From a virus (lineage: Duplodnaviria; Caudoviricetes), in IMG/VR virus record IMGVR_UViG_3300000176_000011, positions 1-59,917 of that record: DNA of 59,917 bases; one strand, written 5' to 3'. Below the pieces are notes generated by a model. That model worked only from the letters and a program-made list of their open reading frames with translations, ran no database searches and was not told the origin of the DNA. Numbering within the stretch: position 1 is the stretch's first letter; each line of letters starts with the position of its first letter. The translations under genes and the position numbers were made by a program. Of this stretch, positions 1 through 59,917 are shown piece after piece.

Positions 1-2
1 AG

Positions 3-443
3 TGGATGCTATTCGAGAAATGTATGCGTGGTGATACCAGTGATAATGTCTTCTCGGCGTATCCAGGTGTGCGTACTAAAGGTTCTAAAAACAAAGTTGG
101 TTTACTTGAAGCGTTCGAAGACCGTAAAGCCAAAGGATTTGCATGGAACAATCTCATGCTTCAGAGGTGGGTTGACCATAATGGACAAGAACACAGAGTC
201 TTAGAAGATTACCAACGTAATGTTCAGTTGTGCGATTTAACAGCACAACCAGACGATATTAAAGTTAAAATTAAAGAAACAATTAAGGCTAACGCAGTCC
301 CTAAGGATGTTAGCCAAGTTGGTATCCGTATGCTCAAATTCTGCAACGCATGGGATATGAAAAAGATAGCTGATAATATTCAGCAATATGCAGAACCGTT
401 TCAAGCCAAATATCAAGGAGAACTAAATGGCATATCTAACTAA
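3..443 (+). CDS. rnh: T4 RNase H-like 5'-3' exonuclease/flap endonuclease, C-terminal part (runs off the left edge)
   Basis: H3TH motif KCMRGDTSDNVFSAYPGV; frame open from position 3. Confidence 0.8.
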   Translation, partial: WMLFEKCMRGDTSDNVFSAYPGVRTKGSKNKVGLLEAFEDRKAKGFAWNNLMLQRWVDHNGQEHRVLEDYQRNVQLCDLTAQPDDIKVKIKETIKANAVPKDVSQVGIRMLKFCNAWDMKKIADNIQQYAEPFQAKYQGELNGISN

Positions 444-618
444 ACTAGCAAAAGTAAACGAATCAATCACTATTAATCGTTATGACAACGGATACATGGT
501 TGAAGTAGGCGGGCGTGACGACGACAACGAATGGAAGACCGCTAAGATCCTCTGTAATACAGACAATGATATGTTGGCTGTAGTTCAAGAGTGGACTACC
601 ATGTATCTAGATAACTAA
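427..618 (+). CDS. hypothetical protein (63 aa)
   Basis: ORF with AGGAG RBS just upstream. Confidence 0.7.
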   Translation: MAYLTKLAKVNESITINRYDNGYMVEVGGRDDDNEWKTAKILCNTDNDMLAVVQEWTTMYLDN

Positions 619-628
619 GGAGAACAAC

Positions 629-1132
629 ATGGCCACATGGACCGTTAGTACATATTATAAAAAATCTTGTCAAGAAGTTGAAACATACAATCAAAGAAAT
701 GGTGATGGTAAAGTTACCATTACTAACGGTTTCCGTTATGGCGAGTGGACTGTAGAAACTACAGATGATAATCCTCCAGAATTTGAATTCGTAGAAGTGC
801 CCGGTGGTGATGGCAAGAAAGACAGCATCAATATGTTAGACTGTGAAGTTAACAATATTGAAAGTGTTGAACTTGTAGAAATGTTTGACGGTGGTTGCTG
901 GTATGACGTTGAATTCGAGGGCCTTACAGAAGAAGAGGAAGAAGAAATTCAAGAGTTTATCGACGACAACAGTCCTTATGAATTAGAAGAACGCGAAGAT
1001 GATCCTTGGATGCAGGGTGATACAGAGTGGTGGATTTGGGGACCAATTGAAATTAAAAACGAAGATGGCGATACTGTGCGTATTATCTGTGCAGATGCCG
1101 ATGGCAATGTTATTGACTTTGTCGAGGAATAA
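629..1132 (+). CDS. acidic hypothetical protein (167 aa)
   Basis: ORF with AAGGAG RBS; D/E-rich. Confidence 0.75.
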   Translation: MATWTVSTYYKKSCQEVETYNQRNGDGKVTITNGFRYGEWTVETTDDNPPEFEFVEVPGGDGKKDSINMLDCEVNNIESVELVEMFDGGCWYDVEFEGLTEEEEEEIQEFIDDNSPYELEEREDDPWMQGDTEWWIWGPIEIKNEDGDTVRIICADADGNVIDFVEE

Positions 1133-1185
1133 ATACATATATTATTCCAACGCCTTCGGGGTAGAATAATACTAAGGAGAAAAAC

Positions 1186-1665
1186 ATGACCGAAATACAC
1201 GCCAAGCCAATTGTGGATGGTAAGTTTTGGATTGTAGAACAAGATGGTTCTAAGATCGCAACACTACACAAGAAAGAAAACAACAAATTTGTACTATCAA
1301 GTACTAACGGTGAACTAATGTTCAATCGAAAACAAGATCTAACCAAGCAATTTGGAGAAGGCTTTTTTCTAACTAATAATAAGATTAAAGTTACACAAGC
1401 TGAACCAAATGAATGCCACGGTTATCCAACTAGTGTAAAACCATACAATGCTATGTACGATGTAAGAAATCGACTGCCATTGTTTACCAAAAGTAATGCA
1501 AGTAAAAGTTTATATTGCGCTGGTTATTACACCATCAAGTTTAATAAAGGGTGGGTTAAATCATTCTGTCCTAAGGTTATTACATTAGAACGTAATGAAT
1601 ACAAAGGTCCTTTTAAAACTGAATTTGAAATGAAACAGGTATTAGCCAATGTCAAATCAGATTAA
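1186..1665 (+). CDS. hypothetical protein (159 aa)
   Basis: ORF with AAGGAG RBS; ATAAATA at 1129-1135 upstream. Confidence 0.75.
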   Translation: MTEIHAKPIVDGKFWIVEQDGSKIATLHKKENNKFVLSSTNGELMFNRKQDLTKQFGEGFFLTNNKIKVTQAEPNECHGYPTSVKPYNAMYDVRNRLPLFTKSNASKSLYCAGYYTIKFNKGWVKSFCPKVITLERNEYKGPFKTEFEMKQVLANVKSD

Positions 1666-1894
1666 TCTAACACCAATAACGCAGTTTATTCAAAGTGTCA
1701 GAGCCGCAGAACTAAGTCAAAGTAAAGAAGTAAAATTATCAATTCAACAAGCAAGGCTACTTAATTTAGCCCTTGCTGAATTGTTAGATAAGATTAATCA
1801 AGATTACGAGACTATGTTTAATGCACTTAAAAAAGGTGTTGATACAGAAGTTATTTCTATAACCATGGACGGTGGTGGTTTTAGCGACAAATAA
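1649..1894 (+). CDS. hypothetical protein (81 aa)
   Basis: ORF overlapping the previous stop; ends MDGGGF. Confidence 0.7.
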   Translation: MSNQINLTPITQFIQSVRAAELSQSKEVKLSIQQARLLNLALAELLDKINQDYETMFNALKKGVDTEVISITMDGGGFSDK

Positions 1895-1931
1895 AGATAA
1901 ATATATGCGTATATAATTTGAGGATACGCAA

Positions 1932-2216
1932 ATGTCGAGACCAAAGCCAAAAGTATTGTTAGAGCATACTAACAAAAAAACTTATAAATCTGAACAAGTT
2001 TTGGAAGCCGAGGCTATCTGGGCTGTATTCTACAAGAATGAGCCGTTTAATCTAAAATCATTTAATAGTTTAACTAGCTACCCTGGACCTAAATATAAAA
2101 AAGTATCATTTAGTAATCCAGGGCATGCTCACAATCTTGCTAAAAAGTTAAATTTAACATTTGGAACTGAAGATTTCCAAGTTGTTATGTTAACTCAAGG
2201 CACTATTATAAAATGA
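1932..2216 (+). CDS. hypothetical protein (94 aa)
   Basis: GAGGA RBS; GATAAATA at 1896-1903. Confidence 0.75.
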   Translation: MSRPKPKVLLEHTNKKTYKSEQVLEAEAIWAVFYKNEPFNLKSFNSLTSYPGPKYKKVSFSNPGHAHNLAKKLNLTFGTEDFQVVMLTQGTIIK

Positions 2217-2623
2217 TAACCCGAGACACATTAACCAAAATATTCTTACAACAATGGGGTAAGAGTACTGACAATATAAATGTCAAAATGTTTGGTCGTA
2301 AATGGTGGCAAAGTACTCGTGCAGGTAAACAAACCAATTTTAGATTAAGCGATGATGGATATGAGTTTTTGGTAAAAGAATTGGAACTTAGAGAATACGA
2401 AATTCCATTTACTGAACCAATTGAGCTTAGTCCACAAACTATCATATTTTTGGAAAGATATGTAGATTGCCCGTACTATCTTACTCCAATGTCAATAACT
2501 GTTTTTTCCGAACGCAAGAGTTTTGAGCTAATGTTGTTTTCTGACGATATTCGCAAATTTGGTTTGATTAAAGCCATGAATGAACGTGAAAAAGAATTGG
2601 CTAAAGACACAGAAAAAAGTTAA
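2213..2623 (+). CDS. hypothetical protein (136 aa)
   Basis: Start overlaps the end of the previous ORF. Confidence 0.7.
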   Translation: MITRDTLTKIFLQQWGKSTDNINVKMFGRKWWQSTRAGKQTNFRLSDDGYEFLVKELELREYEIPFTEPIELSPQTIIFLERYVDCPYYLTPMSITVFSERKSFELMLFSDDIRKFGLIKAMNEREKELAKDTEKS

Positions 2624-2631
2624 GAAACTCG

Positions 2632-2660
2632 TTGACATAGTGGCCGGTCTAGCGTATAAT
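2632..2660 (+). promoter_or_regulatory. consensus sigma70-type (early) promoter
   Basis: TTGACA 2632-2637, 17-bp spacer, TATAAT 2655-2660. Confidence 0.85.
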
Positions 2661-2718
2661 ACATGCATAGACAGCGTTATTCGTAACAACAATTTTTTTA
2701 ACTAAGATAGGAAACAAA

Positions 2719-3807
2719 ATGGCAGAAATCGTCAGTCGCACTGTAGGCCCTAGCGGTGCTAAAAAGTCTCTACGCAAGGCTTTTAAAAATCAGCGTCCAA
2801 TTTTCCTTTGGGGTCCTCCAGGTATTGGCAAGTCAGACATTATCAAGCAACTTGGTACCGAGCTAGATGCTCATGTGATTGACGTTCGTTTGAGTCTTTG
2901 GGAACCTACTGATATTAAAGGTATTCCATATTTTGACTCCAACGATAATACTATGCGTTGGGCTCCTCCAAGTGAATTGCCTAGCCAAGAATTGGCTAAT
3001 AATTATAAACAAGTCATTTTGTTCTTAGACGAAATGAACAGTGCCGCTCCTAGCGTACAGGCAGCCGCATACCAACTTATTTTGAATCGCCGTGTAGGCA
3101 CTTATAAACTGCCAGACAACGTTGTGCTAGTTGCGGCAGGTAACCGCGAAACTGACAAAGGTGTTACATTCCGTATGCCTGCTCCGTTGGCTAATCGTTT
3201 CGTTCACTTGGAAATGACTGTTAACTGGGACGACTATTTTGAATGGGCTGTTGAAAACAAGATTCACCAAGATGTTGTGGGCTTTTTGAGCTTTTCTAAA
3301 AAGAGCTTGTACGACTTTGATCCAAAGTCTAGCTCACGTGCGTTTGCTACTCCACGCTCTTGGAGTTTTGTAAGCGAATTGCTTACCGATGATGACGTAG
3401 ATACAGATACACTAACTGATTTGGTGTCAGGTTCTGTAGGTGAAGGTCTTGCTATTAGTTTTATGGCTCACCGTAAACATGCCAGCAAAATGCCTAATCC
3501 AACAGACATTTTGAATGGTAAAGTTAAAAAGATGGATTCGAAAGAAATTTCAGCCATGTATTCTTTAACTGTATCCTTGTGCTACGAGTTGAAAGACTCT
3601 TGTGACAAAAATGTTAAAAATTGGAATGACCAAGTTAACCATTTCTTTGAATTTATGATGAATAACTTTGAAACAGAATTGGTTATTATGGGTACTAAAT
3701 TGGCATTGAGCACTTACAAATTGCCATTAGATCCAGACGAAATCAAATGTTTTGATGAGTTCCATTCTAAGTTTGGTAAGTACATTAGCGCCGCAACTGA
3801 GAAATAA
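2719..3807 (+). CDS. MoxR-like AAA+ ATPase
   Basis: Walker A GPPGIGKS, Walker B LFLDE, sensor AAGN, arginine finger LANRF, TPRSW. Confidence 0.9.
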   Translation: MAEIVSRTVGPSGAKKSLRKAFKNQRPIFLWGPPGIGKSDIIKQLGTELDAHVIDVRLSLWEPTDIKGIPYFDSNDNTMRWAPPSELPSQELANNYKQVILFLDEMNSAAPSVQAAAYQLILNRRVGTYKLPDNVVLVAAGNRETDKGVTFRMPAPLANRFVHLEMTVNWDDYFEWAVENKIHQDVVGFLSFSKKSLYDFDPKSSSRAFATPRSWSFVSELLTDDDVDTDTLTDLVSGSVGEGLAISFMAHRKHASKMPNPTDILNGKVKKMDSKEISAMYSLTVSLCYELKDSCDKNVKNWNDQVNHFFEFMMNNFETELVIMGTKLALSTYKLPLDPDEIKCFDEFHSKFGKYISAATEK

Positions 3808-3823
3808 ATTGGTTTAAGGCTAT

Positions 3824-3852
3824 TTGACACCACCTTCGGGTGGTGTTATAAT
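3824..3852 (+). promoter_or_regulatory. consensus sigma70 promoter whose spacer is a UUCG hairpin
   Basis: TTGACA 3824-3829, 17 bp, TGn-TATAAT 3847-3852; ACACCACC-TTCG-GGTGGTGT spans the spacer. Confidence 0.8.
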
Positions 3853-3882
3853 ATATACATGTACAAAATATCAGGAGCAAAT

Positions 3883-5067
3883 ATGTCAAATTTAGATCCA
3901 ATTATCGACAAAATTATCGTAGCCCGAGTGGGTCTACTACTTCGCCATCCGTTCTTTGGCAACATGGCTACACGTTTAAAAATTGAAGAAGGTTCCGACT
4001 GGATGGGTACTGCCGCTACAGATGGTCGTACTATTTTCTTTAATCGTGAATTTTTTGAACCGCTTACAGTTAAACAGGTTGAATTTGTTATTGCTCACGA
4101 AATCTTGCACAATGTATTCGATCATATGGGACGACGCGAAGGTCGTAACCCACGTATCTTTAACATTGCCGCAGACTATTGTGTAAACGGACAGTTGGTT
4201 CGAGACCGCATCGGTGATCATCAAATTGCAGGTATTAAAATCTTTCACGATGCCAAATACTACGGTATGGGCGCAGAAGAAGTCTATGACAAAATTTATG
4301 ACGAAATGGACGAAGAAGAACTTAATCAATTAGGTCAACTATTAGATGATCACATTGACTGGGGCGACAAAGATGGCACAGGTAAACCCAGTTATACTAA
4401 AGAAGAACTAAAACAAATTCGTGACGAGATCCGCGAAGCTACAATGCAGGCCGCACAAGCCGCAGGTGCAGGTAATACTCCGGCTAGTGTACAACGCATG
4501 ATTAAAGAACTAACCGAGCCTAAGATGAATTGGCGTGAAATACTACGTCAACAAATCCAAAGCACTATTAAGAATGACTACTCATTTATGCGTCCAAATC
4601 GTAAAGGTTGGCACATGAGTGCTATTCTTCCTGGCACACAATTTGAAGACACAATTGATATCTGCGTGGCAATTGACATGAGTGGATCAATTGGCGATGA
4701 ACAAGCCAAAGATTTCTTAGCAGAAATTAAAGGCATTATGCAAGAGTACAAAGACTTTAAAATTAAATTATGGTGTTTTGATACTCGAGTTTACAATGAA
4801 GCCAGTTATGACGGTTACAACATTGACGAGTTTGACTACTACGAGCCAATGGGCGGTGGCGGAACTGAGTTCGATGCCAACTGGATATACATGAAGGAAC
4901 ATGATATTCAACCTAAGAAATTTATCATGTTCACAGACGGTTATCCTTGGGGTAGCTGGGGTGATGAAGATTACTGTGATACAGTATTCATTATTCACGG
5001 CAATGATAAGATTGTTCCTCCTTTTGGAGAATATGCGTATTACGAAGCAATTACGGAAAAAGCATGA
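3883..5067 (+). CDS. HExxH metallopeptidase-like plus VWA-domain protein (DUF2201-like), probable partner of the AAA+ ATPase
   Basis: AHEILH motif; MIDAS DMSGS, GGGTEF, FTDG; CAGGAG RBS favours ATG 3883 over 3859. Confidence 0.85.
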   Translation: MSNLDPIIDKIIVARVGLLLRHPFFGNMATRLKIEEGSDWMGTAATDGRTIFFNREFFEPLTVKQVEFVIAHEILHNVFDHMGRREGRNPRIFNIAADYCVNGQLVRDRIGDHQIAGIKIFHDAKYYGMGAEEVYDKIYDEMDEEELNQLGQLLDDHIDWGDKDGTGKPSYTKEELKQIRDEIREATMQAAQAAGAGNTPASVQRMIKELTEPKMNWREILRQQIQSTIKNDYSFMRPNRKGWHMSAILPGTQFEDTIDICVAIDMSGSIGDEQAKDFLAEIKGIMQEYKDFKIKLWCFDTRVYNEASYDGYNIDEFDYYEPMGGGGTEFDANWIYMKEHDIQPKKFIMFTDGYPWGSWGDEDYCDTVFIIHGNDKIVPPFGEYAYYEAITEKA

Positions 5068-5351
5068 GCTTAAAGAATGGCAAGCCCAATCCTCTAAATT
5101 ATTTTGACTTAAGGAGGGTTGAGTTTGCCTGCCCTCATTTTAAATATACTACTTTAGACAAATACAATCCTAACATAGTCAAATCCATCGATGCTTGGAT
5201 TAAGAAGAATTTAAATAATAGATACTATGTAGGACAAGGGATAGCCCTAGACAATACCAAAACTATAGTATATATTACACGTATAGGGTTTGAAAGTGAA
5301 AAGGAATTAAGTTTTTTCACAATTGCCTGCCCACATTTGCAGACGAGATAA
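5064..5351 (+). CDS. hypothetical protein (95 aa)
   Basis: ATGA-coupled ORF. Confidence 0.7.
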   Translation: MSLKNGKPNPLNYFDLRRVEFACPHFKYTTLDKYNPNIVKSIDAWIKKNLNNRYYVGQGIALDNTKTIVYITRIGFESEKELSFFTIACPHLQTR

Positions 5352-5384
5352 TTATATACGTACAAATCATATTAAGGAGATACC

Positions 5385-5642
5385 ATGACAGATACAGTAC
5401 AAAATCCAGCAACACCAGAACAAGCATCTACAGAGTTAACTATTAATGACCTAAATGCAATGAAAGTAATCATTGATATTGCTAGTTCACGTGGCGCTTT
5501 TAAACCAAACGAAATGGTAGCAGTTGGCCAAACATATACTAAACTAACAACATTTTTAGAAACTGTAGCCGCACAACAAGCCGCACAACCACAACAGCCA
5601 GCCGCTCCAACAGCACCAGCGACAGCACCAACAGGAGCTTAA
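5385..5642 (+). CDS. hypothetical protein (85 aa) with A/P/Q-rich tail
   Basis: AAGGAG RBS. Confidence 0.75.
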   Translation: MTDTVQNPATPEQASTELTINDLNAMKVIIDIASSRGAFKPNEMVAVGQTYTKLTTFLETVAAQQAAQPQQPAAPTAPATAPTGA

Positions 5643-5643
5643 T

Positions 5644-6270
5644 ATGGCCCAAGAACTCAAACACATAGGCCGTGTTAAAGCTACTAATAAAAAATGTGTT
5701 GTAGCTTATCGTACACTGCCTGGCGATGCATATAGCTGTTTAATTGTTCCAACAGAGAACATGCCAGACATCTATCATGACGCTCTTATTAATCTAGTAG
5801 AAAGTGGTTCAGGTCAAAGCTCTTATGAGCTTGCTGAAGCATTAGATCGCACTCAATTTCCAGATGGTTCACGTATGTTACCATGGTTGCATGCAAACAA
5901 TCGTTTGATTAAGGCACCTACTAATGCTATCGAAGTAACCCCAACAGTTCAAACTTCGATCTTGTTATCTGAACTTAATCAGATGATTGCAGAACAGCGT
6001 GGCGTCTCAGTAGACCAATTGGCTTTACAAGAAAGTCCAGAAAAAGAAATTGATAAAGCCACTGCAACACCACTTGATAATTCAGTGATTGAAACTAAAA
6101 AAGTTGGCAAAGTAGAGTCTTCGATAGTTCCTGAAGTTCAGCCTGTTACTTTTGACAACCCAGAATCAGAAGCCAAATGGTATCGCAGTCAAGCTGACAA
6201 ACTTGCCAAACAAGCCGCTGAAATGCGTCGTAAAGCAGAGGATCTGGTTCCGACCAAGAAGAAAGTATAG
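5644..6270 (+). CDS. hypothetical protein (208 aa)
   Basis: AGGAG RBS; C-terminal coiled coil. Confidence 0.75.
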   Translation: MAQELKHIGRVKATNKKCVVAYRTLPGDAYSCLIVPTENMPDIYHDALINLVESGSGQSSYELAEALDRTQFPDGSRMLPWLHANNRLIKAPTNAIEVTPTVQTSILLSELNQMIAEQRGVSVDQLALQESPEKEIDKATATPLDNSVIETKKVGKVESSIVPEVQPVTFDNPESEAKWYRSQADKLAKQAAEMRRKAEDLVPTKKKV

Positions 6271-6590
6271 TGACTAAAACGGGAAGAATTCTTCCCAAGG
6301 ATGTCATAGAGCATTGGCCAGAAGTATTCGGTGAAGTACATTTAAATGTGTTACCGCTTAGGTATCTCCATACCGTTTTGGTTAATTTTAAAGATGGCAA
6401 GGCTTGGGAAATACGCATCACTGCAAAAACTAAACGCAATGGCTGGCCAGCCTTTGAAAAGAACCTCAGCGAAATATTTAGAACCTATGAAGATCGAATA
6501 GATAACATAGATTTTAAATTAGACTCTGAACGTGTACGCAAGGATATAGAAGCAAGTACACAAAAATTTTTAAAGAAAAAGAAGTTATAA
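6270..6590 (+). CDS. hypothetical protein (106 aa)
   Basis: GTG start overlapping the previous stop. Confidence 0.7.
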   Translation: MTKTGRILPKDVIEHWPEVFGEVHLNVLPLRYLHTVLVNFKDGKAWEIRITAKTKRNGWPAFEKNLSEIFRTYEDRIDNIDFKLDSERVRKDIEASTQKFLKKKKL

Positions 6591-6593
6591 ATA

Positions 6594-7283
6594 ATGAATG
6601 TTAGATTACTTAGTTTCAGCCAACCAACTGAAGAATTTGCAAAATTGGGAATTGATGACGCCCAAGAGCTCATTGCCTATTGCGCCCGTGTGTCCAATCC
6701 TAGCAACCAACTTAACACCGAGACATCAGAAAAACTTATACGATACCTTATCAAACACAAGCACTGGAGTCCGCTCGAAATGGTCTCCGCTTGTATCGAA
6801 ATTACCACAACTAGAGACATTGCCAGACAAATCCTTAGACACAGAAGCTTCAGCTTCCAAGAGTTCAGTCAGCGATATGCTGACCCTACTCGAGACTTGT
6901 CGTTTGTATTGCGAGATGCTAGACGACAAGACACCAAAAATAGACAAAACAGTATAGAACTAGATGTCCATGGCAACGATGAAGATCGATTCCTAGCTTA
7001 CCAATGGGAACGTATGCAAGAACTAGTTATTAAACAATCAAGAGAAGCATACGATTGGGCGATTGAAAAAGGTATTGCTAAAGAACAAGCCCGTGCTGTA
7101 TTACCAGAGGGTTTGATCGAAAGCCGTTTGTACATGAATGGCACACTGCGTAGTTGGATACACTACTGTGAGTTAAGATCAAACAATGGAACACAAAAAG
7201 AGCATATGGAAATTGCGTTAGCCGTTGCTAAAGTAATATCCAAAGTATTTCCTATAATGGGTGACGTTTGTAGTGATTTGTAA
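6594..7283 (+). CDS. thyX: flavin-dependent thymidylate synthase
   Basis: HWSPLE and RHRSFSFQEFSQRY ThyX motif; EQARAVLP; ELRS. Confidence 0.95.
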   Translation: MNVRLLSFSQPTEEFAKLGIDDAQELIAYCARVSNPSNQLNTETSEKLIRYLIKHKHWSPLEMVSACIEITTTRDIARQILRHRSFSFQEFSQRYADPTRDLSFVLRDARRQDTKNRQNSIELDVHGNDEDRFLAYQWERMQELVIKQSREAYDWAIEKGIAKEQARAVLPEGLIESRLYMNGTLRSWIHYCELRSNNGTQKEHMEIALAVAKVISKVFPIMGDVCSDL

Positions 7284-7881
7284 GATTATTTATTGATACT
7301 TCTTCTTTACATATTGTGCAAGAACATCGAGATTGTATTCTTCCAATAGCCTGTTGTCGTATTTTTTCTTTAGTAGAATCTGTATGAATACGTCCAAGAT
7401 TATGCTTTTTCCTAACTTCGGATCTTTTCTTTTTTAATATTTTAGCTTCTTCAATACCATGAATTTGCTCATAAGTTTTGCCTCTTCTTACATCTGAAAG
7501 TTTTTTTGATCTTAATTGTTTAAGTTCTTGAGCTTTTTTAGTTCCATATCGTATCTCATATGTTTGCCCCTTTCCTCTGTTTAATTTAGAATAATCAATA
7601 TACTTAGATGTATCGCCACCATCCCCCGATTCTAATTTTAAGTTTGCCCATTTATCAGAATTTATAATATCTAATTTTTCAGATAATGGTATAGAAAAAT
7701 TCTTTAAATCTTCATTATTTGCAAATGTTCCTATTATTTCTGTAGTAACATTATTTCCATGTTTGTTAAGATGAGAAACCCAGCGTGTTCCAGAACCTTT
7801 ATATTTAAAGGGATCTTTTATTGTTTTTCCTAAATATTTTAAACCAGTGATTTTATGTGTTTTTATATATAAGTAAATCAT
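7252..7881 (-). mobile_element. free-standing GIY-YIG-family homing endonuclease with NUMOD3-like basic repeats
   Basis: N-terminal IYLY...KYLGKT...YKGSG; two RGKxYE..G...A..K repeats; HTDSTKEKI; lies between two copies of the thyX 3' end. Confidence 0.8.
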
Positions 7882-7886
7882 ACATT

Positions 7887-7894
7887 TATTTATA
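7887..7894 (-). promoter_or_regulatory. T4-type late promoter TATAAATA for the homing endonuclease
   Basis: Exact TATAAATA 5 nt upstream of the ATG at 7881. Confidence 0.7.
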
Positions 7895-7902
7895 TACTTT
7901 TA

Positions 7903-8022
7903 CATTTTATTGAATTGCGTAGTGCAAACGGTACTCAAAAAGAACATCAAGAAGTTGCTATTGCATGTGCTCAAGCGATAGCTGAGATTTTTCCATTAGC
8001 CACCGATCTTGTAGCCAATTAA
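7903..8022 (+). pseudogene. thyX: stranded second copy of the thyX 3' end (39 codons plus stop)
   Basis: Translates HFIELRSANGTQKEHQEVAIACAQAIAEIFPLATDLVAN*; 19/31 identical to HYCELRSNNGTQKEHMEIALAVAKVISKVFP encoded from 7161. Confidence 0.9.
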
Positions 8023-8650
8023 AATCATTTATTTTACTCAATGCCTCCTTATTGGAGGTATTTTTTTCCCCGTAATCTCGTCCGGCTAATGCTCCTAGAT
8101 AAGCATAAAATCCGTATTTGGCATCGACATTTAGAGTACACCACGCATCTAATCTACTTAAAGATTCCTCGTCGTTAGTTACTGCCAATTTACAAGATTC
8201 TCTAAAAGCACTGCGCCAGGTATTATAAGGATCTGTATTGAAGGCAGTAATATTACTAATAGTATCCATAGCTCTAAATTTACTACTGATATTAGTTGTC
8301 ATATCTATAGTATCAGTATTCATTTTTAAAGTAAGATTTTTTGGCAGTAATTTAACTCCACCGTACCCATATGATAAATTATTAATGGGATTTAAGCTAC
8401 GCCAGACGTGTACTATATCTAAATCCCATTCAGGAACTTTATAATCAAAATTGAAGTCATTTAATATAACTGCATCGGCATCTACTACCCACAACATTTT
8501 AGTAAATGCTTTACGAGCTGCCGCGATGTGAGCTTGATGTATACCTTCAACTCCATGTACACGTTTTGCTAATGGAAACTTTTCTTTTAAATTATTGAAA
8601 TTTTCGTCAGCATACTTTTCATTATAACTGATAAAGATTATATCATACAT
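7958..8650 (-). CDS. glycosyltransferase-like protein (GT-A, DxD)
   Basis: IIFISYNE...RVHGVEG..AH...WVVDADA; YGYGGVKL; paralog of the next gene. Confidence 0.7.
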   Translation of the reverse strand: MYDIIFISYNEKYADENFNNLKEKFPLAKRVHGVEGIHQAHIAAARKAFTKMLWVVDADAVILNDFNFDYKVPEWDLDIVHVWRSLNPINNLSYGYGGVKLLPKNLTLKMNTDTIDMTTNISSKFRAMDTISNITAFNTDPYNTWRSAFRESCKLAVTNDEESLSRLDAWCTLNVDAKYGFYAYLGALAGRDYGEKNTSNKEALSKINDFNWLQDRWLMEKSQLSLEHMQ

Positions 8651-9539
8651 GGCGTTTTCTTATTATACGAGGGCTGTTATTATATACTGTTTTGAAAAAT
8701 TTACTGCCATTTGGATCTACATCTGCTATTTCTAGTTTACATTTTGTTCTAAGTTCTTGTCCTAAGAAATTGTTATAAGACATACTTTCATCTGCACTGA
8801 CACCTTGATGTTTCTCTTTCCAGTAGTCAGTTAAGTAATCAAAATCTCGAACATTAGCATAATCCCAATCTGTACAATTGGTCAAATAAGCTCCTTCCCT
8901 AGCTCCAATAACACTCCATATACCATTATCTACATCTGTGCCAATAGTTGACCATATTAAAAGTCTATGATAATTTTGCCACCATATTGTAGATAAATCA
9001 GCAACCTTGGCTCCTTGGTCTAGCGACATTTTTACACCTTCTCGAAAACCTGCTCGCCACGCCTGGAATGGTGTTGCATTGGTAAAACTTTCTGAATAGT
9101 TTTCGTTGAATTGATAGTATTTGTCGTCAAAACAAAATTCAACTAGTCCTTTAGTATCAGTTGGATCTGAGTTTTCATGTGTGCGCATTTCATTTACAAA
9201 TTTACGTGTCCACAGTTTTAATCCGCCATTGCCATACATAAGTCCATTTACGTGTACACGCCCGCACCAACTAAATACGTGCTCAGGTGTAAGGCCTAAT
9301 TTATCAAGGTCAATTTCAACTTCTAAAAATTTAGAATCAATAATGTTGTCAGCGTCTACAGTAACAAAATATTCTGTTTCACTTAAGGCAGCGCAAGCCT
9401 TGTGTGCCGCATCGCTGCCTTTTACTCCGTGAACACGTTTAGCCCAAGGCACTTTAGTTACTAAATCTGCATAATTTTTTTCAGCGTTTGGTTCATCATA
9501 GCTAAGAAAAATAATATCTTGTTCTATAATTTTAATCAT
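8643..9539 (-). CDS. glycosyltransferase-like protein (GT-A, DxD)
   Basis: IIFLSYDE...RVHGVKG..AH...VTVDADN; YGNGGLKL; WRAGFRE. Confidence 0.7.
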   Translation of the reverse strand: MIKIIEQDIIFLSYDEPNAEKNYADLVTKVPWAKRVHGVKGSDAAHKACAALSETEYFVTVDADNIIDSKFLEVEIDLDKLGLTPEHVFSWCGRVHVNGLMYGNGGLKLWTRKFVNEMRTHENSDPTDTKGLVEFCFDDKYYQFNENYSESFTNATPFQAWRAGFREGVKMSLDQGAKVADLSTIWWQNYHRLLIWSTIGTDVDNGIWSVIGAREGAYLTNCTDWDYANVRDFDYLTDYWKEKHQGVSADESMSYNNFLGQELRTKCKLEIADVDPNGSKFFKTVYNNSPRIIRKRHV

Positions 9540-10137
9540 TTATTTTTAATCCGTAAGCATTAAACATTTTTTTAGTAACAACAGAAATATTGTTAATTTT
9601 ATTTTCTATATTGCTTTCAAAATCATATACTATTTTTCCACTCTTTAATAAATCATGTATCCTTAAATAAAATGATCTAATTAAAAAGTCAAAATCTGTT
9701 TCTAACGTTATAAAAACAACAATGGTACTGTCGTATTGCGGACCTGATAGAAATTGTCTACCTCGATCTGTAATCAAAAAAGTCCATGTTTTATCTGTAC
9801 TATTCCATTCAACTACAAACTCTGATAATTCCGTAACTTTGTCTTTTACCCAAACAAATGATTTCGACTTAAGATTATACTCGTCAAATATCTGTTGTGT
9901 CATTAGATGGTGTTCAACTGTACCATCAAAATTTATAATACGATTTATTTTATAGTCATGAATATTTTTCTTAGCTTGCCCAATTAATAGGTAATCTTCC
10001 ACTGGCATTTCAACAAAATATTTTTCTTGAGGTTCTACATCATTTGAAACACAAGTTATTTGCAAAGTGTTAGGATTGAAATAGGCAAAATATTTTACAG
10101 GCTTTACAACTATCGGAGTTTTAATCTTTTTTGCCAT
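9532..10137 (-). CDS. hypothetical protein (201 aa)
   Basis: Overlapping ORF within the operon. Confidence 0.7.
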   Translation of the reverse strand: MAKKIKTPIVVKPVKYFAYFNPNTLQITCVSNDVEPQEKYFVEMPVEDYLLIGQAKKNIHDYKINRIINFDGTVEHHLMTQQIFDEYNLKSKSFVWVKDKVTELSEFVVEWNSTDKTWTFLITDRGRQFLSGPQYDSTIVVFITLETDFDFLIRSFYLRIHDLLKSGKIVYDFESNIENKINNISVVTKKMFNAYGLKIND

Positions 10138-10957
10138 ACACTAACTCCTGTAATCTTGATATTGTATTCAAATCAATAAAATCTTTTTCCACATAATGAA
10201 ATAATTTACTTTGTTTTATATTCCCTACAATCAAGTCGCCTTTAGAATTAAGAACATAAGTAATTACATCTTGCCAGCGATCGATAGGATCTTGCCATTC
10301 TTGTAGTGCTGGTTTCATATGTATAAATTCTAACGGACTATTTTGATCATTAACACTAATATAGTTCATAGAAATTTCAATAGCTATTGCTGTAGCAAGA
10401 TCCATACTAGACCAATTTTGATATTCATTTGGTGCAAAGTTAGTCCAACACCATTCCCAGTTGTTACATACAAATTCTAATACACGATAAAACTCTAATG
10501 CAGAATCAGATTTTTTAAAATAGTGTAGTGCAAAATAAGGACTAGTTAATTGATTGGCAATAAATGCTTTTCTATGAACAGTATCAACTACTGTGTCTAA
10601 TTTGTAATTTTTAATTCTATTACAAAATTTAATATCAAAATTGCTACAATAATTCCACCATGTTGTGATATCTTCTAGTAGTAACATATCAGCATCTAAC
10701 ACAATAGTTTCTTCATATGGACTTGCATGATACATTTTCCATCTATGTTCTGCAGAATATTTTCCACCTGGAGAATCATACCACGGTATAGGAATTATGC
10801 GGTCAAAAACCGACTTATATTCTTCTGGAACACTATCTGCTGTAACTAGGCTTACAGATTTAGTTTCTTCTTGACTATATTTTATACTTAATGCAAGTGC
10901 ATAGGCTTGTTGTACGTATACTTGCCCTTCTGCATAAATTAAAAATCCTTTATACAC
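10121..10957 (-). CDS. glycosyltransferase-like protein (GT8-like)
   Basis: SPYEETIVLDADML; GGAGG RBS favours GTG at 10957 (track start 10969). Confidence 0.7.
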   Translation of the reverse strand: MYKGFLIYAEGQVYVQQAYALALSIKYSQEETKSVSLVTADSVPEEYKSVFDRIIPIPWYDSPGGKYSAEHRWKMYHASPYEETIVLDADMLLLEDITTWWNYCSNFDIKFCNRIKNYKLDTVVDTVHRKAFIANQLTSPYFALHYFKKSDSALEFYRVLEFVCNNWEWCWTNFAPNEYQNWSSMDLATAIAIEISMNYISVNDQNSPLEFIHMKPALQEWQDPIDRWQDVITYVLNSKGDLIVGNIKQSKLFHYVEKDFIDLNTISRLQELVYGKKD

Positions 10958-11801
10958 CCGAACCTCCATCTATATAACGACTAAGGCTCATCTTATTCAT
11001 AACATGAACATCTAATCCAGTTGTTTTTAACAGAGTATATTCTCCTAAGAAATTTTTCTTTTGTATTAAAAATTTCATTGTGTTATCTTCTACATTTACT
11101 AAAATATCTCTATCAGTTGAATATATCATTTTACCAGGCAAGTCTATTGCAAATCCTCCATTTGTTTTTCCATTCATAATATGTATGGCAATACTAAATG
11201 CAAAATCATTTCTAAAAATTGCACTGTTAATTCCGTACAATGTTTTAAAATATAACCATTCTGATTTGATATAAGATACTAGATCAAAAAACGATTGGGT
11301 GATAGAATTTTTATTAAAAATGAAAACAGTTGCCCAATAAAAAGGAACACTCCACTGGCTTATTCTTTCAAATTCAGTTGTTGATCTATAGTCAGCTAGA
11401 TCCATACTATTGCGATAAATTTGAAAATCATAATCATTATCAAGCGCAGGTTTTAATACGCTCGAATTAATAATAAAATCACTATCAATAACTAGTGTGC
11501 GATCATATGGTGTGAGATCGATTATTTGACCTCTTGAAAAGTTTTTCCACTCTAAAGATTTGCTAGCCAGAGATCCGTCATAAAACAGTTTTTTTTGACT
11601 TGCATCTACATTTTCTGACAAATTTATTATGTGATCAAAACCATGATCTGGGTACTGTCTTTCTAACCAATCCGGACTATCTGTTATAATAGATACAGGA
11701 ATATCAATATAAGTTTGTATACGTTTAGCGGCATATACGGCAAGTTTAACATAATCTACTCCACCGTTATTCTGCGCAAATAAGACTGCTCCAGTGGTCA
11801 T
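10950..11801 (-). CDS. glycosyltransferase-like protein (GT8-like)
   Basis: TPYDRTLVIDSDF; RNDFAFSIA; HVMNK; paralog of the adjacent gene. Confidence 0.7.
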   Translation of the reverse strand: MTTGAVLFAQNNGGVDYVKLAVYAAKRIQTYIDIPVSIITDSPDWLERQYPDHGFDHIINLSENVDASQKKLFYDGSLASKSLEWKNFSRGQIIDLTPYDRTLVIDSDFIINSSVLKPALDNDYDFQIYRNSMDLADYRSTTEFERISQWSVPFYWATVFIFNKNSITQSFFDLVSYIKSEWLYFKTLYGINSAIFRNDFAFSIAIHIMNGKTNGGFAIDLPGKMIYSTDRDILVNVEDNTMKFLIQKKNFLGEYTLLKTTGLDVHVMNKMSLSRYIDGGSGV

Positions 11802-12148
11802 AGTTCAACAATATCCGATATTTTTCTTTTTGTTTTTAAATCAGCATATTGAACAGCATAATCGTTTGTAGACTCGTAATAAATTCCAACAATTTTATCA
11901 AAAAATTCTTGAACATTACTAATGACTACAGGGAAATTATTTACATCAACAAATGCTACATCTTCGGTATGACCTAAATCTAATGTAGTCTTTGTAAAAT
12001 TAATTAGTTCAGGTGTAATTTTAAAGCTGGCACCATTGGTATAATAAACTAATTTTTGATTATATTCTTCTAAAAGTATGCGTCTTTGATTTGATAAAGT
12101 CGCCATGTAATTAGCAACTGCAAATGCTTTTTCGATTCTCTCATCCAT
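11798..12148 (-). CDS. hypothetical protein (116 aa), first gene of the glycosyltransferase operon
   Basis: GGAG RBS; stop overlaps the next start. Confidence 0.75.
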   Translation of the reverse strand: MDERIEKAFAVANYMATLSNQRRILLEEYNQKLVYYTNGASFKITPELINFTKTTLDLGHTEDVAFVDVNNFPVVISNVQEFFDKIVGIYYESTNDYAVQYADLKTKRKISDIVEL

Positions 12149-12169
12149 AGATAAACTCCGTAGTGTACT

Positions 12170-12199
12170 ATAATAACACTACAGTAATTAGCTTGTCAA
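12170..12199 (-). promoter_or_regulatory. sigma70-type promoter for the glycosyltransferase operon
   Basis: TTGACA (12199-12194), 18 bp, TGn-TATTAT (12175-12170). Confidence 0.6.
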
Positions 12200-12217
12200 G
12201 AGATTATGATTGATAGA

Positions 12218-13180
12218 TTAGACTGGGCCACGTAAGGTTCTAAAACCACTATCAGAAACACTAGGCACATACGAACTAGTAATTTTTAAATCTACTGGGT
12301 ATGTTGGAGGATTAAAACTTGGGCCTCCAGATGCACTGTAAATGGTTACATTACTGGTTAAAGTTCCTGTAATCGTTTCGTCAGTACCCCATGGCGGGTT
12401 CGGTTGTCCAGAACGATCTTGGTACTGAATTGTTAATACTATCTGTGCTCCAGAAATATGAGCGTAGATTTGTATCATATTTGGGCTGTAAGTACTACTA
12501 GTCATCTGAAATATAAGTGTATCAGATGATGATAATTGATTATAGCCAACGTCAGTTCTTAAAACATCAACAGTCTGCCCACTGGTAGAAGTGGTAGTTT
12601 GAGTGGTTCCATCCACACCTAGTTTTACAGTGCCCATGTGAGATAGCATGCTGGCCCAAGAATAATCTTTTGTACCGGCCGTACCAGTTTGACCGCCAGA
12701 CATAGATGCTGTAATTCTAAGTTCTCCGCCTAGATTGAAGAAATATCCTGCATTAGTTGTGCTAGGCCAAGTACAAGATACCCCATGAGATGCGGTTTCG
12801 CTACCAGGATTATAACCCCAACCTGGACTCTTATCCGAGCTTGCTAAAGTTTGAGCACTATAGTAAGTGCTATTAAATTGTTTGTAGTTTGTTGAACAAC
12901 CATTTGCCATGGTCTGATAAGCACTTAGATCAGAATAGTAAACTTTGGTACTAGTGGTAGGCCATGTTAAACTACCAGCAGTTGAATTTTGATGATTATA
13001 ACAAGTTAGAATATCTTGATATAATGCTTGCCACTGAGCGGCTTTAATTTTAGTAGTTGAGGGGCTAGCAATTTGGACACTATTAACAGTTTGTCCATAG
13101 TAGGTACCTAAGACTGTGGCTATGGTTGATTGAACCCCATTATAATCACTTCCATAAATTTTTGAACCTTGAGATGCCAT
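12218..13180 (-). CDS. S/T/G-rich virion structural protein (tail-fibre associated)
   Basis: Composition, position at the end of the fibre cluster, own late promoter. Confidence 0.6.
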   Translation of the reverse strand: MASQGSKIYGSDYNGVQSTIATVLGTYYGQTVNSVQIASPSTTKIKAAQWQALYQDILTCYNHQNSTAGSLTWPTTSTKVYYSDLSAYQTMANGCSTNYKQFNSTYYSAQTLASSDKSPGWGYNPGSETASHGVSCTWPSTTNAGYFFNLGGELRITASMSGGQTGTAGTKDYSWASMLSHMGTVKLGVDGTTQTTTSTSGQTVDVLRTDVGYNQLSSSDTLIFQMTSSTYSPNMIQIYAHISGAQIVLTIQYQDRSGQPNPPWGTDETITGTLTSNVTIYSASGGPSFNPPTYPVDLKITSSYVPSVSDSGFRTLRGPV

Positions 13181-13201
13181 TTTTTACCTTTTATTCGATT
13201 T

Positions 13202-13209
13202 TATTTATA
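13202..13209 (-). promoter_or_regulatory. late promoter TATAAATA
   Basis: Exact T4 late consensus in the intergenic gap; ATAAATA cores also at 15293-15299, 17222-17228, 21758-21764, 40170-40176 and 45984-45990 on this strand. Confidence 0.75.
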
Positions 13210-13210
13210 C

Positions 13211-15271
13211 TTAGAGTATTACGCATTCTACAAGTTTGACATCTGAATTCTCATCTGTTGCCAATGCTATTGCAAATACATCTGAAGTTTTATCTGTTGT
13301 GGCTACTGCGGTGCCGTTATCGCCGGCAACCAAACGTTGTCCTTTTTTAACTGGTCCTGATACTTTTACAGGAACACGACCTTTAAGTGCAACATACACA
13401 CCACCGACTAGAGTTTGATTCATTCTAAATGCAGGATTTTGACTAATTACACCCAATGCCAAATCTCCTGCTGTACTAGCAGTTACTTCAGCTTCGCCGC
13501 CCACGCTCATAACAGTACCAATTTCATATTGGGCATCAGCTAGATATTTTTCAGCTAAGTCTGCGTAGTTTGCACTTGTAGCAACACCATGAAATATTGT
13601 AGCATACATATCACCAACGACTGTTAAATTGCCACCTGGTGCTAGTTGTGCTGAATAAACGCCATTGTTTGTAAATTTAATATAGCCATCACCGCCCCAG
13701 TATAATCCAGTATCTTGTGCGCCATCTGAAAGAAATGCAATACTAGGAACTGTAGCCGATCCGTCACCTGCGAATATTCTTGTTGAACTACTAGCAGAAA
13801 CTGTACCATAAAATGTTTTACTAGAAGCGTCGATCAATGTTGTGTCATCTGTGGCTTTTACATTACCTTTTATTGTAGCAGTAATAGTACCTGCTGTAAA
13901 ATTACCAGAAGAGTCTCTAGCAACTACACTAGTTTTATCTGCACCCGACGGCATAGCTGTTGTAGCAGAATAATAGCTACCACTGTTTATTTGTAGTGCA
14001 TTAGCTTGTGTGCTAGTACCATGCAATATATTACAATAAATGTCATTTTGCTGATCTCTAACTACTACTGTAGTTGGATCAGTTGCTGATGCACTAGCAG
14101 TTATTCCTTGCCCGCCAAATGTTAGTGAGTCGGCTCGGCTTGCTGTACCATTCATATAGGTAACATTAATATTACCACCTGCATCTCTAGCAACAAGGGT
14201 TACGTTAAGTTGATTATTTGCAATACTGGCAGATGCATAGCTACCATTTACATTTAATTGATCAGCTTTTTGTGCAACCCCATACATATAGTTTGTATAA
14301 ATGTTAGACCATTTGTAATCATTGCTACCAAGATTGCTCGTAGTTGTTATTCCTGGCAAAACATCATTGTTTAATAACTGTAAAGGAATACAGTCTCCGC
14401 CAGCAGAATTTTTTGTTTTGAATACTAAAGCTATATTATTCTGTAGTCCTTGAAAAGTGGGAACACTAGAATTTTCATTCCATATTCTTAATTTTTCTCC
14501 GGTGTTTACTGGACCTACATAAAAACCAGAATCTGCAAAATGAACAATTGATCCAAAGGATGCAAGATCTTTTGTCACAAATGTACTAGCGTCTAATCCG
14601 CCAAGTTTATCACTATTACTGGCTGTTCCCCAGAATTTAATACTAGCATCAGTTGTTACACCGAGACGACTTGCATTATCATTTGTGTAGACTAGAGTAA
14701 TACCTTGATAAATGTAATCAAAACCAGTAATAGCACTTAATGTAGTGTCTAATTGAAATGTAGGATTTGAACTAATAGTAAACACTACTTGTCCGTTACT
14801 AACTGCCTGCATTATTGAATACTGATTTCCAGAATATTTTTCTGAAACTGTAACTGTTTGCATTTCAGTAGTATGTGATCCAGCAATGCCTTGTGGACCA
14901 ATCAATGTAAAATCAGAACCGTTGTATGTCCATAACTGATTATTAACGGTATCAAACCAAAAATCACCAGTAGTCAATCCAAGCGGCTTAGATGCACTAA
15001 TTTCTGCACCAGTAGAAACTCTCCAGTTGGAGCTATCCCAAAATTTTAATTTTTTATTAGCACTATCATACCAAATTTGTCCAGGTAATGGATTGCCTGG
15101 GCTGGTTGTATTAGCAAAATTTTCTAACAAATAAACAAAATTTTCGTTTTGTGATTGTCCGTATCCTGCATAACTTTTACCAATCAGTTTAATGTCAAGA
15201 GAGGTGTCAATAGTGCCGTCAGCGACAGTTGTTATTAGTGTTCCGTTGTATCTGCTTATTGGATATGACAT
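13211..15271 (-). CDS. tail fibre protein with C-terminal intramolecular-chaperone-like domain
   Basis: Shared N-terminal module (LIGK.YAGYG..NENF..LLENFA..GQIW); C-terminal YADLAE...GRVPVKV. Confidence 0.75.
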   Translation of the reverse strand: MSYPISRYNGTLITTVADGTIDTSLDIKLIGKSYAGYGQSQNENFVYLLENFANTTSPGNPLPGQIWYDSANKKLKFWDSSNWRVSTGAEISASKPLGLTTGDFWFDTVNNQLWTYNGSDFTLIGPQGIAGSHTTEMQTVTVSEKYSGNQYSIMQAVSNGQVVFTISSNPTFQLDTTLSAITGFDYIYQGITLVYTNDNASRLGVTTDASIKFWGTASNSDKLGGLDASTFVTKDLASFGSIVHFADSGFYVGPVNTGEKLRIWNENSSVPTFQGLQNNIALVFKTKNSAGGDCIPLQLLNNDVLPGITTTSNLGSNDYKWSNIYTNYMYGVAQKADQLNVNGSYASASIANNQLNVTLVARDAGGNINVTYMNGTASRADSLTFGGQGITASASATDPTTVVVRDQQNDIYCNILHGTSTQANALQINSGSYYSATTAMPSGADKTSVVARDSSGNFTAGTITATIKGNVKATDDTTLIDASSKTFYGTVSASSSTRIFAGDGSATVPSIAFLSDGAQDTGLYWGGDGYIKFTNNGVYSAQLAPGGNLTVVGDMYATIFHGVATSANYADLAEKYLADAQYEIGTVMSVGGEAEVTASTAGDLALGVISQNPAFRMNQTLVGGVYVALKGRVPVKVSGPVKKGQRLVAGDNGTAVATTDKTSDVFAIALATDENSDVKLVECVIL

Positions 15272-15312
15272 CTAAATCTTTCCTTATTTTAGTATTTATG
15301 CTAATATAGCAC

Positions 15313-17199
15313 TTACTTTATTGTCACTATTGCTTCAACTGTACCTGTTCCATCGGTATTTTTATCTTTTAAAGCACGGCCAATTGTGTTAAATGCGGTA
15401 ATTTCTGACATTTCGGCGGCTCTAGCCATGCCATTACCAGCACTAACTAGCCTATCACCCTTCTTAACTTTGCCCTTAACTTTAACCGGAACACGGCCAG
15501 ATACTGCTATTGCAGGATGTGTTGCATCAGTTCCAGCTTTTGAATTCATCAAATAAGCCGCACTGGTGCTTACTACACCAAAAACTTGACTGCTCAAATC
15601 TTCTTTTACTGCTGTAATTTCAGCCGAGCCGCCCAATTCAACTACTGTACCTGTATCATATAAATCATCTGCTTCAAAGCGTTCTGCCAAGTCAGCATAA
15701 GTAGCTTCTAATTTAGAACCCACATCTAGTGTCCATGTACCAGTTATCAAAGACCCAGTGTTGGATGATACGATAGAATCTGCATATAATTTTTTAACTT
15801 TGCCATTACCATGATCATCTCTGAGTAATATGGTGTTTATATTGGCATTTATATCTGCTGTAATTGTAGAAGAATTTGAAAGTGTGCCATTAGAAACGCC
15901 ATCAGTAATTCCATACCCTGCCAAAGTATTCGGTGTGTCGGTTATTCCTGAAAACGACACATGAGTCGCTGTAGTAGCGGTATATGCGTTACCATCGATA
16001 CCAATATTATATGTACTTCTATCAGCGTAAACAATATTAGAAGGTTTGCCTGATACATTATCCCAAGTGACTAAATCTGCTTGATCTGCATTAGTAGATC
16101 TATCAGCATGAGTAGCATTGTCGGCTTGATCAGCATGTGTAGAATCATCAGATTTACCTATAAATCTAGGAGCAGTTAAATATCCGTCGACATCTCTAAC
16201 CGCAATAGTATCTTTGCCGCCAGATGTACTTGCCATTCTATAAGCACCTGCAACCGCTAGTGCATCTGCTTGTAAAGCTGTAGCATACATATAGTTTGCG
16301 TATATATTATAAAATTTAGCGGTTGAAGATCCAATATTTGTAGTTAGAGTTGTGCCTGGTAACAGACTATTATCAACTAATTGTAAAGGTGTATTTGTAG
16401 TTACACCTGTTGTTGTTTGAAATGCCAGTGCGCTTCCTACAGGATTTTTTATAGTTGGGGTTCCAGTGTTATTAAATAATCTTAAACTTGTTCCAACTAG
16501 CACCCCAGAATCAGCAACTTGAATTGATGTTGTAAAAGTAGGATTCTGAATAGGAGCAAAAAAATCTGCATTTCTATTATCAGGGCCCAATGTATCTGCA
16601 TTTGTAACAGTTCCATGAATTTTATAATCGGTGTTTAATGTAACACCTTTATAAATTGTTGGAAATCCAGCTATGTTTGGACTAGTAACAAAATCGTTGC
16701 TGTTACTAATAGTAAAAATTGTACTGTTATCAACTATTGCTTCTTGTACAGGTTTGCCTTGAAGATTAACAGATTGCATTTGTGTAGTACCAAATCCTTC
16801 TACCTTTTGAGGGCCAACTACATCGTAGTTGCCCGAAGCATTTAATACATTTAATTGGCCAGTTGTAGTATTATACCACAGGTCTCCTTGTGTTCTATTA
16901 GAAGGAGCAGAACTTGCTATATCATTTACTGCTAGGGTTTTCCACTGTGATCCATCGTATAAATTTATTTTTAATACACCTGTACTAGAATTAAACCATA
17001 ACTGCCCTGAAATAGGATGTAATTTTGAAGGCGTTGTATCGGCAAAATTTTCTAATAGATACAAAAAGTTTTCATTTTGTTTGCCGCCATACCCAGCATA
17101 ATTTTTACCAATTAAAGTTACATCTAAAGTGGTGTCAACTGTACCATCAGCTATTACTGCGTATGGTGCTCCGCTAAATCTTATTATGTTGTATGACAT
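15313..17199 (-). CDS. tail fibre protein with C-terminal intramolecular-chaperone-like domain
   Basis: Same N-terminal module; PNTLAGYGITD fibre motif; YADLAE...GRVPVKV. Confidence 0.75.
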   Translation of the reverse strand: MSYNIIRFSGAPYAVIADGTVDTTLDVTLIGKNYAGYGGKQNENFLYLLENFADTTPSKLHPISGQLWFNSSTGVLKINLYDGSQWKTLAVNDIASSAPSNRTQGDLWYNTTTGQLNVLNASGNYDVVGPQKVEGFGTTQMQSVNLQGKPVQEAIVDNSTIFTISNSNDFVTSPNIAGFPTIYKGVTLNTDYKIHGTVTNADTLGPDNRNADFFAPIQNPTFTTSIQVADSGVLVGTSLRLFNNTGTPTIKNPVGSALAFQTTTGVTTNTPLQLVDNSLLPGTTLTTNIGSSTAKFYNIYANYMYATALQADALAVAGAYRMASTSGGKDTIAVRDVDGYLTAPRFIGKSDDSTHADQADNATHADRSTNADQADLVTWDNVSGKPSNIVYADRSTYNIGIDGNAYTATTATHVSFSGITDTPNTLAGYGITDGVSNGTLSNSSTITADINANINTILLRDDHGNGKVKKLYADSIVSSNTGSLITGTWTLDVGSKLEATYADLAERFEADDLYDTGTVVELGGSAEITAVKEDLSSQVFGVVSTSAAYLMNSKAGTDATHPAIAVSGRVPVKVKGKVKKGDRLVSAGNGMARAAEMSEITAFNTIGRALKDKNTDGTGTVEAIVTIK

Positions 17200-17239
17200 T
17201 TGGCTATTTCTCTGGTTTCAATATTTATCTTGGATTAGT

Positions 17240-18901
17240 TTATAACAAATTAGGCGACTGATATTGCCATGTTGCAGGATTTCCTAGCAATACAAATTTT
17301 CTAATACTAGAATCATCTAGTACAAATACTCTACAGATTGTGTTTATTTGATGCTCACCTGCTGGAAATAAAATACCTAAATAAGTCGAAAGCAACGAAT
17401 TAGGATTTGGATTTGCACCTACTGTTAGTGTTGCTGATAAACTCATACTTTGTACTGTTGTATCAACATAATTCTTATTGGCCGCATCAGTTGACGACTG
17501 GGGAGTCGACACATTGATAATAGTCGAAGAATTAACATCAACAGAACCTGTACCGCCTGGAGCAATTACAATATTACCTGTGTTTCCATTTGGAATATAG
17601 CTAATAGTATTGTTATTGATGGCAATATTTGCAACTTGTAAGTACAATAAAGAACCAATTGTTTGCAAATTAGGTGCAGATAAGATACCTGTTCCTAAAC
17701 TATTGGAAGTAATTACATCTTGTCCGTTAATTTTGTAAGAATGACCGCTTGCTAAATCTATATTTTCTGAACTTGTCCAACTATCGGTACTATTTGCCCA
17801 AGTAAATCTTTTGTTTGTGGCGCCGTACAATAGTATTCCGCCACCGTTGGCAAATGAGTCTGATGCATTACCTGCGGCTATTTCAACATTTTTATCAGTT
17901 ATTTGAAGTACAGACGATTCTACTAGCGTGGTATTTCCAAGTACTGTAAGACTTCCTCGTACTGTAGCATCGCCATTAACATCTAAAGTACTTTGTGGTG
18001 ATTCTGTAAGAATACCCATTCTGTTATTTGATGCGTTGATAAACAGTGAATTCTGAGCTTGCCCTGATCCGTTTTGTAGTTTTATTTCAAAATTCTGTGC
18101 AGGTTTATTAGATTTTATCTGAAAAATATTTGATGTAATATATAATTCAGTATCAGATCCTGCGCCTAATATAAGCGGAGTTGAATTAGCAATAGTAAGT
18201 GTGCCAGTTGACAAACTATTATCATTTGTTGATACAAAATCAAGTGCTGTTTTTAATGTTTCGTCAGCTGGTGATAGCAAGTAGTTTGCCTGTGTTACAG
18301 GAACCGAGAATGTTAATCCTGTTTGTGTACTAGCTGTAAAACCAATTCCAATAGTTGAAGGCAAACCGTATATTGGTGTTTGATATGTAAATGAATCTTT
18401 ACTAAACACTCCTAAAATTGTATCAGCAACGTATAGATACACAACAGTATGACTAGCTAAATTAATATCTAATTCGGTACCAACAATAAATCCTGTTTTA
18501 CCTTGTTCTTTGGTGTATATAGGTCCGGCTAAAGTCGTTGTTACTCCATCGTTAAACCATAATTGTCTATTAATACTATCAATCCACAAGTCGCCAGCAG
18601 TAAAACTACTAGGTGTAGTAGTTGATACTATTGTACCTCCGCTGACTACAAAAGCTGACCCATTGTAAACTTTTAGTCGACCTTCATTGGTGTCAAACCA
18701 TAACTGTCCTTTTAGAGGATGATTAGGTTGGCTTGTGTTGGCAAAATTTTCTAATAGGTGTACAAAATTATCGTTAATAAAAACACCATACCCTGTAGAA
18801 TTTTTTCCTATAAGAGTAAGGTCAGTAGTTACTTGATCAATTTGTCCATCAACTACACTAGTTAATGTTGAACCATCTGTTTTTAATATCGAATAAGTCA
18901 T
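17240..18901 (-). CDS. tail fibre protein
   Basis: Same N-terminal module; DAANKNYVD fibre motif. Confidence 0.75.
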   Translation of the reverse strand: MTYSILKTDGSTLTSVVDGQIDQVTTDLTLIGKNSTGYGVFINDNFVHLLENFANTSQPNHPLKGQLWFDTNEGRLKVYNGSAFVVSGGTIVSTTTPSSFTAGDLWIDSINRQLWFNDGVTTTLAGPIYTKEQGKTGFIVGTELDINLASHTVVYLYVADTILGVFSKDSFTYQTPIYGLPSTIGIGFTASTQTGLTFSVPVTQANYLLSPADETLKTALDFVSTNDNSLSTGTLTIANSTPLILGAGSDTELYITSNIFQIKSNKPAQNFEIKLQNGSGQAQNSLFINASNNRMGILTESPQSTLDVNGDATVRGSLTVLGNTTLVESSVLQITDKNVEIAAGNASDSFANGGGILLYGATNKRFTWANSTDSWTSSENIDLASGHSYKINGQDVITSNSLGTGILSAPNLQTIGSLLYLQVANIAINNNTISYIPNGNTGNIVIAPGGTGSVDVNSSTIINVSTPQSSTDAANKNYVDTTVQSMSLSATLTVGANPNPNSLLSTYLGILFPAGEHQINTICRVFVLDDSSIRKFVLLGNPATWQYQSPNLL

Positions 18902-21126
18902 TATATAACACCAGTAAAGATTATGTAATTAATAGTTTCATAAGGATTCATAATGTTAATAGCCGCTCCAGTTTGTTGAGCAATAACACTTCCACTATTT
19001 TTTAATGCTTGACCTTGGCCAGTACCAGTCGGAGCCGCTAGCGAAACATTATCTGCATACTGATCAGTACTAGCAGTGGGAATTCCAACTGCATAGTATT
19101 GTGCATATCCGCTTTGAAGATTGTGTTTGTGATCTGGAAGATTATTAAGCGACAAAGTAACTGATTGATACCCTGAACTTTCACCTAACACATCTGCTGT
19201 AATATCACTAACTCTGTTAGCAGGACCTCCACCCGCACTTACTTGTGTACCTGAATTGTCCTTATATGGAACTTGGAGATTATTATTCATGTTATCTCTA
19301 CCAAGAGCAAATCTTCCTCTTAAATCAGGTAAAGCAAATGTATTATAACCTTGTAGTAAAGATTGAGCTTTGTATGTATAACCTATAACACCAAATAATA
19401 GACTATAATTTTTAACTTGGACTTCGCTGCCGTCGCATAACAAATAGCCTGCTGGAACTGAATTTCCAGCAAACGGAAATATACAACCAACAGGTATTGT
19501 TGGCACATGGTTTAACAAAGTAGTTTTGGTCATTCTTAACAAAGAACCACCGCCACCTGTTGTTGATCTATAGACCAACAACTGATCGTTATCTTGTGAA
19601 TCGCCTGCAGGAGATTTATTACTAATAAAAGTTGGATTAATTGTAGTAGTAAGAACTAGTGTACCAGTTGAGCTTAGTCCATCAAAACTTTGTAAATCGC
19701 TCAGAACGTCGCCCGCAATACTAAAAATTGTAGGACTAGCTAATTTAGCCGCTGACCCGTTCACACTGCCTGCTAGTGATCCGGTAAAACTACCATTAAA
19801 TGTTCCAACAAAAGAATTTGCATATATGTTTCTAAATTTTTGTGTAGGAGATCCAATGTCATACAATCCTGACGCTGTTGTATCACTTGCATTTTTACCA
19901 GGAAGTATTACAGGACCAGCTGTAGGGCTGTTATTAGACAAGTTGTTTAGTAAAATATTTCCGTAAGCAGTAATATTACCACCAAAATTACTTGCCTTGG
20001 CAACACTTAAACCACCTTGTGTTACAATACTACCAGTTGCAGTTGTCCATAAAGATCCCGAAGTATAAGATGAATCTAATGTTCCTGTAATGTTTAGAAC
20101 ACCATTAATGAGATTTGTTGTATCATCTTTAATTGTAACGGTTCCGGCAACATCTAATGTCGATGTAGGTGCTGTATTGTTAAATCCTGCACCAATTTTT
20201 CCAGTTGCATCAAAATACAAAACAGATTTAGTAACACCGCTGTTGTTAAAACTAAAGGTAATATTGTTAGTACTGCCACTACTTGTACTATTTTTACTAT
20301 AAAATACAGTAGAGTTTCCATTTGTACCAATATTAAAATTTAAATCGCTACCTATACTTAATCCAGCATTACTTCTGATGCTTAAAGGATTATTTGTAAC
20401 ACTAGTAGTATCGGATCTTAAAAAATTTGTAGAAGCAACTGGCGTGTTATTAATTAGTAATGCATCAGCTGAACTTGCGGTTCCGTAAAATCGTGTTGGG
20501 TTTGAAGAAAGAGCGTTATCAAGACTTGATAAAGTTATACCTTGATAAATTGTGCCAAATCCAGCAATAGAAATTTTAGGTGTAAATGTATCTTTACTAA
20601 TGATTGATATTCTATAACTATTACCATCAGCGGCTTTTGCAGAATACATTGTGATAACGCTATGAGTAATGTTATTTGTATCAATAATATTTTCAACAAT
20701 TGGACCAGTTAATGTTCCTTGACTGAATTGCGGACCAATTAATAACCAATTAGAACCTGAAAACAAATATAGTTGACTACTTGTAGTATCAACCCATAGA
20801 TCTCCTTGCAAACTACTAGAAACATCGGGTGCGGATCCTGATTTTTTTAGAGATCCAGCAGTATTCCATGTTGTACTATCCCATACTTTTAGAGTATTTG
20901 AACTAGTATCGTACCACAGTTGACCCTGTACTGGATTATCTGGCGCTGTACTATTTGCAAAATTTTCTAGTAAGTGTAGTAGATCTTCAGCAAATGGCTG
21001 TGCATATCCTGAATAGTTTTGTCCAACAAACTTTAAACTTGTTTGAGTGTTTAAACTTTGATCCTGAACTATTATTGGCGGTTTAGCAGGGTTATTTGAA
21101 TCAGTATATTCTACTTTATAAGTCAT
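18901..21126 (-). CDS. tail fibre protein with phage tail collar domain
   Basis: Same N-terminal module; IPVGCIFPFAG...PAGYLLCDG...LPDLRGRF collar motif. Confidence 0.85.
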   Translation of the reverse strand: MTYKVEYTDSNNPAKPPIIVQDQSLNTQTSLKFVGQNYSGYAQPFAEDLLHLLENFANSTAPDNPVQGQLWYDTSSNTLKVWDSTTWNTAGSLKKSGSAPDVSSSLQGDLWVDTTSSQLYLFSGSNWLLIGPQFSQGTLTGPIVENIIDTNNITHSVITMYSAKAADGNSYRISIISKDTFTPKISIAGFGTIYQGITLSSLDNALSSNPTRFYGTASSADALLINNTPVASTNFLRSDTTSVTNNPLSIRSNAGLSIGSDLNFNIGTNGNSTVFYSKNSTSSGSTNNITFSFNNSGVTKSVLYFDATGKIGAGFNNTAPTSTLDVAGTVTIKDDTTNLINGVLNITGTLDSSYTSGSLWTTATGSIVTQGGLSVAKASNFGGNITAYGNILLNNLSNNSPTAGPVILPGKNASDTTASGLYDIGSPTQKFRNIYANSFVGTFNGSFTGSLAGSVNGSAAKLASPTIFSIAGDVLSDLQSFDGLSSTGTLVLTTTINPTFISNKSPAGDSQDNDQLLVYRSTTGGGGSLLRMTKTTLLNHVPTIPVGCIFPFAGNSVPAGYLLCDGSEVQVKNYSLLFGVIGYTYKAQSLLQGYNTFALPDLRGRFALGRDNMNNNLQVPYKDNSGTQVSAGGGPANRVSDITADVLGESSGYQSVTLSLNNLPDHKHNLQSGYAQYYAVGIPTASTDQYADNVSLAAPTGTGQGQALKNSGSVIAQQTGAAINIMNPYETINYIIFTGVI

Positions 21127-21128
21127 TG

Positions 21129-21737
21129 TTATACTCCTACTAGACCAGTTAAGCTCTGAACTCGTACTGTATAATCAATTTGTATTAATCTGTTAAGACT
21201 TTTTAATACAGGATGAAAAATGACATGAGTTAAAAGCAATGGCGTACCTGATGAGCTATAACTTTGTAGTCCTAATTCGTCAAATACATAAGCACTTTCT
21301 CCGTTGGCTGTTGTATCGTATGCGCTTTGACCACTTGGTTCGCCGTAGTCTAACAAACAAGTTACAAAAATATCTGTATAATTTGTGCCTGTAACGTGTC
21401 TAGATTCAATAAAATTTCTACTTGGGTCAGTATTAGTGCTAGAATTACTATTAACTACTTTACTGTATGTTTGATTATACAAACTAGCATTGCTTCCACT
21501 AGAGTTAGGAGTCAAATATGTAATAATTCCTGTTGGATCAATGGATGTGCCGCCATTGCCAAATGCCATTTGATATATAAACCCTTGCCCGCTATTAGCC
21601 ATGCTTTCTGCAAGTGCAATACTCATGTTTTCATAGTGTATCGCATTACGCTTATTCACATAAATCTCAGCAGAAACGGGGTCCCATATTTTAATATGAC
21701 CTTCTATATGGATTCCTGTTGCGTCTTTAGTCTGCAT
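21129..21737 (-). CDS. baseplate/fibre-attachment structural protein
   Basis: MAFGNGG...FDELGL...HPVLKSLNR; position in the baseplate block. Confidence 0.55.
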   Translation of the reverse strand: MQTKDATGIHIEGHIKIWDPVSAEIYVNKRNAIHYENMSIALAESMANSGQGFIYQMAFGNGGTSIDPTGIITYLTPNSSGSNASLYNQTYSKVVNSNSSTNTDPSRNFIESRHVTGTNYTDIFVTCLLDYGEPSGQSAYDTTANGESAYVFDELGLQSYSSSGTPLLLTHVIFHPVLKSLNRLIQIDYTVRVQSLTGLVGV

Positions 21738-21785
21738 AATTGTCTCTCTTTATCTTATATTTATCAATAGCCATTAACCGCTAGT

Positions 21786-24700
21786 TTAACTCTTATAATC
21801 GCTATACCAGATACCCGGACTAGCTTTTAAGAACTGGGCAATCTTAGTATTGTCGTTTTGAATGTTCAAACTGCTATCCCAAGCAATGCCGTTACGTTTT
21901 ACTACAGTTATTTGAATTCCAGAATTAACTGTGTTAGTTAATCTTAACTGTTTAGAAATACCATCTACTGCAAATTCAGCATCAAACTGTACATCGCCAG
22001 ATGGGCTATATGGAGCTTGATTAACATTGAATAGCTTGTAAGGTTTTTTCTTTAATCTAATTCCACCAGCAAATACTTCTATGTCATTACTTTGTCCGTA
22101 GCCTGCAGGAATACCGCTGGTAAATCCACTAGGATAAGTCCAAAGATCTTTTGATTTAGTTGGAACAAATCCTAGATTTACAATGTGTGTTCCATTAGAA
22201 ATAATTTGTTCTGTTGTAGTGGTTTCAGTGTATGGAATAGTTTCTGTTGGTCCTATATCTTGTACAAACGAACCAGCTCGATGTAAATTATACACACCTG
22301 TACCTAATGTACCTCTACGTAGTTTACTTAAAGTGTTGCCTTGAATAGCAAAATATTCAATTCTTTCTCCGCGAATTTCTATTACACCCGGTAAATTTTT
22401 ACTCGGATTTGGCACATCAAAGTTTGAAGCATCAACTAGGACAATACTAGTATCATTCCAATGCAAATCTTGGGCTAGTGTAGTTTGTTTATTCAAACTT
22501 AATCGTTTAAAATGTACTCGATTTAGCATGTCTTTAAACTGTTGATATGCAATTCCCGTAGTTAATACATTACTGCCAAATGTAATTAATGTAATTTCAT
22601 CTTCAGGATTTGGAGGTACTAACAACTGAATCGATACTTTGTCATCGTTAACTCGGTAGTCAATACTTGGTGTCAATAATGTCGAATTTTTAACTACCCA
22701 AACATAATTGTCATCAATAACTGGTCTATCTAATTTAATCAAACCACTTAAAATTTGTTTGTAATAGTAAAATTCAAATGTATTTGGTGTTAGTACTGCA
22801 TTAGCTGTGACATTAACAGTTGTTCTTTCAATATCTAATACTGAATGATTATACGAACTAATCACTTCCACTGTATGAGTATTATCATAGGCCTGTGTGA
22901 ATGTAATTTGTTGTGTTGAAGGATTATAAAAATAACTCTCATTAGTTGTGATACTGACAAGCAAATTCTTTCCAGTATACTTTGTATAAATTACCTTGCT
23001 AATTTTTATACTAATACCGCCTATGTCTACAGTATAATCTGATCCAAGGGTTAGTTGAACACCGTCGACAAATACTAAAATTTGGTCAATAGCCGCAGTG
23101 TACGGACTTATTTTAGCAGGATCAATTGCATAATTCAGTTTGTTTTTTCCAATAACAAAGTAATTGTTATTCGGTCCTTGCAATATGCTTTGATCTACAC
23201 GAACAATCATATTTGATTCGTTAGGTAAACTTGTACCTATAGGATAATTTAAATTATAAGTTAAACTACCATCTGTTGGGACCAGTTCTGTTTTAGTTAT
23301 TGCAAATGTTTGTTGCTTACCGCCAACAATTATAAAATTAACCAAACTACCAGCATTTGGCGGTATTGGAAATCTAATACCAACAGCATTAGAAAACTCG
23401 TAAGTACTATCAGTTTTAAATAGCACTGGAGATGTTATTACACCATCAATATAAACTAACGATGTAAATGATGATAACCAAGGTGCTTTAGTTATAAATT
23501 CTGTTGTGACACCATCGCCTATAAAATAATCAAGGTCTAATATGTTAGATCCATTAAATCCAATATTAAAAATACTAATAACATCGCCCTTTGCTGGTAC
23601 AGAATTTAATCTAATAGTACGAGTTCTGTAATCAATTGAGTAATCGTCTGAGTAAGTTTTTACTAAGTTATTAACTTTAACTACAACCGCTCTTTGACTA
23701 TTAGGTTGCTGTGTCATAACATAAGATTGTGCTATACCATCAGCAATAAAATTATCTACTTTTATATTTGCAGATCCAGTAATTGGTCTATCATAAACTT
23801 TGATAGAAACTGAATCAACTACTTGCCCTGGAACAACTTCTTCAGGCGCAGGACTAGAAGTAGGTGTTACAAATCCGTCACCATCGACGATAATATCATC
23901 AGCTAACAATCCTGTTGCAGTAGTATATGCCCAATCACCACCAGTTAATGCAGTGTCATAATCTGTTTCTGCTGTCGGGATTGATCCATCGCTGGTTGTT
24001 TTTCTTAAGATAAACTCGTCGCCTTCATTAACTGTATATGTATTTGGTATAGTAAATGTTGCAGATTCACCGTCAGCAACAAATGTCGGTACAATAGCAT
24101 TTTTGTTTTTTTGGTCAGGAGTACCGTATGCAGGGTCATCTAAACGTATTGGATTTATTTTACCAGTTATATTCAATATACTACCTTGAGTAACAGGCGC
24201 AGTAAGTAATAGTGTTCCGTTAGCATTGATAGTTAAGTCATTTGGTTGCACTAAAGTTCTAGTGAACTTTATATCAGAACCATAAGGTATATCTGCATAA
24301 ACTATGGTACTAATCTTAATAGTTGTACTATTAACAATTTGAATAACTTGAGTATCGTATACAAAAGAATTAGAAGCTGTTGTTGAAACTAAGTCTCCAA
24401 CATGTATGTTTGCAGTACTAGTCAAGGTTAGTTGATTGCTACCTGCTTGATTAAATGTAAATGTCAATGTTCCGCTTGGAGTACTGTCAGATACTTTGTC
24501 AATAATAACCGTAGTAGAATCTGGAATTGAAACAACATGTCTTTCAGTAGCAAACCCTACTCCAAATATGCCCATACCAATTACAATACCAGCAGTATTT
24601 GTTACTTTTAATGTAGTATCAAAACTGCCACTAGAATTATAAGTTGTTTGTATACCTGATGATGAAACTGTTGTAATAGTTGTTGCTACAGGACTAATTG

Positions 24701-27700
24701 CTAACGGGTTATAATTATACTCGACCTGAGTGCCATTTGATACGTAAGAATCAGTATTATTTTTAATATGATAAATGTTAATTTCTGTACCAACATCTGG
24801 CGTATATGGCAGAGTAAAACTCCATGTGTTTGCATGTACTGTTACAAAATAATCGTCAAATGCAGTATTTGGGCTCCATTTATCTGAAAAATAAGGAGAA
24901 GATCCCCAACCTTTAGACACATCGAATCCAAGACCGTCGACTATAACTCCTCCATAGTCGATACCTGTCATTAACTGTGCTAGATCTTTACCAAGATCGC
25001 CTTCGCCTGGATTGTAAAAATAATTAATTCTATCAGCGGCATTCAAAATTGCATCGTTGATATAGTATGTAATAACTATTGTCGAACCAGTTGCAGGGGC
25101 ATTGCCTACAACAAAAGATAACAATCCAGAGTATTGTGTATAACCATTAGTTGTCGAAGTAATAGTTGTTAAATTATACAATTCTCTTAGTACTGGAATA
25201 CCGTTAACAACCACAGTTGAACGCCCTATAGTGATATCCGGACTCCATTTTAATTTAAATTGTAAGGCACTGCCTGTACCGCTAAATGTTTCTACTTGTT
25301 GTAACTGTGTGATATAATTTGTCTGTGTAATTCTATCAAATTTAATTCCAATTCTAGTAGAACGTATTACGCTATTTCCAATAATTGCAGATGCAGTCGC
25401 GGCTACACCTGTGCTAGAAATACCACCATCAATTACTACCTTAGGAGCAGACAAATATCCACTACCCGGAGTTAATAACACTATTCGATTAACTGTTCCA
25501 TTGGTAAAAAATGCTCTTGCAGTTGCACCGTTACCAGAATCGCTGATAAATCTTACAGTAGGTTCTGTCAAATATCCAGATCCTCCGCTAGTTAAAACTA
25601 ACTCGGTGACTTGGAATCCAACATTGTCAAGCCAGAATTTCCAAGGATAATTCTGAATATGATAGTCATCTGCTTGAATTTTTCCATCCTTAACTGTAGT
25701 ATTAACTAAGACAATTTTATTATTTTCATATATTGGCTGTAGGTCAAAGTCAGTAACCGGCATCTCAGCAGTATCCATACTTTCGTAATTACTAACGTAT
25801 TCTCTAATTTTAGTTCTATAAGGCTTAACTTCTGCTACATAGTCTTCAAAATTTGACAAATTGTCAACAGGATAATTTACAGGCTGACTTAACGCACCAA
25901 CATTATGTTGAGCTTTGACAAAACTAGTTTTGAAAATCCAGTCAACATAAACTTGTTCGCTAAACACATATCTTATACTATTAAAGAATAAATTTAAATA
26001 TTCTTGTTTAAGGTTACTAATAAAGATATTTGTCTTAATTGTTTTCAAAATAATTCTTAGTTCTGTAGAAGCTACTATGTCAAATACATCGCCATCAAAA
26101 ATACTTGAATCATATCCAACATTTGTTCCTACAAATTCATATAATGAACTGTCTAATTGAATTGTTCCGTTTTGTATGCCAATTACGCTATAAGAAAGTG
26201 TCCAATCAACACTAGTTGAATCGGCATATTTTTCTAATAATAACCAACCTCCAGCATTTGCTGTTCTAATTTTTACAGTATTACCGATAGATGGCTCGAT
26301 TGTGTTTAAATCTGCAAATGTATTAACAACATAGTCAGCTAATGTAAATTGATTGTAACCTGTTGCATACCAATCTACATAAGTCCAATATTTTCTAACA
26401 TCATAACTTTGTGTTAGTGTTCTTGACCACAATTTATAAACTGTATCATATGTATAGATACTCCAGTTACCTTCTGCTTGACCATCACTATGTACTAGTA
26501 CACTATAACTTCTAACTTGACAAATTGTTTCTCCGGCAATATATCCTTCACCAGCCGACACAACAGTTGCTCCGATGATTTGTCCTTGAGAATTTATTAT
26601 GGATTTTACTACGGCTCCTTGACCAGGTCCTACTATTGTTATATAAGGTGCAACTACGTAACCTTTTCCTGAAGATACAATCTTTATTCCTGTAACTTTT
26701 CCGTTAGCATCAACTTCAGGTGTAATCTCAGGCATCACAAACGAAGTTGTGTTGGTATATTTTAATTCTGCATCAGTATCTAACACAGTATCATACAATC
26801 CTTGTATAATATTTGGTTCGGCATCGTACTGATTTAACTTACTTAGGTCGCTATTTTCAACAATTCTATTTTTTAATAAAATTTGATTCGTATATTCTAT
26901 AAATTCTTTTAGTGCTTCAAATCTGTTTACAAACATGCCTTGGCGCGGTCTATTTTCAACACCATATCGAATTTTAACTGGTAACAAAGGATCTGGAACC
27001 AAACGACCTGATTCATCTGCACCGCATAAACTATCAATCCATTTTTGTTCAATTACACTCGGAAGTGTAATTGTAGGATCGTTGCTGATAATTTTCCACT
27101 GACTATGTACATTTTGGTCTGTTTTATCAATAGTCCAATATTCAACAGACAGTACTACGTTACTGCCATTTAAAAATGGTTTTATATTTGCCAAACTAAA
27201 TGTGTTTAATCCAGTTAGTGCTAGGTACGCATAGTCTTGGCCACGTGGATTTGCAATTAAATTAGACACATCTTGGGCAGACATGTTTCTTCCGGGTACT
27301 TGTGGTACAATCTTTTTATTCTTAACCCAGAAATAGTAAGTATTTTTAAATGCTTTACTTATTTTGTCATAATTTTGTCTAGTAGAATAAACACTATCAC
27401 CATATAGACTTGTTCCGCTGATGCCCACTGCTATCCCTGCCACAGTATCTGCTTGTGCATCCCATTGACTAGGTTTAAGATTTGAACTTACCCATTCGTA
27501 GATATCTACACTAGCTCCGACGGCTAGTGTATTCCAATTGCTATTTCTATAAATGATATCTTGGTCATAAGCGTTGACAAACTTTATAGTAGTAAGATTC
27601 CACCACAATGTACCAACTTGTTGTTTTGACCAAGCATTTGAACTATCAACAACTACCGCAGACGTGCCTGTAGAATAAACTGCTGGATCATAGAAAGTTT

Positions 27701-30700
27701 TATACTTAATTTCTTCTTCTGCTGGTCCAGGAATTTTTCCTTGTAAAGGATCAATCACATCAAGATATTTGATAAGATTTCCTGTAGCTCTATTGTATAA
27801 AAATGCCTTTTTAACTTTACTAATATCAGGTATATCAATTCTTTTATTGGTCACAGTCCAAGAATAAGTACCAGGCATTTTAGAATAATTGTAAATTTTT
27901 CCTGATTTTAAATTTCTATCTTGAGCGTAAGGTGCACCAACAAATATTTGATTTGCACCTACGGCAAATCCAACACCGTAACCGTCGCTAACTGTGTTTG
28001 AAGTTGGCAAAGTTTCACTGAACACCCACTTGGTTGCATACATATCATAAACGTCTACACGACCTGTATTAACTTGTGTTGTTAAGAATTGTGTTGAATC
28101 TTTATCAAATGTTGTAATACCGTTTGTATTAAATGTTGTTGTGGTAGTTGTATCGCCTGCCTGGCTATAAACAACCAATGTTTCATAGTCGTTCATAAAG
28201 GCAATTTTATTACCAAAACGTCCTTGTACTTCAGGATAGTGGTCAACCAATTCTTGATAAAAACTATAACTGTTGGAAGTATACTTGTAAACTCCTACTA
28301 CGCCTTGTTGATTAACTTTAGTAGTAGATTTAATATCATCAGAAACAGCAATATAAGTTCCACTGTCAGAAATAGCAATACTCTTACCAAAATTATTATC
28401 AATTCCAACTAATGTTTGGGAAGGAGTTGTGGAAAATGCTGTTCCAGTTTTCTTATAAACAAAAATCTTACCTACAGTAACTCCGCCAGCATTAGAAATT
28501 AATAATGTATTTCCGTCGCCGCTTAATGAAACTGCACTTCCAAAATTTTCTCCGTTTACTGATCCTGTGAATATTTCACTTGAATCATAAACAAACCGTG
28601 TTGTTACAAAACTTAAAACGCCCAAAGGTGTTGAATTAGGACTTCCGGATAAAGCAAGAGTAGTTTCATCTATAATTGACGTTACATATTGATTAGATGT
28701 AAACCCAGTTCCGACAACATACATACCTGGCCTAATGCCCAATGTAGAAGTTACAGAAATAACAGCATTGTGACTTCCTACAGGATTATAAGATGTTGAC
28801 ACATTAGTTATTGTAGTGTATTTAAATTTATAAACTATACCTTTATTATTGTTGTAGCCAATTGCACCAACATACAAGACATTATTTCCAAAGGTTAATG
28901 TTGAACCAAACTGTTCATTTGCTGTTGGAGTTGGACTCAGTATTGTATCGACTAAAATGTATTCATTATTTGCATCTTTTTTGTATAAACTAATAACACC
29001 GTGTTTAGATAAATTATTATTTGTTCCAGTTATATCTACTGGAACATATGGCAACGCTGTCCAAGAAGTTATACCTGTAACAATTGATGCAACTGTAATG
29101 GTACCAGTATTAATATTATTAACACTATCAATTTTAATTAATAGATCATTTAATACATTGTCGCCACCCAAGGCTGCTCCAGAAATTCTAATATTATCTC
29201 CGACAACATAACCTGAACCACCGTTGTTAACAGAAATAATATAGCCTGATAAGATTGGAGTTACATTGAATGTAGCACCTGACCCAAGTATTATGTTACC
29301 AGGTAAACTAGTATAAGTTCTGTCTGGGGTAATTCCTGACCATGAAATAGTTTGAATACTATCTTGTTGTGGAGGAGTTCCCGTTACTGTAATAGTAATA
29401 TCATTAACTGTGTCAAGTCCACCAACTTGTGATCCTAATATTTTAATTTTATTTCCAACTTTGTATCCTGCTCCACCTGACACAACATTTATTGTATAGG
29501 AAGCTCCAATAACAACAATAGTAAAACGAGCCCCTTGTCCTTGAGTTGATGTAATACCACTAACAGTATATGTGCTCTGTATATTAGAAATTTTTGTAGT
29601 AACATTAGCAATGGTACCAATTGTAGGTTTTGACCCTCCAGTTACTAAACAAGTTATTGAAGTATTGCTGTCAATGGATTGAATTGTTACGTTAGTTGGA
29701 TAATTGCCAAACAAACTGCCAGTTCCATCATTAGCAACAAATGTTCCGTTGACTGCTAATCCAGCAGTATTATCTAGCTGATTAATAGTAACTACCCAAG
29801 GTCCGGTGGCATCCAACAAAACATTTACTGGAGTCACTAGACTTATTGTTCCAAAATTACTGATTTTAGAAACAGTTGGTGCTTGATAGTATATGCCACT
29901 GCTGGATACAATCGCACCGCCTGGATAAGAAGTACCAGCTATGAACGCTGAACCATGCACTACATCTTGTACTAATCGAGTAGCCGCATATCCTGCTAAT
30001 GGGCTTCCAGTAGCTAACCATGTATTGTCATTAGAAATTGCAATTACATTAGCAGATACATTGGGAGAATTTAAATTAACTCCTGGAAAAGTATTTGCAG
30101 ATATAGCTGGGTTGGAAATTGCTTGATGCTTAATCCAAGGTACAAGTATTCCAGATTTTGCATACACTAATGTTTTACCATCAGAGGTACTTATTGCTGA
30201 AATAGTACCAGTATTTGAAACAGCTATAGTTCGGCCATAGGTTAAACCAGCAGATGGAGTGGTGTTTAAAATATTGGCTTGACTATAAGCAGACTCGTAT
30301 GTCCATGTAGCCCAAATTCCGTCATCTGTTTGAATGTTGTCGGTCCAAATTAATTCTTTATTTTTTAATCTACTTGGAGAAATATTGTCTAATAAATCAA
30401 TAGTTGTAGTTCGTTGTGAAATTAAAGTATATACTGTAATACTACTTAAATTAGGAAATGGCTGCACCCACTTAGGCACAGTCGCAGACACTACAAATGA
30501 ATTTAGCGATACTGAAATAATTTTGTAAAAACCATTTATATTTGTAGTTTGTGTTATACCAATATAAGAATTAACAGCAAATGTAACTAATTTTTCTGTA
30601 GTAAACGTCAATGTCTTGGCTGTTGCATCGTAGGCAACACCGACTACAGTAATTCCAATATCTGTAAATCTATACACATTCCAATAAAATGGAGGGGTGT

Positions 30701-33700
30701 CAAATGTACACCAAATGTAACTACCGTTTATAAGTTTACTTGGATCTTGACTGGTAATATCGCTAATATTACCTATAATAATATCGACATCACCTGAATT
30801 AACATGACCTGCATTACGCAACAAAGGTTGATAAGTTGTTGCTATTGGCCAAGGATACGAGTTATAGCCAGTTGGTTTTAGATAAACATCGGTGGGTGTT
30901 TGTTGTATAATAAAAGAATTTATACTAAGATCTTTCTGTTGAACAAGATCATAGCCCTGAGGATTATTTTTTATATCCCCATCATTTAAAATAAATTCAA
31001 TTTGCTGGAACGCTGTACTTGCACCATACTGTCCTACACGCAACGCCCATTCTTCATAAAAAGATAAACTTTCTAGATTATCAGAACTTAGTACATCAAA
31101 CAATTTGTTAAGAACATTTTGTGTTCCTTTTTCACGAATCATTCCTTGATAAAATTTAAATTCGCTAACATCGTCTTGAATAATATTATCTAAATACTGA
31201 CGTTTTTGATAGCCAATTAAATGTTGACCCATAGTTTGTTGCTGTAGGTCAAAACTATCTGTGTCTAAACTGTAAAAATCTTGGAACTGTGTGGCTAAAT
31301 TTGTCCAGTTAGGCAAAATTTGTGGTGTTGGTTTATTAGCCAACTGTGTCCAATCGCTTGCTACAAATGTAGTAGTTCCTGGCAAAAATTTATTTGCACT
31401 ATAGTAATATCCTTGATATACAATAATATCTCCCATATTGTAATCAGTCCATTGTTGCCAAGATTTAACTACAGCTTGGTCAAACACAAAGCCAGGAATA
31501 TCTAAACCGCCATACCAGTCTGGAGTTACATAGGCCGAAACTTTGATTCTTTCTTGTCTATATCCGCTTTCAAGATTATAAATTACGTCATTAAAAATTG
31601 TTGTATTATTAATAATTACAACATGTTCATGCTGAATTAAGTAAAAACTTGCACCATAAATACCGTCAGCTGTTCGGGGACTATAGCTTACTGTATTTTC
31701 ATTTCTATAAGAATCTAAATCAGCTGGTTGAATTGCTGTGCCATCAACTTTAAAAATTTCATATGTGTTAAACAAGTTATTGATATCATCAACCACTGAC
31801 AACGGAGCATTGAAATTAATTTTTCCGGCAGAAGGACTAAGACTGATAACACTACTGCCTACGTTACTTAAACCATCTAATTTAGTATAGTCGTCATAAT
31901 TAAAAACACTGCTGGCAGGTAAATTTCTATTTGCACTATAATAATATCCGTTATATCTTACAATACTTCCATAGCTCACAGGCTGGCTTGGCAACCAATC
32001 GCTCCATTTGTCCTGACCTGTACTCCAATTTTGTGTAGTCCAGAATAAAAATTCTTTGGCACTAGTTTCCCAATTTGACACTTGACCGAGATTAGTATTG
32101 AATTCATTAAATTCAAATCCTTGATCCTTTAACCATTCTCCGTAGCCCTGTAAGAAATCAACTACTGCTTGTATTGTAGTAAATTCAGTTCCGTAAGGAA
32201 CTACTAGTTCAGATGTTCTATCCCATACTTTTCTTAAAACGGCATTAACACCGCCATTAACTGGCAACGTTGGTAATACAGCAAAATAAGAATTGTCAAA
32301 TGTAGCACTAGTATTTGTTGCAGTTGTTCTAAAATAAGAACCATTATATTTTACAATTGAGCCAATAGTATATTGTTGGCCTGCTGTCCAGGTAGTAAAA
32401 CTTTCTGATATTCCACCTACGTTAATGCTAGTACCAGATTGAATATATGGGTAATATTTAAAATATGGCTGTGTTTGACTATAACCTGATATTTGATATC
32501 CACCAGTTTGCTTTGTAATAATTACACCGCTATAGGTTAATTTGTTTACAGGATTTGAACTATTTAAAATAACTGAATAATCTTCTGCTGGTATGAATAC
32601 ACTACCTGTGCTACTTGGTGTCTTTGAATCTAATAATAGATTAAATTGATTTTTATTAGTAAATGCACCTAGTCTATAACTTAATTGAAAATTTATGGTT
32701 GCTAGATCGGTGGCATAGGTATTATAAGATTTTATATTATTACTAAAAATATAGTTTAAAATAAGATCTACAACGTAATTAATAATACCCGCAGTTTGTA
32801 CACGAGTATTACTAGAATAGATGCTAGGTAATACTATATCTGTAGGACGAATTCTTAAACCAGTATCTTTATAAATCAATTGTCCTGCGAGATTTCGTTG
32901 AATACGACTTCTGTCCAATAACAACCCTAGTGTTTTAGAAGGTGTTAATAATAGTGAAGTTATCAATACACTAAATGAATAATGACTGCTACGTCTCCAT
33001 GCGGCTTCAACTGGTGCAACATCTCCAAATACAAAATCAAGATTACTACTTGGTGTTATAGTTCCTCTAGATAGGCCAGATTGTACAGGGCTTAATAAAT
33101 TACCTTGTTCATCCACTGGAAGATTAGATATTAAAAATGGTTTAGCAAATTTTGATAGTTTAACCGGAGGAGTATTGGGATTTCTAACAATACCATCAGT
33201 AATATCTTGCCACATTACAAGATTATCACTAGTATATGGAGCTGGACCATACACGCTAGTCCACCATGTAGGTTCTATATTAAACCCTAACATCTCCCAA
33301 GGACAAATATGTGGTCTATCAGTGTCTAATAACCAACGATATACTCCTCTCCAATAGCCTGGTAAACTAGTATTGTCAGGTGCTGAATTGTAACTATAGT
33401 TGTAGGTAAAAGAATTATTAATATCGTAATTAATTGATTTAGTAAAATCTATTCCAACAAGTTTTGCCCATTTATAAAAACTTGGAGCAAGAACTGTATT
33501 AAATTCTTCTAGACTATAAACATTAGTTCTATTATAACTTGGTATGATATTAGTAATATCGAAAATTGTTGGATCATATTCTACTTTAATATTATTAAAA
33601 ATTCGTTTTTCTAATTCTAAAATCAGTTGATCTCTGTAATCACCATAGGCTAATATTTGACTACCATCATGACCTTGGATCATTAATTGACCTTCAGGAA

Positions 33701-36671
33701 TATTTACAGTAGTATCTGTATAAATTCTTGGTTCGTAACGTGGCCACATACCAAATTTAGTAGGTGTTGCTGGAACAAATGATCCATCTGTGCTTTCATA
33801 TTCATAGGTTGTGATTGTATCGCCGTTGGTAAGATTAACTGTTGGAGCTATGACAACAAAACCTTGACTGTTAAAATTATAATCGCGACCGTAAACTAAT
33901 TGTACACCATTATGATAAACTCCTACTGCCTTATTAGATAATTCAGTTAAACTAAAAGGAGTTGTTAATGGATAATTTTTAATTCTAAAATCAACTACAG
34001 ACAAATCTGTTTTTAGACTTGCTCCATAAGGAATCATATCACTAAAATAATAAGGAGCAGTTTTAGGTTTATCTTTATTAATTTTTTCTAAAATTAAATC
34101 TACCAAAAATACAGGATCGCCGTCTATACCCAAATCTCCTGCGATTGCAATAAAAGTTCTTTTAAAATTATTATAATCTTCTCTAGCTTGTTCGATGGCT
34201 CTAATAACATTATTAGATTCGTTTGTAATATGGTATAAACTTAAACTTGCCGGACCACTATGCTGTACAAACTTTGTACCGTACGGTGTTATATTTCCTA
34301 AATCTCTAAGATTGCTTGCTCCAGGAAATGCTCCAACAAAATTAGTTAAATTATCAACAATAGAATTTACATGGTCAATTACTTCACCCAATGTAAAATC
34401 GCCCATGGTGTTATTCAATGGATTATTTTGTAAATTAATTGGAATTTCGTAGTAACCGTTTGCATTTATAGGTTGCGCAGAAAATGCACGTATTGTTAAA
34501 ATATCTGTTAGTGCAATATCAGATTTAAGCACTACTTGTTTGTATACTGGTGTTGAAATCAACGACCAGTCAGATGCCGGTAAGCGAGTTCCATTAACAT
34601 ATACTCTTACAACTAGATCATTTAAATTGTTTAAATTATCAAATATATCAATATCAAAATTATTTGTTTTATTAGAATTTTTATAGATTCTTAACGCGGC
34701 TTGAGTAGTTGTTGCTAGAGATGTTTTCCAACCATTTTCATATATAAGATTACCAGCATAATCGTGGGTTACTAAAAATCCCGTATTAATTTGTTCGCTG
34801 ACAATAGCTGTAGACTTTTTATACTGAAAAGAATCTGTAATAAGATCAAAGTTAAAAACTATATCGCCGATATTACTTACATTTTTATAGCTTAATGGAA
34901 ACCCAAGTGTAGCATCGGCTACGCCTGTTCCAACTTTATAAGAAAATAATTTTGTTCCAACAAAAGATGATCCGCTGTAAGTGGATAAATTACCAAAACT
35001 AGTACCATTTGCATCAACTACATCAAATAAGGGAGGTTGATTTGTATTAGTTTTTTGTTGTCCTTTAACCCAAGCAGTGCCATCAAACCAATACATTAAA
35101 CTTTGATTCTTAAAACCATTTTTAATTAAAACTACTTGATCAATTTTTGGTGTTTCAGCTTCAACTAGATGTATTTGCGGTGATCCTGAATTTAAATGAA
35201 GTACATCAATAAATTCTACTACATATATTTTATTTTGAACTAATGGATCGGTATCGGCAGTAAATAATATACGCTGTCCTTGTGACAACGCAACACCGTC
35301 GATGATACAGCCAGCAGAACCTTCAATGGTAGAAAATACATCTGTTGTAAAATCATCTATCAAATCTACATCAGGAATTGCTGTTGTACCAAAATTAAAT
35401 AGCTTTAAATCAGCATGAAATTCTACAATAGGTCTGATAGCTCTTGTTGTTTGATCAATAGATGGTATTGTATTATTGTATATTGCACTGGTTGTAATTA
35501 CATCTTTATGAAACCAACGATTATATCGGCTCCAAGGATTATGATCTTGACTAGCTCTATCAATAACAATATAATCTGAAATACTGGCATATCCAGTTGC
35601 ATCGCTAAATGGTTCTTTATCAAACGGTGTGTTATCAAATTGTATCGATTCTGATACAGTATAGGGACTAACAATTTCTAATATATTTTCAGGCATTAGT
35701 CTAATAGCATTACCTACACCTTCAACATAAAATGCACCATTGGCATAATTAGAAGGAGTAACATTGCCGCCAAACGTTACTTTCATTCCATTACTTAAAG
35801 TTGTACCGTTAGATAATTGATATGTTTTTTTACCTAATATATCTGCTTCGATATTAATATAGGTGTTTTCGTCAATGTTGTATATTTCAATTGCGCCGCC
35901 AAGATTGATGTCAGATTCACTTTGATAATAAATGATATCAGGAGAATCTAACGGAACTGTGAAAGTTATTGTACCTTTTTCAATTCCGTAATTGTTAATA
36001 TTATCGGTTACATATCTGTCAGTTGTACCTGTTGCTCGAGATAGTTTAAAACTAAAAGGATTACCTGAACTTGATATTTCAAAATGATAAGTTTGACCTC
36101 TATACAATTTTAGTATAGGGTTTGGTGTAAATCCGTCGGGGGTAAAAACATATTGATTATCGTTGCCGTTAGATTGTAATTGTACAGTATATGTACTAAT
36201 AATTGTTTGTGCTTGCCCATAAATTCTAATAGGCTCTGGACCGTATGGCAACCAATAATAGTTTTGAAAATTTACTAATTTGTCCCAATCAATATGCGGA
36301 TCCCAACTGTAAAATTCTTGTTCATTAACTCTTGCATGATTAGTAGTATTGGCTCCGAATACATTTAACTGATTAATAAAATCTAAATAATCTTTAAAAA
36401 ATGTTATATTACCAAGGCTATCAGTTACTGTAGCACCTGGTTCTAATTGATAGTGTTGTCTATTTGCATCTGCGGCTGATATGAAAATATCTTTACCTGT
36501 TGATGCTTTACTATTTTCTTTACCAATGTATCCACTAATCTTATTAACTGAACCTGGTTGATATAATTGGTCTAAAGTAGCCTGTAAGAATTTTTTATTA
36601 GCAGGTGTTTGATAAAAACCTGGTAGTAAATTTGCAGTAAGACCTGTATTTCCAGTTGGGTTATTAACCAT
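21786..36671 (-). CDS. giant (4961 aa) baseplate wedge/virion structural protein
   Basis: Uninterrupted 14.9-kb ORF after the gp6-like gene; GGSGY repeats, FG-GAP-like VGA motifs, EVKPYRTKIREY, C-terminal LRRGTLGT. Confidence 0.75.
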   Translation of the reverse strand: MVNNPTGNTGLTANLLPGFYQTPANKKFLQATLDQLYQPGSVNKISGYIGKENSKASTGKDIFISAADANRQHYQLEPGATVTDSLGNITFFKDYLDFINQLNVFGANTTNHARVNEQEFYSWDPHIDWDKLVNFQNYYWLPYGPEPIRIYGQAQTIISTYTVQLQSNGNDNQYVFTPDGFTPNPILKLYRGQTYHFEISSSGNPFSFKLSRATGTTDRYVTDNINNYGIEKGTITFTVPLDSPDIIYYQSESDINLGGAIEIYNIDENTYINIEADILGKKTYQLSNGTTLSNGMKVTFGGNVTPSNYANGAFYVEGVGNAIRLMPENILEIVSPYTVSESIQFDNTPFDKEPFSDATGYASISDYIVIDRASQDHNPWSRYNRWFHKDVITTSAIYNNTIPSIDQTTRAIRPIVEFHADLKLFNFGTTAIPDVDLIDDFTTDVFSTIEGSAGCIIDGVALSQGQRILFTADTDPLVQNKIYVVEFIDVLHLNSGSPQIHLVEAETPKIDQVVLIKNGFKNQSLMYWFDGTAWVKGQQKTNTNQPPLFDVVDANGTSFGNLSTYSGSSFVGTKLFSYKVGTGVADATLGFPLSYKNVSNIGDIVFNFDLITDSFQYKKSTAIVSEQINTGFLVTHDYAGNLIYENGWKTSLATTTQAALRIYKNSNKTNNFDIDIFDNLNNLNDLVVRVYVNGTRLPASDWSLISTPVYKQVVLKSDIALTDILTIRAFSAQPINANGYYEIPINLQNNPLNNTMGDFTLGEVIDHVNSIVDNLTNFVGAFPGASNLRDLGNITPYGTKFVQHSGPASLSLYHITNESNNVIRAIEQAREDYNNFKRTFIAIAGDLGIDGDPVFLVDLILEKINKDKPKTAPYYFSDMIPYGASLKTDLSVVDFRIKNYPLTTPFSLTELSNKAVGVYHNGVQLVYGRDYNFNSQGFVVIAPTVNLTNGDTITTYEYESTDGSFVPATPTKFGMWPRYEPRIYTDTTVNIPEGQLMIQGHDGSQILAYGDYRDQLILELEKRIFNNIKVEYDPTIFDITNIIPSYNRTNVYSLEEFNTVLAPSFYKWAKLVGIDFTKSINYDINNSFTYNYSYNSAPDNTSLPGYWRGVYRWLLDTDRPHICPWEMLGFNIEPTWWTSVYGPAPYTSDNLVMWQDITDGIVRNPNTPPVKLSKFAKPFLISNLPVDEQGNLLSPVQSGLSRGTITPSSNLDFVFGDVAPVEAAWRRSSHYSFSVLITSLLLTPSKTLGLLLDRSRIQRNLAGQLIYKDTGLRIRPTDIVLPSIYSSNTRVQTAGIINYVVDLILNYIFSNNIKSYNTYATDLATINFQLSYRLGAFTNKNQFNLLLDSKTPSSTGSVFIPAEDYSVILNSSNPVNKLTYSGVIITKQTGGYQISGYSQTQPYFKYYPYIQSGTSINVGGISESFTTWTAGQQYTIGSIVKYNGSYFRTTATNTSATFDNSYFAVLPTLPVNGGVNAVLRKVWDRTSELVVPYGTEFTTIQAVVDFLQGYGEWLKDQGFEFNEFNTNLGQVSNWETSAKEFLFWTTQNWSTGQDKWSDWLPSQPVSYGSIVRYNGYYYSANRNLPASSVFNYDDYTKLDGLSNVGSSVISLSPSAGKINFNAPLSVVDDINNLFNTYEIFKVDGTAIQPADLDSYRNENTVSYSPRTADGIYGASFYLIQHEHVVIINNTTIFNDVIYNLESGYRQERIKVSAYVTPDWYGGLDIPGFVFDQAVVKSWQQWTDYNMGDIIVYQGYYYSANKFLPGTTTFVASDWTQLANKPTPQILPNWTNLATQFQDFYSLDTDSFDLQQQTMGQHLIGYQKRQYLDNIIQDDVSEFKFYQGMIREKGTQNVLNKLFDVLSSDNLESLSFYEEWALRVGQYGASTAFQQIEFILNDGDIKNNPQGYDLVQQKDLSINSFIIQQTPTDVYLKPTGYNSYPWPIATTYQPLLRNAGHVNSGDVDIIIGNISDITSQDPSKLINGSYIWCTFDTPPFYWNVYRFTDIGITVVGVAYDATAKTLTFTTEKLVTFAVNSYIGITQTTNINGFYKIISVSLNSFVVSATVPKWVQPFPNLSSITVYTLISQRTTTIDLLDNISPSRLKNKELIWTDNIQTDDGIWATWTYESAYSQANILNTTPSAGLTYGRTIAVSNTGTISAISTSDGKTLVYAKSGILVPWIKHQAISNPAISANTFPGVNLNSPNVSANVIAISNDNTWLATGSPLAGYAATRLVQDVVHGSAFIAGTSYPGGAIVSSSGIYYQAPTVSKISNFGTISLVTPVNVLLDATGPWVVTINQLDNTAGLAVNGTFVANDGTGSLFGNYPTNVTIQSIDSNTSITCLVTGGSKPTIGTIANVTTKISNIQSTYTVSGITSTQGQGARFTIVVIGASYTINVVSGGAGYKVGNKIKILGSQVGGLDTVNDITITVTGTPPQQDSIQTISWSGITPDRTYTSLPGNIILGSGATFNVTPILSGYIISVNNGGSGYVVGDNIRISGAALGGDNVLNDLLIKIDSVNNINTGTITVASIVTGITSWTALPYVPVDITGTNNNLSKHGVISLYKKDANNEYILVDTILSPTPTANEQFGSTLTFGNNVLYVGAIGYNNNKGIVYKFKYTTITNVSTSYNPVGSHNAVISVTSTLGIRPGMYVVGTGFTSNQYVTSIIDETTLALSGSPNSTPLGVLSFVTTRFVYDSSEIFTGSVNGENFGSAVSLSGDGNTLLISNAGGVTVGKIFVYKKTGTAFSTTPSQTLVGIDNNFGKSIAISDSGTYIAVSDDIKSTTKVNQQGVVGVYKYTSNSYSFYQELVDHYPEVQGRFGNKIAFMNDYETLVVYSQAGDTTTTTTFNTNGITTFDKDSTQFLTTQVNTGRVDVYDMYATKWVFSETLPTSNTVSDGYGVGFAVGANQIFVGAPYAQDRNLKSGKIYNYSKMPGTYSWTVTNKRIDIPDISKVKKAFLYNRATGNLIKYLDVIDPLQGKIPGPAEEEIKYKTFYDPAVYSTGTSAVVVDSSNAWSKQQVGTLWWNLTTIKFVNAYDQDIIYRNSNWNTLAVGASVDIYEWVSSNLKPSQWDAQADTVAGIAVGISGTSLYGDSVYSTRQNYDKISKAFKNTYYFWVKNKKIVPQVPGRNMSAQDVSNLIANPRGQDYAYLALTGLNTFSLANIKPFLNGSNVVLSVEYWTIDKTDQNVHSQWKIISNDPTITLPSVIEQKWIDSLCGADESGRLVPDPLLPVKIRYGVENRPRQGMFVNRFEALKEFIEYTNQILLKNRIVENSDLSKLNQYDAEPNIIQGLYDTVLDTDAELKYTNTTSFVMPEITPEVDANGKVTGIKIVSSGKGYVVAPYITIVGPGQGAVVKSIINSQGQIIGATVVSAGEGYIAGETICQVRSYSVLVHSDGQAEGNWSIYTYDTVYKLWSRTLTQSYDVRKYWTYVDWYATGYNQFTLADYVVNTFADLNTIEPSIGNTVKIRTANAGGWLLLEKYADSTSVDWTLSYSVIGIQNGTIQLDSSLYEFVGTNVGYDSSIFDGDVFDIVASTELRIILKTIKTNIFISNLKQEYLNLFFNSIRYVFSEQVYVDWIFKTSFVKAQHNVGALSQPVNYPVDNLSNFEDYVAEVKPYRTKIREYVSNYESMDTAEMPVTDFDLQPIYENNKIVLVNTTVKDGKIQADDYHIQNYPWKFWLDNVGFQVTELVLTSGGSGYLTEPTVRFISDSGNGATARAFFTNGTVNRIVLLTPGSGYLSAPKVVIDGGISSTGVAATASAIIGNSVIRSTRIGIKFDRITQTNYITQLQQVETFSGTGSALQFKLKWSPDITIGRSTVVVNGIPVLRELYNLTTITSTTNGYTQYSGLLSFVVGNAPATGSTIVITYYINDAILNAADRINYFYNPGEGDLGKDLAQLMTGIDYGGVIVDGLGFDVSKGWGSSPYFSDKWSPNTAFDDYFVTVHANTWSFTLPYTPDVGTEINIYHIKNNTDSYVSNGTQVEYNYNPLAISPVATTITTVSSSGIQTTYNSSGSFDTTLKVTNTAGIVIGMGIFGVGFATERHVVSIPDSTTVIIDKVSDSTPSGTLTFTFNQAGSNQLTLTSTANIHVGDLVSTTASNSFVYDTQVIQIVNSTTIKISTIVYADIPYGSDIKFTRTLVQPNDLTINANGTLLLTAPVTQGSILNITGKINPIRLDDPAYGTPDQKNKNAIVPTFVADGESATFTIPNTYTVNEGDEFILRKTTSDGSIPTAETDYDTALTGGDWAYTTATGLLADDIIVDGDGFVTPTSSPAPEEVVPGQVVDSVSIKVYDRPITGSANIKVDNFIADGIAQSYVMTQQPNSQRAVVVKVNNLVKTYSDDYSIDYRTRTIRLNSVPAKGDVISIFNIGFNGSNILDLDYFIGDGVTTEFITKAPWLSSFTSLVYIDGVITSPVLFKTDSTYEFSNAVGIRFPIPPNAGSLVNFIIVGGKQQTFAITKTELVPTDGSLTYNLNYPIGTSLPNESNMIVRVDQSILQGPNNNYFVIGKNKLNYAIDPAKISPYTAAIDQILVFVDGVQLTLGSDYTVDIGGISIKISKVIYTKYTGKNLLVSITTNESYFYNPSTQQITFTQAYDNTHTVEVISSYNHSVLDIERTTVNVTANAVLTPNTFEFYYYKQILSGLIKLDRPVIDDNYVWVVKNSTLLTPSIDYRVNDDKVSIQLLVPPNPEDEITLITFGSNVLTTGIAYQQFKDMLNRVHFKRLSLNKQTTLAQDLHWNDTSIVLVDASNFDVPNPSKNLPGVIEIRGERIEYFAIQGNTLSKLRRGTLGTGVYNLHRAGSFVQDIGPTETIPYTETTTTEQIISNGTHIVNLGFVPTKSKDLWTYPSGFTSGIPAGYGQSNDIEVFAGGIRLKKKPYKLFNVNQAPYSPSGDVQFDAEFAVDGISKQLRLTNTVNSGIQITVVKRNGIAWDSSLNIQNDNTKIAQFLKASPGIWYSDYKS

Positions 36672-39600
36672 TCGATGCTCCGTTTGTTGCGCTGGTTATA
36701 TTTTGCGAATTAATTACTGATGTCAATGCTGTGCCTGTTACTGTTTTTAAGTTAGTGGATGTTAAACCTGATACAATAACAATATCACTAGCAGTAGCAC
36801 AACTAATGAATATTTGATCGCTTGGACAAATAATTTCAAATAAGCTACCAAAATATTGGCCTGCTTGTTTAGGTACAATTACAAAACTAGTTATGTCCGG
36901 AGATAATTGTGTTATTATATACGTCGATAATTCTGAGAAATAAAAGGTATCTCCAAAATTCCAATTTTCCAAGGCAAAGAATTGATTAATTGCTATTAAA
37001 ATTCTCGATGTAACATCTGCTGTTGATACCGCAGAATTTGGATTTATAATTACATTAAATGTAGCTTGTAGACTTAAATCTGCCGCGGCTCCAAATAATA
37101 ACTTATAGCTTACAGGATGATATATGATTTCATCACTAATAGATTTTATTAGATTTAAATTTGGGCTCAATAAACTATTAAGTTCGTTACTGCTTGGTGG
37201 CAATGGTTTGCTAATGTTTGCACCAGACAGCCATTGTCTAAATGAAGTATCATAACTGTTAGTTAATACATAGATATCAATGATGTTACTAGATCCTGGA
37301 TCTATTCTACTGTCATAATCCGCACTATGTGTGTATTGAAAACGTAATTTATCTCTACCTATGTAAACTTTATAATCTAAACTAGGCGAAAATATACCTG
37401 TAGTTTTGCTATACTGTTTTACTACATTAACATCGACAAAATAAAAATATTGTCCGTCAACTTTTTGTGCGGCAGATACAAGACTTTCAGTATTAAGTAT
37501 GATCACAGGGCCAGTTACAGGATCGTTTGGAATATATCGATAATCTTCTTGACCTTGGGTAATCAAATATTTTTGTTCAACTATGTATTTGTTATAACCA
37601 GAATTTGTTGGATTAACAATGTCTAAAAATAATTGCGGATTGTCCACCACTCCATTATTATTAGAATCTGCAAAACTAACAACAATTTTCTTTGAATCTA
37701 CATATCCATCTAATCCATTGTAAGCACTTACAATATCCCATACATAATCATTATTAAACGACTGTGTTGTATTTGGTTGTGTATTAATGTTTAATATTTT
37801 TATGTTATCTTTTACTATTGAGGTAGATACAGTATCATATATTTTTGTATTGGTATCAAAGTAAAAAGTTACTTGTTGATTACTTTCAAATATATAACGC
37901 AACTGTCTAGAAGTTACGGTATAGTATTGATTATTAGTTGTAAACAACAGCATCCAACTAGAATCTTTTTGACTATTTGATGTATCACCTTGGTTGCTTA
38001 GGCTAAAAGGACTACTGGTATCCAAGTTAGTTTCAAATATAATTTGCCAACTTTGACTTGTACCGTCGTATCTTAAACCAAATAATTGATTTGAAAAAAT
38101 TAAATCAATCATAGTTGTAATCACAGTTGAATCAATAGTTTTTGTAAATTTTGGAATAATTTGACTTACTATTGCTCCATTAGGTACTACTGAATCTAAT
38201 ACAATTGGTCCAAAGTTTGTTGATAAGATACCAGTACCACTAGCAGTACCATCATCTACTACACTAACAACTTCAGTCCAAATATAAGAACTTGCACCAG
38301 TAACATTTACATTTCCATCAGATGGAGTAACAATTTTATTTTTATTTTTTGTATCAAAATATTGTGTTGATGTATTTGTTACAGTAAATTTTACCAATGC
38401 ACCTGGTGTTAAATATTTTAAATCAGTTGCTGTATATGAACCAACAGGATAAGGTTGAATACTTTGTGTTCCGCCGACACCGCCAACGTATCCAGATGAA
38501 GTATTACTATCGCTTGTTATATTATACCAAACAATATTTAAACTAGCTGTAAGATAATTTACATAATTTAAGTAGTAAAAATTACGAAAATCAGGAGTGT
38601 TTAATATATCATAAACTTCATTATAGATAATTCCTTCGACATCATTTTGTGTCAAATAATTAAAATTAATACTACTGATATAATTTTCTTGATATATTAC
38701 GCCATCATCGGCAAATAAATTAGTGCTTGAATATTTGCCTGTTGGGTCAGTAAGATCAAAATAACGACTAATACCACTACTAGATCTATTGACTGCTTTA
38801 ACTTTTGAAACTTGTGTTGTTGCCGATAAAGGACTAATATTGTAGTCTTCGCCAGTAATCATACGATTTTGTGTATAGTATGTCTGCGGAGCATTTTGTT
38901 GTACACTGGCGTTTGTTTCGCTTATTGCGGCATTTGACACAGTGGTTGGTAAATTTAAAATAATTGATAATGTTTCTATTTTGCCTTGAGCACTAGTGTA
39001 AGGAATTGTGATAGAAACATTTCTGATGTCTGTTGGATTAATAGTGTAAGTCAAAGCATTGCTGGCTCTATAATAAACTCTAAAATCTCCAAGAGGTAAA
39101 TTTCCAAATGTACCATCACTAAAACTTAAACTAATAGCATCACTTGCTCTAGTAATTACACTATAAATATTTTTAATTTTGCTACTCAAACTATTGTAGA
39201 TAATATTATTTCCAGTAGTAGCAGGCACTTGTGTCCATAAAGTGCTTTCAAGGCCATTTTGATTTAGGCTATATAACCATACATCGGTATTGTTAATATT
39301 TTGTGTGTCAATATTAATTTGTTGATTGCTACTTGGTTGGCTAACATTAAATGTGCCTTGATTTAGTGTACCTTGTGTAAAATTAAAAAAGAATCCTGTA
39401 CCAGCACTACCAGCACCATATCCATCGTCTTTGTAGATGCAGGCTATACTATTGCCAATTGTTGGAGGTTCTTCATAAATGTATGTTTGACCTTTAAATG
39501 TTGTACTGGTAATTTCAAAATTCATTGATTGCCCAGCTACCGTTTTATTAAAACTATAAACTGGCACTGCTGTACTAACAGCATTAAATCTGTATTGTGC

Positions 39601-40152
39601 AGTACTAACTCCATAAATTGTTCCGCTATCACTAGGATTACCATATTGCTGTGTGCTAGGCATTGCGGCGTTAATTATTTTAATAAACTGATCATACCAG
39701 TTGGTGTTTGCACTATCATTCCAATTGATATATTGTCCTGATAAATTACGCCCGTTGCTGTCAATAACACTTTCTGTAGTAGAAACTGTGGCAAATTTTA
39801 ATAGGCCAGTTGCGGCTGTATTGCGACTAGCGTTATAGCTGACCAAGCGCCCTAGACGTAAAATACTGTCACGGCGTTCTGCTAGTTCTAGGAAGTTTTC
39901 ACGGGCATTTAAGTCAACACGGAAAGCTATGCTTTGGCCCACATAGGCAATAAGGTCGATAAGGGCAAGGTATTCGCTAGACTCAATATAATCGTTAAAA
40001 TCTTCAGGGAAATTCGTACGAATGTAATCAATCATTGTACGGCGTAAGTTATCAAAATCGTAACTTTGGAAGTCTGCATTCTTAAAAGACTGGTAGATTT
40101 TCTTCCAATCTTCAGATATTAACAGGTTATTTTGTCTATCTGTTGAGCTCAT
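36664..40152 (-). CDS. gp6: baseplate wedge subunit, T4 gp6-like
   Basis: DFDNLR...FNDY.ESS...LIDLIAY...ENFL..A.RRDS; QNRMITGEDY. Confidence 0.85.
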   Translation of the reverse strand: MSSTDRQNNLLISEDWKKIYQSFKNADFQSYDFDNLRRTMIDYIRTNFPEDFNDYIESSEYLALIDLIAYVGQSIAFRVDLNARENFLELAERRDSILRLGRLVSYNASRNTAATGLLKFATVSTTESVIDSNGRNLSGQYINWNDSANTNWYDQFIKIINAAMPSTQQYGNPSDSGTIYGVSTAQYRFNAVSTAVPVYSFNKTVAGQSMNFEITSTTFKGQTYIYEEPPTIGNSIACIYKDDGYGAGSAGTGFFFNFTQGTLNQGTFNVSQPSSNQQINIDTQNINNTDVWLYSLNQNGLESTLWTQVPATTGNNIIYNSLSSKIKNIYSVITRASDAISLSFSDGTFGNLPLGDFRVYYRASNALTYTINPTDIRNVSITIPYTSAQGKIETLSIILNLPTTVSNAAISETNASVQQNAPQTYYTQNRMITGEDYNISPLSATTQVSKVKAVNRSSSGISRYFDLTDPTGKYSSTNLFADDGVIYQENYISSINFNYLTQNDVEGIIYNEVYDILNTPDFRNFYYLNYVNYLTASLNIVWYNITSDSNTSSGYVGGVGGTQSIQPYPVGSYTATDLKYLTPGALVKFTVTNTSTQYFDTKNKNKIVTPSDGNVNVTGASSYIWTEVVSVVDDGTASGTGILSTNFGPIVLDSVVPNGAIVSQIIPKFTKTIDSTVITTMIDLIFSNQLFGLRYDGTSQSWQIIFETNLDTSSPFSLSNQGDTSNSQKDSSWMLLFTTNNQYYTVTSRQLRYIFESNQQVTFYFDTNTKIYDTVSTSIVKDNIKILNINTQPNTTQSFNNDYVWDIVSAYNGLDGYVDSKKIVVSFADSNNNGVVDNPQLFLDIVNPTNSGYNKYIVEQKYLITQGQEDYRYIPNDPVTGPVIILNTESLVSAAQKVDGQYFYFVDVNVVKQYSKTTGIFSPSLDYKVYIGRDKLRFQYTHSADYDSRIDPGSSNIIDIYVLTNSYDTSFRQWLSGANISKPLPPSSNELNSLLSPNLNLIKSISDEIIYHPVSYKLLFGAAADLSLQATFNVIINPNSAVSTADVTSRILIAINQFFALENWNFGDTFYFSELSTYIITQLSPDITSFVIVPKQAGQYFGSLFEIICPSDQIFISCATASDIVIVSGLTSTNLKTVTGTALTSVINSQNITSATNGASNG

Positions 40153-40201
40153 ATTATGTCCTATATCTGTATTTATTGAATAAAATTATGTGGGCAGTTA
40201 A

Positions 40202-40636
40202 TTACAATGTTGATAACAATCCGTTTTGTTGATCAAACTGTAATTGTAAATTCTGCTGTATGTTATAGGGCAAATACTTCAAAACACATTCAATTTGTAG
40301 CCCTGTATCATATGGAGTAATAACAACATTTTCTGCTTGTACCCTAGGATCATAATTGATAATTGTATTAACATTTTGTAAAATAATGTCTTTAACTTGC
40401 TCGGTTAAGGGTTCAAAAATCAAAGCCCATATAATGCATCCAAACTGCGGATTCATTAAACGCTCACCTTGACGTGTATTAAAATGATTTAATATATCTT
40501 GTTTGATTAAGTCAAAATCGTACAATCTAAAATTTTCAGAATTTGTGTTGACTGAACTAAATCCCCTGTACATCTGAGGACTAGCTATAGATGTTGATTT
40601 AGCTGGTAATGTAATTTTATTAAAGATTGTGGCCAT
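40202..40636 (-). CDS. gp25: baseplate wedge/sheath initiator, T4 gp25-like
   Basis: TRQGERLMNPQFGC.IW.LIFEP...YDPRV. Confidence 0.9.
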   Translation of the reverse strand: MATIFNKITLPAKSTSIASPQMYRGFSSVNTNSENFRLYDFDLIKQDILNHFNTRQGERLMNPQFGCIIWALIFEPLTEQVKDIILQNVNTIINYDPRVQAENVVITPYDTGLQIECVLKYLPYNIQQNLQLQFDQQNGLLSTL

Positions 40637-40638
40637 TA

Positions 40639-42330
40639 TTAACTTCCTTGATTTGCGCTAGTATCTTGCGGTTTTGGTCTAGTAAAAGTATCTACTGTAG
40701 TTGAGTATACTTTCCATGCATCTGGTACAGCAATATCGTCAGATGATTCTCTATCTGTTTTATCACTAACAAAACTTTGAGGATCCAGATTTTCATGATG
40801 TGGCCAAGGCTCTATGTTTGGAATACGTTGCATAATGCTCTTAATAACATTTGTAGACGTATCATCTATTGGGTTTATATGTGTACTAAGAGGATCTGGT
40901 TTATCAGCTTTATCAGCTTTGCCAGCTGTTGAGGCTGCTGGACCATTCATATGAATCAATGTTGCAGTTTCAATATGATTACCGCCACTATTGATGTTTG
41001 TATCGCCGCCTGCTGTAAAATTATTATGACCTCCTGAATTCAAATCATAATCTCCGCCGCTGGTAAGAAGTGTATTGCCGCCAACATTAATATCAAGATT
41101 GCCGCCAACAGTATAATTGTTGTTACCATCGATTGTATTATTTTCTTTACCAGAAACATGTATTGTATTATCGCCTTTTACGATAAGAATTTTGTTTCCG
41201 CCTATTTCTGTTTGATGTCGATCTGCAACTTTTAAGTTAAAGTTACGACCTGCTTCCATATTAATATCTCGGTCAGCATAAAAATTAATATCATTTTTTG
41301 AATGAACACTTATACTGTCAGCCGCATAGATATCAATCTTACCGTTGCTGGTCATTTCAATCCAACTAGTGCCAGCGGCATTACCAATGTAAATTAAATC
41401 TTCACTATTGTGTAACAAAATTTGATGCCCGGTACGTGTCCTAATGCGTACTAATTCATTATGAGGAATTTCAACATCGCCACCATCTTCTCCTAATTCT
41501 ACACTGGCGTATTCTGGAGGATTTGCCGTTGCCGATCCTTTGCGCAAAAATGCTGGATCGCCATCGTCCATGACAAATGTAGTTCCGCCAAGTCTACTAA
41601 CAAAGACTTGTGTTTTATATTCTTGTTTGCCAACAGGACCTTTTTTAGCAGAATCACCACTACCAGTATCTGTTCTTTTATCTATTGGTCCAGGTGTGCT
41701 GATACCAAACACTGTGCTTGGAGTTTCGCGTCTTGCACTGCTGGTAGTAATACCCCTTGTATCATCTAACAACAAGCCTTGTCTTGACAATACTTCTGCT
41801 AAAGGATGTTTGGCTTTTAATACTTGTTCTGGATCGTTAATACCAGTAGCATTGATAATTTTATTATATTCACTAACTGGAGATCTACCTTGTGTGCCAT
41901 TATTATCACTATCTACAGATTCAACAACTTTTTCTGTTGCGGCTAATCCAGGCAACATAAAGTTCATTGATTCGTCCATTACGCATCCAAACCAAAAACC
42001 ACGTTTAGGATCACCATCGACAAAGAACACCATTACAATAGATCCAGGGTCAGGTGGAACGAACCACATGCCATAACTTTTTTGACTATTATTATAATCG
42101 TTAGTGCTATCATCAACATAGCCCAAGTTAGTAACACCATAAAACGGGTTTAGCATCCTTACATGTACTAGTTGACTTTCATTATCTGTATTACCAGATG
42201 GTCTCAGTAGTTGTACTTCAAGTACACCCATATAAGTAGGATCTTGATGGCTAACTACCTTGGCCAAAAATGGACCAGGGCGCGGCATTGGATCATGTGC
42301 CGGGCTGTAATTGTCGTCATAGATATTCAT
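40639..42330 (-). CDS. gp5: central spike, T4 gp5/VgrG-like (OB fold plus beta-helix, no lysozyme domain evident)
   Basis: DP.YMG.L.V; YGMWFVPPDPGS; RTRTGHQI; 8-residue GG-N repeats. Confidence 0.75.
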   Translation of the reverse strand: MNIYDDNYSPAHDPMPRPGPFLAKVVSHQDPTYMGVLEVQLLRPSGNTDNESQLVHVRMLNPFYGVTNLGYVDDSTNDYNNSQKSYGMWFVPPDPGSIVMVFFVDGDPKRGFWFGCVMDESMNFMLPGLAATEKVVESVDSDNNGTQGRSPVSEYNKIINATGINDPEQVLKAKHPLAEVLSRQGLLLDDTRGITTSSARRETPSTVFGISTPGPIDKRTDTGSGDSAKKGPVGKQEYKTQVFVSRLGGTTFVMDDGDPAFLRKGSATANPPEYASVELGEDGGDVEIPHNELVRIRTRTGHQILLHNSEDLIYIGNAAGTSWIEMTSNGKIDIYAADSISVHSKNDINFYADRDINMEAGRNFNLKVADRHQTEIGGNKILIVKGDNTIHVSGKENNTIDGNNNYTVGGNLDINVGGNTLLTSGGDYDLNSGGHNNFTAGGDTNINSGGNHIETATLIHMNGPAASTAGKADKADKPDPLSTHINPIDDTSTNVIKSIMQRIPNIEPWPHHENLDPQSFVSDKTDRESSDDIAVPDAWKVYSTTVDTFTRPKPQDTSANQGS

Positions 42331-42332
42331 TT

Positions 42333-44639
42333 TTAACCTTCGCCCCAGCCGTTGTTTGGAGCAGTTGATCCTGTTGGATTTGTAGCAGATATTAGTTTAG
42401 GGTCATTAGTTGGTTTATCGCCAATTGTTTTTTGTGTTCCAACATTAAACGAATCTGTCTTGGCGGCTTGTTTAGAACTTTCCTGACCTTTGCGTCTCAC
42501 TCCTACTATATTCTGTGTAAACTTTCCGTCTTTGAAATGGCTGGTTAATTTTTGTATTTTATATAGGCCGCTAAAATGTACTACGGGAGCAGATTTAGTG
42601 CCTGATCCAAAATTATATAAACCAGTTGATTGATTAATATCTATCGGACTTCTAAAATTAATTAAAATATCGACTTCGCCATTTTGCCAATTTACTGTTC
42701 CATCAGAAGTAAGATTATGGTATTCGGTTGATTGACTGGTATAATTGCCTGTGCCGCTTTGAGCAATATAATACGGGTCTCCTATGATTTCCATGTTTAA
42801 TGTTGTTTGTTCGATACCAGTGGTAACAATATCAAAAAATTGTCTGGCAGCTCTAGTTTCGATACTTTCGCCAGGACTTCCGCCTTTATTATCGCTCGAA
42901 GTTTCAGTTTGAGCTGGTCTGGCACTGTTAGGAACAACAGGAGTTTTAGTATCTGCACTTTGTCCTTTGGGCATTTGATTAGGTACAGACACATCTGTAG
43001 TACCTTGGCTTTGCTGAGCTTGTGTTTTAGGATCTAAAGATTTTGCAGGACTAGTAGCTGATAGTTTAGTATAATAACTGGCATTTAATTCTATATCAAA
43101 CTTTAGTATATCTACATTTTTTCCAGTATATAGATAGTCATATTGTTTTACTGCGTGTTTTTTTAAGGCATCTAAACCATATGGTCTTAGATTATTAGCA
43201 GTTGTACTACTAGATCCAACGTCATACTCTGTTACTTCATACACATAAATGCAAGGTTTTTCTCCGGTGTACCCATCATTAGCATTTGTGTCCACAATGT
43301 AAACCTTAGTGTGTATTCTCCATAAAGTTTTGTAACCTTCTGGACTAAGTTGGAACGGATCAAGTGTTACTTTGGTAGGAAACACGCTTTGTAAAACCAC
43401 TTGATTAATTGCGTTTGGTATATCGGAATCTTGTCTAAATTGAAAATTGCTTGAATCATAATTGATAGTGTTCAAGCCACGTTTCCAATAATTGCCAGCG
43501 GTATCGTATAGTTCAACTTCTTTTCCGTTAGGTATTGAACCTTTTTGATCAACACTAAACGGCATTTTTGATGTGCCAATAGCATTAGTATCTGCTGTTT
43601 GTTGTACAGACAGACCAGTTGTCTCGTCTTTAGAAACACCTATAATTTTGTATATTGCTTCTGATGTCTTGGCACTAGTAGTAGCACTTGATTTTACTTC
43701 TGTTTTGCCGCCAGCACCACTTTTTTGACCACTATATGAACCTTTCTTTGGAAATAAAATAATATATTCATCTGGATAGGCAACTAATTTATCATATACT
43801 TTTTGTCTAGCTTTCTTGTTCAATAATGCTTGTAGACTTTTTTCACCGTACTGTAAAATTTCTTGTACAGTAACTCCACGCACACTGTGATCGACTGGAA
43901 TGTTTGCAATGGCAGAACTCAATGCTGATTGATTCCACGGTTGGGCCGTACATTCGTATATCATACCCATAGAGTCAACTCGTGAGTTAATTATTTTTAA
44001 TCTCATAGGAATTTTTCTACTGGTATTTGGTATTGTTGCAATTTTTCCTGTTTCAGTGTTACCTCTAAAATCTATAGTTAATAGAAACACAGCTGACAAC
44101 CAATTAGTGTATCCTGCGTTTTGTGCGGCTACTTGGCAAGACATCATAAACATGCCCATACTATATGGTTCTCTAATCTCAAATTTTATACTGGCAGTAT
44201 TGGTATTTTTATTTTTTTCAAATCCAACCACTGCGGCCATTTCTAAATTTTCAATAAAGAAATCAAATTGTCCATAGTTTGTTTTTACTCTATTGCTAGG
44301 GTCAATGTTTGCTGATTTAGCTATTAAATCATATTTTTTAGATTTCATATAGCTGGTGTCTGGTGCGTTAGCGTCTGCTGGAGGTATAACAGCTATGCCT
44401 AATACATAATCATAACTTGCATAACTAAACAAAGGATTGGGTAAAGGTAACTTTACACTAGCACCTAATTTCTTTATAAAAGATCCAGCTCCTCCTAACA
44501 GGCCTCCAATAGCACCGCCTATGCTACTCAATGCACTGGCTGGGCCTGAATCAAGCAATGAGCTTGCACTACTGCCTAAACTACTAATAGATGTAGTTGC
44601 AGAATTAATTAGTCCACTAGCATCGTCAAGTAATCCCAT
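42333..44639 (-). CDS. baseplate hub protein (gp27-like, tentative)
   Basis: Between gp53-like and gp5-like genes; C-terminal IIGDP...SGLYKI...F.DGKFTQ typical of hub proteins. Confidence 0.55.
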   Translation of the reverse strand: MGLLDDASGLINSATTSISSLGSSASSLLDSGPASALSSIGGAIGGLLGGAGSFIKKLGASVKLPLPNPLFSYASYDYVLGIAVIPPADANAPDTSYMKSKKYDLIAKSANIDPSNRVKTNYGQFDFFIENLEMAAVVGFEKNKNTNTASIKFEIREPYSMGMFMMSCQVAAQNAGYTNWLSAVFLLTIDFRGNTETGKIATIPNTSRKIPMRLKIINSRVDSMGMIYECTAQPWNQSALSSAIANIPVDHSVRGVTVQEILQYGEKSLQALLNKKARQKVYDKLVAYPDEYIILFPKKGSYSGQKSGAGGKTEVKSSATTSAKTSEAIYKIIGVSKDETTGLSVQQTADTNAIGTSKMPFSVDQKGSIPNGKEVELYDTAGNYWKRGLNTINYDSSNFQFRQDSDIPNAINQVVLQSVFPTKVTLDPFQLSPEGYKTLWRIHTKVYIVDTNANDGYTGEKPCIYVYEVTEYDVGSSSTTANNLRPYGLDALKKHAVKQYDYLYTGKNVDILKFDIELNASYYTKLSATSPAKSLDPKTQAQQSQGTTDVSVPNQMPKGQSADTKTPVVPNSARPAQTETSSDNKGGSPGESIETRAARQFFDIVTTGIEQTTLNMEIIGDPYYIAQSGTGNYTSQSTEYHNLTSDGTVNWQNGEVDILINFRSPIDINQSTGLYNFGSGTKSAPVVHFSGLYKIQKLTSHFKDGKFTQNIVGVRRKGQESSKQAAKTDSFNVGTQKTIGDKPTNDPKLISATNPTGSTAPNNGWGEG

Positions 44640-44640
44640 A

Positions 44641-44943
44641 TTATAGTCCTAACACTGTGGTTAAACTACTACCTTTTGGTATGTAAATTTGTGTACCTGG
44701 AACAAAATCTAAAATAGGATCTTGTAGTACGTCTAAATTGCGTTGAATAAACACCCACCACAAACCAGGTTCACCATACAAGTCACTGGCTAATAAATCT
44801 GGACGATATGTATACTGAGTTTGTATTGTATATAAAAAATCATCAGGATCTGCGCTGACAGGTCGAATAGTCAGTATATCCAAATAATTATTAGTTATTG
44901 TAGTATTGTACCAAGGACTTGTATTAATATAATTTGCTGACAT
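44641..44943 (-). CDS. gp53: LysM-like baseplate wedge protein, T4 gp53-like
   Basis: YRPDLLASDLYGEPGLWWVF...N...DP..DF.PG..IYIP; second Met (44943) avoids overlap. Confidence 0.75.
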   Translation of the reverse strand: MSANYINTSPWYNTTITNNYLDILTIRPVSADPDDFLYTIQTQYTYRPDLLASDLYGEPGLWWVFIQRNLDVLQDPILDFVPGTQIYIPKGSSLTTVLGL

Positions 44944-44944
44944 T

Positions 44945-45961
44945 TTAAATATATCCAAATGCGTTGTTTAAATATCCGCCTTGAACAAATCTATCAAGAC
45001 TAAAATTACGTGCGCTACTTCTACTGTATATCGGTTGTAGGGTCACAACAAATGTACTCTTAGTTGGCACATGACTTACACCTCCGCTGATTGATCCGCC
45101 TAGACCAAATGTTCCTGCAAGTGCGGCCACTTGACCTATACCTCCTGCAATATTGCTAACGCCTCCTAAAAATCCGCTAACACTACCACCAAGGTCTGGT
45201 CCTAAAATACTACCAGCTACTCCGCCTAAACTACCAGCTAGACCTCCCACACTGTCTGCAAGACCTTGTGCGGCTCCTGCGGCACTACCTACAACATTAA
45301 CACCGATGTAATCGCATTTATCATCTAATGTTGCCTGTACTTGTGTTACTACCACAGGTATATTTTTAAACACATAATTTCCATAACCGTTTAAAAATAC
45401 AATTGGAGGAGGATTACCTGCTTTAGGATCAAGACCTGCAAACATTTTTGTTAAACTTCTTAAATAATGAAGTGCGGCAATCCAGTATAATCCTTGTGTT
45501 GGATCTTCAACATTCATCGGTGCTGTAATAGTTATCGTTCCTGGATCACTATTCTTAAAAGCCTGGAAATTGAAGTTAGTATGAGTTGTTGGAATGGTAT
45601 CATATTTGGCTCCACTATTCATTGCAATAGTAGGAGTATAAGGAAATATTAAACCACCGGCATCTTTTAATGGTTGCAACACTGGGCTAGATTTAAATGA
45701 GCTCCAATTAGCTAGGCTTAATCTAACCCGCCAATCATTAGGATTTGCATCGCCACCAAAGGTAGACACAGCACTTATGATATCACCAACTGCTTCACCC
45801 GCTGCCGGTAAATCAACACTACGGATAGCACCCATGATATCGCCACTCATTGCTTGGTCTAGTGCGCCGCTCAGGTTACTAACTGCACCGGAAGCACCCG
45901 TTACTGCGCCCAATACGTTTTGCGATGCACCTATCGAAGATGTTAAGTCAAGTAATCCCAT
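44945..45961 (-). CDS. tail tube initiator/baseplate junction protein (gp48/gp54-like)
   Basis: GLIFPYTP, GNPPPIVFLNGYG..VF.NIPVVV; Gly-rich insert. Confidence 0.6.
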   Translation of the reverse strand: MGLLDLTSSIGASQNVLGAVTGASGAVSNLSGALDQAMSGDIMGAIRSVDLPAAGEAVGDIISAVSTFGGDANPNDWRVRLSLANWSSFKSSPVLQPLKDAGGLIFPYTPTIAMNSGAKYDTIPTTHTNFNFQAFKNSDPGTITITAPMNVEDPTQGLYWIAALHYLRSLTKMFAGLDPKAGNPPPIVFLNGYGNYVFKNIPVVVTQVQATLDDKCDYIGVNVVGSAAGAAQGLADSVGGLAGSLGGVAGSILGPDLGGSVSGFLGGVSNIAGGIGQVAALAGTFGLGGSISGGVSHVPTKSTFVVTLQPIYSRSSARNFSLDRFVQGGYLNNAFGYI

Positions 45962-45990
45962 AATGTTTTTCCTTTTGGTATATTATTTAT

Positions 45991-46019
45991 TTGACTTTAT
46001 TAAGTGCGTAGTTTATAAT
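45991..46019 (+). promoter_or_regulatory. sigma70-type promoter for gp55, back-to-back with the late promoter of the baseplate block
   Basis: TTGACT 45991-45996, 17 bp, TATAAT 46014-46019. Confidence 0.75.
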
Positions 46020-46041
46020 GTTACATCGGAGACTGAATAGG

Positions 46042-46878
46042 ATGACACCAAATACACCTAAAGTAAACTATCTAAACAACAAAGATATGCTACTTGAAAT
46101 ACATAAAAGCAAAACATCATATTGTAGCTTTACCAAACCAGAATATCACCAATATGACATCATACTACCCAGTGTAGATAAGATTAATATAAGAAGTATC
46201 GCAGAAGCCAAACGTGCTAGGGCTAAACGTCAAGGCGATGAAGAATATACCAGACGTAAACGAGCAGGCGAAAAAGTCAAACAAGCAGACTGCGAAATTG
46301 ACTACAAAAAAATAGCCAAAACGGATGTAGTTTTTAGGATTATGACTTACGATCATGTACCTGGAAATACTACTCGTAAAAAGAATCCAAAAAGCACGGC
46401 AGACAAACATGACAAAGTAAACTTTCCTCCATTCCAACATTGGAAATTTAACGATGAAGATGAGTTAATATGTGTGGGCAAGAGTCATTGGAAGGGCGAT
46501 TTAGAGAAAGGACACTTTGATAAAGATGCTGGCCAAATTACTAACACCTTAGCACGTATGATGTTAAAATTATGTGAGAGATACGCTACTCGCGGCAACG
46601 TGCGTGGCTACACATATAATGATGAAATGAAAGGCCAAGCTATACTACAGTTAACACAAATTGGCTTACAATTTGACGAAAGCAAGTCGGATAATCCGTT
46701 TGCTTATTTTACTGCGGCTGTGACTAATAGTTTTGTTCGTGTTATTAATATTGAAAAACGCAATCAAAATATACGTGATGATATACTAGAAATTAACGGT
46801 ATGAATCCAAGTTATAGCCGTACTGGTGCTGGAGAACATGCGGCCGCACTAAAACGAAACGAGGAAGCTAGTGAGTAA
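46042..46878 (+). CDS. gp55: late-transcription sigma factor, T4 gp55-like
   Basis: NYLNNKD; GYTYNDEM...FDESKSDNPFAYFT...F.R.I..EK; GGAG RBS favours ATG 46042. Confidence 0.9.
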   Translation: MTPNTPKVNYLNNKDMLLEIHKSKTSYCSFTKPEYHQYDIILPSVDKINIRSIAEAKRARAKRQGDEEYTRRKRAGEKVKQADCEIDYKKIAKTDVVFRIMTYDHVPGNTTRKKNPKSTADKHDKVNFPPFQHWKFNDEDELICVGKSHWKGDLEKGHFDKDAGQITNTLARMMLKLCERYATRGNVRGYTYNDEMKGQAILQLTQIGLQFDESKSDNPFAYFTAAVTNSFVRVINIEKRNQNIRDDILEINGMNPSYSRTGAGEHAAALKRNEEASE

Positions 46879-46898
46879 TAAGTACACAATGCCAATCG

Positions 46899-46921
46899 CC
46901 TATGATAAATAATTATAGGAG
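46899..46921 (+). promoter_or_regulatory. late promoter within an RBS-sequestering hairpin
   Basis: CCTATGA (46899-46905) pairs with TTATAGG (46913-46919); GATAAATA at 46904-46911; AGGAG at 46917-46921. Confidence 0.65.
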
Positions 46922-46930
46922 ACATTAACT

Positions 46931-47587
46931 ATGAAATATAAAATTGATTATTATGGATACGTTTACGAGTGGACAAATACTAAGAATGAGAAAAAGTATA
47001 TTGGATCTCATTACGGATCTGTGGATGATTATTATATAGGATCTGGTAAGGCATTTAAGCCAGCATACACTCGAAATCCAGATCTTTTTAAGATGAATGT
47101 ATTAGAATATCTTATTGAAGACGATAAAAAACTACTGTTAAAAAAAGAGCAAGAATGGTTGGACCGTATTCCCAATATTAGAGAAAATAAAACTTATTAT
47201 AATCTAAATAATTATTCTTTAGGCGGGTCGAGCCATATAACAAGAAAACATATTGAAAAAAGATCAAATACATTAAAAGAAAAACACGCAAAATTAGGTC
47301 TGAGCGAGGCGGAACGATTATCCTACAAAACTAAAATTGAAACAAGACTAACAAGAATCGCGTCCGTAGGGTTTACAAAAAAAGAAAAAGAACAACATGC
47401 AAAATACGGATTCCAGGTACAAGTAACTACACCCAACGGCGAGATTAAAATATTTGATTCATGCGGGCAAGCAACAAGAGCATTAGGAATAGATGTACAA
47501 TACGGATTAAAAGTTTGCATCAAAAATCTTGATTTTCGAGGTTATAAGATAGTAAAATTAAGAGATCCATTAGTGGATTGTAGATAA
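46931..47587 (+). mobile_element. free-standing GIY-YIG homing endonuclease (Seg-like) with C-terminal NUMOD1/HTH-like domain
   Basis: GYVYEWTN...KYIGSH...YIGSG; E..W; YYNL; FDSCGQATRALG; interrupts the gp55-gp47 junction. Confidence 0.8.
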
Positions 47588-47595
47588 AGGAAAAT

Positions 47596-48609
47596 ATGGA
47601 AAATTTATTTAAGAAAGCGGCTGTATTTACAGATCTCCATCTTGGACTGAAAAGTAATTCGTCAATTCATAATCAAGACTGCGAAGATTTTGTTGACTGG
47701 TTCATATCTAAAGCAAAATCCGAAGGATGTGACACAGGATTATTTCTTGGAGATTTTCATCATAATCGAAATACATTAAATGTAGTTACAATGGATTACT
47801 CGTTGAGAGTTCTGGAAAAGCTCGGTCAGGCGTTTGATAACTTCTATTTCTTTCCTGGTAATCATGATTTGTATTACAAAGACAAACGGGACATACACAG
47901 TGTGGAGTTTGGAAAGTATATACCTGGTATCACTGTGGTACATGAGCCTACTACTATTGGAGATGTCACGCTGTGTCCCTGGCTGGTTGGTGAAGAATGG
48001 AAATCAATAAGCAAAAAAGGTGGCAAGTATTGTTTTGGACATTTTGAATTACCTAAATTCTTTATGAATGCCATGGTACAAATGCCTGATCACGGCGAAC
48101 TTCAAGTAGATGCGTTCAAGGGGTTTGAACTAGGATTCAGTGGGCACTTTCATAAACGCCAACAAAATGAAAATATGATTTATATTGGCAACGCATTTCC
48201 GCACAATTATTCAGATGCTTGGGATGATGAGCGTGGTATGATGGTGTTAGAGTGGGGAGGCACTCCCACGTATTTTACTTGGCCTGGACAACCTACATTT
48301 CGTACAGTTAAATTAAGCCAGCTAATCGATGAAGCTGATAAAATTATTAAACCTAAACAACATCTTCGTGTGACTTTAGACATTGATATTAGTTTTGAAG
48401 AAGCTAGTTTTATTAAAGAAAAATTTATTGGTGATTATGACATTCGTGAACTAACACTAATTGCAGAAAAGAAAGAAGCTGAAATTAATACTAGTATTGA
48501 TATCCAGGCTTTTGAAAGCGTAGATCAAATTGTAAGCAATCAGATTATTAGTATTGACAGCGAAACATATAACAAAAACACCTTGTTGGAAATTTATAAT
48601 AGCTTATGA
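47596..48609 (+). CDS. gp47: Mre11/SbcD-like recombination nuclease
   Basis: DLHLG, GDFHH, GNHD, GHFE, SGHFH metallophosphoesterase motifs. Confidence 0.92.
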   Translation: MENLFKKAAVFTDLHLGLKSNSSIHNQDCEDFVDWFISKAKSEGCDTGLFLGDFHHNRNTLNVVTMDYSLRVLEKLGQAFDNFYFFPGNHDLYYKDKRDIHSVEFGKYIPGITVVHEPTTIGDVTLCPWLVGEEWKSISKKGGKYCFGHFELPKFFMNAMVQMPDHGELQVDAFKGFELGFSGHFHKRQQNENMIYIGNAFPHNYSDAWDDERGMMVLEWGGTPTYFTWPGQPTFRTVKLSQLIDEADKIIKPKQHLRVTLDIDISFEEASFIKEKFIGDYDIRELTLIAEKKEAEINTSIDIQAFESVDQIVSNQIISIDSETYNKNTLLEIYNSL

Positions 48610-50387
48610 GTATAAAACTTAAAGAATTAACAGTTAAAAATTTTATGAGTGTGGGCAACCAGACCCAGGCAGTAAACTTTGCCCAAGAAAATCTAACCCT
48701 TGTACTGGGTGAAAATTTAGATCAAGGCGGCGATGATAGTGGTTCACGTAACGGTACAGGTAAGACAACTATTGTAAATGCCTTGAGTTTTGCCCTGTTT
48801 GGCAATGCATTAACTAATATTAAAAAAGATAACTTGATTAATAAAACCAACAATAAAAATATGTTGGTAACACTGGCTTTTGAAAAAGATGGCACAGACT
48901 ATCGAATTGAACGTGGCCGCAAACCTAATGTACTACAGTTTTTTGTTAACGACCAAGCTCAAGAAACTGAAGAAACAGATGATGCACAAGGCGACATGCG
49001 TGAAACACAAAAGGATTTAGATGACCTGTTAGGCATGAGCCATGACATGTTCAAACATATTGTTGCTCTTAACACATACACTGAGCCGTTTTTAAGTATG
49101 CGGGCCAATGACCAGCGTGTGATCATTGAGCAATTACTAGGTATTACGCTTCTTAGTGAAAAAGCAGATGCACTCAAGGAATTGGTCAAACTGACCAAAG
49201 ATGCTATTACACAAGAAACAGCTAACATTGAAGCTACCAAACGCAGTAACGAAGGCATACAAAAAAGTATTGATAGTCTACTGACTAAACAAAATGCCTG
49301 GAATACACAACATGCACAAGATTTAGAAAAGATTGGTCGTGCTATTGTAGAACTTGAAAGTGTGGATATTGAAACTGAACTTGCGAAGCACAGCGAGCTG
49401 AAAGATTTTTCTGAAAAATCAGCGAAGCTGAAAAGCCTAGAAAAGGAGCAAGCTACTTTGAATAGCGCGATAGCGCAAGCAGAGCGAAGCGTTACGAAGT
49501 ATAACGGCGAGCTTGCCAAGTTGGCTAACAAGACCTGTCACGCATGTGAACAAGAACTACATGATCACAAACATGAAGAAATGACCACTGTTGCACAGGG
49601 TCACCTCAATGAAGCAAAAAAATACTATGACAAAGTTTCAAAAGACTTAGAAAAAATTCAAGCCGAGATTCAAGCAGTGGGCGAAATACCCCGCAAGCCT
49701 GTTACTTACTATGATACAATTGAGCAAGCTCTTAAGCATCAAAACAACTTAAAGACCTTGGAAAATCAACTGGTACAAAAAAGCCACGATGCTGATCCTT
49801 ATCAAGAGCAAATTGACGAACTAACCGACACAGCTCTCCAGGAAATTTCATGGGACCGTGTTAATGAACTTAGCAGTCTCAAGGATCATCAAGAGTTCTT
49901 GCTTAAACTGTTGACATCAAAAGATTCGTTTATTCGTAAAAAGATCATAGATCAAAATCTAGCCTACTTGAACAATCGTCTAACCTATTACTTGGACAAG
50001 ATGGGTTTGCCACACAGCGTACTATTTCAAAATGATCTTACAGTTATGATTACTCAACTGGGGCAGGACTTGGATTTTGACAACCTATCACGGGGTGAGC
50101 GCAATCGTCTTATCTTGGGTCTGAGTTGGGCGTTCCGCGATGTATGGGAAAGCCTATATCAAAACATCAATTTACTGTTTGTAGATGAACTAATTGACAA
50201 TGGCTTGGATGCTTCGGGTGTAGAAGGCGCACTGGCTGTATTGAAAAAAATGGCTCGTGAACGCAAAAAGAACATATTCTTGATATCACACAAGGACGAA
50301 CTAATTGGTCGTGTGAACAATGTGCTAAAAGTCGTTAAGGAAAATGGCTATACTAGCTATGCCAACGACTTAGAGATCAATGAGTAA
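48606..50387 (+). CDS. gp46: Rad50/SbcC-like recombination ATPase
   Basis: NGTGKTT Walker A, CHAC zinc hook, LSRGE signature, VDELID Walker B, ISH. Confidence 0.92.
   Translation: MSIKLKELTVKNFMSVGNQTQAVNFAQENLTLVLGENLDQGGDDSGSRNGTGKTTIVNALSFALFGNALTNIKKDNLINKTNNKNMLVTLAFEKDGTDYRIERGRKPNVLQFFVNDQAQETEETDDAQGDMRETQKDLDDLLGMSHDMFKHIVALNTYTEPFLSMRANDQRVIIEQLLGITLLSEKADALKELVKLTKDAITQETANIEATKRSNEGIQKSIDSLLTKQNAWNTQHAQDLEKIGRAIVELESVDIETELAKHSELKDFSEKSAKLKSLEKEQATLNSAIAQAERSVTKYNGELAKLANKTCHACEQELHDHKHEEMTTVAQGHLNEAKKYYDKVSKDLEKIQAEIQAVGEIPRKPVTYYDTIEQALKHQNNLKTLENQLVQKSHDADPYQEQIDELTDTALQEISWDRVNELSSLKDHQEFLLKLLTSKDSFIRKKIIDQNLAYLNNRLTYYLDKMGLPHSVLFQNDLTVMITQLGQDLDFDNLSRGERNRLILGLSWAFRDVWESLYQNINLLFVDELIDNGLDASGVEGALAVLKKMARERKKNIFLISHKDELIGRVNNVLKVVKENGYTSYANDLEINE
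49382..49512 (+). repeat. cluster of GNA/GA-loop mini-hairpins embedded in gp46
   Basis: TGC-GAA-GCA, CAGC-GA-GCTG, GATTTTT-CTG-AAAAATC, CAGC-GAA-GCTG, GCGC-GATA-GCGC, GC-GAA-GC, TAC-GAA-GTA within about 130 bp. Confidence 0.6.
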
Positions 50388-50649
50388 ACACGTTGAGCCC
50401 ACTCCATATCAAAATGAAGAGTCGCATGAGCAACTCATGGCGGCGTTTAGGGAATATTTTAAGGCAAATCAAGATTGGCAAGCAAAAGGCACTCGCAGGG
50501 CAGGTGAAAACATGCGCTATTGGCTAGCGCAGATTCGTATAATAGCTCGTGATCGCAGAGCACATGTACAGCAGTACCGTGTATGGCTGGATCGAGACAA
50601 GGCTCTACGCAAGGCAAACCAAAAGGCAAAGGGTACCAATGAAGAATAA
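50380..50649 (+). CDS. small basic protein, possibly Hc1 (histone H1-like) helical-hairpin fold
   Basis: KGTRRAG..MR..L..I...A...R resembles the Hc1 KGNKAAG.RAR pattern. Confidence 0.4.
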   Translation: MSKHVEPTPYQNEESHEQLMAAFREYFKANQDWQAKGTRRAGENMRYWLAQIRIIARDRRAHVQQYRVWLDRDKALRKANQKAKGTNEE

Positions 50650-50661
50650 TATACATACATT

Positions 50662-51087
50662 ATGTCTTGGTACTATAACAATGAAATCGTTGAATCGCTT
50701 CCGGAAGAATGTGTTGGGTTTGTATATTTGATAACAAACATGACTTCTGGGCGTATGTACATAGGCAAAAAATTAGCAAAATTCTCAAAAACTACTTACA
50801 AAACAGTAAAACTCAAGAACGGCACTAAGAAGAAAAAGAAAATCCGTAGCAAAATTGATTCAGACTGGCGGGACTATTACGGTAGTTCGCCTGAATTAAC
50901 CAAGGATGTTACGCAGTTAGGTACAGAAAATTTTCGCAGAGAAATACTTTTCTATTGTAAATCAAAGGCAGAGTGTAGTTATATCGAAGCTCGTGAACAG
51001 TTTTCACGCAGAGTTCTTGAATCCGATCTCTATTATAATGGTCATATTCAAGTGCGTGTACATGGTTCACATATACTCAAGTCCTAA
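50662..51087 (+). CDS. small GIY-YIG endonuclease (T4 endonuclease II/Seg-like), catalytic domain only
   Basis: GFVYLITN...MYIGKK, DWRDYYGSS, F.REIL, YIEAREQF, YYNG. Confidence 0.8.
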   Translation: MSWYYNNEIVESLPEECVGFVYLITNMTSGRMYIGKKLAKFSKTTYKTVKLKNGTKKKKKIRSKIDSDWRDYYGSSPELTKDVTQLGTENFRREILFYCKSKAECSYIEAREQFSRRVLESDLYYNGHIQVRVHGSHILKS

Positions 51088-51109
51088 TAATTCAGGCCGT
51101 TTAATCACC

Positions 51110-51475
51110 AAATAAGCCCGCACTGGCGTTGTTAAAGTGCCCGAAATCCGTTCTGATGTGTGACGGTAAGGTAGTTCTGCTTGGTGACAGAGTTATACAT
51201 TACTATCCTTTACAGGACGATGATCAGATACGCCGCTAACTGGTTTAATGTGTAAGTAGTTGAGAATAAGGCTAAAAGAGGGGTAGTAGCCCCACGGTTT
51301 AATATGTGTTAGCGTATGTATTAAGCCCGCCGTCATATAAAGACATAGCTCGTGGTACCGGATGACCGCCACTGTAATGCTATAACGCTAAGGTGATATT
51401 GTGCAACTCAGATAATGTCCATTTCGCTTTGCCCGCCAGGGCAAAGTGTGACTGAACAATCTAGATAATATCTTA
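51110..51475 (+). ncRNA. candidate large structured non-coding RNA of unknown family
   Basis: ORF-free interval, more GC-rich than neighbouring gaps, with about 10 helices containing many G-U pairs and three loop-loop complementarities (see findings). Confidence 0.65.
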
Positions 51476-51593
51476 ACGCTTCGCGTTTTAATTAAAAGAT
51501 TAACTACTCCTTAATAGTTCGAGCTCAAGCGAAGAACAGAAGAACGCAAGTTCTTCTTCCAGTACTAGATAAATATCACATAGGAAACAACAA

Positions 51594-52634
51594 ATGCGTG
51601 TTATTGACATTATAAGCCAAGATCTCAATGAGGGTAAAATCAGTACTCCTGTTGAGTTTATATGGGATTTATTTTTAAAATCTGAAGGACGTGCGGCTGC
51701 TCGAGAAGCAGTTGCGGCTACTGAAGCAGTTACCAAAGCGGCTGTTAAAAAAGGTGCTCCGTTAACTCCGGCAGAAATGGAACGTCTTGGCATTAAACCT
51801 GAACTACGTAATAATCCTCAATGGACTAGACAAACCGAAGACAATGTTCGTATAGAGCTGGCCAAACGTGCTCCCAAGGTTAAGACACCTCCTGAGCACA
51901 AAATTAGACCTGCTGAAGTTCCTACTAGCCCACGTCCAACTATTAAAGGTGCAATGAATAAATTGTCATTGGCCACTAATCGATTTGCCAGTTTAGCCAG
52001 TAAACTAACTGCTGTTGGTATTAGTGTAGCACCTTTTTATACCTATAACGAAGATGTCAATAGACTAAAAGAAATGTTGGATGCTGGTGAATTAGAAGGT
52101 GGACAAGCAGAATTTGAAGCACAACGACAGGCCAAAATGAGTATTGCCATAGGAACATTTGCCGCAAGCCTAACAGGTTTCTTTGCCATCAAGAGTGTTG
52201 GCCGTGGATCCAGTTGGTTGCTTGGATGGATTCCTGGATTTAAACCTGCTATGAGTTTGCTGACCAGTGCTGGAGCAATTGCTCTTGAAGAATGGTTACG
52301 TGGTCCTGATGGCAGAAAATTAATTGCCAAGGCATTTGCTGAAGATATGTTTAAATTAGATCGTATATTTGGTGCACCAGTAATCAAAGCTCTAGACGAA
52401 TTAAAGAAAATGTTCCCTATGTTTGATAACGGTATTGGCTCGCCTGGTGCAATGACTCCTGCAGATAGAGCCAAAGCAGGTGCGGCTAATAAATCTAATA
52501 TCTCTGCAACATCATCTGCCGCACCTGATGATAAACTAAATGCTGTTGACCCCAAAACACAAGCAATGTTAAATGCATATGGCTATAAACAAACTCCAGG
52601 CGAAGCAGGTCAGAGAAACTTTGATTACAAATAA
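51594..52634 (+). CDS. hypothetical protein (346 aa), late-promoter driven
   Basis: GATAAATA 51568-51575, AGGA RBS; hydrophobic segments in the middle. Confidence 0.7.
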   Translation: MRVIDIISQDLNEGKISTPVEFIWDLFLKSEGRAAAREAVAATEAVTKAAVKKGAPLTPAEMERLGIKPELRNNPQWTRQTEDNVRIELAKRAPKVKTPPEHKIRPAEVPTSPRPTIKGAMNKLSLATNRFASLASKLTAVGISVAPFYTYNEDVNRLKEMLDAGELEGGQAEFEAQRQAKMSIAIGTFAASLTGFFAIKSVGRGSSWLLGWIPGFKPAMSLLTSAGAIALEEWLRGPDGRKLIAKAFAEDMFKLDRIFGAPVIKALDELKKMFPMFDNGIGSPGAMTPADRAKAGAANKSNISATSSAAPDDKLNAVDPKTQAMLNAYGYKQTPGEAGQRNFDYK

Positions 52635-52874
52635 TTAAAGCAAAGGCATTTGACTAGTTTTAGTCATTTCAAGATTTTCTTTTACGATTTCATAGATAGC
52701 TTGCCTATCATCAAAACTATAACGATCCATGAGATCGTTAACGCTGACACCTCCACGCATGTACCAGCTGAGTCTAAACATTTCTTCTTTAATTTTTTTA
52801 ACTTGTGTATCTAGCCTAACTAGATAATCCATTATAGACTCGTTATCTAATCTAATTAGGCTTTCGCGAAAAAA
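52635..52874 (-). CDS. gp51-like tail/hub assembly segment, probably made as a -1 frameshift extension of the upstream gene
   Basis: Frame open from the slippery heptamer at 52874-52868 through ATG 52832; WYMRGGVS motif; no clear RBS of its own. Confidence 0.65.
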   Translation of the reverse strand, partial: FFRESLIRLDNESIMDYLVRLDTQVKKIKEEMFRLSWYMRGGVSVNDLMDRYSFDDRQAIYEIVKENLEMTKTSQMPLL

Positions 52875-53683
52875 CTTGATTCGTCTAAATCTAAGTAAAC
52901 TGGATTTTTTTCGTGGCAGTTATCGCACTCACCTTCAAATGGCGGTGAACGCATTTCAATTCTATTAGTTTCAAATTGATCTTTAATACGGTCAAAAACA
53001 TCTTTGTCACAATTTTGCAACCATTCCATGATAAATTCACGTTCAGTTACTACTTTATCAGCGATTTCAACACTGTCAATACTGGTGGCAAATATTTCAT
53101 TTTGCAAAACACCAAGTTCTTTAAACAAATCTTGGATAATATCTTTTTGTTTTTGCTCATCTTCAAGAGTTGTAGTCTGTGCTAGTCGTCTTTGCAAGTT
53201 GTAATTTTTAATATTAAACTCAGTAGCTTGTTTATATGTTAGTGGACGTAGATTAATTGTTAGTTTGTCTAATAATACCTTACCGTTGTAACTAAAAGAT
53301 TTAAAATGTTCAATAATTTTACTTAGATCTAAAGTATAATCATTACTAGTTTTGCAATGTGGGCAAGTGTGGCTAATGTTTATTTCGTTACCGTAGGTGG
53401 CAATACGAATAGCCGCTAGAACAACTTCAAGATCCAGTGTGCTTAACTTCCAAGCATCTTTAATCACTGGACAACAGCTTTGTATAACACGAACTGTGCT
53501 TTCGCCTGACATTAAACTGTCTGGAGTTTTAACAACAATTTCGTCCATACCAGTCATGCCAAATACAGGCATGTTTGTTGCATCGCCTTGTAATGTCCCT
53601 AGCTCGTTAAAGACTCCTTGGCTAGGAAGACTGATATAAACTTTAGGTTGTCTAAAGTACTGCTGTAAGGGATTTGTGGGCAT
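52856..53683 (-). CDS. gp26: baseplate hub/tail assembly chaperone, T4 gp26-like
   Basis: NPL..YFRQP..YI.LPS; MT..DE; D...L.AIR.A.YG; CPHC and C..C; ends SSFF. Confidence 0.75.
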   Translation of the reverse strand: MPTNPLQQYFRQPKVYISLPSQGVFNELGTLQGDATNMPVFGMTGMDEIVVKTPDSLMSGESTVRVIQSCCPVIKDAWKLSTLDLEVVLAAIRIATYGNEINISHTCPHCKTSNDYTLDLSKIIEHFKSFSYNGKVLLDKLTINLRPLTYKQATEFNIKNYNLQRRLAQTTTLEDEQKQKDIIQDLFKELGVLQNEIFATSIDSVEIADKVVTEREFIMEWLQNCDKDVFDRIKDQFETNRIEMRSPPFEGECDNCHEKNPVYLDLDESSFFAKA

Positions 53684-53694
53684 TTTTTACTCCA

Positions 53695-53720
53695 GATAAA
53701 TATACTGTATAGTATTTATA
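53695..53720. promoter_or_regulatory. face-to-face pair of late promoters
   Basis: GATAAATA (+, 53695-53702) and TATAAATA (-, 53720-53713), 10 bp apart. Confidence 0.7.
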
Positions 53721-53746
53721 TACGCACATTTTCAGGGATTTTTTTT

Positions 53747-56353
53747 ATGGCTGATCCGCAACCAATTACCTATGAGCAAATGCAAAAACTCTTGCAGATG
53801 CAAGCTACTCAACTAGCTGGCATTATCAACAAGGGTGGGTCTAAAGACAGCTCTAGCGGAACATATAGTGCTCCTTATTCTGGTAGCTACGATCCTTACA
53901 TAAGCTCTGGAAATTTATTCAAAGACACAGTTTCTGGAACTATTGGAATATTAGGTAAATTTGGATCAGGAACATTTGACGTTAGCGAAGCACTTAGCAC
54001 AGTTACTGGCATAATTGGTAAATTTGGAACTGCTGGTGAAGTTGCCGCCCAAGTTGTCGGAATGTTGGGTCAAGGTGCAATCAATGCTAATAACGCATTA
54101 AATGAAACATCTAGATACGGCATGACATTTGGCCGTAATATTGCTGGATTTAATGAAGCAATATTAAGTGCTAATTTAACAATTCCAGAATTTGTCAACA
54201 TTGTACAACAAAGCAGTAGACAGATTGTTGGATTAGGCGGTGGTGCAAGTGCATCAGGCAAGGCATTTTTAAATTTATTAGAAGAATTTAATAACACTAA
54301 CATTGGTAAGAAATTAAAAGAAGCCGGTATGGCTCCTAAAGAACTTGCTGACGCTATGATACTAAATGCAGGAGTAATGACTCGTGCAAATACAATGGAT
54401 GCAAATGTTAGGTATCAAGCACAAATAGCTACCGCGGCTTTGGCAGATGAAATGAATAAAGTTGCCGATCTTACAGGCAAGAGTAGAAAACAACAAGAAG
54501 CAGAATTACAAGCAGTAGCTAGTCGTGCAGATGTACAGGCAGAAATATTCCAACGTATGACCATAGATCCAAACTTTGGACCTAATTTAATACGAGCAGC
54601 CGATGGAATGAGTGTATACGGAGACCGTGCTAAACAAGCTATTACAGAAGCCAGTACGCAACTTGGAATTCATACTCCTGAAATGATCAACTTTATAGCC
54701 AGTATGGGTCCAGCTGGTGACGAAATTACCAAGTACGGTGAAGCTATTAAGCGCGGTGTTCCAGCAGAAATAGAAAGACAAAAGAGAGTAACAGAAGAAG
54801 CAGTTGCTAGACAAATGAGCACCAAGGACTATACAGATTTAATGTCCTATCAAAACGGATCTATCCTTGGTGTTGGTAAAGACTTTGAGCAATCAGCCAA
54901 ATATTTGCAAGCCATTAGGGGCGAACAGATAGATTTAGCTAAAAAACAATCTGAAAAAACTGGACAAATAGTAAGTTATCAAGATATTAGCATTGCTCAA
55001 GCAAGAGATTCTTTAATAGAACAAGGTAAATTATCTAGAGAAGGTAAGTTAAAAGACGAAAAGACTGGTGAAGTAAGAGAAGATCCTAAGGCAGTACTAT
55101 CTAAAATCTTAAACGACCTTAATGGTGTGGGCAAAGCAGCCAGCGCAGAAACTGGCAAAATGTTTTCAGCACTTAACGACAAACTAAGTTCAACAGTAAC
55201 TACTGAATTTCCAAACTTTACAAAAGGTTTGCGAGATATGACCAATCCTGCATATATGGAAAAGGTCATAAAGAAAGATTTTGATGACAGCGTTGAAAAA
55301 ATACTTAATAAATTGAATATTCCAGTAGCTGAAAAAGTTCCAGGTGCAAGAGAACGTGCCGCAGAATCTCCTCCAAAGAAAGATGTGGGAAGTCCAGGAA
55401 CTGTTGGAAGTCTAGTTGAAAACTTTGGTCAAGGTACATTAATTGAAACACACGGTAGAGAAGGTGTATTAACCGAACAACAACAGCTTAATCTTGTTCG
55501 TGGCAGTATAGATACTGGTGCTAAAGATGCATTTAGCAATGTACAACGTACACTAACTGCTATGATCAGTGCTGTAAAACCTGAAACTAAACCTCAAGAT
55601 ACCGTTAAAATCAATAGCGATGTGCTATCAGAAAAAATTAATAGTATCAAAGTACCAGATTTTACACAACCTCTAAATCAATTTACAGAACAATTTAGCA
55701 AAGTAGCACCTCCTGACTTGTCTAAAGTACAAGAACAGTTAGATTCGCAAACATCAAACATTAAGTTTCCTGACTTCGGAGTTTTATTCAATGATTTAAC
55801 TAGCAGAATGAGTCAAATCAAACTGCCAGACTTTACAGGACCGTTGAATGAACTAAGCAATCAGATTGGAAATTACGAAATACCTAATCCTGTTGAGCCT
55901 AATAGTGATGGAGTTAGAGATTTAACCAACAGGATGGAAACTATCTTTAAGAAGTTAGCTGGAGATTTTGACGCTACTATTAAAGGCCCGCAGGCATTAA
56001 ACGAATACATTGACAGATCTGCAATTAATTCTGAAGAGTTAAATGAAAGACTTACACAGATTAAAGCTCCTGACTTTAGTAATATTCCAATATTCAAAGA
56101 AATACTTAACGGATTTACGGCAGACCGTACAGAACGTGAAACTAGAATTGAACCTGTACCTCAACCAAAAGAAACCACTGAACGTAGTCGCTTTATTGAA
56201 TCAGATGCTAGTCTAAAAGATGTGGTCAACGGTTTAGATCAGTTAAATAAGAGCATAATGCAAATGGTGGGACATACTGAAAAGCTGACCGACTACAGTA
56301 GTAAGCAGATTAGAGCTACTCAGAGCTTGTCAAATAACCGCTTTGCCGTTTAA
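53747..56353 (+). CDS. tape-measure-like helical protein (gp29 analogue)
   Basis: 868 aa, A/Q/E/K-rich; LADLTGKSRKQ-type motif; HGREGVLT; adjacent to tail chaperone genes. Confidence 0.6.
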   Translation: MADPQPITYEQMQKLLQMQATQLAGIINKGGSKDSSSGTYSAPYSGSYDPYISSGNLFKDTVSGTIGILGKFGSGTFDVSEALSTVTGIIGKFGTAGEVAAQVVGMLGQGAINANNALNETSRYGMTFGRNIAGFNEAILSANLTIPEFVNIVQQSSRQIVGLGGGASASGKAFLNLLEEFNNTNIGKKLKEAGMAPKELADAMILNAGVMTRANTMDANVRYQAQIATAALADEMNKVADLTGKSRKQQEAELQAVASRADVQAEIFQRMTIDPNFGPNLIRAADGMSVYGDRAKQAITEASTQLGIHTPEMINFIASMGPAGDEITKYGEAIKRGVPAEIERQKRVTEEAVARQMSTKDYTDLMSYQNGSILGVGKDFEQSAKYLQAIRGEQIDLAKKQSEKTGQIVSYQDISIAQARDSLIEQGKLSREGKLKDEKTGEVREDPKAVLSKILNDLNGVGKAASAETGKMFSALNDKLSSTVTTEFPNFTKGLRDMTNPAYMEKVIKKDFDDSVEKILNKLNIPVAEKVPGARERAAESPPKKDVGSPGTVGSLVENFGQGTLIETHGREGVLTEQQQLNLVRGSIDTGAKDAFSNVQRTLTAMISAVKPETKPQDTVKINSDVLSEKINSIKVPDFTQPLNQFTEQFSKVAPPDLSKVQEQLDSQTSNIKFPDFGVLFNDLTSRMSQIKLPDFTGPLNELSNQIGNYEIPNPVEPNSDGVRDLTNRMETIFKKLAGDFDATIKGPQALNEYIDRSAINSEELNERLTQIKAPDFSNIPIFKEILNGFTADRTERETRIEPVPQPKETTERSRFIESDASLKDVVNGLDQLNKSIMQMVGHTEKLTDYSSKQIRATQSLSNNRFAV

Positions 56354-56364
56354 GGATAAACTAG

Positions 56365-58110
56365 ATGACTTGGAAAAAGTATTTTTCTCCGGTACAAACC
56401 ACTGGACAACTCAGCACAATATCAGGACTTAACTCTGGTAATCGTCCAGGCCCGGCTAGAACTAATTATTCCAGCTATCTTCCTGACGTTTATACAGGTA
56501 GTCCAAATCGTATAGAGCGATATGCTCAATATGAAGTCATGGATTCGGATCCAGAAGTCAATGCGGCATTGGATATTCTAGCTGAGTTCTGTACACAAAA
56601 ATTAAAAGATTCTAAAAGCCCATTTGCTGTTAAATGGCGTAGCAAAGCAACTAATGTAGAAGTTCGTGTGCTAGGTGAATATCTACAGCAATGGTGTAAA
56701 TTGCAAAAGTTTGATACACGTATTTTTCGTATTGTACGTAACGTATTCAAATATGGAGATGCGTTCTTTATCCGTGACCCAGAGAATCAAAAATGGTCTT
56801 GGGTAGATACTGCACAAGTTATCAAGGTCATTGTTAACGAAAGTGAAGGCAAAAAGCCAGAACAGTTTGTTATTAAGAATCTAGCACCCAACTTTGAAAA
56901 TTTAGTTGCTACACAAATTACTCCAAACATAAATCCACGCAATGCAGGCGGTGGTGTTGTTGTACCTGCTAGCGGATATACTGGATCAAGCGGTGCAAGT
57001 CAAGCTGGTGCTGGTGGCGCAAGCACTAGTTCAAGTAATCGTTTTGGATTACAGCAAACAGAGCATGCTATTAATTCAGAGCATGTAGTTCATTTGAGTT
57101 TAAGTGAAGGTTTAGATAACAATTATCCATTTGGCAATAGCTTATTAGAAAACATCTTTAAGGTCTACAAACAAAAAGAACTATTAGAAGATGCTATTCT
57201 TATCTATCGTATACAACGTGCTCCAGAACGTCGTGTTTTCCATATTGACGTAGGTAATATGCCCAGTCACTTAGCCATGGCATTTGTGGAACGTGTTAAA
57301 AACGAAATACATCAACGCCGTATTCCTTCGCAAACAGGCGGAGGACAGAATGTCATAGACTCTGCATACAACCCTCTAAGCATTAACGAAGATTATTTCT
57401 TCCCTAAAACAGCAGACGGCAAAGGTTCCGACGTAACAATGCTAGAAGGCGGTAAGAATATTGGCGAAATTGACGACTTAAAGTACTTTACTAACAAGTT
57501 ATTCCGTGGATTACGTATTCCAAGTAGCTATTTGCCTACAGGACAAGACGATAGTCAAAGTAATTTCAATGATGGTCGTGTAGGTACTGCTTACATTCAA
57601 GAGCTACGCTTTAACAAATACTGTGAACGACTACAAAGTTTACTAACAGATGTATTTGATGAAGAGTTTAAAATGTTCATGCACAGCAAAGGCATGAATA
57701 TCGACCCTGCGTTGTTTGAATTACAATTCAATCCTCCAATGAACTTTGCTAGTTCACGTCAAGCAACCATTGACGCAGAACGTATTAACACATTCAATAC
57801 CATTGTTGCGGTACCATTTATGAGTAAACGCTTTGCTCTTAAACGATTCCTTGCCCTAACAGACGAAGAAGTAGCAGAAAACGAACGTTTATGGGCAGAA
57901 GAAAACGGTAAAGGACAGCCAACTACTACAGATAGTGCTGGAGAATTGCGTAGTGCAGGACTAAGTGCTGCCGGAATTGAAAATGACATGGGTGATGCTA
58001 GTGACATGACTGCTCCTGAAGATTTAACTGCTGAAGCAGGAGAAGGAGAAGAAGGCCAACAAAGTCCAGCGGCAATGCCACAGCCAGCAACTCCAGGTAC
58101 TCCTACATAA
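56365..58110 (+). CDS. gp20: portal protein, T4 gp20-like
   Basis: LEDAILIYRIQRAPERRVFHIDVGNMP; EDYFFP; LRIPSSYL; ELRFNKYCERLQ. Confidence 0.95.
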   Translation: MTWKKYFSPVQTTGQLSTISGLNSGNRPGPARTNYSSYLPDVYTGSPNRIERYAQYEVMDSDPEVNAALDILAEFCTQKLKDSKSPFAVKWRSKATNVEVRVLGEYLQQWCKLQKFDTRIFRIVRNVFKYGDAFFIRDPENQKWSWVDTAQVIKVIVNESEGKKPEQFVIKNLAPNFENLVATQITPNINPRNAGGGVVVPASGYTGSSGASQAGAGGASTSSSNRFGLQQTEHAINSEHVVHLSLSEGLDNNYPFGNSLLENIFKVYKQKELLEDAILIYRIQRAPERRVFHIDVGNMPSHLAMAFVERVKNEIHQRRIPSQTGGGQNVIDSAYNPLSINEDYFFPKTADGKGSDVTMLEGGKNIGEIDDLKYFTNKLFRGLRIPSSYLPTGQDDSQSNFNDGRVGTAYIQELRFNKYCERLQSLLTDVFDEEFKMFMHSKGMNIDPALFELQFNPPMNFASSRQATIDAERINTFNTIVAVPFMSKRFALKRFLALTDEEVAENERLWAEENGKGQPTTTDSAGELRSAGLSAAGIENDMGDASDMTAPEDLTAEAGEGEEGQQSPAAMPQPATPGTPT

Positions 58111-58117
58111 ATACAAT

Positions 58118-58360
58118 ATGATTTTAAGAGAATTGTTTTATATTGATCCTGATACTAGGCACATAGCCAACGATTTGCGCTATGAGCCAAGTCGCGATAC
58201 GAGTCAATTGCATAGAAGTGATGCACGTAAGACAAGATTAACCTTAAGACAACTTAATGAACTACGCAAAAGTAGTGAAGCACACATACTGGAACAGGAA
58301 AGTGAGTTAGAGTTTATTCACGCAATGTACGCAACTCCCGAGCCTGCACCAGCACAATAA
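58118..58360 (+). CDS. small head-assembly-region protein (80 aa)
   Basis: RKTRLTLRQLNELRK...MY; ATAAATA 4 nt before the ATG. Confidence 0.7.
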   Translation: MILRELFYIDPDTRHIANDLRYEPSRDTSQLHRSDARKTRLTLRQLNELRKSSEAHILEQESELEFIHAMYATPEPAPAQ

Positions 58361-58364
58361 ATAA

Positions 58365-58388
58365 AAAACGGCCAAAACAGGCTGTTTT
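58365..58388 (+). terminator. possible intrinsic terminator
   Basis: AAAACGGCC-AAAACA-GGCTGTTTT stem-loop after the stop. Confidence 0.35.
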
Positions 58389-58467
58389 CATGCCTTATCT
58401 ATACACTTTTTTAACAAAAGTGTAAATATAATACAGCCTTGTAACACAAATCACAGGAGAAATAAAC

Positions 58468-59382
58468 ATGACTGACCGCGCTCAATTTGAAGCAATGCTA
58501 GAAGCCTTGATCAATGAAGATCATGAGCAAGCAAAAGAAATATTCCACAACATCGTTGTTGGAAAATCACGTGAAATTTATGAAGAATTACTAGCTGAAG
58601 ATTTCAGCCCAGAAGAAGCCAACCGTGCTGCCGGCGGACACATGCATTCTGAAAGTTCAGAAGAGGAAGAAGAGTCTGTAGAAGAAGACATGGAAGAAGA
58701 AGGCGCTGAAGAAGGCGAAGAGGAAGAAGAAGGCGAAGAGGAAGAAGAAGACGGTGAAGATGATGCCGAAGATAATCCTTTTGGCGGTGAAGACGATGGC
58801 GAGGAAGACGGTGAAGAAGACGGTGAAGAAGACGACATGGGCGGTGACTCCGATCTAGAAGCCAAAGTATACGATTTAGAAGATGCATTAGAAGATCTAA
58901 AAGCAGAATTTGAACAGCTAATGGCTGGCGAAGAAGCAGAAGAACATGATCACCCAGGTATCCATGACATGGGCGGTGCTGATGCAGACATGGGTGGCGA
59001 CATGGGTCCAGATGATATGGGCGCAATGGGCGAGCCAGACGAATTAGCAACAATGATGGAGTATGTTAACAAAGTTGGTAACGTACAACACGGCGACAAT
59101 GGACAAAACACCAAGTCAATAATTGATAACATGAAGAACGATATGGGCGGTACAACTGCTAATATTGCTCAGAACTTTAGCACAACAACTGGTGGTACAC
59201 AAGGTGGATTGGCAGCGCCAACTACTAAGCCTTTAATTGGCAAAGTACAAAACAGTCCAGATGCAAAAGCAGGCAAGACAGCGTTCAAGAAACAAGAACC
59301 AGGTCATGGTGCTGAGAAGAAAGGCAAAGGCGAAATGGGCGGCACTGATAAGAAGAGTCTTATCGGCGGACGCATTCGTTAA
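58468..59382 (+). CDS. very acidic prohead core/scaffold-like protein
   Basis: Long E/D tract, DMG repeats; between portal and protease; AGGAG RBS. Confidence 0.65.
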   Translation: MTDRAQFEAMLEALINEDHEQAKEIFHNIVVGKSREIYEELLAEDFSPEEANRAAGGHMHSESSEEEEESVEEDMEEEGAEEGEEEEEGEEEEEDGEDDAEDNPFGGEDDGEEDGEEDGEEDDMGGDSDLEAKVYDLEDALEDLKAEFEQLMAGEEAEEHDHPGIHDMGGADADMGGDMGPDDMGAMGEPDELATMMEYVNKVGNVQHGDNGQNTKSIIDNMKNDMGGTTANIAQNFSTTTGGTQGGLAAPTTKPLIGKVQNSPDAKAGKTAFKKQEPGHGAEKKGKGEMGGTDKKSLIGGRIR

Positions 59383-59405
59383 TTAACACAGAGTACATAT
59401 AATAT

Positions 59406-59917
59406 ATGTCACTATACCTCCGAGAGAATCTCAGTTTCAACGAAGCAAAAATGATCGTTGAGTCTGATGACAAAGATGGGAAAAACTTATACATGTCTGG
59501 GATTTGCATCCAAGGCGGTATTCGTAACGCTAACCAGCGTGTTTACCCTGTGAATGAGATTGGCAAGGCTGTCAAGACCCTAAACGATCAGATTCAAAAC
59601 GGTTATTCAGTTCTCGGAGAAGTAGATCATCCAGATGATCTAAAAATTAACCTGGATCGTGTAAGTCACATGATAGTTAATATGTGGATGGACGGTCCTA
59701 ATGGTTACGGGAAGTTGAAAATACTTCCAACACCAATGGGACAACTTATCAAGACAATGTTGGAAAGCGGAGTCAAGCTAGGTGTTTCAAGTCGCGGATC
59801 CGGAAACGTCAAAGATGACGGATCCGGTGAAGTATCAGATTTTGAGATTATCACAGTAGATATGGTAGCTCAACCTAGTGCTCCAGGAGCATATCCCACA
59901 CCAATTTATGAACACCT
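59406..59917 (+). CDS. gp21: prohead protease, T4 gp21-like (runs off the right edge; absent from the ORF track)
   Basis: Manual translation MSLYLRE...RNANQRVYP...LGEVDHP...GVSSRGSG...VDMVAQPSAPGAY. Confidence 0.92.
   Translation, partial: MSLYLRENLSFNEAKMIVESDDKDGKNLYMSGICIQGGIRNANQRVYPVNEIGKAVKTLNDQIQNGYSVLGEVDHPDDLKINLDRVSHMIVNMWMDGPNGYGKLKILPTPMGQLIKTMLESGVKLGVSSRGSGNVKDDGSGEVSDFEIITVDMVAQPSAPGAYPTPIYEH

Follow-up and report, generated by a model that had tools for sequence, protein, structure and literature searches.

The thyX locus

The window (the whole 59,917-nt stretch of DNA analysed here, i.e., positions 1–59,917 of the Caudoviricetes virus record IMGVR_UViG_3300000176_000011) carries a full-length thyX gene that is followed by an endonuclease-like gene on the opposite strand, a second thyX 3′ end and a convergent gene (Table 1). 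The thyX product is covered almost entirely by the Pfam Thy1 profile (PF02511; E 8.4e-45, profile positions 7–190 of 191) and matches the PHROG_85 thymidylate synthase family (3.7e-74).

Table 1. Positions and strands of the features at the thyX locus of the window
Feature	Position	Strand	Description
Chimeric thyX	6594–7283	+	229 aa, full length, in frame; from the ORF listing
Resident thyX 5′ part	6594–7160	+	Codons 1–189
Inserted cassette	7161–7902	.	742 nt, inside thyX at the codon 189/190 boundary
Imported thyX 3′ end	7161–7283	+	Codons 190–229 and stop; His-Tyr-Cys-Glu-Leu-Arg type
Predicted homing endonuclease gene	7252–7881	-	209 aa; N-terminal GIY-YIG fold, helical repeats, Cys/His C-terminal end
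Box TATAAATA	7887–7894	-	5 nt upstream of the endonuclease ATG; T4-late-promoter-like by sequence
Orphaned resident thyX 3′ end	7903–8022	+	Codons 190–228 and stop, by translation
First 18 nt of the orphan (His-Phe-Ile-Glu-Leu-Arg)	7903–7920	+	Portion retained beside the endonuclease gene in related cassettes
Convergent gene	7958–8650	-	230 aa, from the ORF listing; last 65 nt overlap the orphan
Terminator-like hairpin	8040–8062	+	Directly past the orphan stop; from a consensus scan

The initial annotation had noticed that the thyX C-terminus occurs twice, and indeed the downstream copy translates as a second C-terminus with a terminal stop, although no start codon opens an ORF of at least 40 aa in it. 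The likeness of the two copies was borne out but not the original count of 19 in 31 residues, since a recount gave 20 of 39 residues and 62 of 117 nt. Their synonymous divergence is real as well, with different codons at 13 of the 20 identical residues (e.g., GAG TTA AGA TCA against GAA TTG CGT AGT). Among the 119,596 39-residue windows read in six frames over the whole stretch, none besides the copy itself and the orphan has at least 15 identities, so that the likeness of the two ends is not due to chance. The hairpin past the orphan stop is probably the former thyX terminator; the same consensus scan found no terminator-like site after the new thyX stop at 7283.

The cassette comprises the foreign thyX 3′ end, the antisense endonuclease gene, whose last 32 nt (7252–7283) overlap the thyX end, and the TATAAATA box. 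It lies between Trp-Ile and His-Phe-Ile-Glu-Leu-Arg of the resident protein, and its ends are ambiguous by 2–4 nt because CA/TACA is present at both junctions. The argument that the orphan shares its CGT, GGT and ACT codons with the rest of the arm is unpersuasive, as the resident thyX 5′ part itself has several AGA arginine codons; base composition is a clearer signal of foreignness than codon usage, with a GC content of 0.24–0.31 in the cassette versus 0.38–0.445 in the flanks. The box is called T4-late-promoter-like for its likeness to the T4 late promoter consensus, and TATAAATA or CATAAATA is kept at the same place in 8 aligned loci. A simple sigma-70 scan of 6400–8800 gave fewer promoter-like sites than shuffled sequence (6 versus 10.9), and no promoter is claimed from it. 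Note that one 223-nt contig (7270–7492) of the metatranscriptome run X19 matches the window exactly, but is not counted as transcription, since such libraries may contain DNA and their contigs have no strand. The rest of the stretch was not covered in X19, to which no meaning is attached.

The overlap of the convergent gene with the orphan had been proposed as the reason why the old end persists. This overlap is real, and the thyX end overlaps the orthologous gene likewise in the endonuclease-free relatives, but it spans only 65 of the 120 nt; recency fits the intact orphan better, because the other 55 nt are also intact and older cassettes elsewhere keep only the first 18 nt. The label 'glycosyltransferase' given to this gene was not sustained, as its product has no Pfam or PHROG match, and the Atlas yielded no more than weak leads, with Glycos_transf_2 assigned to 13% of the proteins in a cluster that scored 0.87.

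The endonuclease gene and its fold

The 209-aa protein matches PHROG_314 'homing endonuclease' (1.6e-10), and its AF2 model has a mean pLDDT of 88.3. The catalytic domain of I-TevI occupies Foldseek ranks 1–3 (probability 0.98, TM 0.62 on the target, 95 columns, E 0.077), and 1ln0_A comes first in the wide VIA-align search (rmsd 2.6, 81 of 92 residues) with a Z of 7.7, which lies in the range that the tool calls common. T4 EndoII (Z 4.0), the UvrC GIY-YIG domain (Z 3.5) and the At-HIGLE catalytic domain (Z 3.4) also stand among the top 11; EndoII and HIGLE are members of the GIY-YIG class. Sequence identity to I-TevI in the structural alignments is 16–21%. The GIY-YIG assignment of the initial annotation is thus upheld by fold, with the I-TevI catalytic domain as the top match, and not by sequence profile, since Pfam searches with E cut-offs of 0.01 and of 10 returned no GIY-YIG match. 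Searches of the PDB with phmmer and with an alignment profile returned no match either, and the absent GIY-YIG profile match is a detection limit rather than a defining trait.

Twenty-two close orthologues all share residues Y5, Y16, G18, R33, H37, N80 and E84, and R33, the presumed catalytic arginine, varies in the wider family (a set of 31). On the model, the protein is a GIY-YIG-fold endonuclease with predicted activity, which could nevertheless be inactive. In addition, a GGAG is found upstream of the gene in several orthologues but not in the window, which makes the expression of the window's gene uncertain.

The empty site and a second phage with the same cassette

The claim that the cassette had inserted inside thyX and that a diverged C-terminus had restored the gene agrees with the empty site found in all six endonuclease-free relatives compared, which align to 7162 and resume at 7901/7903 with all of their own bases kept. 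The eight closest endonuclease-free loci (L001–L008) are collinear with the window when 7163–7900 is skipped, and their thyX 5′ parts share 85–93% amino acid identity with the resident part. The insertion is not one between genes, as in the free-standing type, since the empty site lies within thyX at codon 189/190. Relatives without the endonuclease had been expected to carry the orphan version of the end, and L001–L008 indeed match the orphan at 79–92% (92% identity for L004, L006 and L007) and the in-frame copy at 58–67.5%. The opposite outcome, endonuclease-free relatives carrying the 7161–7283 version, was not observed: all endonuclease-bearing loci read have His-Tyr-Cys at the junction, and none of the 76 loci read that lack the endonuclease does.

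A second phage in IMG/VR (L082) has the same structure in a different background. Its cassette differs from that of the window by one mismatch (7299) in 742 nt, and the imported thyX 3′ end is 100% identical. In the thyX 5′ part, 53 of 567 nt differ between the two phages, four of them in the last 167 nt; in the orphan, 15 of 103 nt differ (12 at third codon positions; 33 of 34 residues agree), and its first 29 nt are identical. From these comparisons, the cassette appears to have moved recently.

Empty and filled alleles of thyX coexist in the same lake metagenomes, since contigs joining 7159 to 7903 were found alongside the filled allele in the DNA runs X3 (two contigs) and X4 (one contig). 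The GenBank phage collection contained no close relative of the region, its 18 records all being thyX-only matches at 67–83%.

Discordant histories of the two parts of thyX

Trees of 85 thyX alleles, 11 of them endonuclease-bearing, gave different histories for the two parts of the gene. In the 5′-part tree, the window's thyX is placed with L001–L008 and the endonuclease-bearing alleles are scattered (10 changes needed); holding these 11 alleles together was rejected (delta lnL 323, AU p 2.5e-68). In the 3′-end tree, built on only 39 columns with a quick search, the same 11 alleles form one group (SH-aLRT 97, 1 change), and the orphans fall among the endonuclease-free alleles. When the junction residues were left out, 3 changes were needed versus a shuffled mean of 10.5, and none of 500 shuffles was as low. 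The histories of the 5′ part and the 3′ end are therefore discordant. Phage genomes are mosaic, and part of this discordance could come from ordinary recombination. Note that the window and L082 are sister alleles in the 5′-part tree (support 82), as would be the case if a single ancestral insertion had been followed by homogenisation of the cassette, which may have happened for these two.

Distribution of the cassette and alternative explanations

Full-length orthologues of the endonuclease (at least 67% identity) lie antisense at the thyX end in 9 of 9 IMG/VR loci, and the gene has the same position in 17 of 18 metagenome loci. In L171, also an endonuclease-bearing allele, the thyX end is partly resident-like. 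A second, related cassette type (L184–L186) brings a His-Tyr-Ile end, and the orphan it leaves behind is of the His-Tyr-Cys kind. The loci that have no full orphan could be read as plain donors with the gene after thyX, and this reading was overturned by the 18-nt remnants described below.

The most serious alternative, which we nonetheless regard as improbable, is that of a free-standing, T4 Seg-type gene whose usual place is after thyX, with the orphan left by a one-off untidy repair and the carried end being a co-conversion tract. According to the review text available (PMC2988022), flanks are normally co-converted with such genes; the full orphan is absent at most orthologous loci, and the resident end is gone in L034 when compared with its endonuclease-free relative L072. 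However, loci without a full orphan still keep 18 nt of the displaced end, at a distance of 21–34 nt from the start codon of the endonuclease gene in 10 of 10 IMG/VR loci and detected by pattern in 12 of 18 metagenome loci, and remnants at the same spot place the insertion point of those loci inside thyX and not after it. Moreover, the endonuclease and thyX ORFs physically overlap, full orphans recur in at least four backgrounds (the window, L082, L179–L181 and L184), and the entire 3′ end, beyond the site alone, co-segregates with the endonuclease.

Two homologous thyX ends in tandem could also result from a local duplication of the thyX end, followed by divergence and by insertion of the endonuclease between the copies. 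We hold this to be very improbable, since the in-frame end groups with endonuclease-bearing alleles of other thyX lineages while the orphan groups with the relatives of its own lineage, the empty site of the relatives has a single thyX end, and the cassette of L082 is near-identical despite differing flanks.

A self-splicing intron, or another removal at the RNA level, with an antisense endonuclease gene and with 7903–8022 as the true last exon, would account for an insertion that is precise and within a conserved motif, like intron sites, and for the joined 7159–7903 form in sequence data. This joined form comes from DNA runs and belongs to relatives, and related loci have only the in-frame end and 18 nt. 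An Rfam cmscan of 6400–8800 at E up to 1 found no intron RNA family (only a chance-level malK-II at 22.9 bits versus a gathering threshold of 52.9), in agreement with the intron-free insertion first proposed, and there is no room for a ribozyme core because 123 of the 742 nt encode the in-frame end and 630 the endonuclease. This makes an intron extremely improbable. Finally, although many related thyX alleles co-occur in the samples, an assembly chimera of two of them is next to impossible, since independently assembled contigs of other samples show the structure (a 1266-nt contig of run X2 crosses both junctions, 7062–8327, without a difference to the window, and X3 covers 7183–7965 likewise without difference), and L082 has the same structure.

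Proposed mechanism and significance

We consider it highly probable that the thyX locus represents homing by gene-end replacement, in which a mobile element occupies a phage gene of the essential type as neither an intron nor an intein. Its mobile unit would consist of the foreign thyX 3′ end, the antisense gene of the GIY-YIG-fold endonuclease and the promoter region of the latter. During co-infection, the endonuclease would cut an element-free thyX at or near the conserved His-Phe-Ile-Glu-Leu-Arg motif, and the phage recombination machinery (SbcCD/gp46-47-like genes are present at 47596–50384 of the window) would repair the break from the element-bearing genome, using the thyX 5′ part as the left homology arm and the displaced thyX end, or its remnant, as the right one. 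The recipient would obtain a chimeric but complete thyX with a recoded junction (His-Tyr-Cys, arginine as AGA and serine as TCN), and its target site would also be split by 742 nt; with both changes, the endonuclease should be unable to cut the new allele. The recipient would keep its original 3′ end downstream as an orphan, which would later decay except for its first 18 nt. The anatomy of the locus, the empty site, the chimeric thyX, the recent spread and the presence of both alleles together are observed; we infer cleavage, the cut position, the immunity of the cassette-bearing thyX and the roles of the remnant.

A broader reading, in which gene-end replacement is a general third homing route beside introns and inteins and the thyX family displays its full life cycle, with remnant roles and an arms race, is tentative and in our view rather doubtful. 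In that reading, the 18-nt remnant, which lies by TATAAATA in nearly all cassettes, would be a putative binding half-site of the endonuclease, and it would be retained as a putative autorepression operator, by analogy with I-TevI, and as right homology arm. The remnant may also have been co-opted as the spacer of a candidate TTGACA-N16-18-TATAAT promoter of the downstream gene, and the L184–L186 cassettes would mean an arms race in which each new endonuclease ousts the resistant end brought by the one before.

The locus offers a possible explanation for the chimeric histories of a common phage nucleotide-metabolism gene, and a signature for annotation, namely diverged copies of a gene end on either side of a nuclease gene. 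The natural series of an empty site, a fresh insertion with a full orphan, an old insertion with an 18-nt remnant and a degenerate endonuclease is useful for studying the origin, spread and decay of homing elements, and the recoded junction points to candidate recognition bases of a new GIY-YIG specificity.

Comparison with known systems

I-TevI, the endonuclease of the T4 td intron, comes closest in structure to the N-terminal domain, but is intron-encoded. According to the review text available (PMC2988022), it binds an operator that resembles its homing site and overlaps its own late promoter, and the candidate half target site beside TATAAATA resembles this arrangement by analogy. The Seg and Mob genes of T4 ('intronless homing'), as treated in the same text, share with the thyX cassette the phage setting, a GIY-YIG nuclease (here by fold), a presumed double-strand-break repair with co-conversion of flanks, and promoters of neighbouring genes embedded at the insertion, which are putative here. 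However, Seg and Mob genes are intergenic or interrupt a gene, which then yields two polypeptides (mobE in Aeh1 nrdA, mobA in the T4 topoisomerase gene), whereas the thyX cassette lies within the reading frame and its carried end keeps the gene whole; the string 'duplicat' does not occur in the available text of that review (PMC2988022).

The mORFs of fungal mitochondria (Allomyces macrogynus atp6; Glomus atp6, atp9, cox2 and nad3), in the available portion of Beaudet et al. 2013 (PMC3630166), show the same order of a foreign C-terminus, an endonuclease ORF and a native C-terminus duplicated downstream, and likewise the native copy matches close relatives while the inserted copy is diverged. 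The mORF in atp9 uses a GIY-YIG enzyme, as here by fold. In contrast to the separate antisense gene of the phage, mORFs belong to organelle genomes and are often fused in phase on the same strand.

The WHO elements of Torulaspora and Lachancea yeasts, as presented in the accessible parts of Coughlan et al. 2020 (PMC7282813; also preprint 10.64898/2026.08.13.744650), likewise place an endonuclease gene beside a host gene. The 3′ end carried by WHO elements is resistant, and that of the thyX cassette is presumed to be so. In both systems the old 3′ end is displaced downstream as a fragment and possible homology arm, the 5′ and 3′ trees of the host gene are discordant and no splicing is required; serial displacement is hinted at here by L184. 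The WHO nuclease is an intein-derived LAGLIDADG-zinc-finger protein acting at a nuclear aldolase gene in meiosis, whereas that of the cassette has a GIY-YIG fold and resides at thyX of a lytic-type phage; its gene is antisense and overlaps the host gene, unlike WHO, and its cleavage is predicted, while that of WHO has been shown. A literature search, with supplements and subscription journals outside its scope, found no report of a phage in which a homing endonuclease replaces the end of a gene. Gene-end replacement is thus known from yeast and fungal mitochondria, and what appears new here is the phage setting and the GIY-YIG-fold nuclease. If true, this means that invading a conserved gene and mending it with a recoded end brought along by the element, as WHO elements and mORFs do, is not peculiar to fungi and appears to be at work in abundant freshwater phages with a different class of nuclease.

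The resident and imported ends of thyX

In the window, the last codons of thyX occur twice, as the in-frame 3′ end of the gene and as a stranded copy (the orphan) beyond an antisense homing endonuclease gene, and the coordinates and codon examples given for this duplication in the initial annotation proved correct upon translation and comparison of the copies. The two ends agree at 20 of 39 residues and 62 of 117 nt; for 13 of the 20 matching residues, the codons differ. Among the 119,594 other window positions (all six frames), the orphan is the only one with at least 15 of 39 identities to the in-frame end. The cassette is AT-rich (GC 0.24–0.31 vs 0.38–0.445 in the surroundings).

Features of the window discussed in the text
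Feature	Position	Strand	Description
thyX	6594–7283	+	229 aa; Pfam Thy1 8.4e-45, profile covered essentially in full
Cassette	7161–7902		742 nt
Imported thyX 3′ end (in-frame copy)	7161–7283	+	
Endonuclease ORF	7252–7881	antisense	209 aa; final 32 nt shared with the thyX end
Orphan thyX C-terminus	7903–8022	+	translation ends in its own stop
230-aa gene	7958–8650	−	
Adjacent paralogue of the 230-aa gene	8643–9539	−	about 30% identity
Terminator-like hairpin	8040–8062	+	directly 3′ of the orphan stop; lies in coding sequence of the convergent 230-aa gene
Single ORF	21786–36671	−	4961 aa; adjoins a baseplate-wedge-like 1162-aa gene

A ThyX protein search of IMG/VR gave 80 loci, the closest of which have thyX converging directly on an orthologue of the 230-aa gene, with 3′ ends overlapping as those of the orphan and the 230-aa gene do in the window. 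BLAST of the window against six endonuclease-free loci (L001, L002, L003, L004, L006 and L008) returned two collinear blocks, the left one reaching at least 7162 (in four loci it continues across the conserved in-frame end to 7237–7256) and the right one beginning at 7901 or 7903. Since these blocks abut in the relatives, or overlap by 2–4 nt (CA/TACA), the cassette was inserted cleanly between codons 189 and 190, and all of the resident sequence was kept. Endonuclease-free relatives had been expected to match the orphan, and they do: in the eight closest (5′ part 85–93% identical), the C-terminus is 79–92% identical to the orphan vs 58–67.5% to the in-frame copy. By a hand count from the table of matches, the orphan is the closer match for 65 of the 80 loci, the 15 exceptions being more distant alleles and L034, an endonuclease carrier.

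Both allele types were also found in DNA sequencing runs, none of them from the possible source sample. Contigs from X2 (7062–8327) and X3 (7183–7965) show no difference from the window, and one from X4 (7079–8004) is as the window but with the base of L082, another locus bearing the cassette, at 7299. Empty-site contigs in which 7159 is joined to 7903 with one base between (two in X3, one in X4) come from relatives at least 85% alike, and more diverged ones occur in X2 and X4. Because the same runs carry filled and empty sites, element-bearing and element-free alleles co-occur where co-infection could unite them; these data are contigs, from which allele frequencies cannot be read.

The new thyX stop (7283) has no terminator-like hairpin, and therefore transcripts of thyX may run on across the endonuclease gene in antisense. 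A 223-nt contig from the lake metatranscriptome X19 matches 7270–7492 exactly, its strand and RNA or DNA origin being ambiguous.

A family of thyX cassettes

A profile search with the endonuclease identified 80 IMG/VR loci. Full-length orthologues (67–100% identity) lie antisense at the thyX end in 9/9 loci and overlap or abut thyX in eight of them, the two genes being 646 nt apart in L090, with two small ORFs between. The remaining 71 loci mostly have the N-terminal domain in common (34–61% identity), and thyX is absent within 2.5 kb at each of them. A metagenome scan added 18 loci at ≥50% endonuclease identity, with thyX adjacent in 17 and none in the 926 nt available for L172. The junction reads His-Tyr-Cys-(Glu/Asp)-Leu-Arg (TAY TGY ... 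AGA) in every endonuclease-bearing allele of this first cassette type (10 distinct records plus 5 more), while its Cys is found in 0/76 endonuclease-free loci; there, the junction is His-(Phe/Tyr)-(Ile/Met), and most Arg codons are CGN.

Some loci depart from this arrangement. Cassettes of the L090/L169/L170 type carry two extra small ORFs in thyX sense (66 and 103 aa; L090:3121–3629) that separate the new thyX stop from the endonuclease gene; the remnant of the resident end is followed by a 602-aa gene that is ribonucleotide-reductase-like by eye. At L083:2314–3705, a 39%-identical endonuclease relative with an internal stop codon lies just 3′ of another thyX, co-oriented. L182 and L183 have endonuclease matches in two frames with the first 10 codons missing, next to a thyX with an imported-type end; such apparently degenerate genes are candidates for a stage in the decay of the element.

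We split 85 thyX alleles (11 endonuclease-bearing, 74 endonuclease-free) at codon 190, leaving out same-contig duplicates, L059, L068, L069, L083, L167 and two alleles of a second cassette type. On the 5′-part tree, the endonuclease state takes 10 changes, with strong support for placing L034 with L062/L072 (100), L171 with L050/L056 (98) and L090 with L071/L073 (99), and the best tree uniting the 11 is 323 log-likelihood units worse (AU p 2.5e-68). A quick search on 39 columns, with SH-aLRT as the only support measure, gave a 3′-end tree in which one branch (SH-aLRT 97) sets the 11 ends apart; the three orphans lie among the endonuclease-free alleles, that of the window nearest L004/L006/L007 (92%). 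When the putative target (residues 1–7 of the end) is left out, the 11 ends remain clustered (3 changes vs a shuffled mean of 10.5; 0/500 shuffles as low as 3). Because the trees of this chimeric gene disagree in this way, the replacement end and the endonuclease gene are transferred together through many thyX backgrounds.

Recent spread between two phages

L082 comes from another phage, whose 208-aa protein upstream is 85% and 230-aa protein downstream only 51% identical to the window counterpart; the same cassette lies at the same position there. In an ungapped comparison with the window, the thyX 5′ part differs at 53/567 nt (4 of them in the last 167 nt), the cassette at 1/742 nt (position 7299) and the orphan at 15/103 nt, 12 of these at third codon positions. 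The orphans are identical over their first 29 nt, and outside the overlap with the other gene 5/5 differences are at third positions. Since the differences are mostly at such positions and 33/34 residues are kept, the orphans diverged in separate genomes while still coding; the intervening cassette is virtually identical in both. This pattern has the features expected of the footprint of a recent homing event with short co-conversion tracts. A single ancestral insertion, with the cassette later homogenised by gene conversion, keeps some probability, as the two alleles are sisters in the 5′-part tree (support 82). The allele of the 230-aa gene directly after the L082 orphan, being only 51% identical, points to a recombination boundary at the element.

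Remnants of displaced ends

Further full-length orphans were found in L179–L181 (His-Tyr-Ile-Glu-Leu-Arg-Ser...) and L184. Loci without a full orphan have an 18-nt piece in thyX sense, His-Phe-(Ile/Asn)-Glu-(Leu/Met)-Arg, located 21–34 nt from the endonuclease ATG and directly past a TATAAATA/CATAAATA box. This remnant was found in 10/10 IMG/VR loci and, by pattern, in 12/18 metagenome loci; it was not found in L185, L173 has no upstream sequence, the endonuclease is 5′-truncated in L182 and L183, and L184 and L186 show His-Tyr-Cys-type pieces by eye. The same remnant recurs across loci, and therefore all elements lie inside thyX at one point.

Compared with endonuclease-free L072, L034 has lost ~105 nt, the remainder of the resident end, in a deletion that stops at the −10 box of the next gene (L034:3340–3400 vs L072:4540–4710). 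A TTGACA spans the right edge of the L034 cassette, 18 nt upstream of this box, and in remnant-only loci the edge TTGACA, the remnant as spacer and the −10 of the next gene form a near-consensus promoter; L072 has instead a TTGCAA-N17-TATACT promoter within the thyX end. The need to keep this spacing may account for the constant remnant length of 18 nt.

In alignment A3 of the endonuclease upstream regions, the window, L082 and L167 lack a 13-nt stretch containing GGAG (Shine-Dalgarno-like) that lies, in the other orthologues, between the TATAAATA box and the ATG of the endonuclease gene. As the ATG also lies 5 nt past the box in the window (7882–7902), endonuclease translation may be weak or leaderless there.

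The second cassette type (L184:296–1704 and L186) has an endonuclease 50–60% identical to that of the window and a His-Tyr-Ile-Gln-Ile-Arg thyX end, and leaves a His-Tyr-Cys orphan (L184) or remnant (L186). Apparently, what it displaced was an end such as the first type brings, which hints at a succession of elements or an arms race.

The enzyme and its phage

None of the curated sequence profiles recognises the 209-aa protein as GIY-YIG (Pfam, PDB sequence and profile searches). It matches PHROG_314 ‘homing endonuclease’ (1.6e-10), and its L034 orthologue has a NUMOD3 motif (3.1e-4). A large protein database holds 728 homologues, with an informative name on none of the 120 listed. The AF2 model is confident (pLDDT 88.3), and two independent structure searches with it ranked the catalytic domain of I-TevI first: Foldseek with prob 0.98 and E 0.077, and VIA-align with Z 7.7 and an rmsd of 2.6 over 81 residues. 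Lower in the top 11 VIA-align rows are T4 EndoII, the UvrC GIY-YIG domain and At-HIGLE, EndoII and At-HIGLE being likewise of the GIY-YIG class. Across 22 close orthologues, Tyr5, Tyr16, Arg33, His37 and Glu84 do not vary. Judged from the model, the endonuclease has a predicted GIY-YIG fold, and its core residues are conserved.

The window comprises 59.9 kb of a large virus record (completeness 16%, CheckV estimate) and is found in lake and freshwater metagenome runs. The phage is a large T4-like myovirus, since baseplate wedge and hub, portal and SbcD/SbcC-like (gp47/gp46-type) nuclease genes are present. Pfam and PHROG gave no family for the 230-aa protein or its paralogue, and the label ‘glycosyltransferase’ proposed for the former is backed by weak leads only.

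Mechanism and known systems

Our results support the initial annotation, in which a homing endonuclease replaced the 3′ end of thyX and left the old end stranded, on the evidence of the empty site, the trees and the orphan match, and show, beyond this one locus, a family that invaded many thyX lineages. The predicted enzyme would cut alleles with an empty site, at the Trp-Ile-His-Phe-Ile-Glu-Leu-Arg motif or close to it, and repair would copy the cassette, the arms being provided by the thyX 5′ part and the displaced end. Resistance of the new allele would come from the recoded His-Tyr-Cys/AGA/TCN junction together with the 742-nt split of the half-sites. More speculatively, the 18-nt remnant beside the TATAAATA box recalls the I-TevI operator, a homing-site look-alike overlapping the late promoter of that gene (PMC2988022).

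The closest rival, an ordinary free-standing endonuclease gene beside an accidental orphan, leaves unexplained why the intragenic site and the remnant are the same at every locus and why the thyX end co-segregates with the endonuclease. Splicing, with the orphan as second exon, is unlikely: ribozyme models gave no match, the cassette leaves no space for a ribozyme, thyX already has a complete in-frame end, and a second exon is missing from related loci. Local duplication of the thyX end is contradicted by the trees and the empty site, and an assembly chimera by the independent contigs that reproduce the structure.

In the open full-text literature (main texts), we found no phage example of gene-end replacement by a homing endonuclease; a T4 review describes intron-borne, intergenic and gene-splitting endonuclease genes and nowhere in its text mentions duplication of a gene end (PMC2988022). 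The logic of the thyX cassette matches that of the yeast WHO elements, in which the FBA1 3′ end is replaced, fragments are left and 5′ and 3′ trees are discordant (PMC7282813), and that of the mORFs in fungal mitochondria (Allomyces atp6 and the Glomus hybrids), among them a case with a GIY-YIG enzyme (PMC3630166). Thus, this kind of homing element is already known, and what is new here is the phage setting and the antisense enzyme with its predicted GIY-YIG fold.

What the first reader, a model, noticed from the sequence alone, without database searches (positions are those of the whole stretch)
51110..51475. Candidate large, multiply pseudoknotted ncRNA directly downstream of a minimal GIY-YIG nuclease
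Seen: a ~500-bp ORF-free gap in an otherwise tightly packed genome. Hand pairing on the + strand gives these helices: GCACT/AGTGC (51120-24/51136-40); a long-range 11-bp TGTGTGACGGT/GCCGTCATATA (51157-67/51329-39); GTAGTTCTG/CAGAGTTAT (51171-79/51188-96); ACATTA/TAATGT (51197-202/51246-51); TCCT-TTAC-AGGA; GATCAG/CTGGTT (51222-27/51240-45); GGGGT-AGTA-GCCCC; a 14-bp stem at 51296-51327; ATAGC..GTGG/CCAC..GCTAT (51345-83); GATATTGT/ATAATATC (51395-402/51465-72); and CGCTTTGCCC-GCCA-GGGCAAAGTG. Mostly unpaired segments are mutually complementary: GGCGT 51125-29/ACGCC 51230-34, ATCCG 51146-50/CGGAT 51359-63, AGTTG 51258-62/CAACT 51404-08. The many G-U pairs work only as + strand RNA. I do not see tRNA, tmRNA, RNase P or group I/II signatures. 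Inference: a compact ribozyme-scale RNA, probably co-transcribed with a 141-aa GIY-YIG protein that has a lysine-rich insert but no separate DNA-binding domain. It could be a nuclease-RNA complex (by analogy with HEARO/omega RNAs), or a structured primer RNA for an R-loop origin.
Basis: partly seen in the sequence, partly recalled or inferred. Interest (0 to 1): 0.9.

Follow-up and report, generated by a model that had tools for sequence, protein, structure and literature searches.

The report
Large phage RNA extending Polynucleobacter-1
The gap holds a real, heavily folded non-coding RNA of giant freshwater phages: its first third is a catalogued motif of unknown function, and the uncatalogued rest carries two short sequence copies that always change together.

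Summary
The ORF-free gap (51088-51593) is real and holds a conserved, + strand, non-coding structured RNA. The claim of no known signature is wrong: 51115-51255 matches Rfam RF01718 (Polynucleobacter-1, function unknown) over the full model at 73.1 bits against a cut-off of 37. That motif is only the 5' third. Conservation and covariation continue to about 51472 in phages and bacteria, and to about 51557 in phages and in one Burkholderiales-order genome. His 11-bp long-range helix and all three of his pseudoknots fail. Three other pseudoknots are strongly supported. A second class keeps the 3' core but has a different 5' domain that Rfam does not know. The oddest feature is two 7-mers 53 nt apart (51410-16, 51463-69). 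They are identical in 158 of 167 distinct sequences while varying among 10 forms. The nuclease partnership is not supported. In phages the RNA usually follows the GIY-YIG gene (64 of 75 loci), but 3 loci have a PD-(D/E)XK nuclease there instead. Bacterial copies have no nuclease nearby, and cultured-phage homologues of the nuclease lack the RNA. Function is unknown. My best guess is a trans-acting scaffold that presents twin recognition elements.

The parts
50662..51087 (+). 141-aa GIY-YIG-only nuclease gene. It is the usual upstream neighbour and is probably co-transcribed. It is not shown to be a partner of the RNA.
   Evidence: Pfam PF19835 SegE_GIY-YIG, 115.4 bits, residues 3-129. RNA-library contigs 50652-51148 and 50875-51166 bridge the stop codon and the start of the RNA.
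51115..51255 (+). 5' domain, which is Rfam RF01718 Polynucleobacter-1. It holds helices 51120-24/51136-40, 51148-51/51163-66, 51175-79/51188-92, 51197-202/51246-51, 51205-08/51215-18 and 51222-27/51240-45, and a small pseudoknot 51116-18/51125-27.
   Evidence: cmscan 73.1 bits against a gathering score of 37, model positions 1-141 of 141.
51280..51293 (+). Hairpin GGGG/CCCC.
   Evidence: 4 of 4 pairs changed on both sides; 77.3% of cells paired in the MAFFT alignment.
51296..51327 (+). 12-bp hairpin. Its loop (51309-15) forms pseudoknot 1.
   Evidence: 12 of 12 pairs changed on both sides, 87.1% paired.
51309..51315 (+). Pseudoknot 1, 5' strand (UUAGCGU). It pairs with 51385-91.
   Evidence: 99.1% paired, 7 of 7 pairs changed on both sides. 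Also found blind in the covariation scans.
51385..51391 (+). Pseudoknot 1, 3' strand (ACGCUAA).
   Evidence: helix 11.
51332..51336 (+). Pseudoknot 2, 5' strand (GUCAU). It pairs with 51362-66 and crosses helix 51345-49/51379-83.
   Evidence: 99.3% paired, 3 of 5 pairs changed on both sides. In 167 sequences 51334/51364 is UA 89 and CG 63 with no exception.
51362..51366 (+). Pseudoknot 2, 3' strand (AUGAC). It lies inside the near-invariant GGUACCGG...ACCGCC block.
51345..51383 (+). Helix AUAGC/GCUAU enclosing GUGG/CCAC.
   Evidence: 86.3% paired with 5 of 5 double changes; the inner pairs are 92.6-100% paired.
51393..51418 (+). Repeat module 1: GUGA, a variable stretch, AACUC, then twin 7-mer copy 1 at 51410-16 (AGAUAAU here).
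51427..51446 (+). Hairpin CUUUGCCC/GGGCAAAG between the two modules.
   Evidence: 99.1% paired.
51448..51471 (+). Repeat module 2: GUGAC, a variable stretch, AAUCU, then twin 7-mer copy 2 at 51463-69. The Methylococcales-titled bacterial copies align with the phage RNA up to about 51472.
   Evidence: The 7-mers are identical in 158 of 167 distinct sequences.
51475..51487 (+). Small hairpin AACG-CUUCG-CGUU, part of the 3' extension.
   Evidence: 4 of 4 pairs with double changes but 69.5% paired; many rows have gaps.
51517..51537 (+). Hairpin GUUC/GAAC with an internal loop (GA opposite GAA) and a 2-bp GC stem capped by a tetraloop.
   Evidence: The two innermost outer pairs have 21 and 26 double-change cells. 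The GC/GC stem is 100% paired with double changes. The module is also present in the Burkholderiales-order copy L296.
51538..51557 (+). Terminal 8-bp hairpin, probably the 3' end or a weak terminator.
   Evidence: 97.0% paired, 7 of 8 pairs with double changes. The simple scan did not call it a canonical terminator.

Best explanation
WHAT IT IS. The gap encodes an autonomous, non-coding, multiply pseudoknotted RNA. It runs about 360 nt (51115 to about 51472), and the phage versions carry a 3' extension to about 51557.

ARCHITECTURE (shown). Its 5' third is the catalogued orphan motif Polynucleobacter-1 (RF01718). The more widely conserved part is an uncatalogued 3' core. That core holds two pseudoknots around a near-invariant GGUACCGG...ACCGCC block, followed by two tandem modules of about 25 nt that flank a hairpin.

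EXPRESSION (partly shown). In this phage the RNA is probably transcribed by read-through as the last unit of the rightward operon: Mre11-like gene, Rad50-like gene, small ORF, GIY-YIG gene. It may then be trimmed near 51118.

RELATION TO THE NUCLEASE (shown). It is not an obligate partner of the GIY-YIG nuclease. The adjacency is lineage synteny, or possibly selfish nuclease genes sitting next to a conserved gene.

HOW IT WORKS (inferred, about 0.35). The RNA acts in trans as a rigid scaffold. Its two modules display two identical 7-nt elements (51410-16 and 51463-69) to a two-fold symmetric or duplicated partner, for example two copies of one nucleic-acid sequence or a dimer. The identity of the two elements matters; their actual sequence does not.
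For: IDENTITY. RF01718 matches at 73.1 bits against a cut-off of 37. The family matched in 12 of 15 related loci at 80.9-121.1 bits.

EXTENT. The gap DNA is conserved downstream of GIY-YIG homologues in 69 of 80 loci that were picked by the protein alone. 51268-51490 is more conserved than the Rfam part.

STRUCTURE. One search gives 102 pairs, 89.4% paired against 74.2% in shuffles, 73 pairs with double changes, and 0 of 500 shuffles reaching any of the five measures. Slid controls are 36.9-41.6% paired. It is non-coding.

A SECOND CLASS. Some loci keep the 3' core but have another 5' domain. Rfam found nothing in 12 such loci, 134,868 bases, nor RF01718 in L093, L143 and L156.

TWIN 7-MERS.
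- In the HMM alignment of 167 distinct sequences, 158 have identical 7-mers, 5 differ at one position and 4 have gaps. Ten forms occur.
- In the subset picked by protein only, 60 of 63 are identical.
- By column: 51410/63 is AA 92, GG 73, GA 2; 51414/67 is AA 99, GG 68; 51416/69 is UU 136, AA 21, GG 3; 51411/64 is GG 164, CC 3.
- On a tree built from the other columns, each column of 51410/63 changes 41 times and the pair state 42 times. For 51414/67 the counts are 16, 16 and 16.
- A Burkholderiales-order copy carries an eleventh form, AGCGAAA, twice.

AUTONOMY.
- Of 75 phage loci picked by an RNA pattern and having upstream sequence, 64 have GIY-YIG adjacent, 6 have GIY-YIG plus an inserted ORF, 3 have PDDEXK_15 and 2 have something else.
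- The next ORF lies on the opposite strand in 43 of 71 loci.
- Bacterial copies lack a nuclease neighbour.
- There is one copy in each of two complete phage genomes of 345-355 kb.

EXPRESSION. Contigs from lake metatranscriptome libraries cover 50652-51148, 50875-51166, 51118-51268, 51263-51420 and 51119-51308 at 99% identity or more.
Against: - No experiment and no raw reads were available. The RNA-library contigs have depth 2-4, flanking genes are covered too, and DNA carry-over cannot be excluded.
- The 5' end near 51118 rests on two contig ends from two studies, which is only a weak hint.
- The trans-acting scaffold mechanism is inference only. No partner was found. No complementary 7-mer occurs at a constant place: 20 of 192 cases have one within 800 nt, about what I calculate for chance. 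The only recurrent complement, 51248-54, is G/U-rich and already lies in a covarying helix.
- The helix joining the two modules (51399-404/51454-59) is only 60.9% paired in the MAFFT alignment, so the symmetric-rod picture is tentative.
- Recombination among phages inflates the parsimony counts.
- Sequences picked by the pattern have 'GAU' of copy 1 fixed by the pattern itself.
- Weinberg et al. 2010 rated the motif 'probably' cis-regulatory. In the Burkholderiales-order copy and in the window itself a gene follows on the same strand.
Confidence: 0.55

Rival explanations
1. Nuclease-RNA complex. The RNA guides, scaffolds or activates the domain-poor GIY-YIG nuclease, by analogy with omega/HEARO or TnpB RNAs.
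For: - The RNA lies directly 3' of a nuclease gene in 67 of 75 phage loci: 64 GIY-YIG and 3 PDDEXK_15.
- The nuclease has no DNA-binding domain.
- RNA-library contigs bridge the gene and the RNA.
- When GIY-YIG is replaced, the replacement is another small nuclease.
Against: - The RNA occurs without any nuclease neighbour in bacterial genomes.
- ORFs are inserted between the two in 6 loci.
- The GIY-YIG family is found in 460 cultured-phage records at 49.3% identity or less. None of the 4 loci examined has the RNA, and a blastn search of the gap against all phage records finds nothing.
- No GIY-YIG column tracks the variable 7-mers: the highest mutual information is 0.09 of 0.99 bits for 51410 and 0.25 of 0.96 bits for 51414.
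- No HEARO or related Rfam family matched at E up to 10.
Confidence: 0.08
2. Selfish-nuclease adjacency. The RNA gene is a conserved target, and free-standing homing-type nucleases (Seg-like GIY-YIG or PD-(D/E)XK) have settled beside it. This would explain the neighbourhood but not the RNA's function.
For: - Two unrelated nuclease families occupy the same slot.
- The Pfam family is named after T4 SegE, and PHROG homing-endonuclease families also match.
- The junction is plastic, with ORFs of 257-356 aa inserted.
Against: - No clear nuclease-free phage locus was seen: 2 'other' of 75, one of which was cut short.
- The protein is strongly conserved, 74-91% identity among the best 80 relatives, and lacks a DNA-binding domain.
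- The wider family looks like a common gene of T4-like phages, not a sporadic one.
Confidence: 0.2
3. Cis-regulatory RNA (riboswitch or attenuator) that controls the gene downstream, as Weinberg et al. 2010 tentatively rated the motif.
For: - Table 1 of PMC2864571 rates it 'y' (probably) for cis-regulatory.
- A gene follows on the same strand in the window, 36 nt after the last hairpin. The same holds in 28 of 71 phage loci and in the Burkholderiales-order copy.
- The last hairpin could serve as an expression platform.
Against: - In 43 of 71 phage loci the next ORF is on the opposite strand.
- The downstream genes are unrelated. A search with the window's 346-aa protein found 1 weak relative.
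- At about 445 nt with three or more pseudoknots it is far larger than known riboswitches (established knowledge, recalled).
Confidence: 0.1
4. Ribozyme. The size, the pseudoknots and the near-invariant junction nucleotides reflect a catalytic core, for self-processing or for action on a host substrate.
For: - Invariant unpaired blocks (GGUACCGG...ACCGCC, AAAGAC, GUGAC, ACUC/AUCU) sit next to covarying helices.
- Its complexity is comparable with known large ribozymes (recalled).
- Two RNA-library contigs from different studies begin at 51118 and 51119.
Against: - No ribozyme family matched at E up to 10.
- No cleavage data exist, and contig ends are weak evidence.
Confidence: 0.12
5. The twin 7-mers act at the DNA or template level. 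They would be two sites that must be identical for homology-dependent strand exchange or polymerase template switching, which would make the locus a recombination or replication element (this includes the reader's origin idea).
For: - Coupling by identity with no complementary third strand is what a homology requirement produces.
- The locus follows the recombination nuclease genes.
- Integrase and resolvase genes lie near the bacterial copies.
Against: - The invariant flanks of the two copies always differ (ACUC against AUCU).
- No single-module deletion variant was seen: 0 of 24 family hits, though that pattern was badly chosen. No joints appeared in the contigs.
- The surrounding helices are under RNA-level selection.
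Confidence: 0.08

Closest known systems
Polynucleobacter-1 RNA motif (Rfam RF01718; Weinberg et al. 2010, PMC2864571)
   Same: 51115-51255 matches the whole 141-position model at 73.1 bits against a cut-off of 37. The strand, the helices and the habitat agree: the paper lists fresh water/estuary and Burkholderiales, and here there are lake metatranscriptomes and 3 of 151 Burkholderiales-order genomes.
   Different: - The catalogued model is only the 5' third of the conserved RNA.
- The 3' core (two pseudoknots and the twin modules) is not in Rfam 15.
- A sister class has that core without the Rfam domain.
- Most copies found here are in T4-like phage contigs, including complete genomes of 345-355 kb.
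- I saw only Table 1 and its legend. The paper's supplements, which show flanking genes and the alignment, were closed.
Nuclease-associated RNAs: HEARO/omega RNA of IscB/IsrB and the TnpB reRNA
   Same: A structured RNA of several hundred nucleotides lies next to a small nuclease gene, 3' of the ORF as in TnpB. That arrangement is recalled, not tested.
   Different: - The nuclease is GIY-YIG or PD-(D/E)XK, not RuvC-type.
- No HEARO match at E up to 10.
- The RNA and the nuclease each occur without the other.
Large orphan bacterial and phage RNAs (GOLLD, ROOL, OLE, raiA)
   Same: Large, pseudoknotted, sporadic, carried by phages and mobile islands, function unknown. The features of these families are recalled, not tested.
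   Different: - None of these families matched.
- I know of no report of a twin-7-mer identity rule in them (recalled).
cow-rumen-2 RNA (Rfam RF02947)
   Same: A weak match falls on the pseudoknot core in 2 of the 16 sequences searched in E-value mode: the window at 51296-51400, 17.3 bits, E 2, and L133, 22.9 bits, E 7.5. The printed alignment shares UAGC, AGCCGCC, ACAGGAUGACC and GUAA.
   Different: The scores are far below the gathering score of 66 and the E-values are above 1, so I do not claim membership. It is a lead only.
T4 Seg-type free-standing GIY-YIG endonucleases beside RNA genes (for example segB in the T4 tRNA cluster; recalled)
   Same: A GIY-YIG gene of the SegE Pfam family lies next to a conserved RNA gene in a T4-like phage.
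   Different: The protein here has only the catalytic domain, is highly conserved, and is nearly always present.

Membership tests
Rfam RF01718 Polynucleobacter-1 | Covariance-model score at or above the curated gathering score, over the full model. | tested here: met
   73.1 bits against 37, model positions 1-141 of 141, + strand. 12 of 15 related loci scored 80.9-121.1 bits.
Rfam RF01718 Polynucleobacter-1 | The model's helices are kept by compensatory changes in relatives. | tested here: met
   Helices 51120-24/51136-40, 51197-202/51246-51, 51222-27/51240-45 and 51175-79/51188-92 are 90-100% paired with double changes. In the window itself the second hairpin is weak, with non-standard pairs flagged.
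Rfam RF01718 Polynucleobacter-1 | The family describes the whole RNA. | tested here: not met
   Conservation and covariation continue for 220-300 nt beyond model position 141.
OMEGA/HEARO-type nuclease guide RNA | Adjacent RuvC-type nuclease (IscB, IsrB or TnpB). | tested here: not met
   The neighbour is SegE_GIY-YIG, or PDDEXK_15 in 3 loci.
OMEGA/HEARO-type nuclease guide RNA | Match to the HEARO or related covariance models. | tested here: not met
   Only RF01718, rli36 and cow-rumen-2 appeared at E up to 10 in 50900-51700.
OMEGA/HEARO-type nuclease guide RNA | RNA and nuclease always occur together. | tested here: not met
   RNA without a nuclease. Nuclease family without the RNA.
OMEGA/HEARO-type nuclease guide RNA | RNA-dependent nuclease activity. 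| not testable with these tools
   This needs biochemistry.
Group I intron carrying a GIY-YIG ORF | Intron covariance-model match and a host gene split by the element. | tested here: not met
   No intron family matched at E up to 10. The flanking ORFs are separate, complete genes, and the downstream gene differs among loci.
Riboswitch or 5'-UTR cis-regulator | Consistently upstream of, and on the same strand as, a related gene. | tested here: not met
   The next ORF is on the opposite strand in 43 of 71 phage loci, and the downstream proteins are unrelated.
GIY-YIG nuclease, SegE family (the protein) | Pfam PF19835 above its cut-off, with the motif residues kept. | tested here: met
   115.4 bits against 25. 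In 130 distinct homologues the Tyr of 'VYL', the 'YIG', the E-x-R-E stretch and the Asn of 'YYNG' are at least 98% conserved. Assigning these residues to catalysis is recalled, not tested.
Free-standing homing endonuclease | Sporadic presence or absence among otherwise syntenic genomes, and a DNA-binding domain. | tested here: inconclusive
   The nuclease is replaced by another family in 3 of 75 loci, but no clear empty site was seen. There is no domain beyond the catalytic one.

The most novel reading that the evidence does not exclude
The RNA is a new class of large functional RNA shared by giant freshwater phages and bacterial islands. In it, the twin 7-mers would be programmable, identity-coupled recognition elements of one of two kinds. 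Either they are two identical guides that pair with two copies of one nucleic-acid target, so that the RNA bridges or assembles molecules. Or they are the two strands of a natural parallel helix made of like-with-like base pairs (A-A, G-G, U-U, C-C), which would explain covariation in the register i with i+53.
Probability: 0.2. Interest if true: 0.9.

Novelty: new variant of a known kind. Interest (0 to 1): 0.7.

Why it matters
Polynucleobacter-1 has been in Rfam since 2010 as a 141-nt orphan, tentatively rated cis-regulatory. In the paper library searched here, only the 2010 discovery paper mentions its name. Its accession also occurs in two genome reports whose text I did not read.

This analysis changes the picture in three ways:
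- The motif is the replaceable 5' domain of an RNA of 360-445 nt. The real conserved core, with two pseudoknots and two tandem modules, is uncatalogued.
- The RNA is a single-copy gene at a fixed place in phage genomes of 345-355 kb.
- It also occurs in islands of Burkholderiales-order genomes and of MAGs titled Methylococcales.

Large, complex bacterial RNAs have repeatedly turned out to be ribozymes or elaborate machines, so a well-defined new one is worth an experiment. A bacterium that carries it, if one can be cultured, would allow genetics.

The identity-coupled 7-mers are a rare kind of covariation. They give a direct, cheap test: mutate one copy, then both.

The finding also corrects a tempting but unsupported 'GIY-YIG guide RNA' story.

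Tried and rejected
No earlier findings were seen.
- blastn (distant mode) of the gap against 50,697 phage records found no match.
- The search for related loci with the downstream 346-aa protein found 1 weak relative, so it was useless for collecting loci.
- RNAalifold on MAFFT alignments gave noisy or very partial consensus structures: and with 11 pairs. Pseudoknots, indels and the mixing of two classes defeat it. I relied instead on explicit pair counts and blind covariation scans.
- The helix between the variable parts of the two modules (51399-404/51454-59) is clear in some subgroups but only 60.9% paired in A1. I leave it tentative.
- cow-rumen-2 similarity is sub-threshold only.
- I searched for a strand complementary to the 7-mers. 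Exact reverse complements within 800 nt occur in 20 of 192 cases at no constant offset. The best aligned window, 51248-54, is G/U-rich and already paired. Rejected.
- One search kept only copy pairs that agreed at 6 or more of 7 positions, so its '190 of 192 identical' is biased. The unbiased figures are those.
- Covariation of the GIY-YIG protein with the 7-mers: none.
- I searched for single-module deletion variants. The pattern instead matched a common variant of the middle hairpin. 24 of 26 hits were ordinary two-module RNAs and 2 were unrelated, so the test was uninformative.
- Of 79 exact pattern hits in genome contigs, only 16 were relatives by nhmmer. The other 63 are consistent with chance; by my own arithmetic about 130 chance hits are expected in 596 Gb.
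- Stretches of the window without cover in the RNA-library contigs are not evidence of anything.
- The sigma-70 promoter and terminator scan found nothing in the gap. Phage promoters of other types are not covered by that scan.
- An 89-aa protein upstream of the nuclease was considered as a possible constant partner. It is present in only 20 of 80 loci by tblastn. Rejected.
Full report
WHAT IS THERE. The window is a 59.9-kb fragment of an uncultured virus record. It has a T4-type gene set:
- a Metallophos (Mre11-like) gene at 47596-48609 and an AAA_23/SMC_N (Rad50-like) gene at 48606-50387;
- a baseplate-hub gene at 52856-53683 on the minus strand.

After an 89-aa ORF comes a 141-aa protein (50662-51087) that is nothing but a GIY-YIG domain of the SegE family. 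Then follows the gap, 51088-51593. It is one of three stretches over 500 nt without an ORF of 100 aa, and the other two are filled by ORFs of 81-95 aa. The gap is non-coding. Its 36-aa frame is open in 7 of 55 relatives, and 473 of 518 deletion runs are not multiples of three.

IT IS PARTLY KNOWN. A scan of the whole window against Rfam 15 gives one match above threshold: RF01718, Polynucleobacter-1, at 51115-51255 on the + strand, 73.1 bits against a cut-off of 37, covering the full model. In E-value mode nothing else credible appears. rli36 scores 17.8 bits and cow-rumen-2 scores 17.3 bits, both with E above 1. No intron, RNase P, HEARO or ribozyme family appears, and there is no tRNA or tmRNA.

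Table 1 of Weinberg et al. 2010 lists the motif as probably an RNA, probably cis-regulatory, riboswitch status ambiguous, from Burkholderiales and fresh water/estuary (I read passages only, and the supplements are closed). A full-text search for the motif name found only that paper. A search for the accession found it and two genome reports (search listing only).

IT IS MUCH LARGER THAN THE CATALOGUED MOTIF. More than 586 IMG/VR stretches encode close relatives of the GIY-YIG protein, and the best 80 were kept.
- In 69 of those 80 loci the DNA just downstream is homologous to the gap.
- The most conserved part is not the Rfam domain but 51268-51490, with a further block at 51518-51560.
- On a 55-sequence alignment (A1) a revised structure of 102 pairs is 89.4% paired (shuffles 74.2%, slid partners 36.9-41.6%). 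It has 73 pairs with changes on both sides and a covariation score of 0.420 against 0.163. None of 500 shuffles reaches any measure.

- the loop of the long hairpin, 51309-15 with 51385-91 (99.1% paired, 7 of 7 pairs with double changes);
- 51332-36 with 51362-66 (99.3% paired), which crosses the helix 51345-49/51379-83;
- 51116-18 with 51125-27 (93.9% paired).

It fares as follows:
- Eight hairpins or helices hold, some after trimming.
- The 11-bp long-range helix fails (46.5% and 59.7% paired).
- His three pseudoknots fail (53.7%, 66.9% and 33.6%).
- GATATTGT/ATAATATC is inconclusive (75.4%).

TWO CLASSES. Some loci match only the 3' half of the profile. Their 5' part is a different sequence, about 190 nt long, that shows compensatory changes by eye.
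- Rfam sees nothing in them: 0 matches in 12 loci at gathering thresholds, and no RF01718 in L093, L143 and L156 at E up to 10.
- A complete 346,856-bp phage genome of this kind also lacks RF01718.

So the shared, defining part of the RNA is the uncatalogued core from about 51328 to 51472. It consists of the pseudoknotted GGUACCGG...ACCGCC block and two tandem modules (GUGA(C), a variable stretch, A-YYY, a 7-mer) on either side of a hairpin.

THE TWIN 7-MERS. Positions 51410-16 and 51463-69 carry the same seven letters. Across 167 distinct sequences aligned to a profile HMM, the two copies are identical in 158, differ at one position in 5, and are gapped in 4. Ten forms occur: AGAUAAU 54, GGAUAAU 38, GGAUGAU 23, AGAUGAU 16, AGAUGAA 11, GGAUGAA 8, AGAUGAG 3, GCAUAAU 3, AGAUAAA 1 and GGAUAAA 1.
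- In the subset collected through the protein alone, the figure is 60 of 63 identical.
- The coupling is in parallel register, i with i+53, and joins like with like. The counts are AA 92, GG 73, GA 2; then AA 99, GG 68; then UU 136, AA 21, GG 3; and the rare G-to-C change occurs in both copies together, 3 of 3.
- These were among the strongest signals in a blind mutual-information scan, at the level of the Watson-Crick pairs.
- On a tree made from the other columns, the two columns of the first pair each change 41 times and the pair state 42 times. For the second pair the counts are 16, 16 and 16. Recombination will inflate these counts.
- A divergent copy in a Burkholderiales-order genome has AGCGAAA at both places.
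- The letters just before the 7-mers are invariant but differ between the copies: ACUC against AUCU.
- No complementary third strand was found.
- No column of the GIY-YIG protein follows the 7-mers.

I cannot explain this rule. Three kinds of cause would produce it: a symmetric or duplicated partner read by base pairing, direct like-with-like pairing of the two strands, or a requirement for homology at the DNA or template level.

WHERE IT OCCURS. To avoid choosing loci through the nuclease, I scanned IMG/VR with a pattern from the RNA core.
- Of the 75 with enough upstream sequence, 64 have the GIY-YIG gene directly upstream on the same strand. Six have it 800-960 nt upstream with another ORF in between. 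Three have a PDDEXK_15 nuclease in its place (Pfam E 2.5e-29 to 4.5e-24). Two have something else.
- The next ORF downstream is on the opposite strand in 43 of 71 loci.
- RF01718 occurs once in each of two complete genomes of 354,680 and 345,154 bp.

The same pattern run against one genome per prokaryote species gave 79 hits, of which 16 are true relatives. Ten of the 16 have no GIY-YIG match in the sequence held, and at least four of those ten are cut at or near a contig end.
- In contigs of MAGs titled Methylococcales or Gammaproteobacteria (L216, L218, L219, L252), the RNA aligns with the phage RNA up to about 51472. A small ORF of 111-138 aa lies divergently upstream. A resolvase gene lies nearby in L216, and an integrase-sized ORF in L245 that I did not search. 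L297, a Methylococcales-order genome, has the same divergent ORF (136 aa) but matches the profile up to position 444.
- In a Burkholderiales-order genome, the full architecture including the 3' modules lies between a DUF6641 gene and a 224-aa ORF, near an integrase gene.
- RF01718 was above its cut-off in 3 of 151 genomes of that order and in 2 of 151 genomes of the order of the Methylococcales-titled MAG.

Conversely, the GIY-YIG protein has relatives in 460 cultured-phage records, all below 60% identity, the best being 49.3% in Methylophilales phage Melnitz. Many are annotated 'NAD synthetase'. The four loci I fetched have no such gap and no match to the RNA profile, and Melnitz-3 has no RF01718.

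EXPRESSION. Six lake-water metatranscriptome runs from different studies hold part of the stretch. I laid four of them on the window.
- Their contigs, at 99% identity or more, cover 50652-51148 and 50875-51166, which bridges the gene and the RNA.
- They also cover 51118-51268, 51263-51420 and 51119-51308.
- Depth is only 2-4, flanking genes are covered as well, and DNA carry-over cannot be excluded.
- Two contigs from two studies begin at 51118 and 51119, which is a weak hint of a 5' end.
- No sigma-70-like promoter lies between the gene and the RNA, and no canonical terminator was called.

INTERPRETATION. Shown: this is a real, conserved, + strand structured RNA. It belongs to RF01718 in its 5' domain, it is two to three times larger than that family's model, and it is not tied to the GIY-YIG nuclease. 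Inferred: it is made by read-through at the end of the recombination-nuclease operon, and it acts in trans. The twin elements on an apparently two-fold arrangement suggest a scaffold that engages two copies of one partner. I give this about 0.35.

The rivals and my odds are:
- a neighbourhood created by selfish nucleases, 0.2 (this concerns the adjacency only);
- a ribozyme, 0.12;
- a cis-regulator, 0.1;
- a nuclease-RNA complex, 0.08;
- a DNA- or template-level element, 0.08.

CAVEATS.
- The alignments are MAFFT or HMM alignments, not structure-aware ones.
- The phage sequences are related and recombine.
- The second collection fixed three letters of copy 1 through the search pattern.
- The habitat rests on coded run labels and record titles.
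- The orders named for searches come from the record titles of L215 and L252, not from the search tool.

Noticed in passing
L086, L098, L101, L102, L105-L107, L109, L118, L120, L129, L140, L160 (regions just 5' of the shared core): A second class of the RNA has a different 5' domain of about 190 nt, with helices that show compensatory changes by eye. Rfam 15 has no match for it.
   Followed up: partly
L122:3963-4484, L127:2614-3126, L143:265-771: A 168-173-aa PDDEXK_15 nuclease occupies the slot of the GIY-YIG gene, directly upstream of the RNA.
   Followed up: yes
L105:4369-5259, L146:536-1606, L115:10375-11148, and L048 (341-aa ORF at 3426-4451): ORFs of 257-356 aa with no Pfam family are inserted between the GIY-YIG gene and the RNA in some phages.
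   Followed up: partly
window 51296-51400; L133:308-409: There is a recurrent sub-threshold match to Rfam cow-rumen-2 (17.3 and 22.9 bits against a cut-off of 66) over the pseudoknot core. It may be a distant relative or chance.
   Followed up: no
window 50662-51087 and 460 phage records: This GIY-YIG family is widely annotated 'NAD synthetase' in phage records and in PHROG 447, which looks like a propagated misannotation.
   Followed up: no
L216:2647-2982, L252:4487-4903, L297:4082-4492, L219:6420-6800: In contigs of MAGs titled Methylococcales or Gammaproteobacteria, a small basic, proline-rich ORF of 111-138 aa lies divergently upstream of the RNA. The two copies searched (L216, L297) match no Pfam family. 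An ORF of 115-136 aa lies nearby in L216, L218 and L252; I judged it MORN-like by eye, and the one copy searched (L252) matched no Pfam family.
   Followed up: partly
window 51205-51218: In the small hairpin, U51206 and C51218 swap together (UC 88, CU 34). This fits an A-C/U-A arrangement exchanged for A-U/C-A.
   Followed up: no
window 51393 and 51448: The first G of the two GUGA(C) elements also changes in concert (GG 124, AA 29, mixed 12), which extends the identity rule beyond the 7-mers.
   Followed up: partly
G306, G307, G309 (records behind L092, L117, L052): The phages that carry this RNA include complete or nearly complete genomes of 345-355 kb, so this is a lineage of giant T4-like freshwater phages. 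CheckV rates the window at 16% complete.
   Followed up: no
window 1649-2216 and 5064-5642: The two other long stretches without a large ORF are filled by pairs of ORFs of 81-95 aa.
   Followed up: yes
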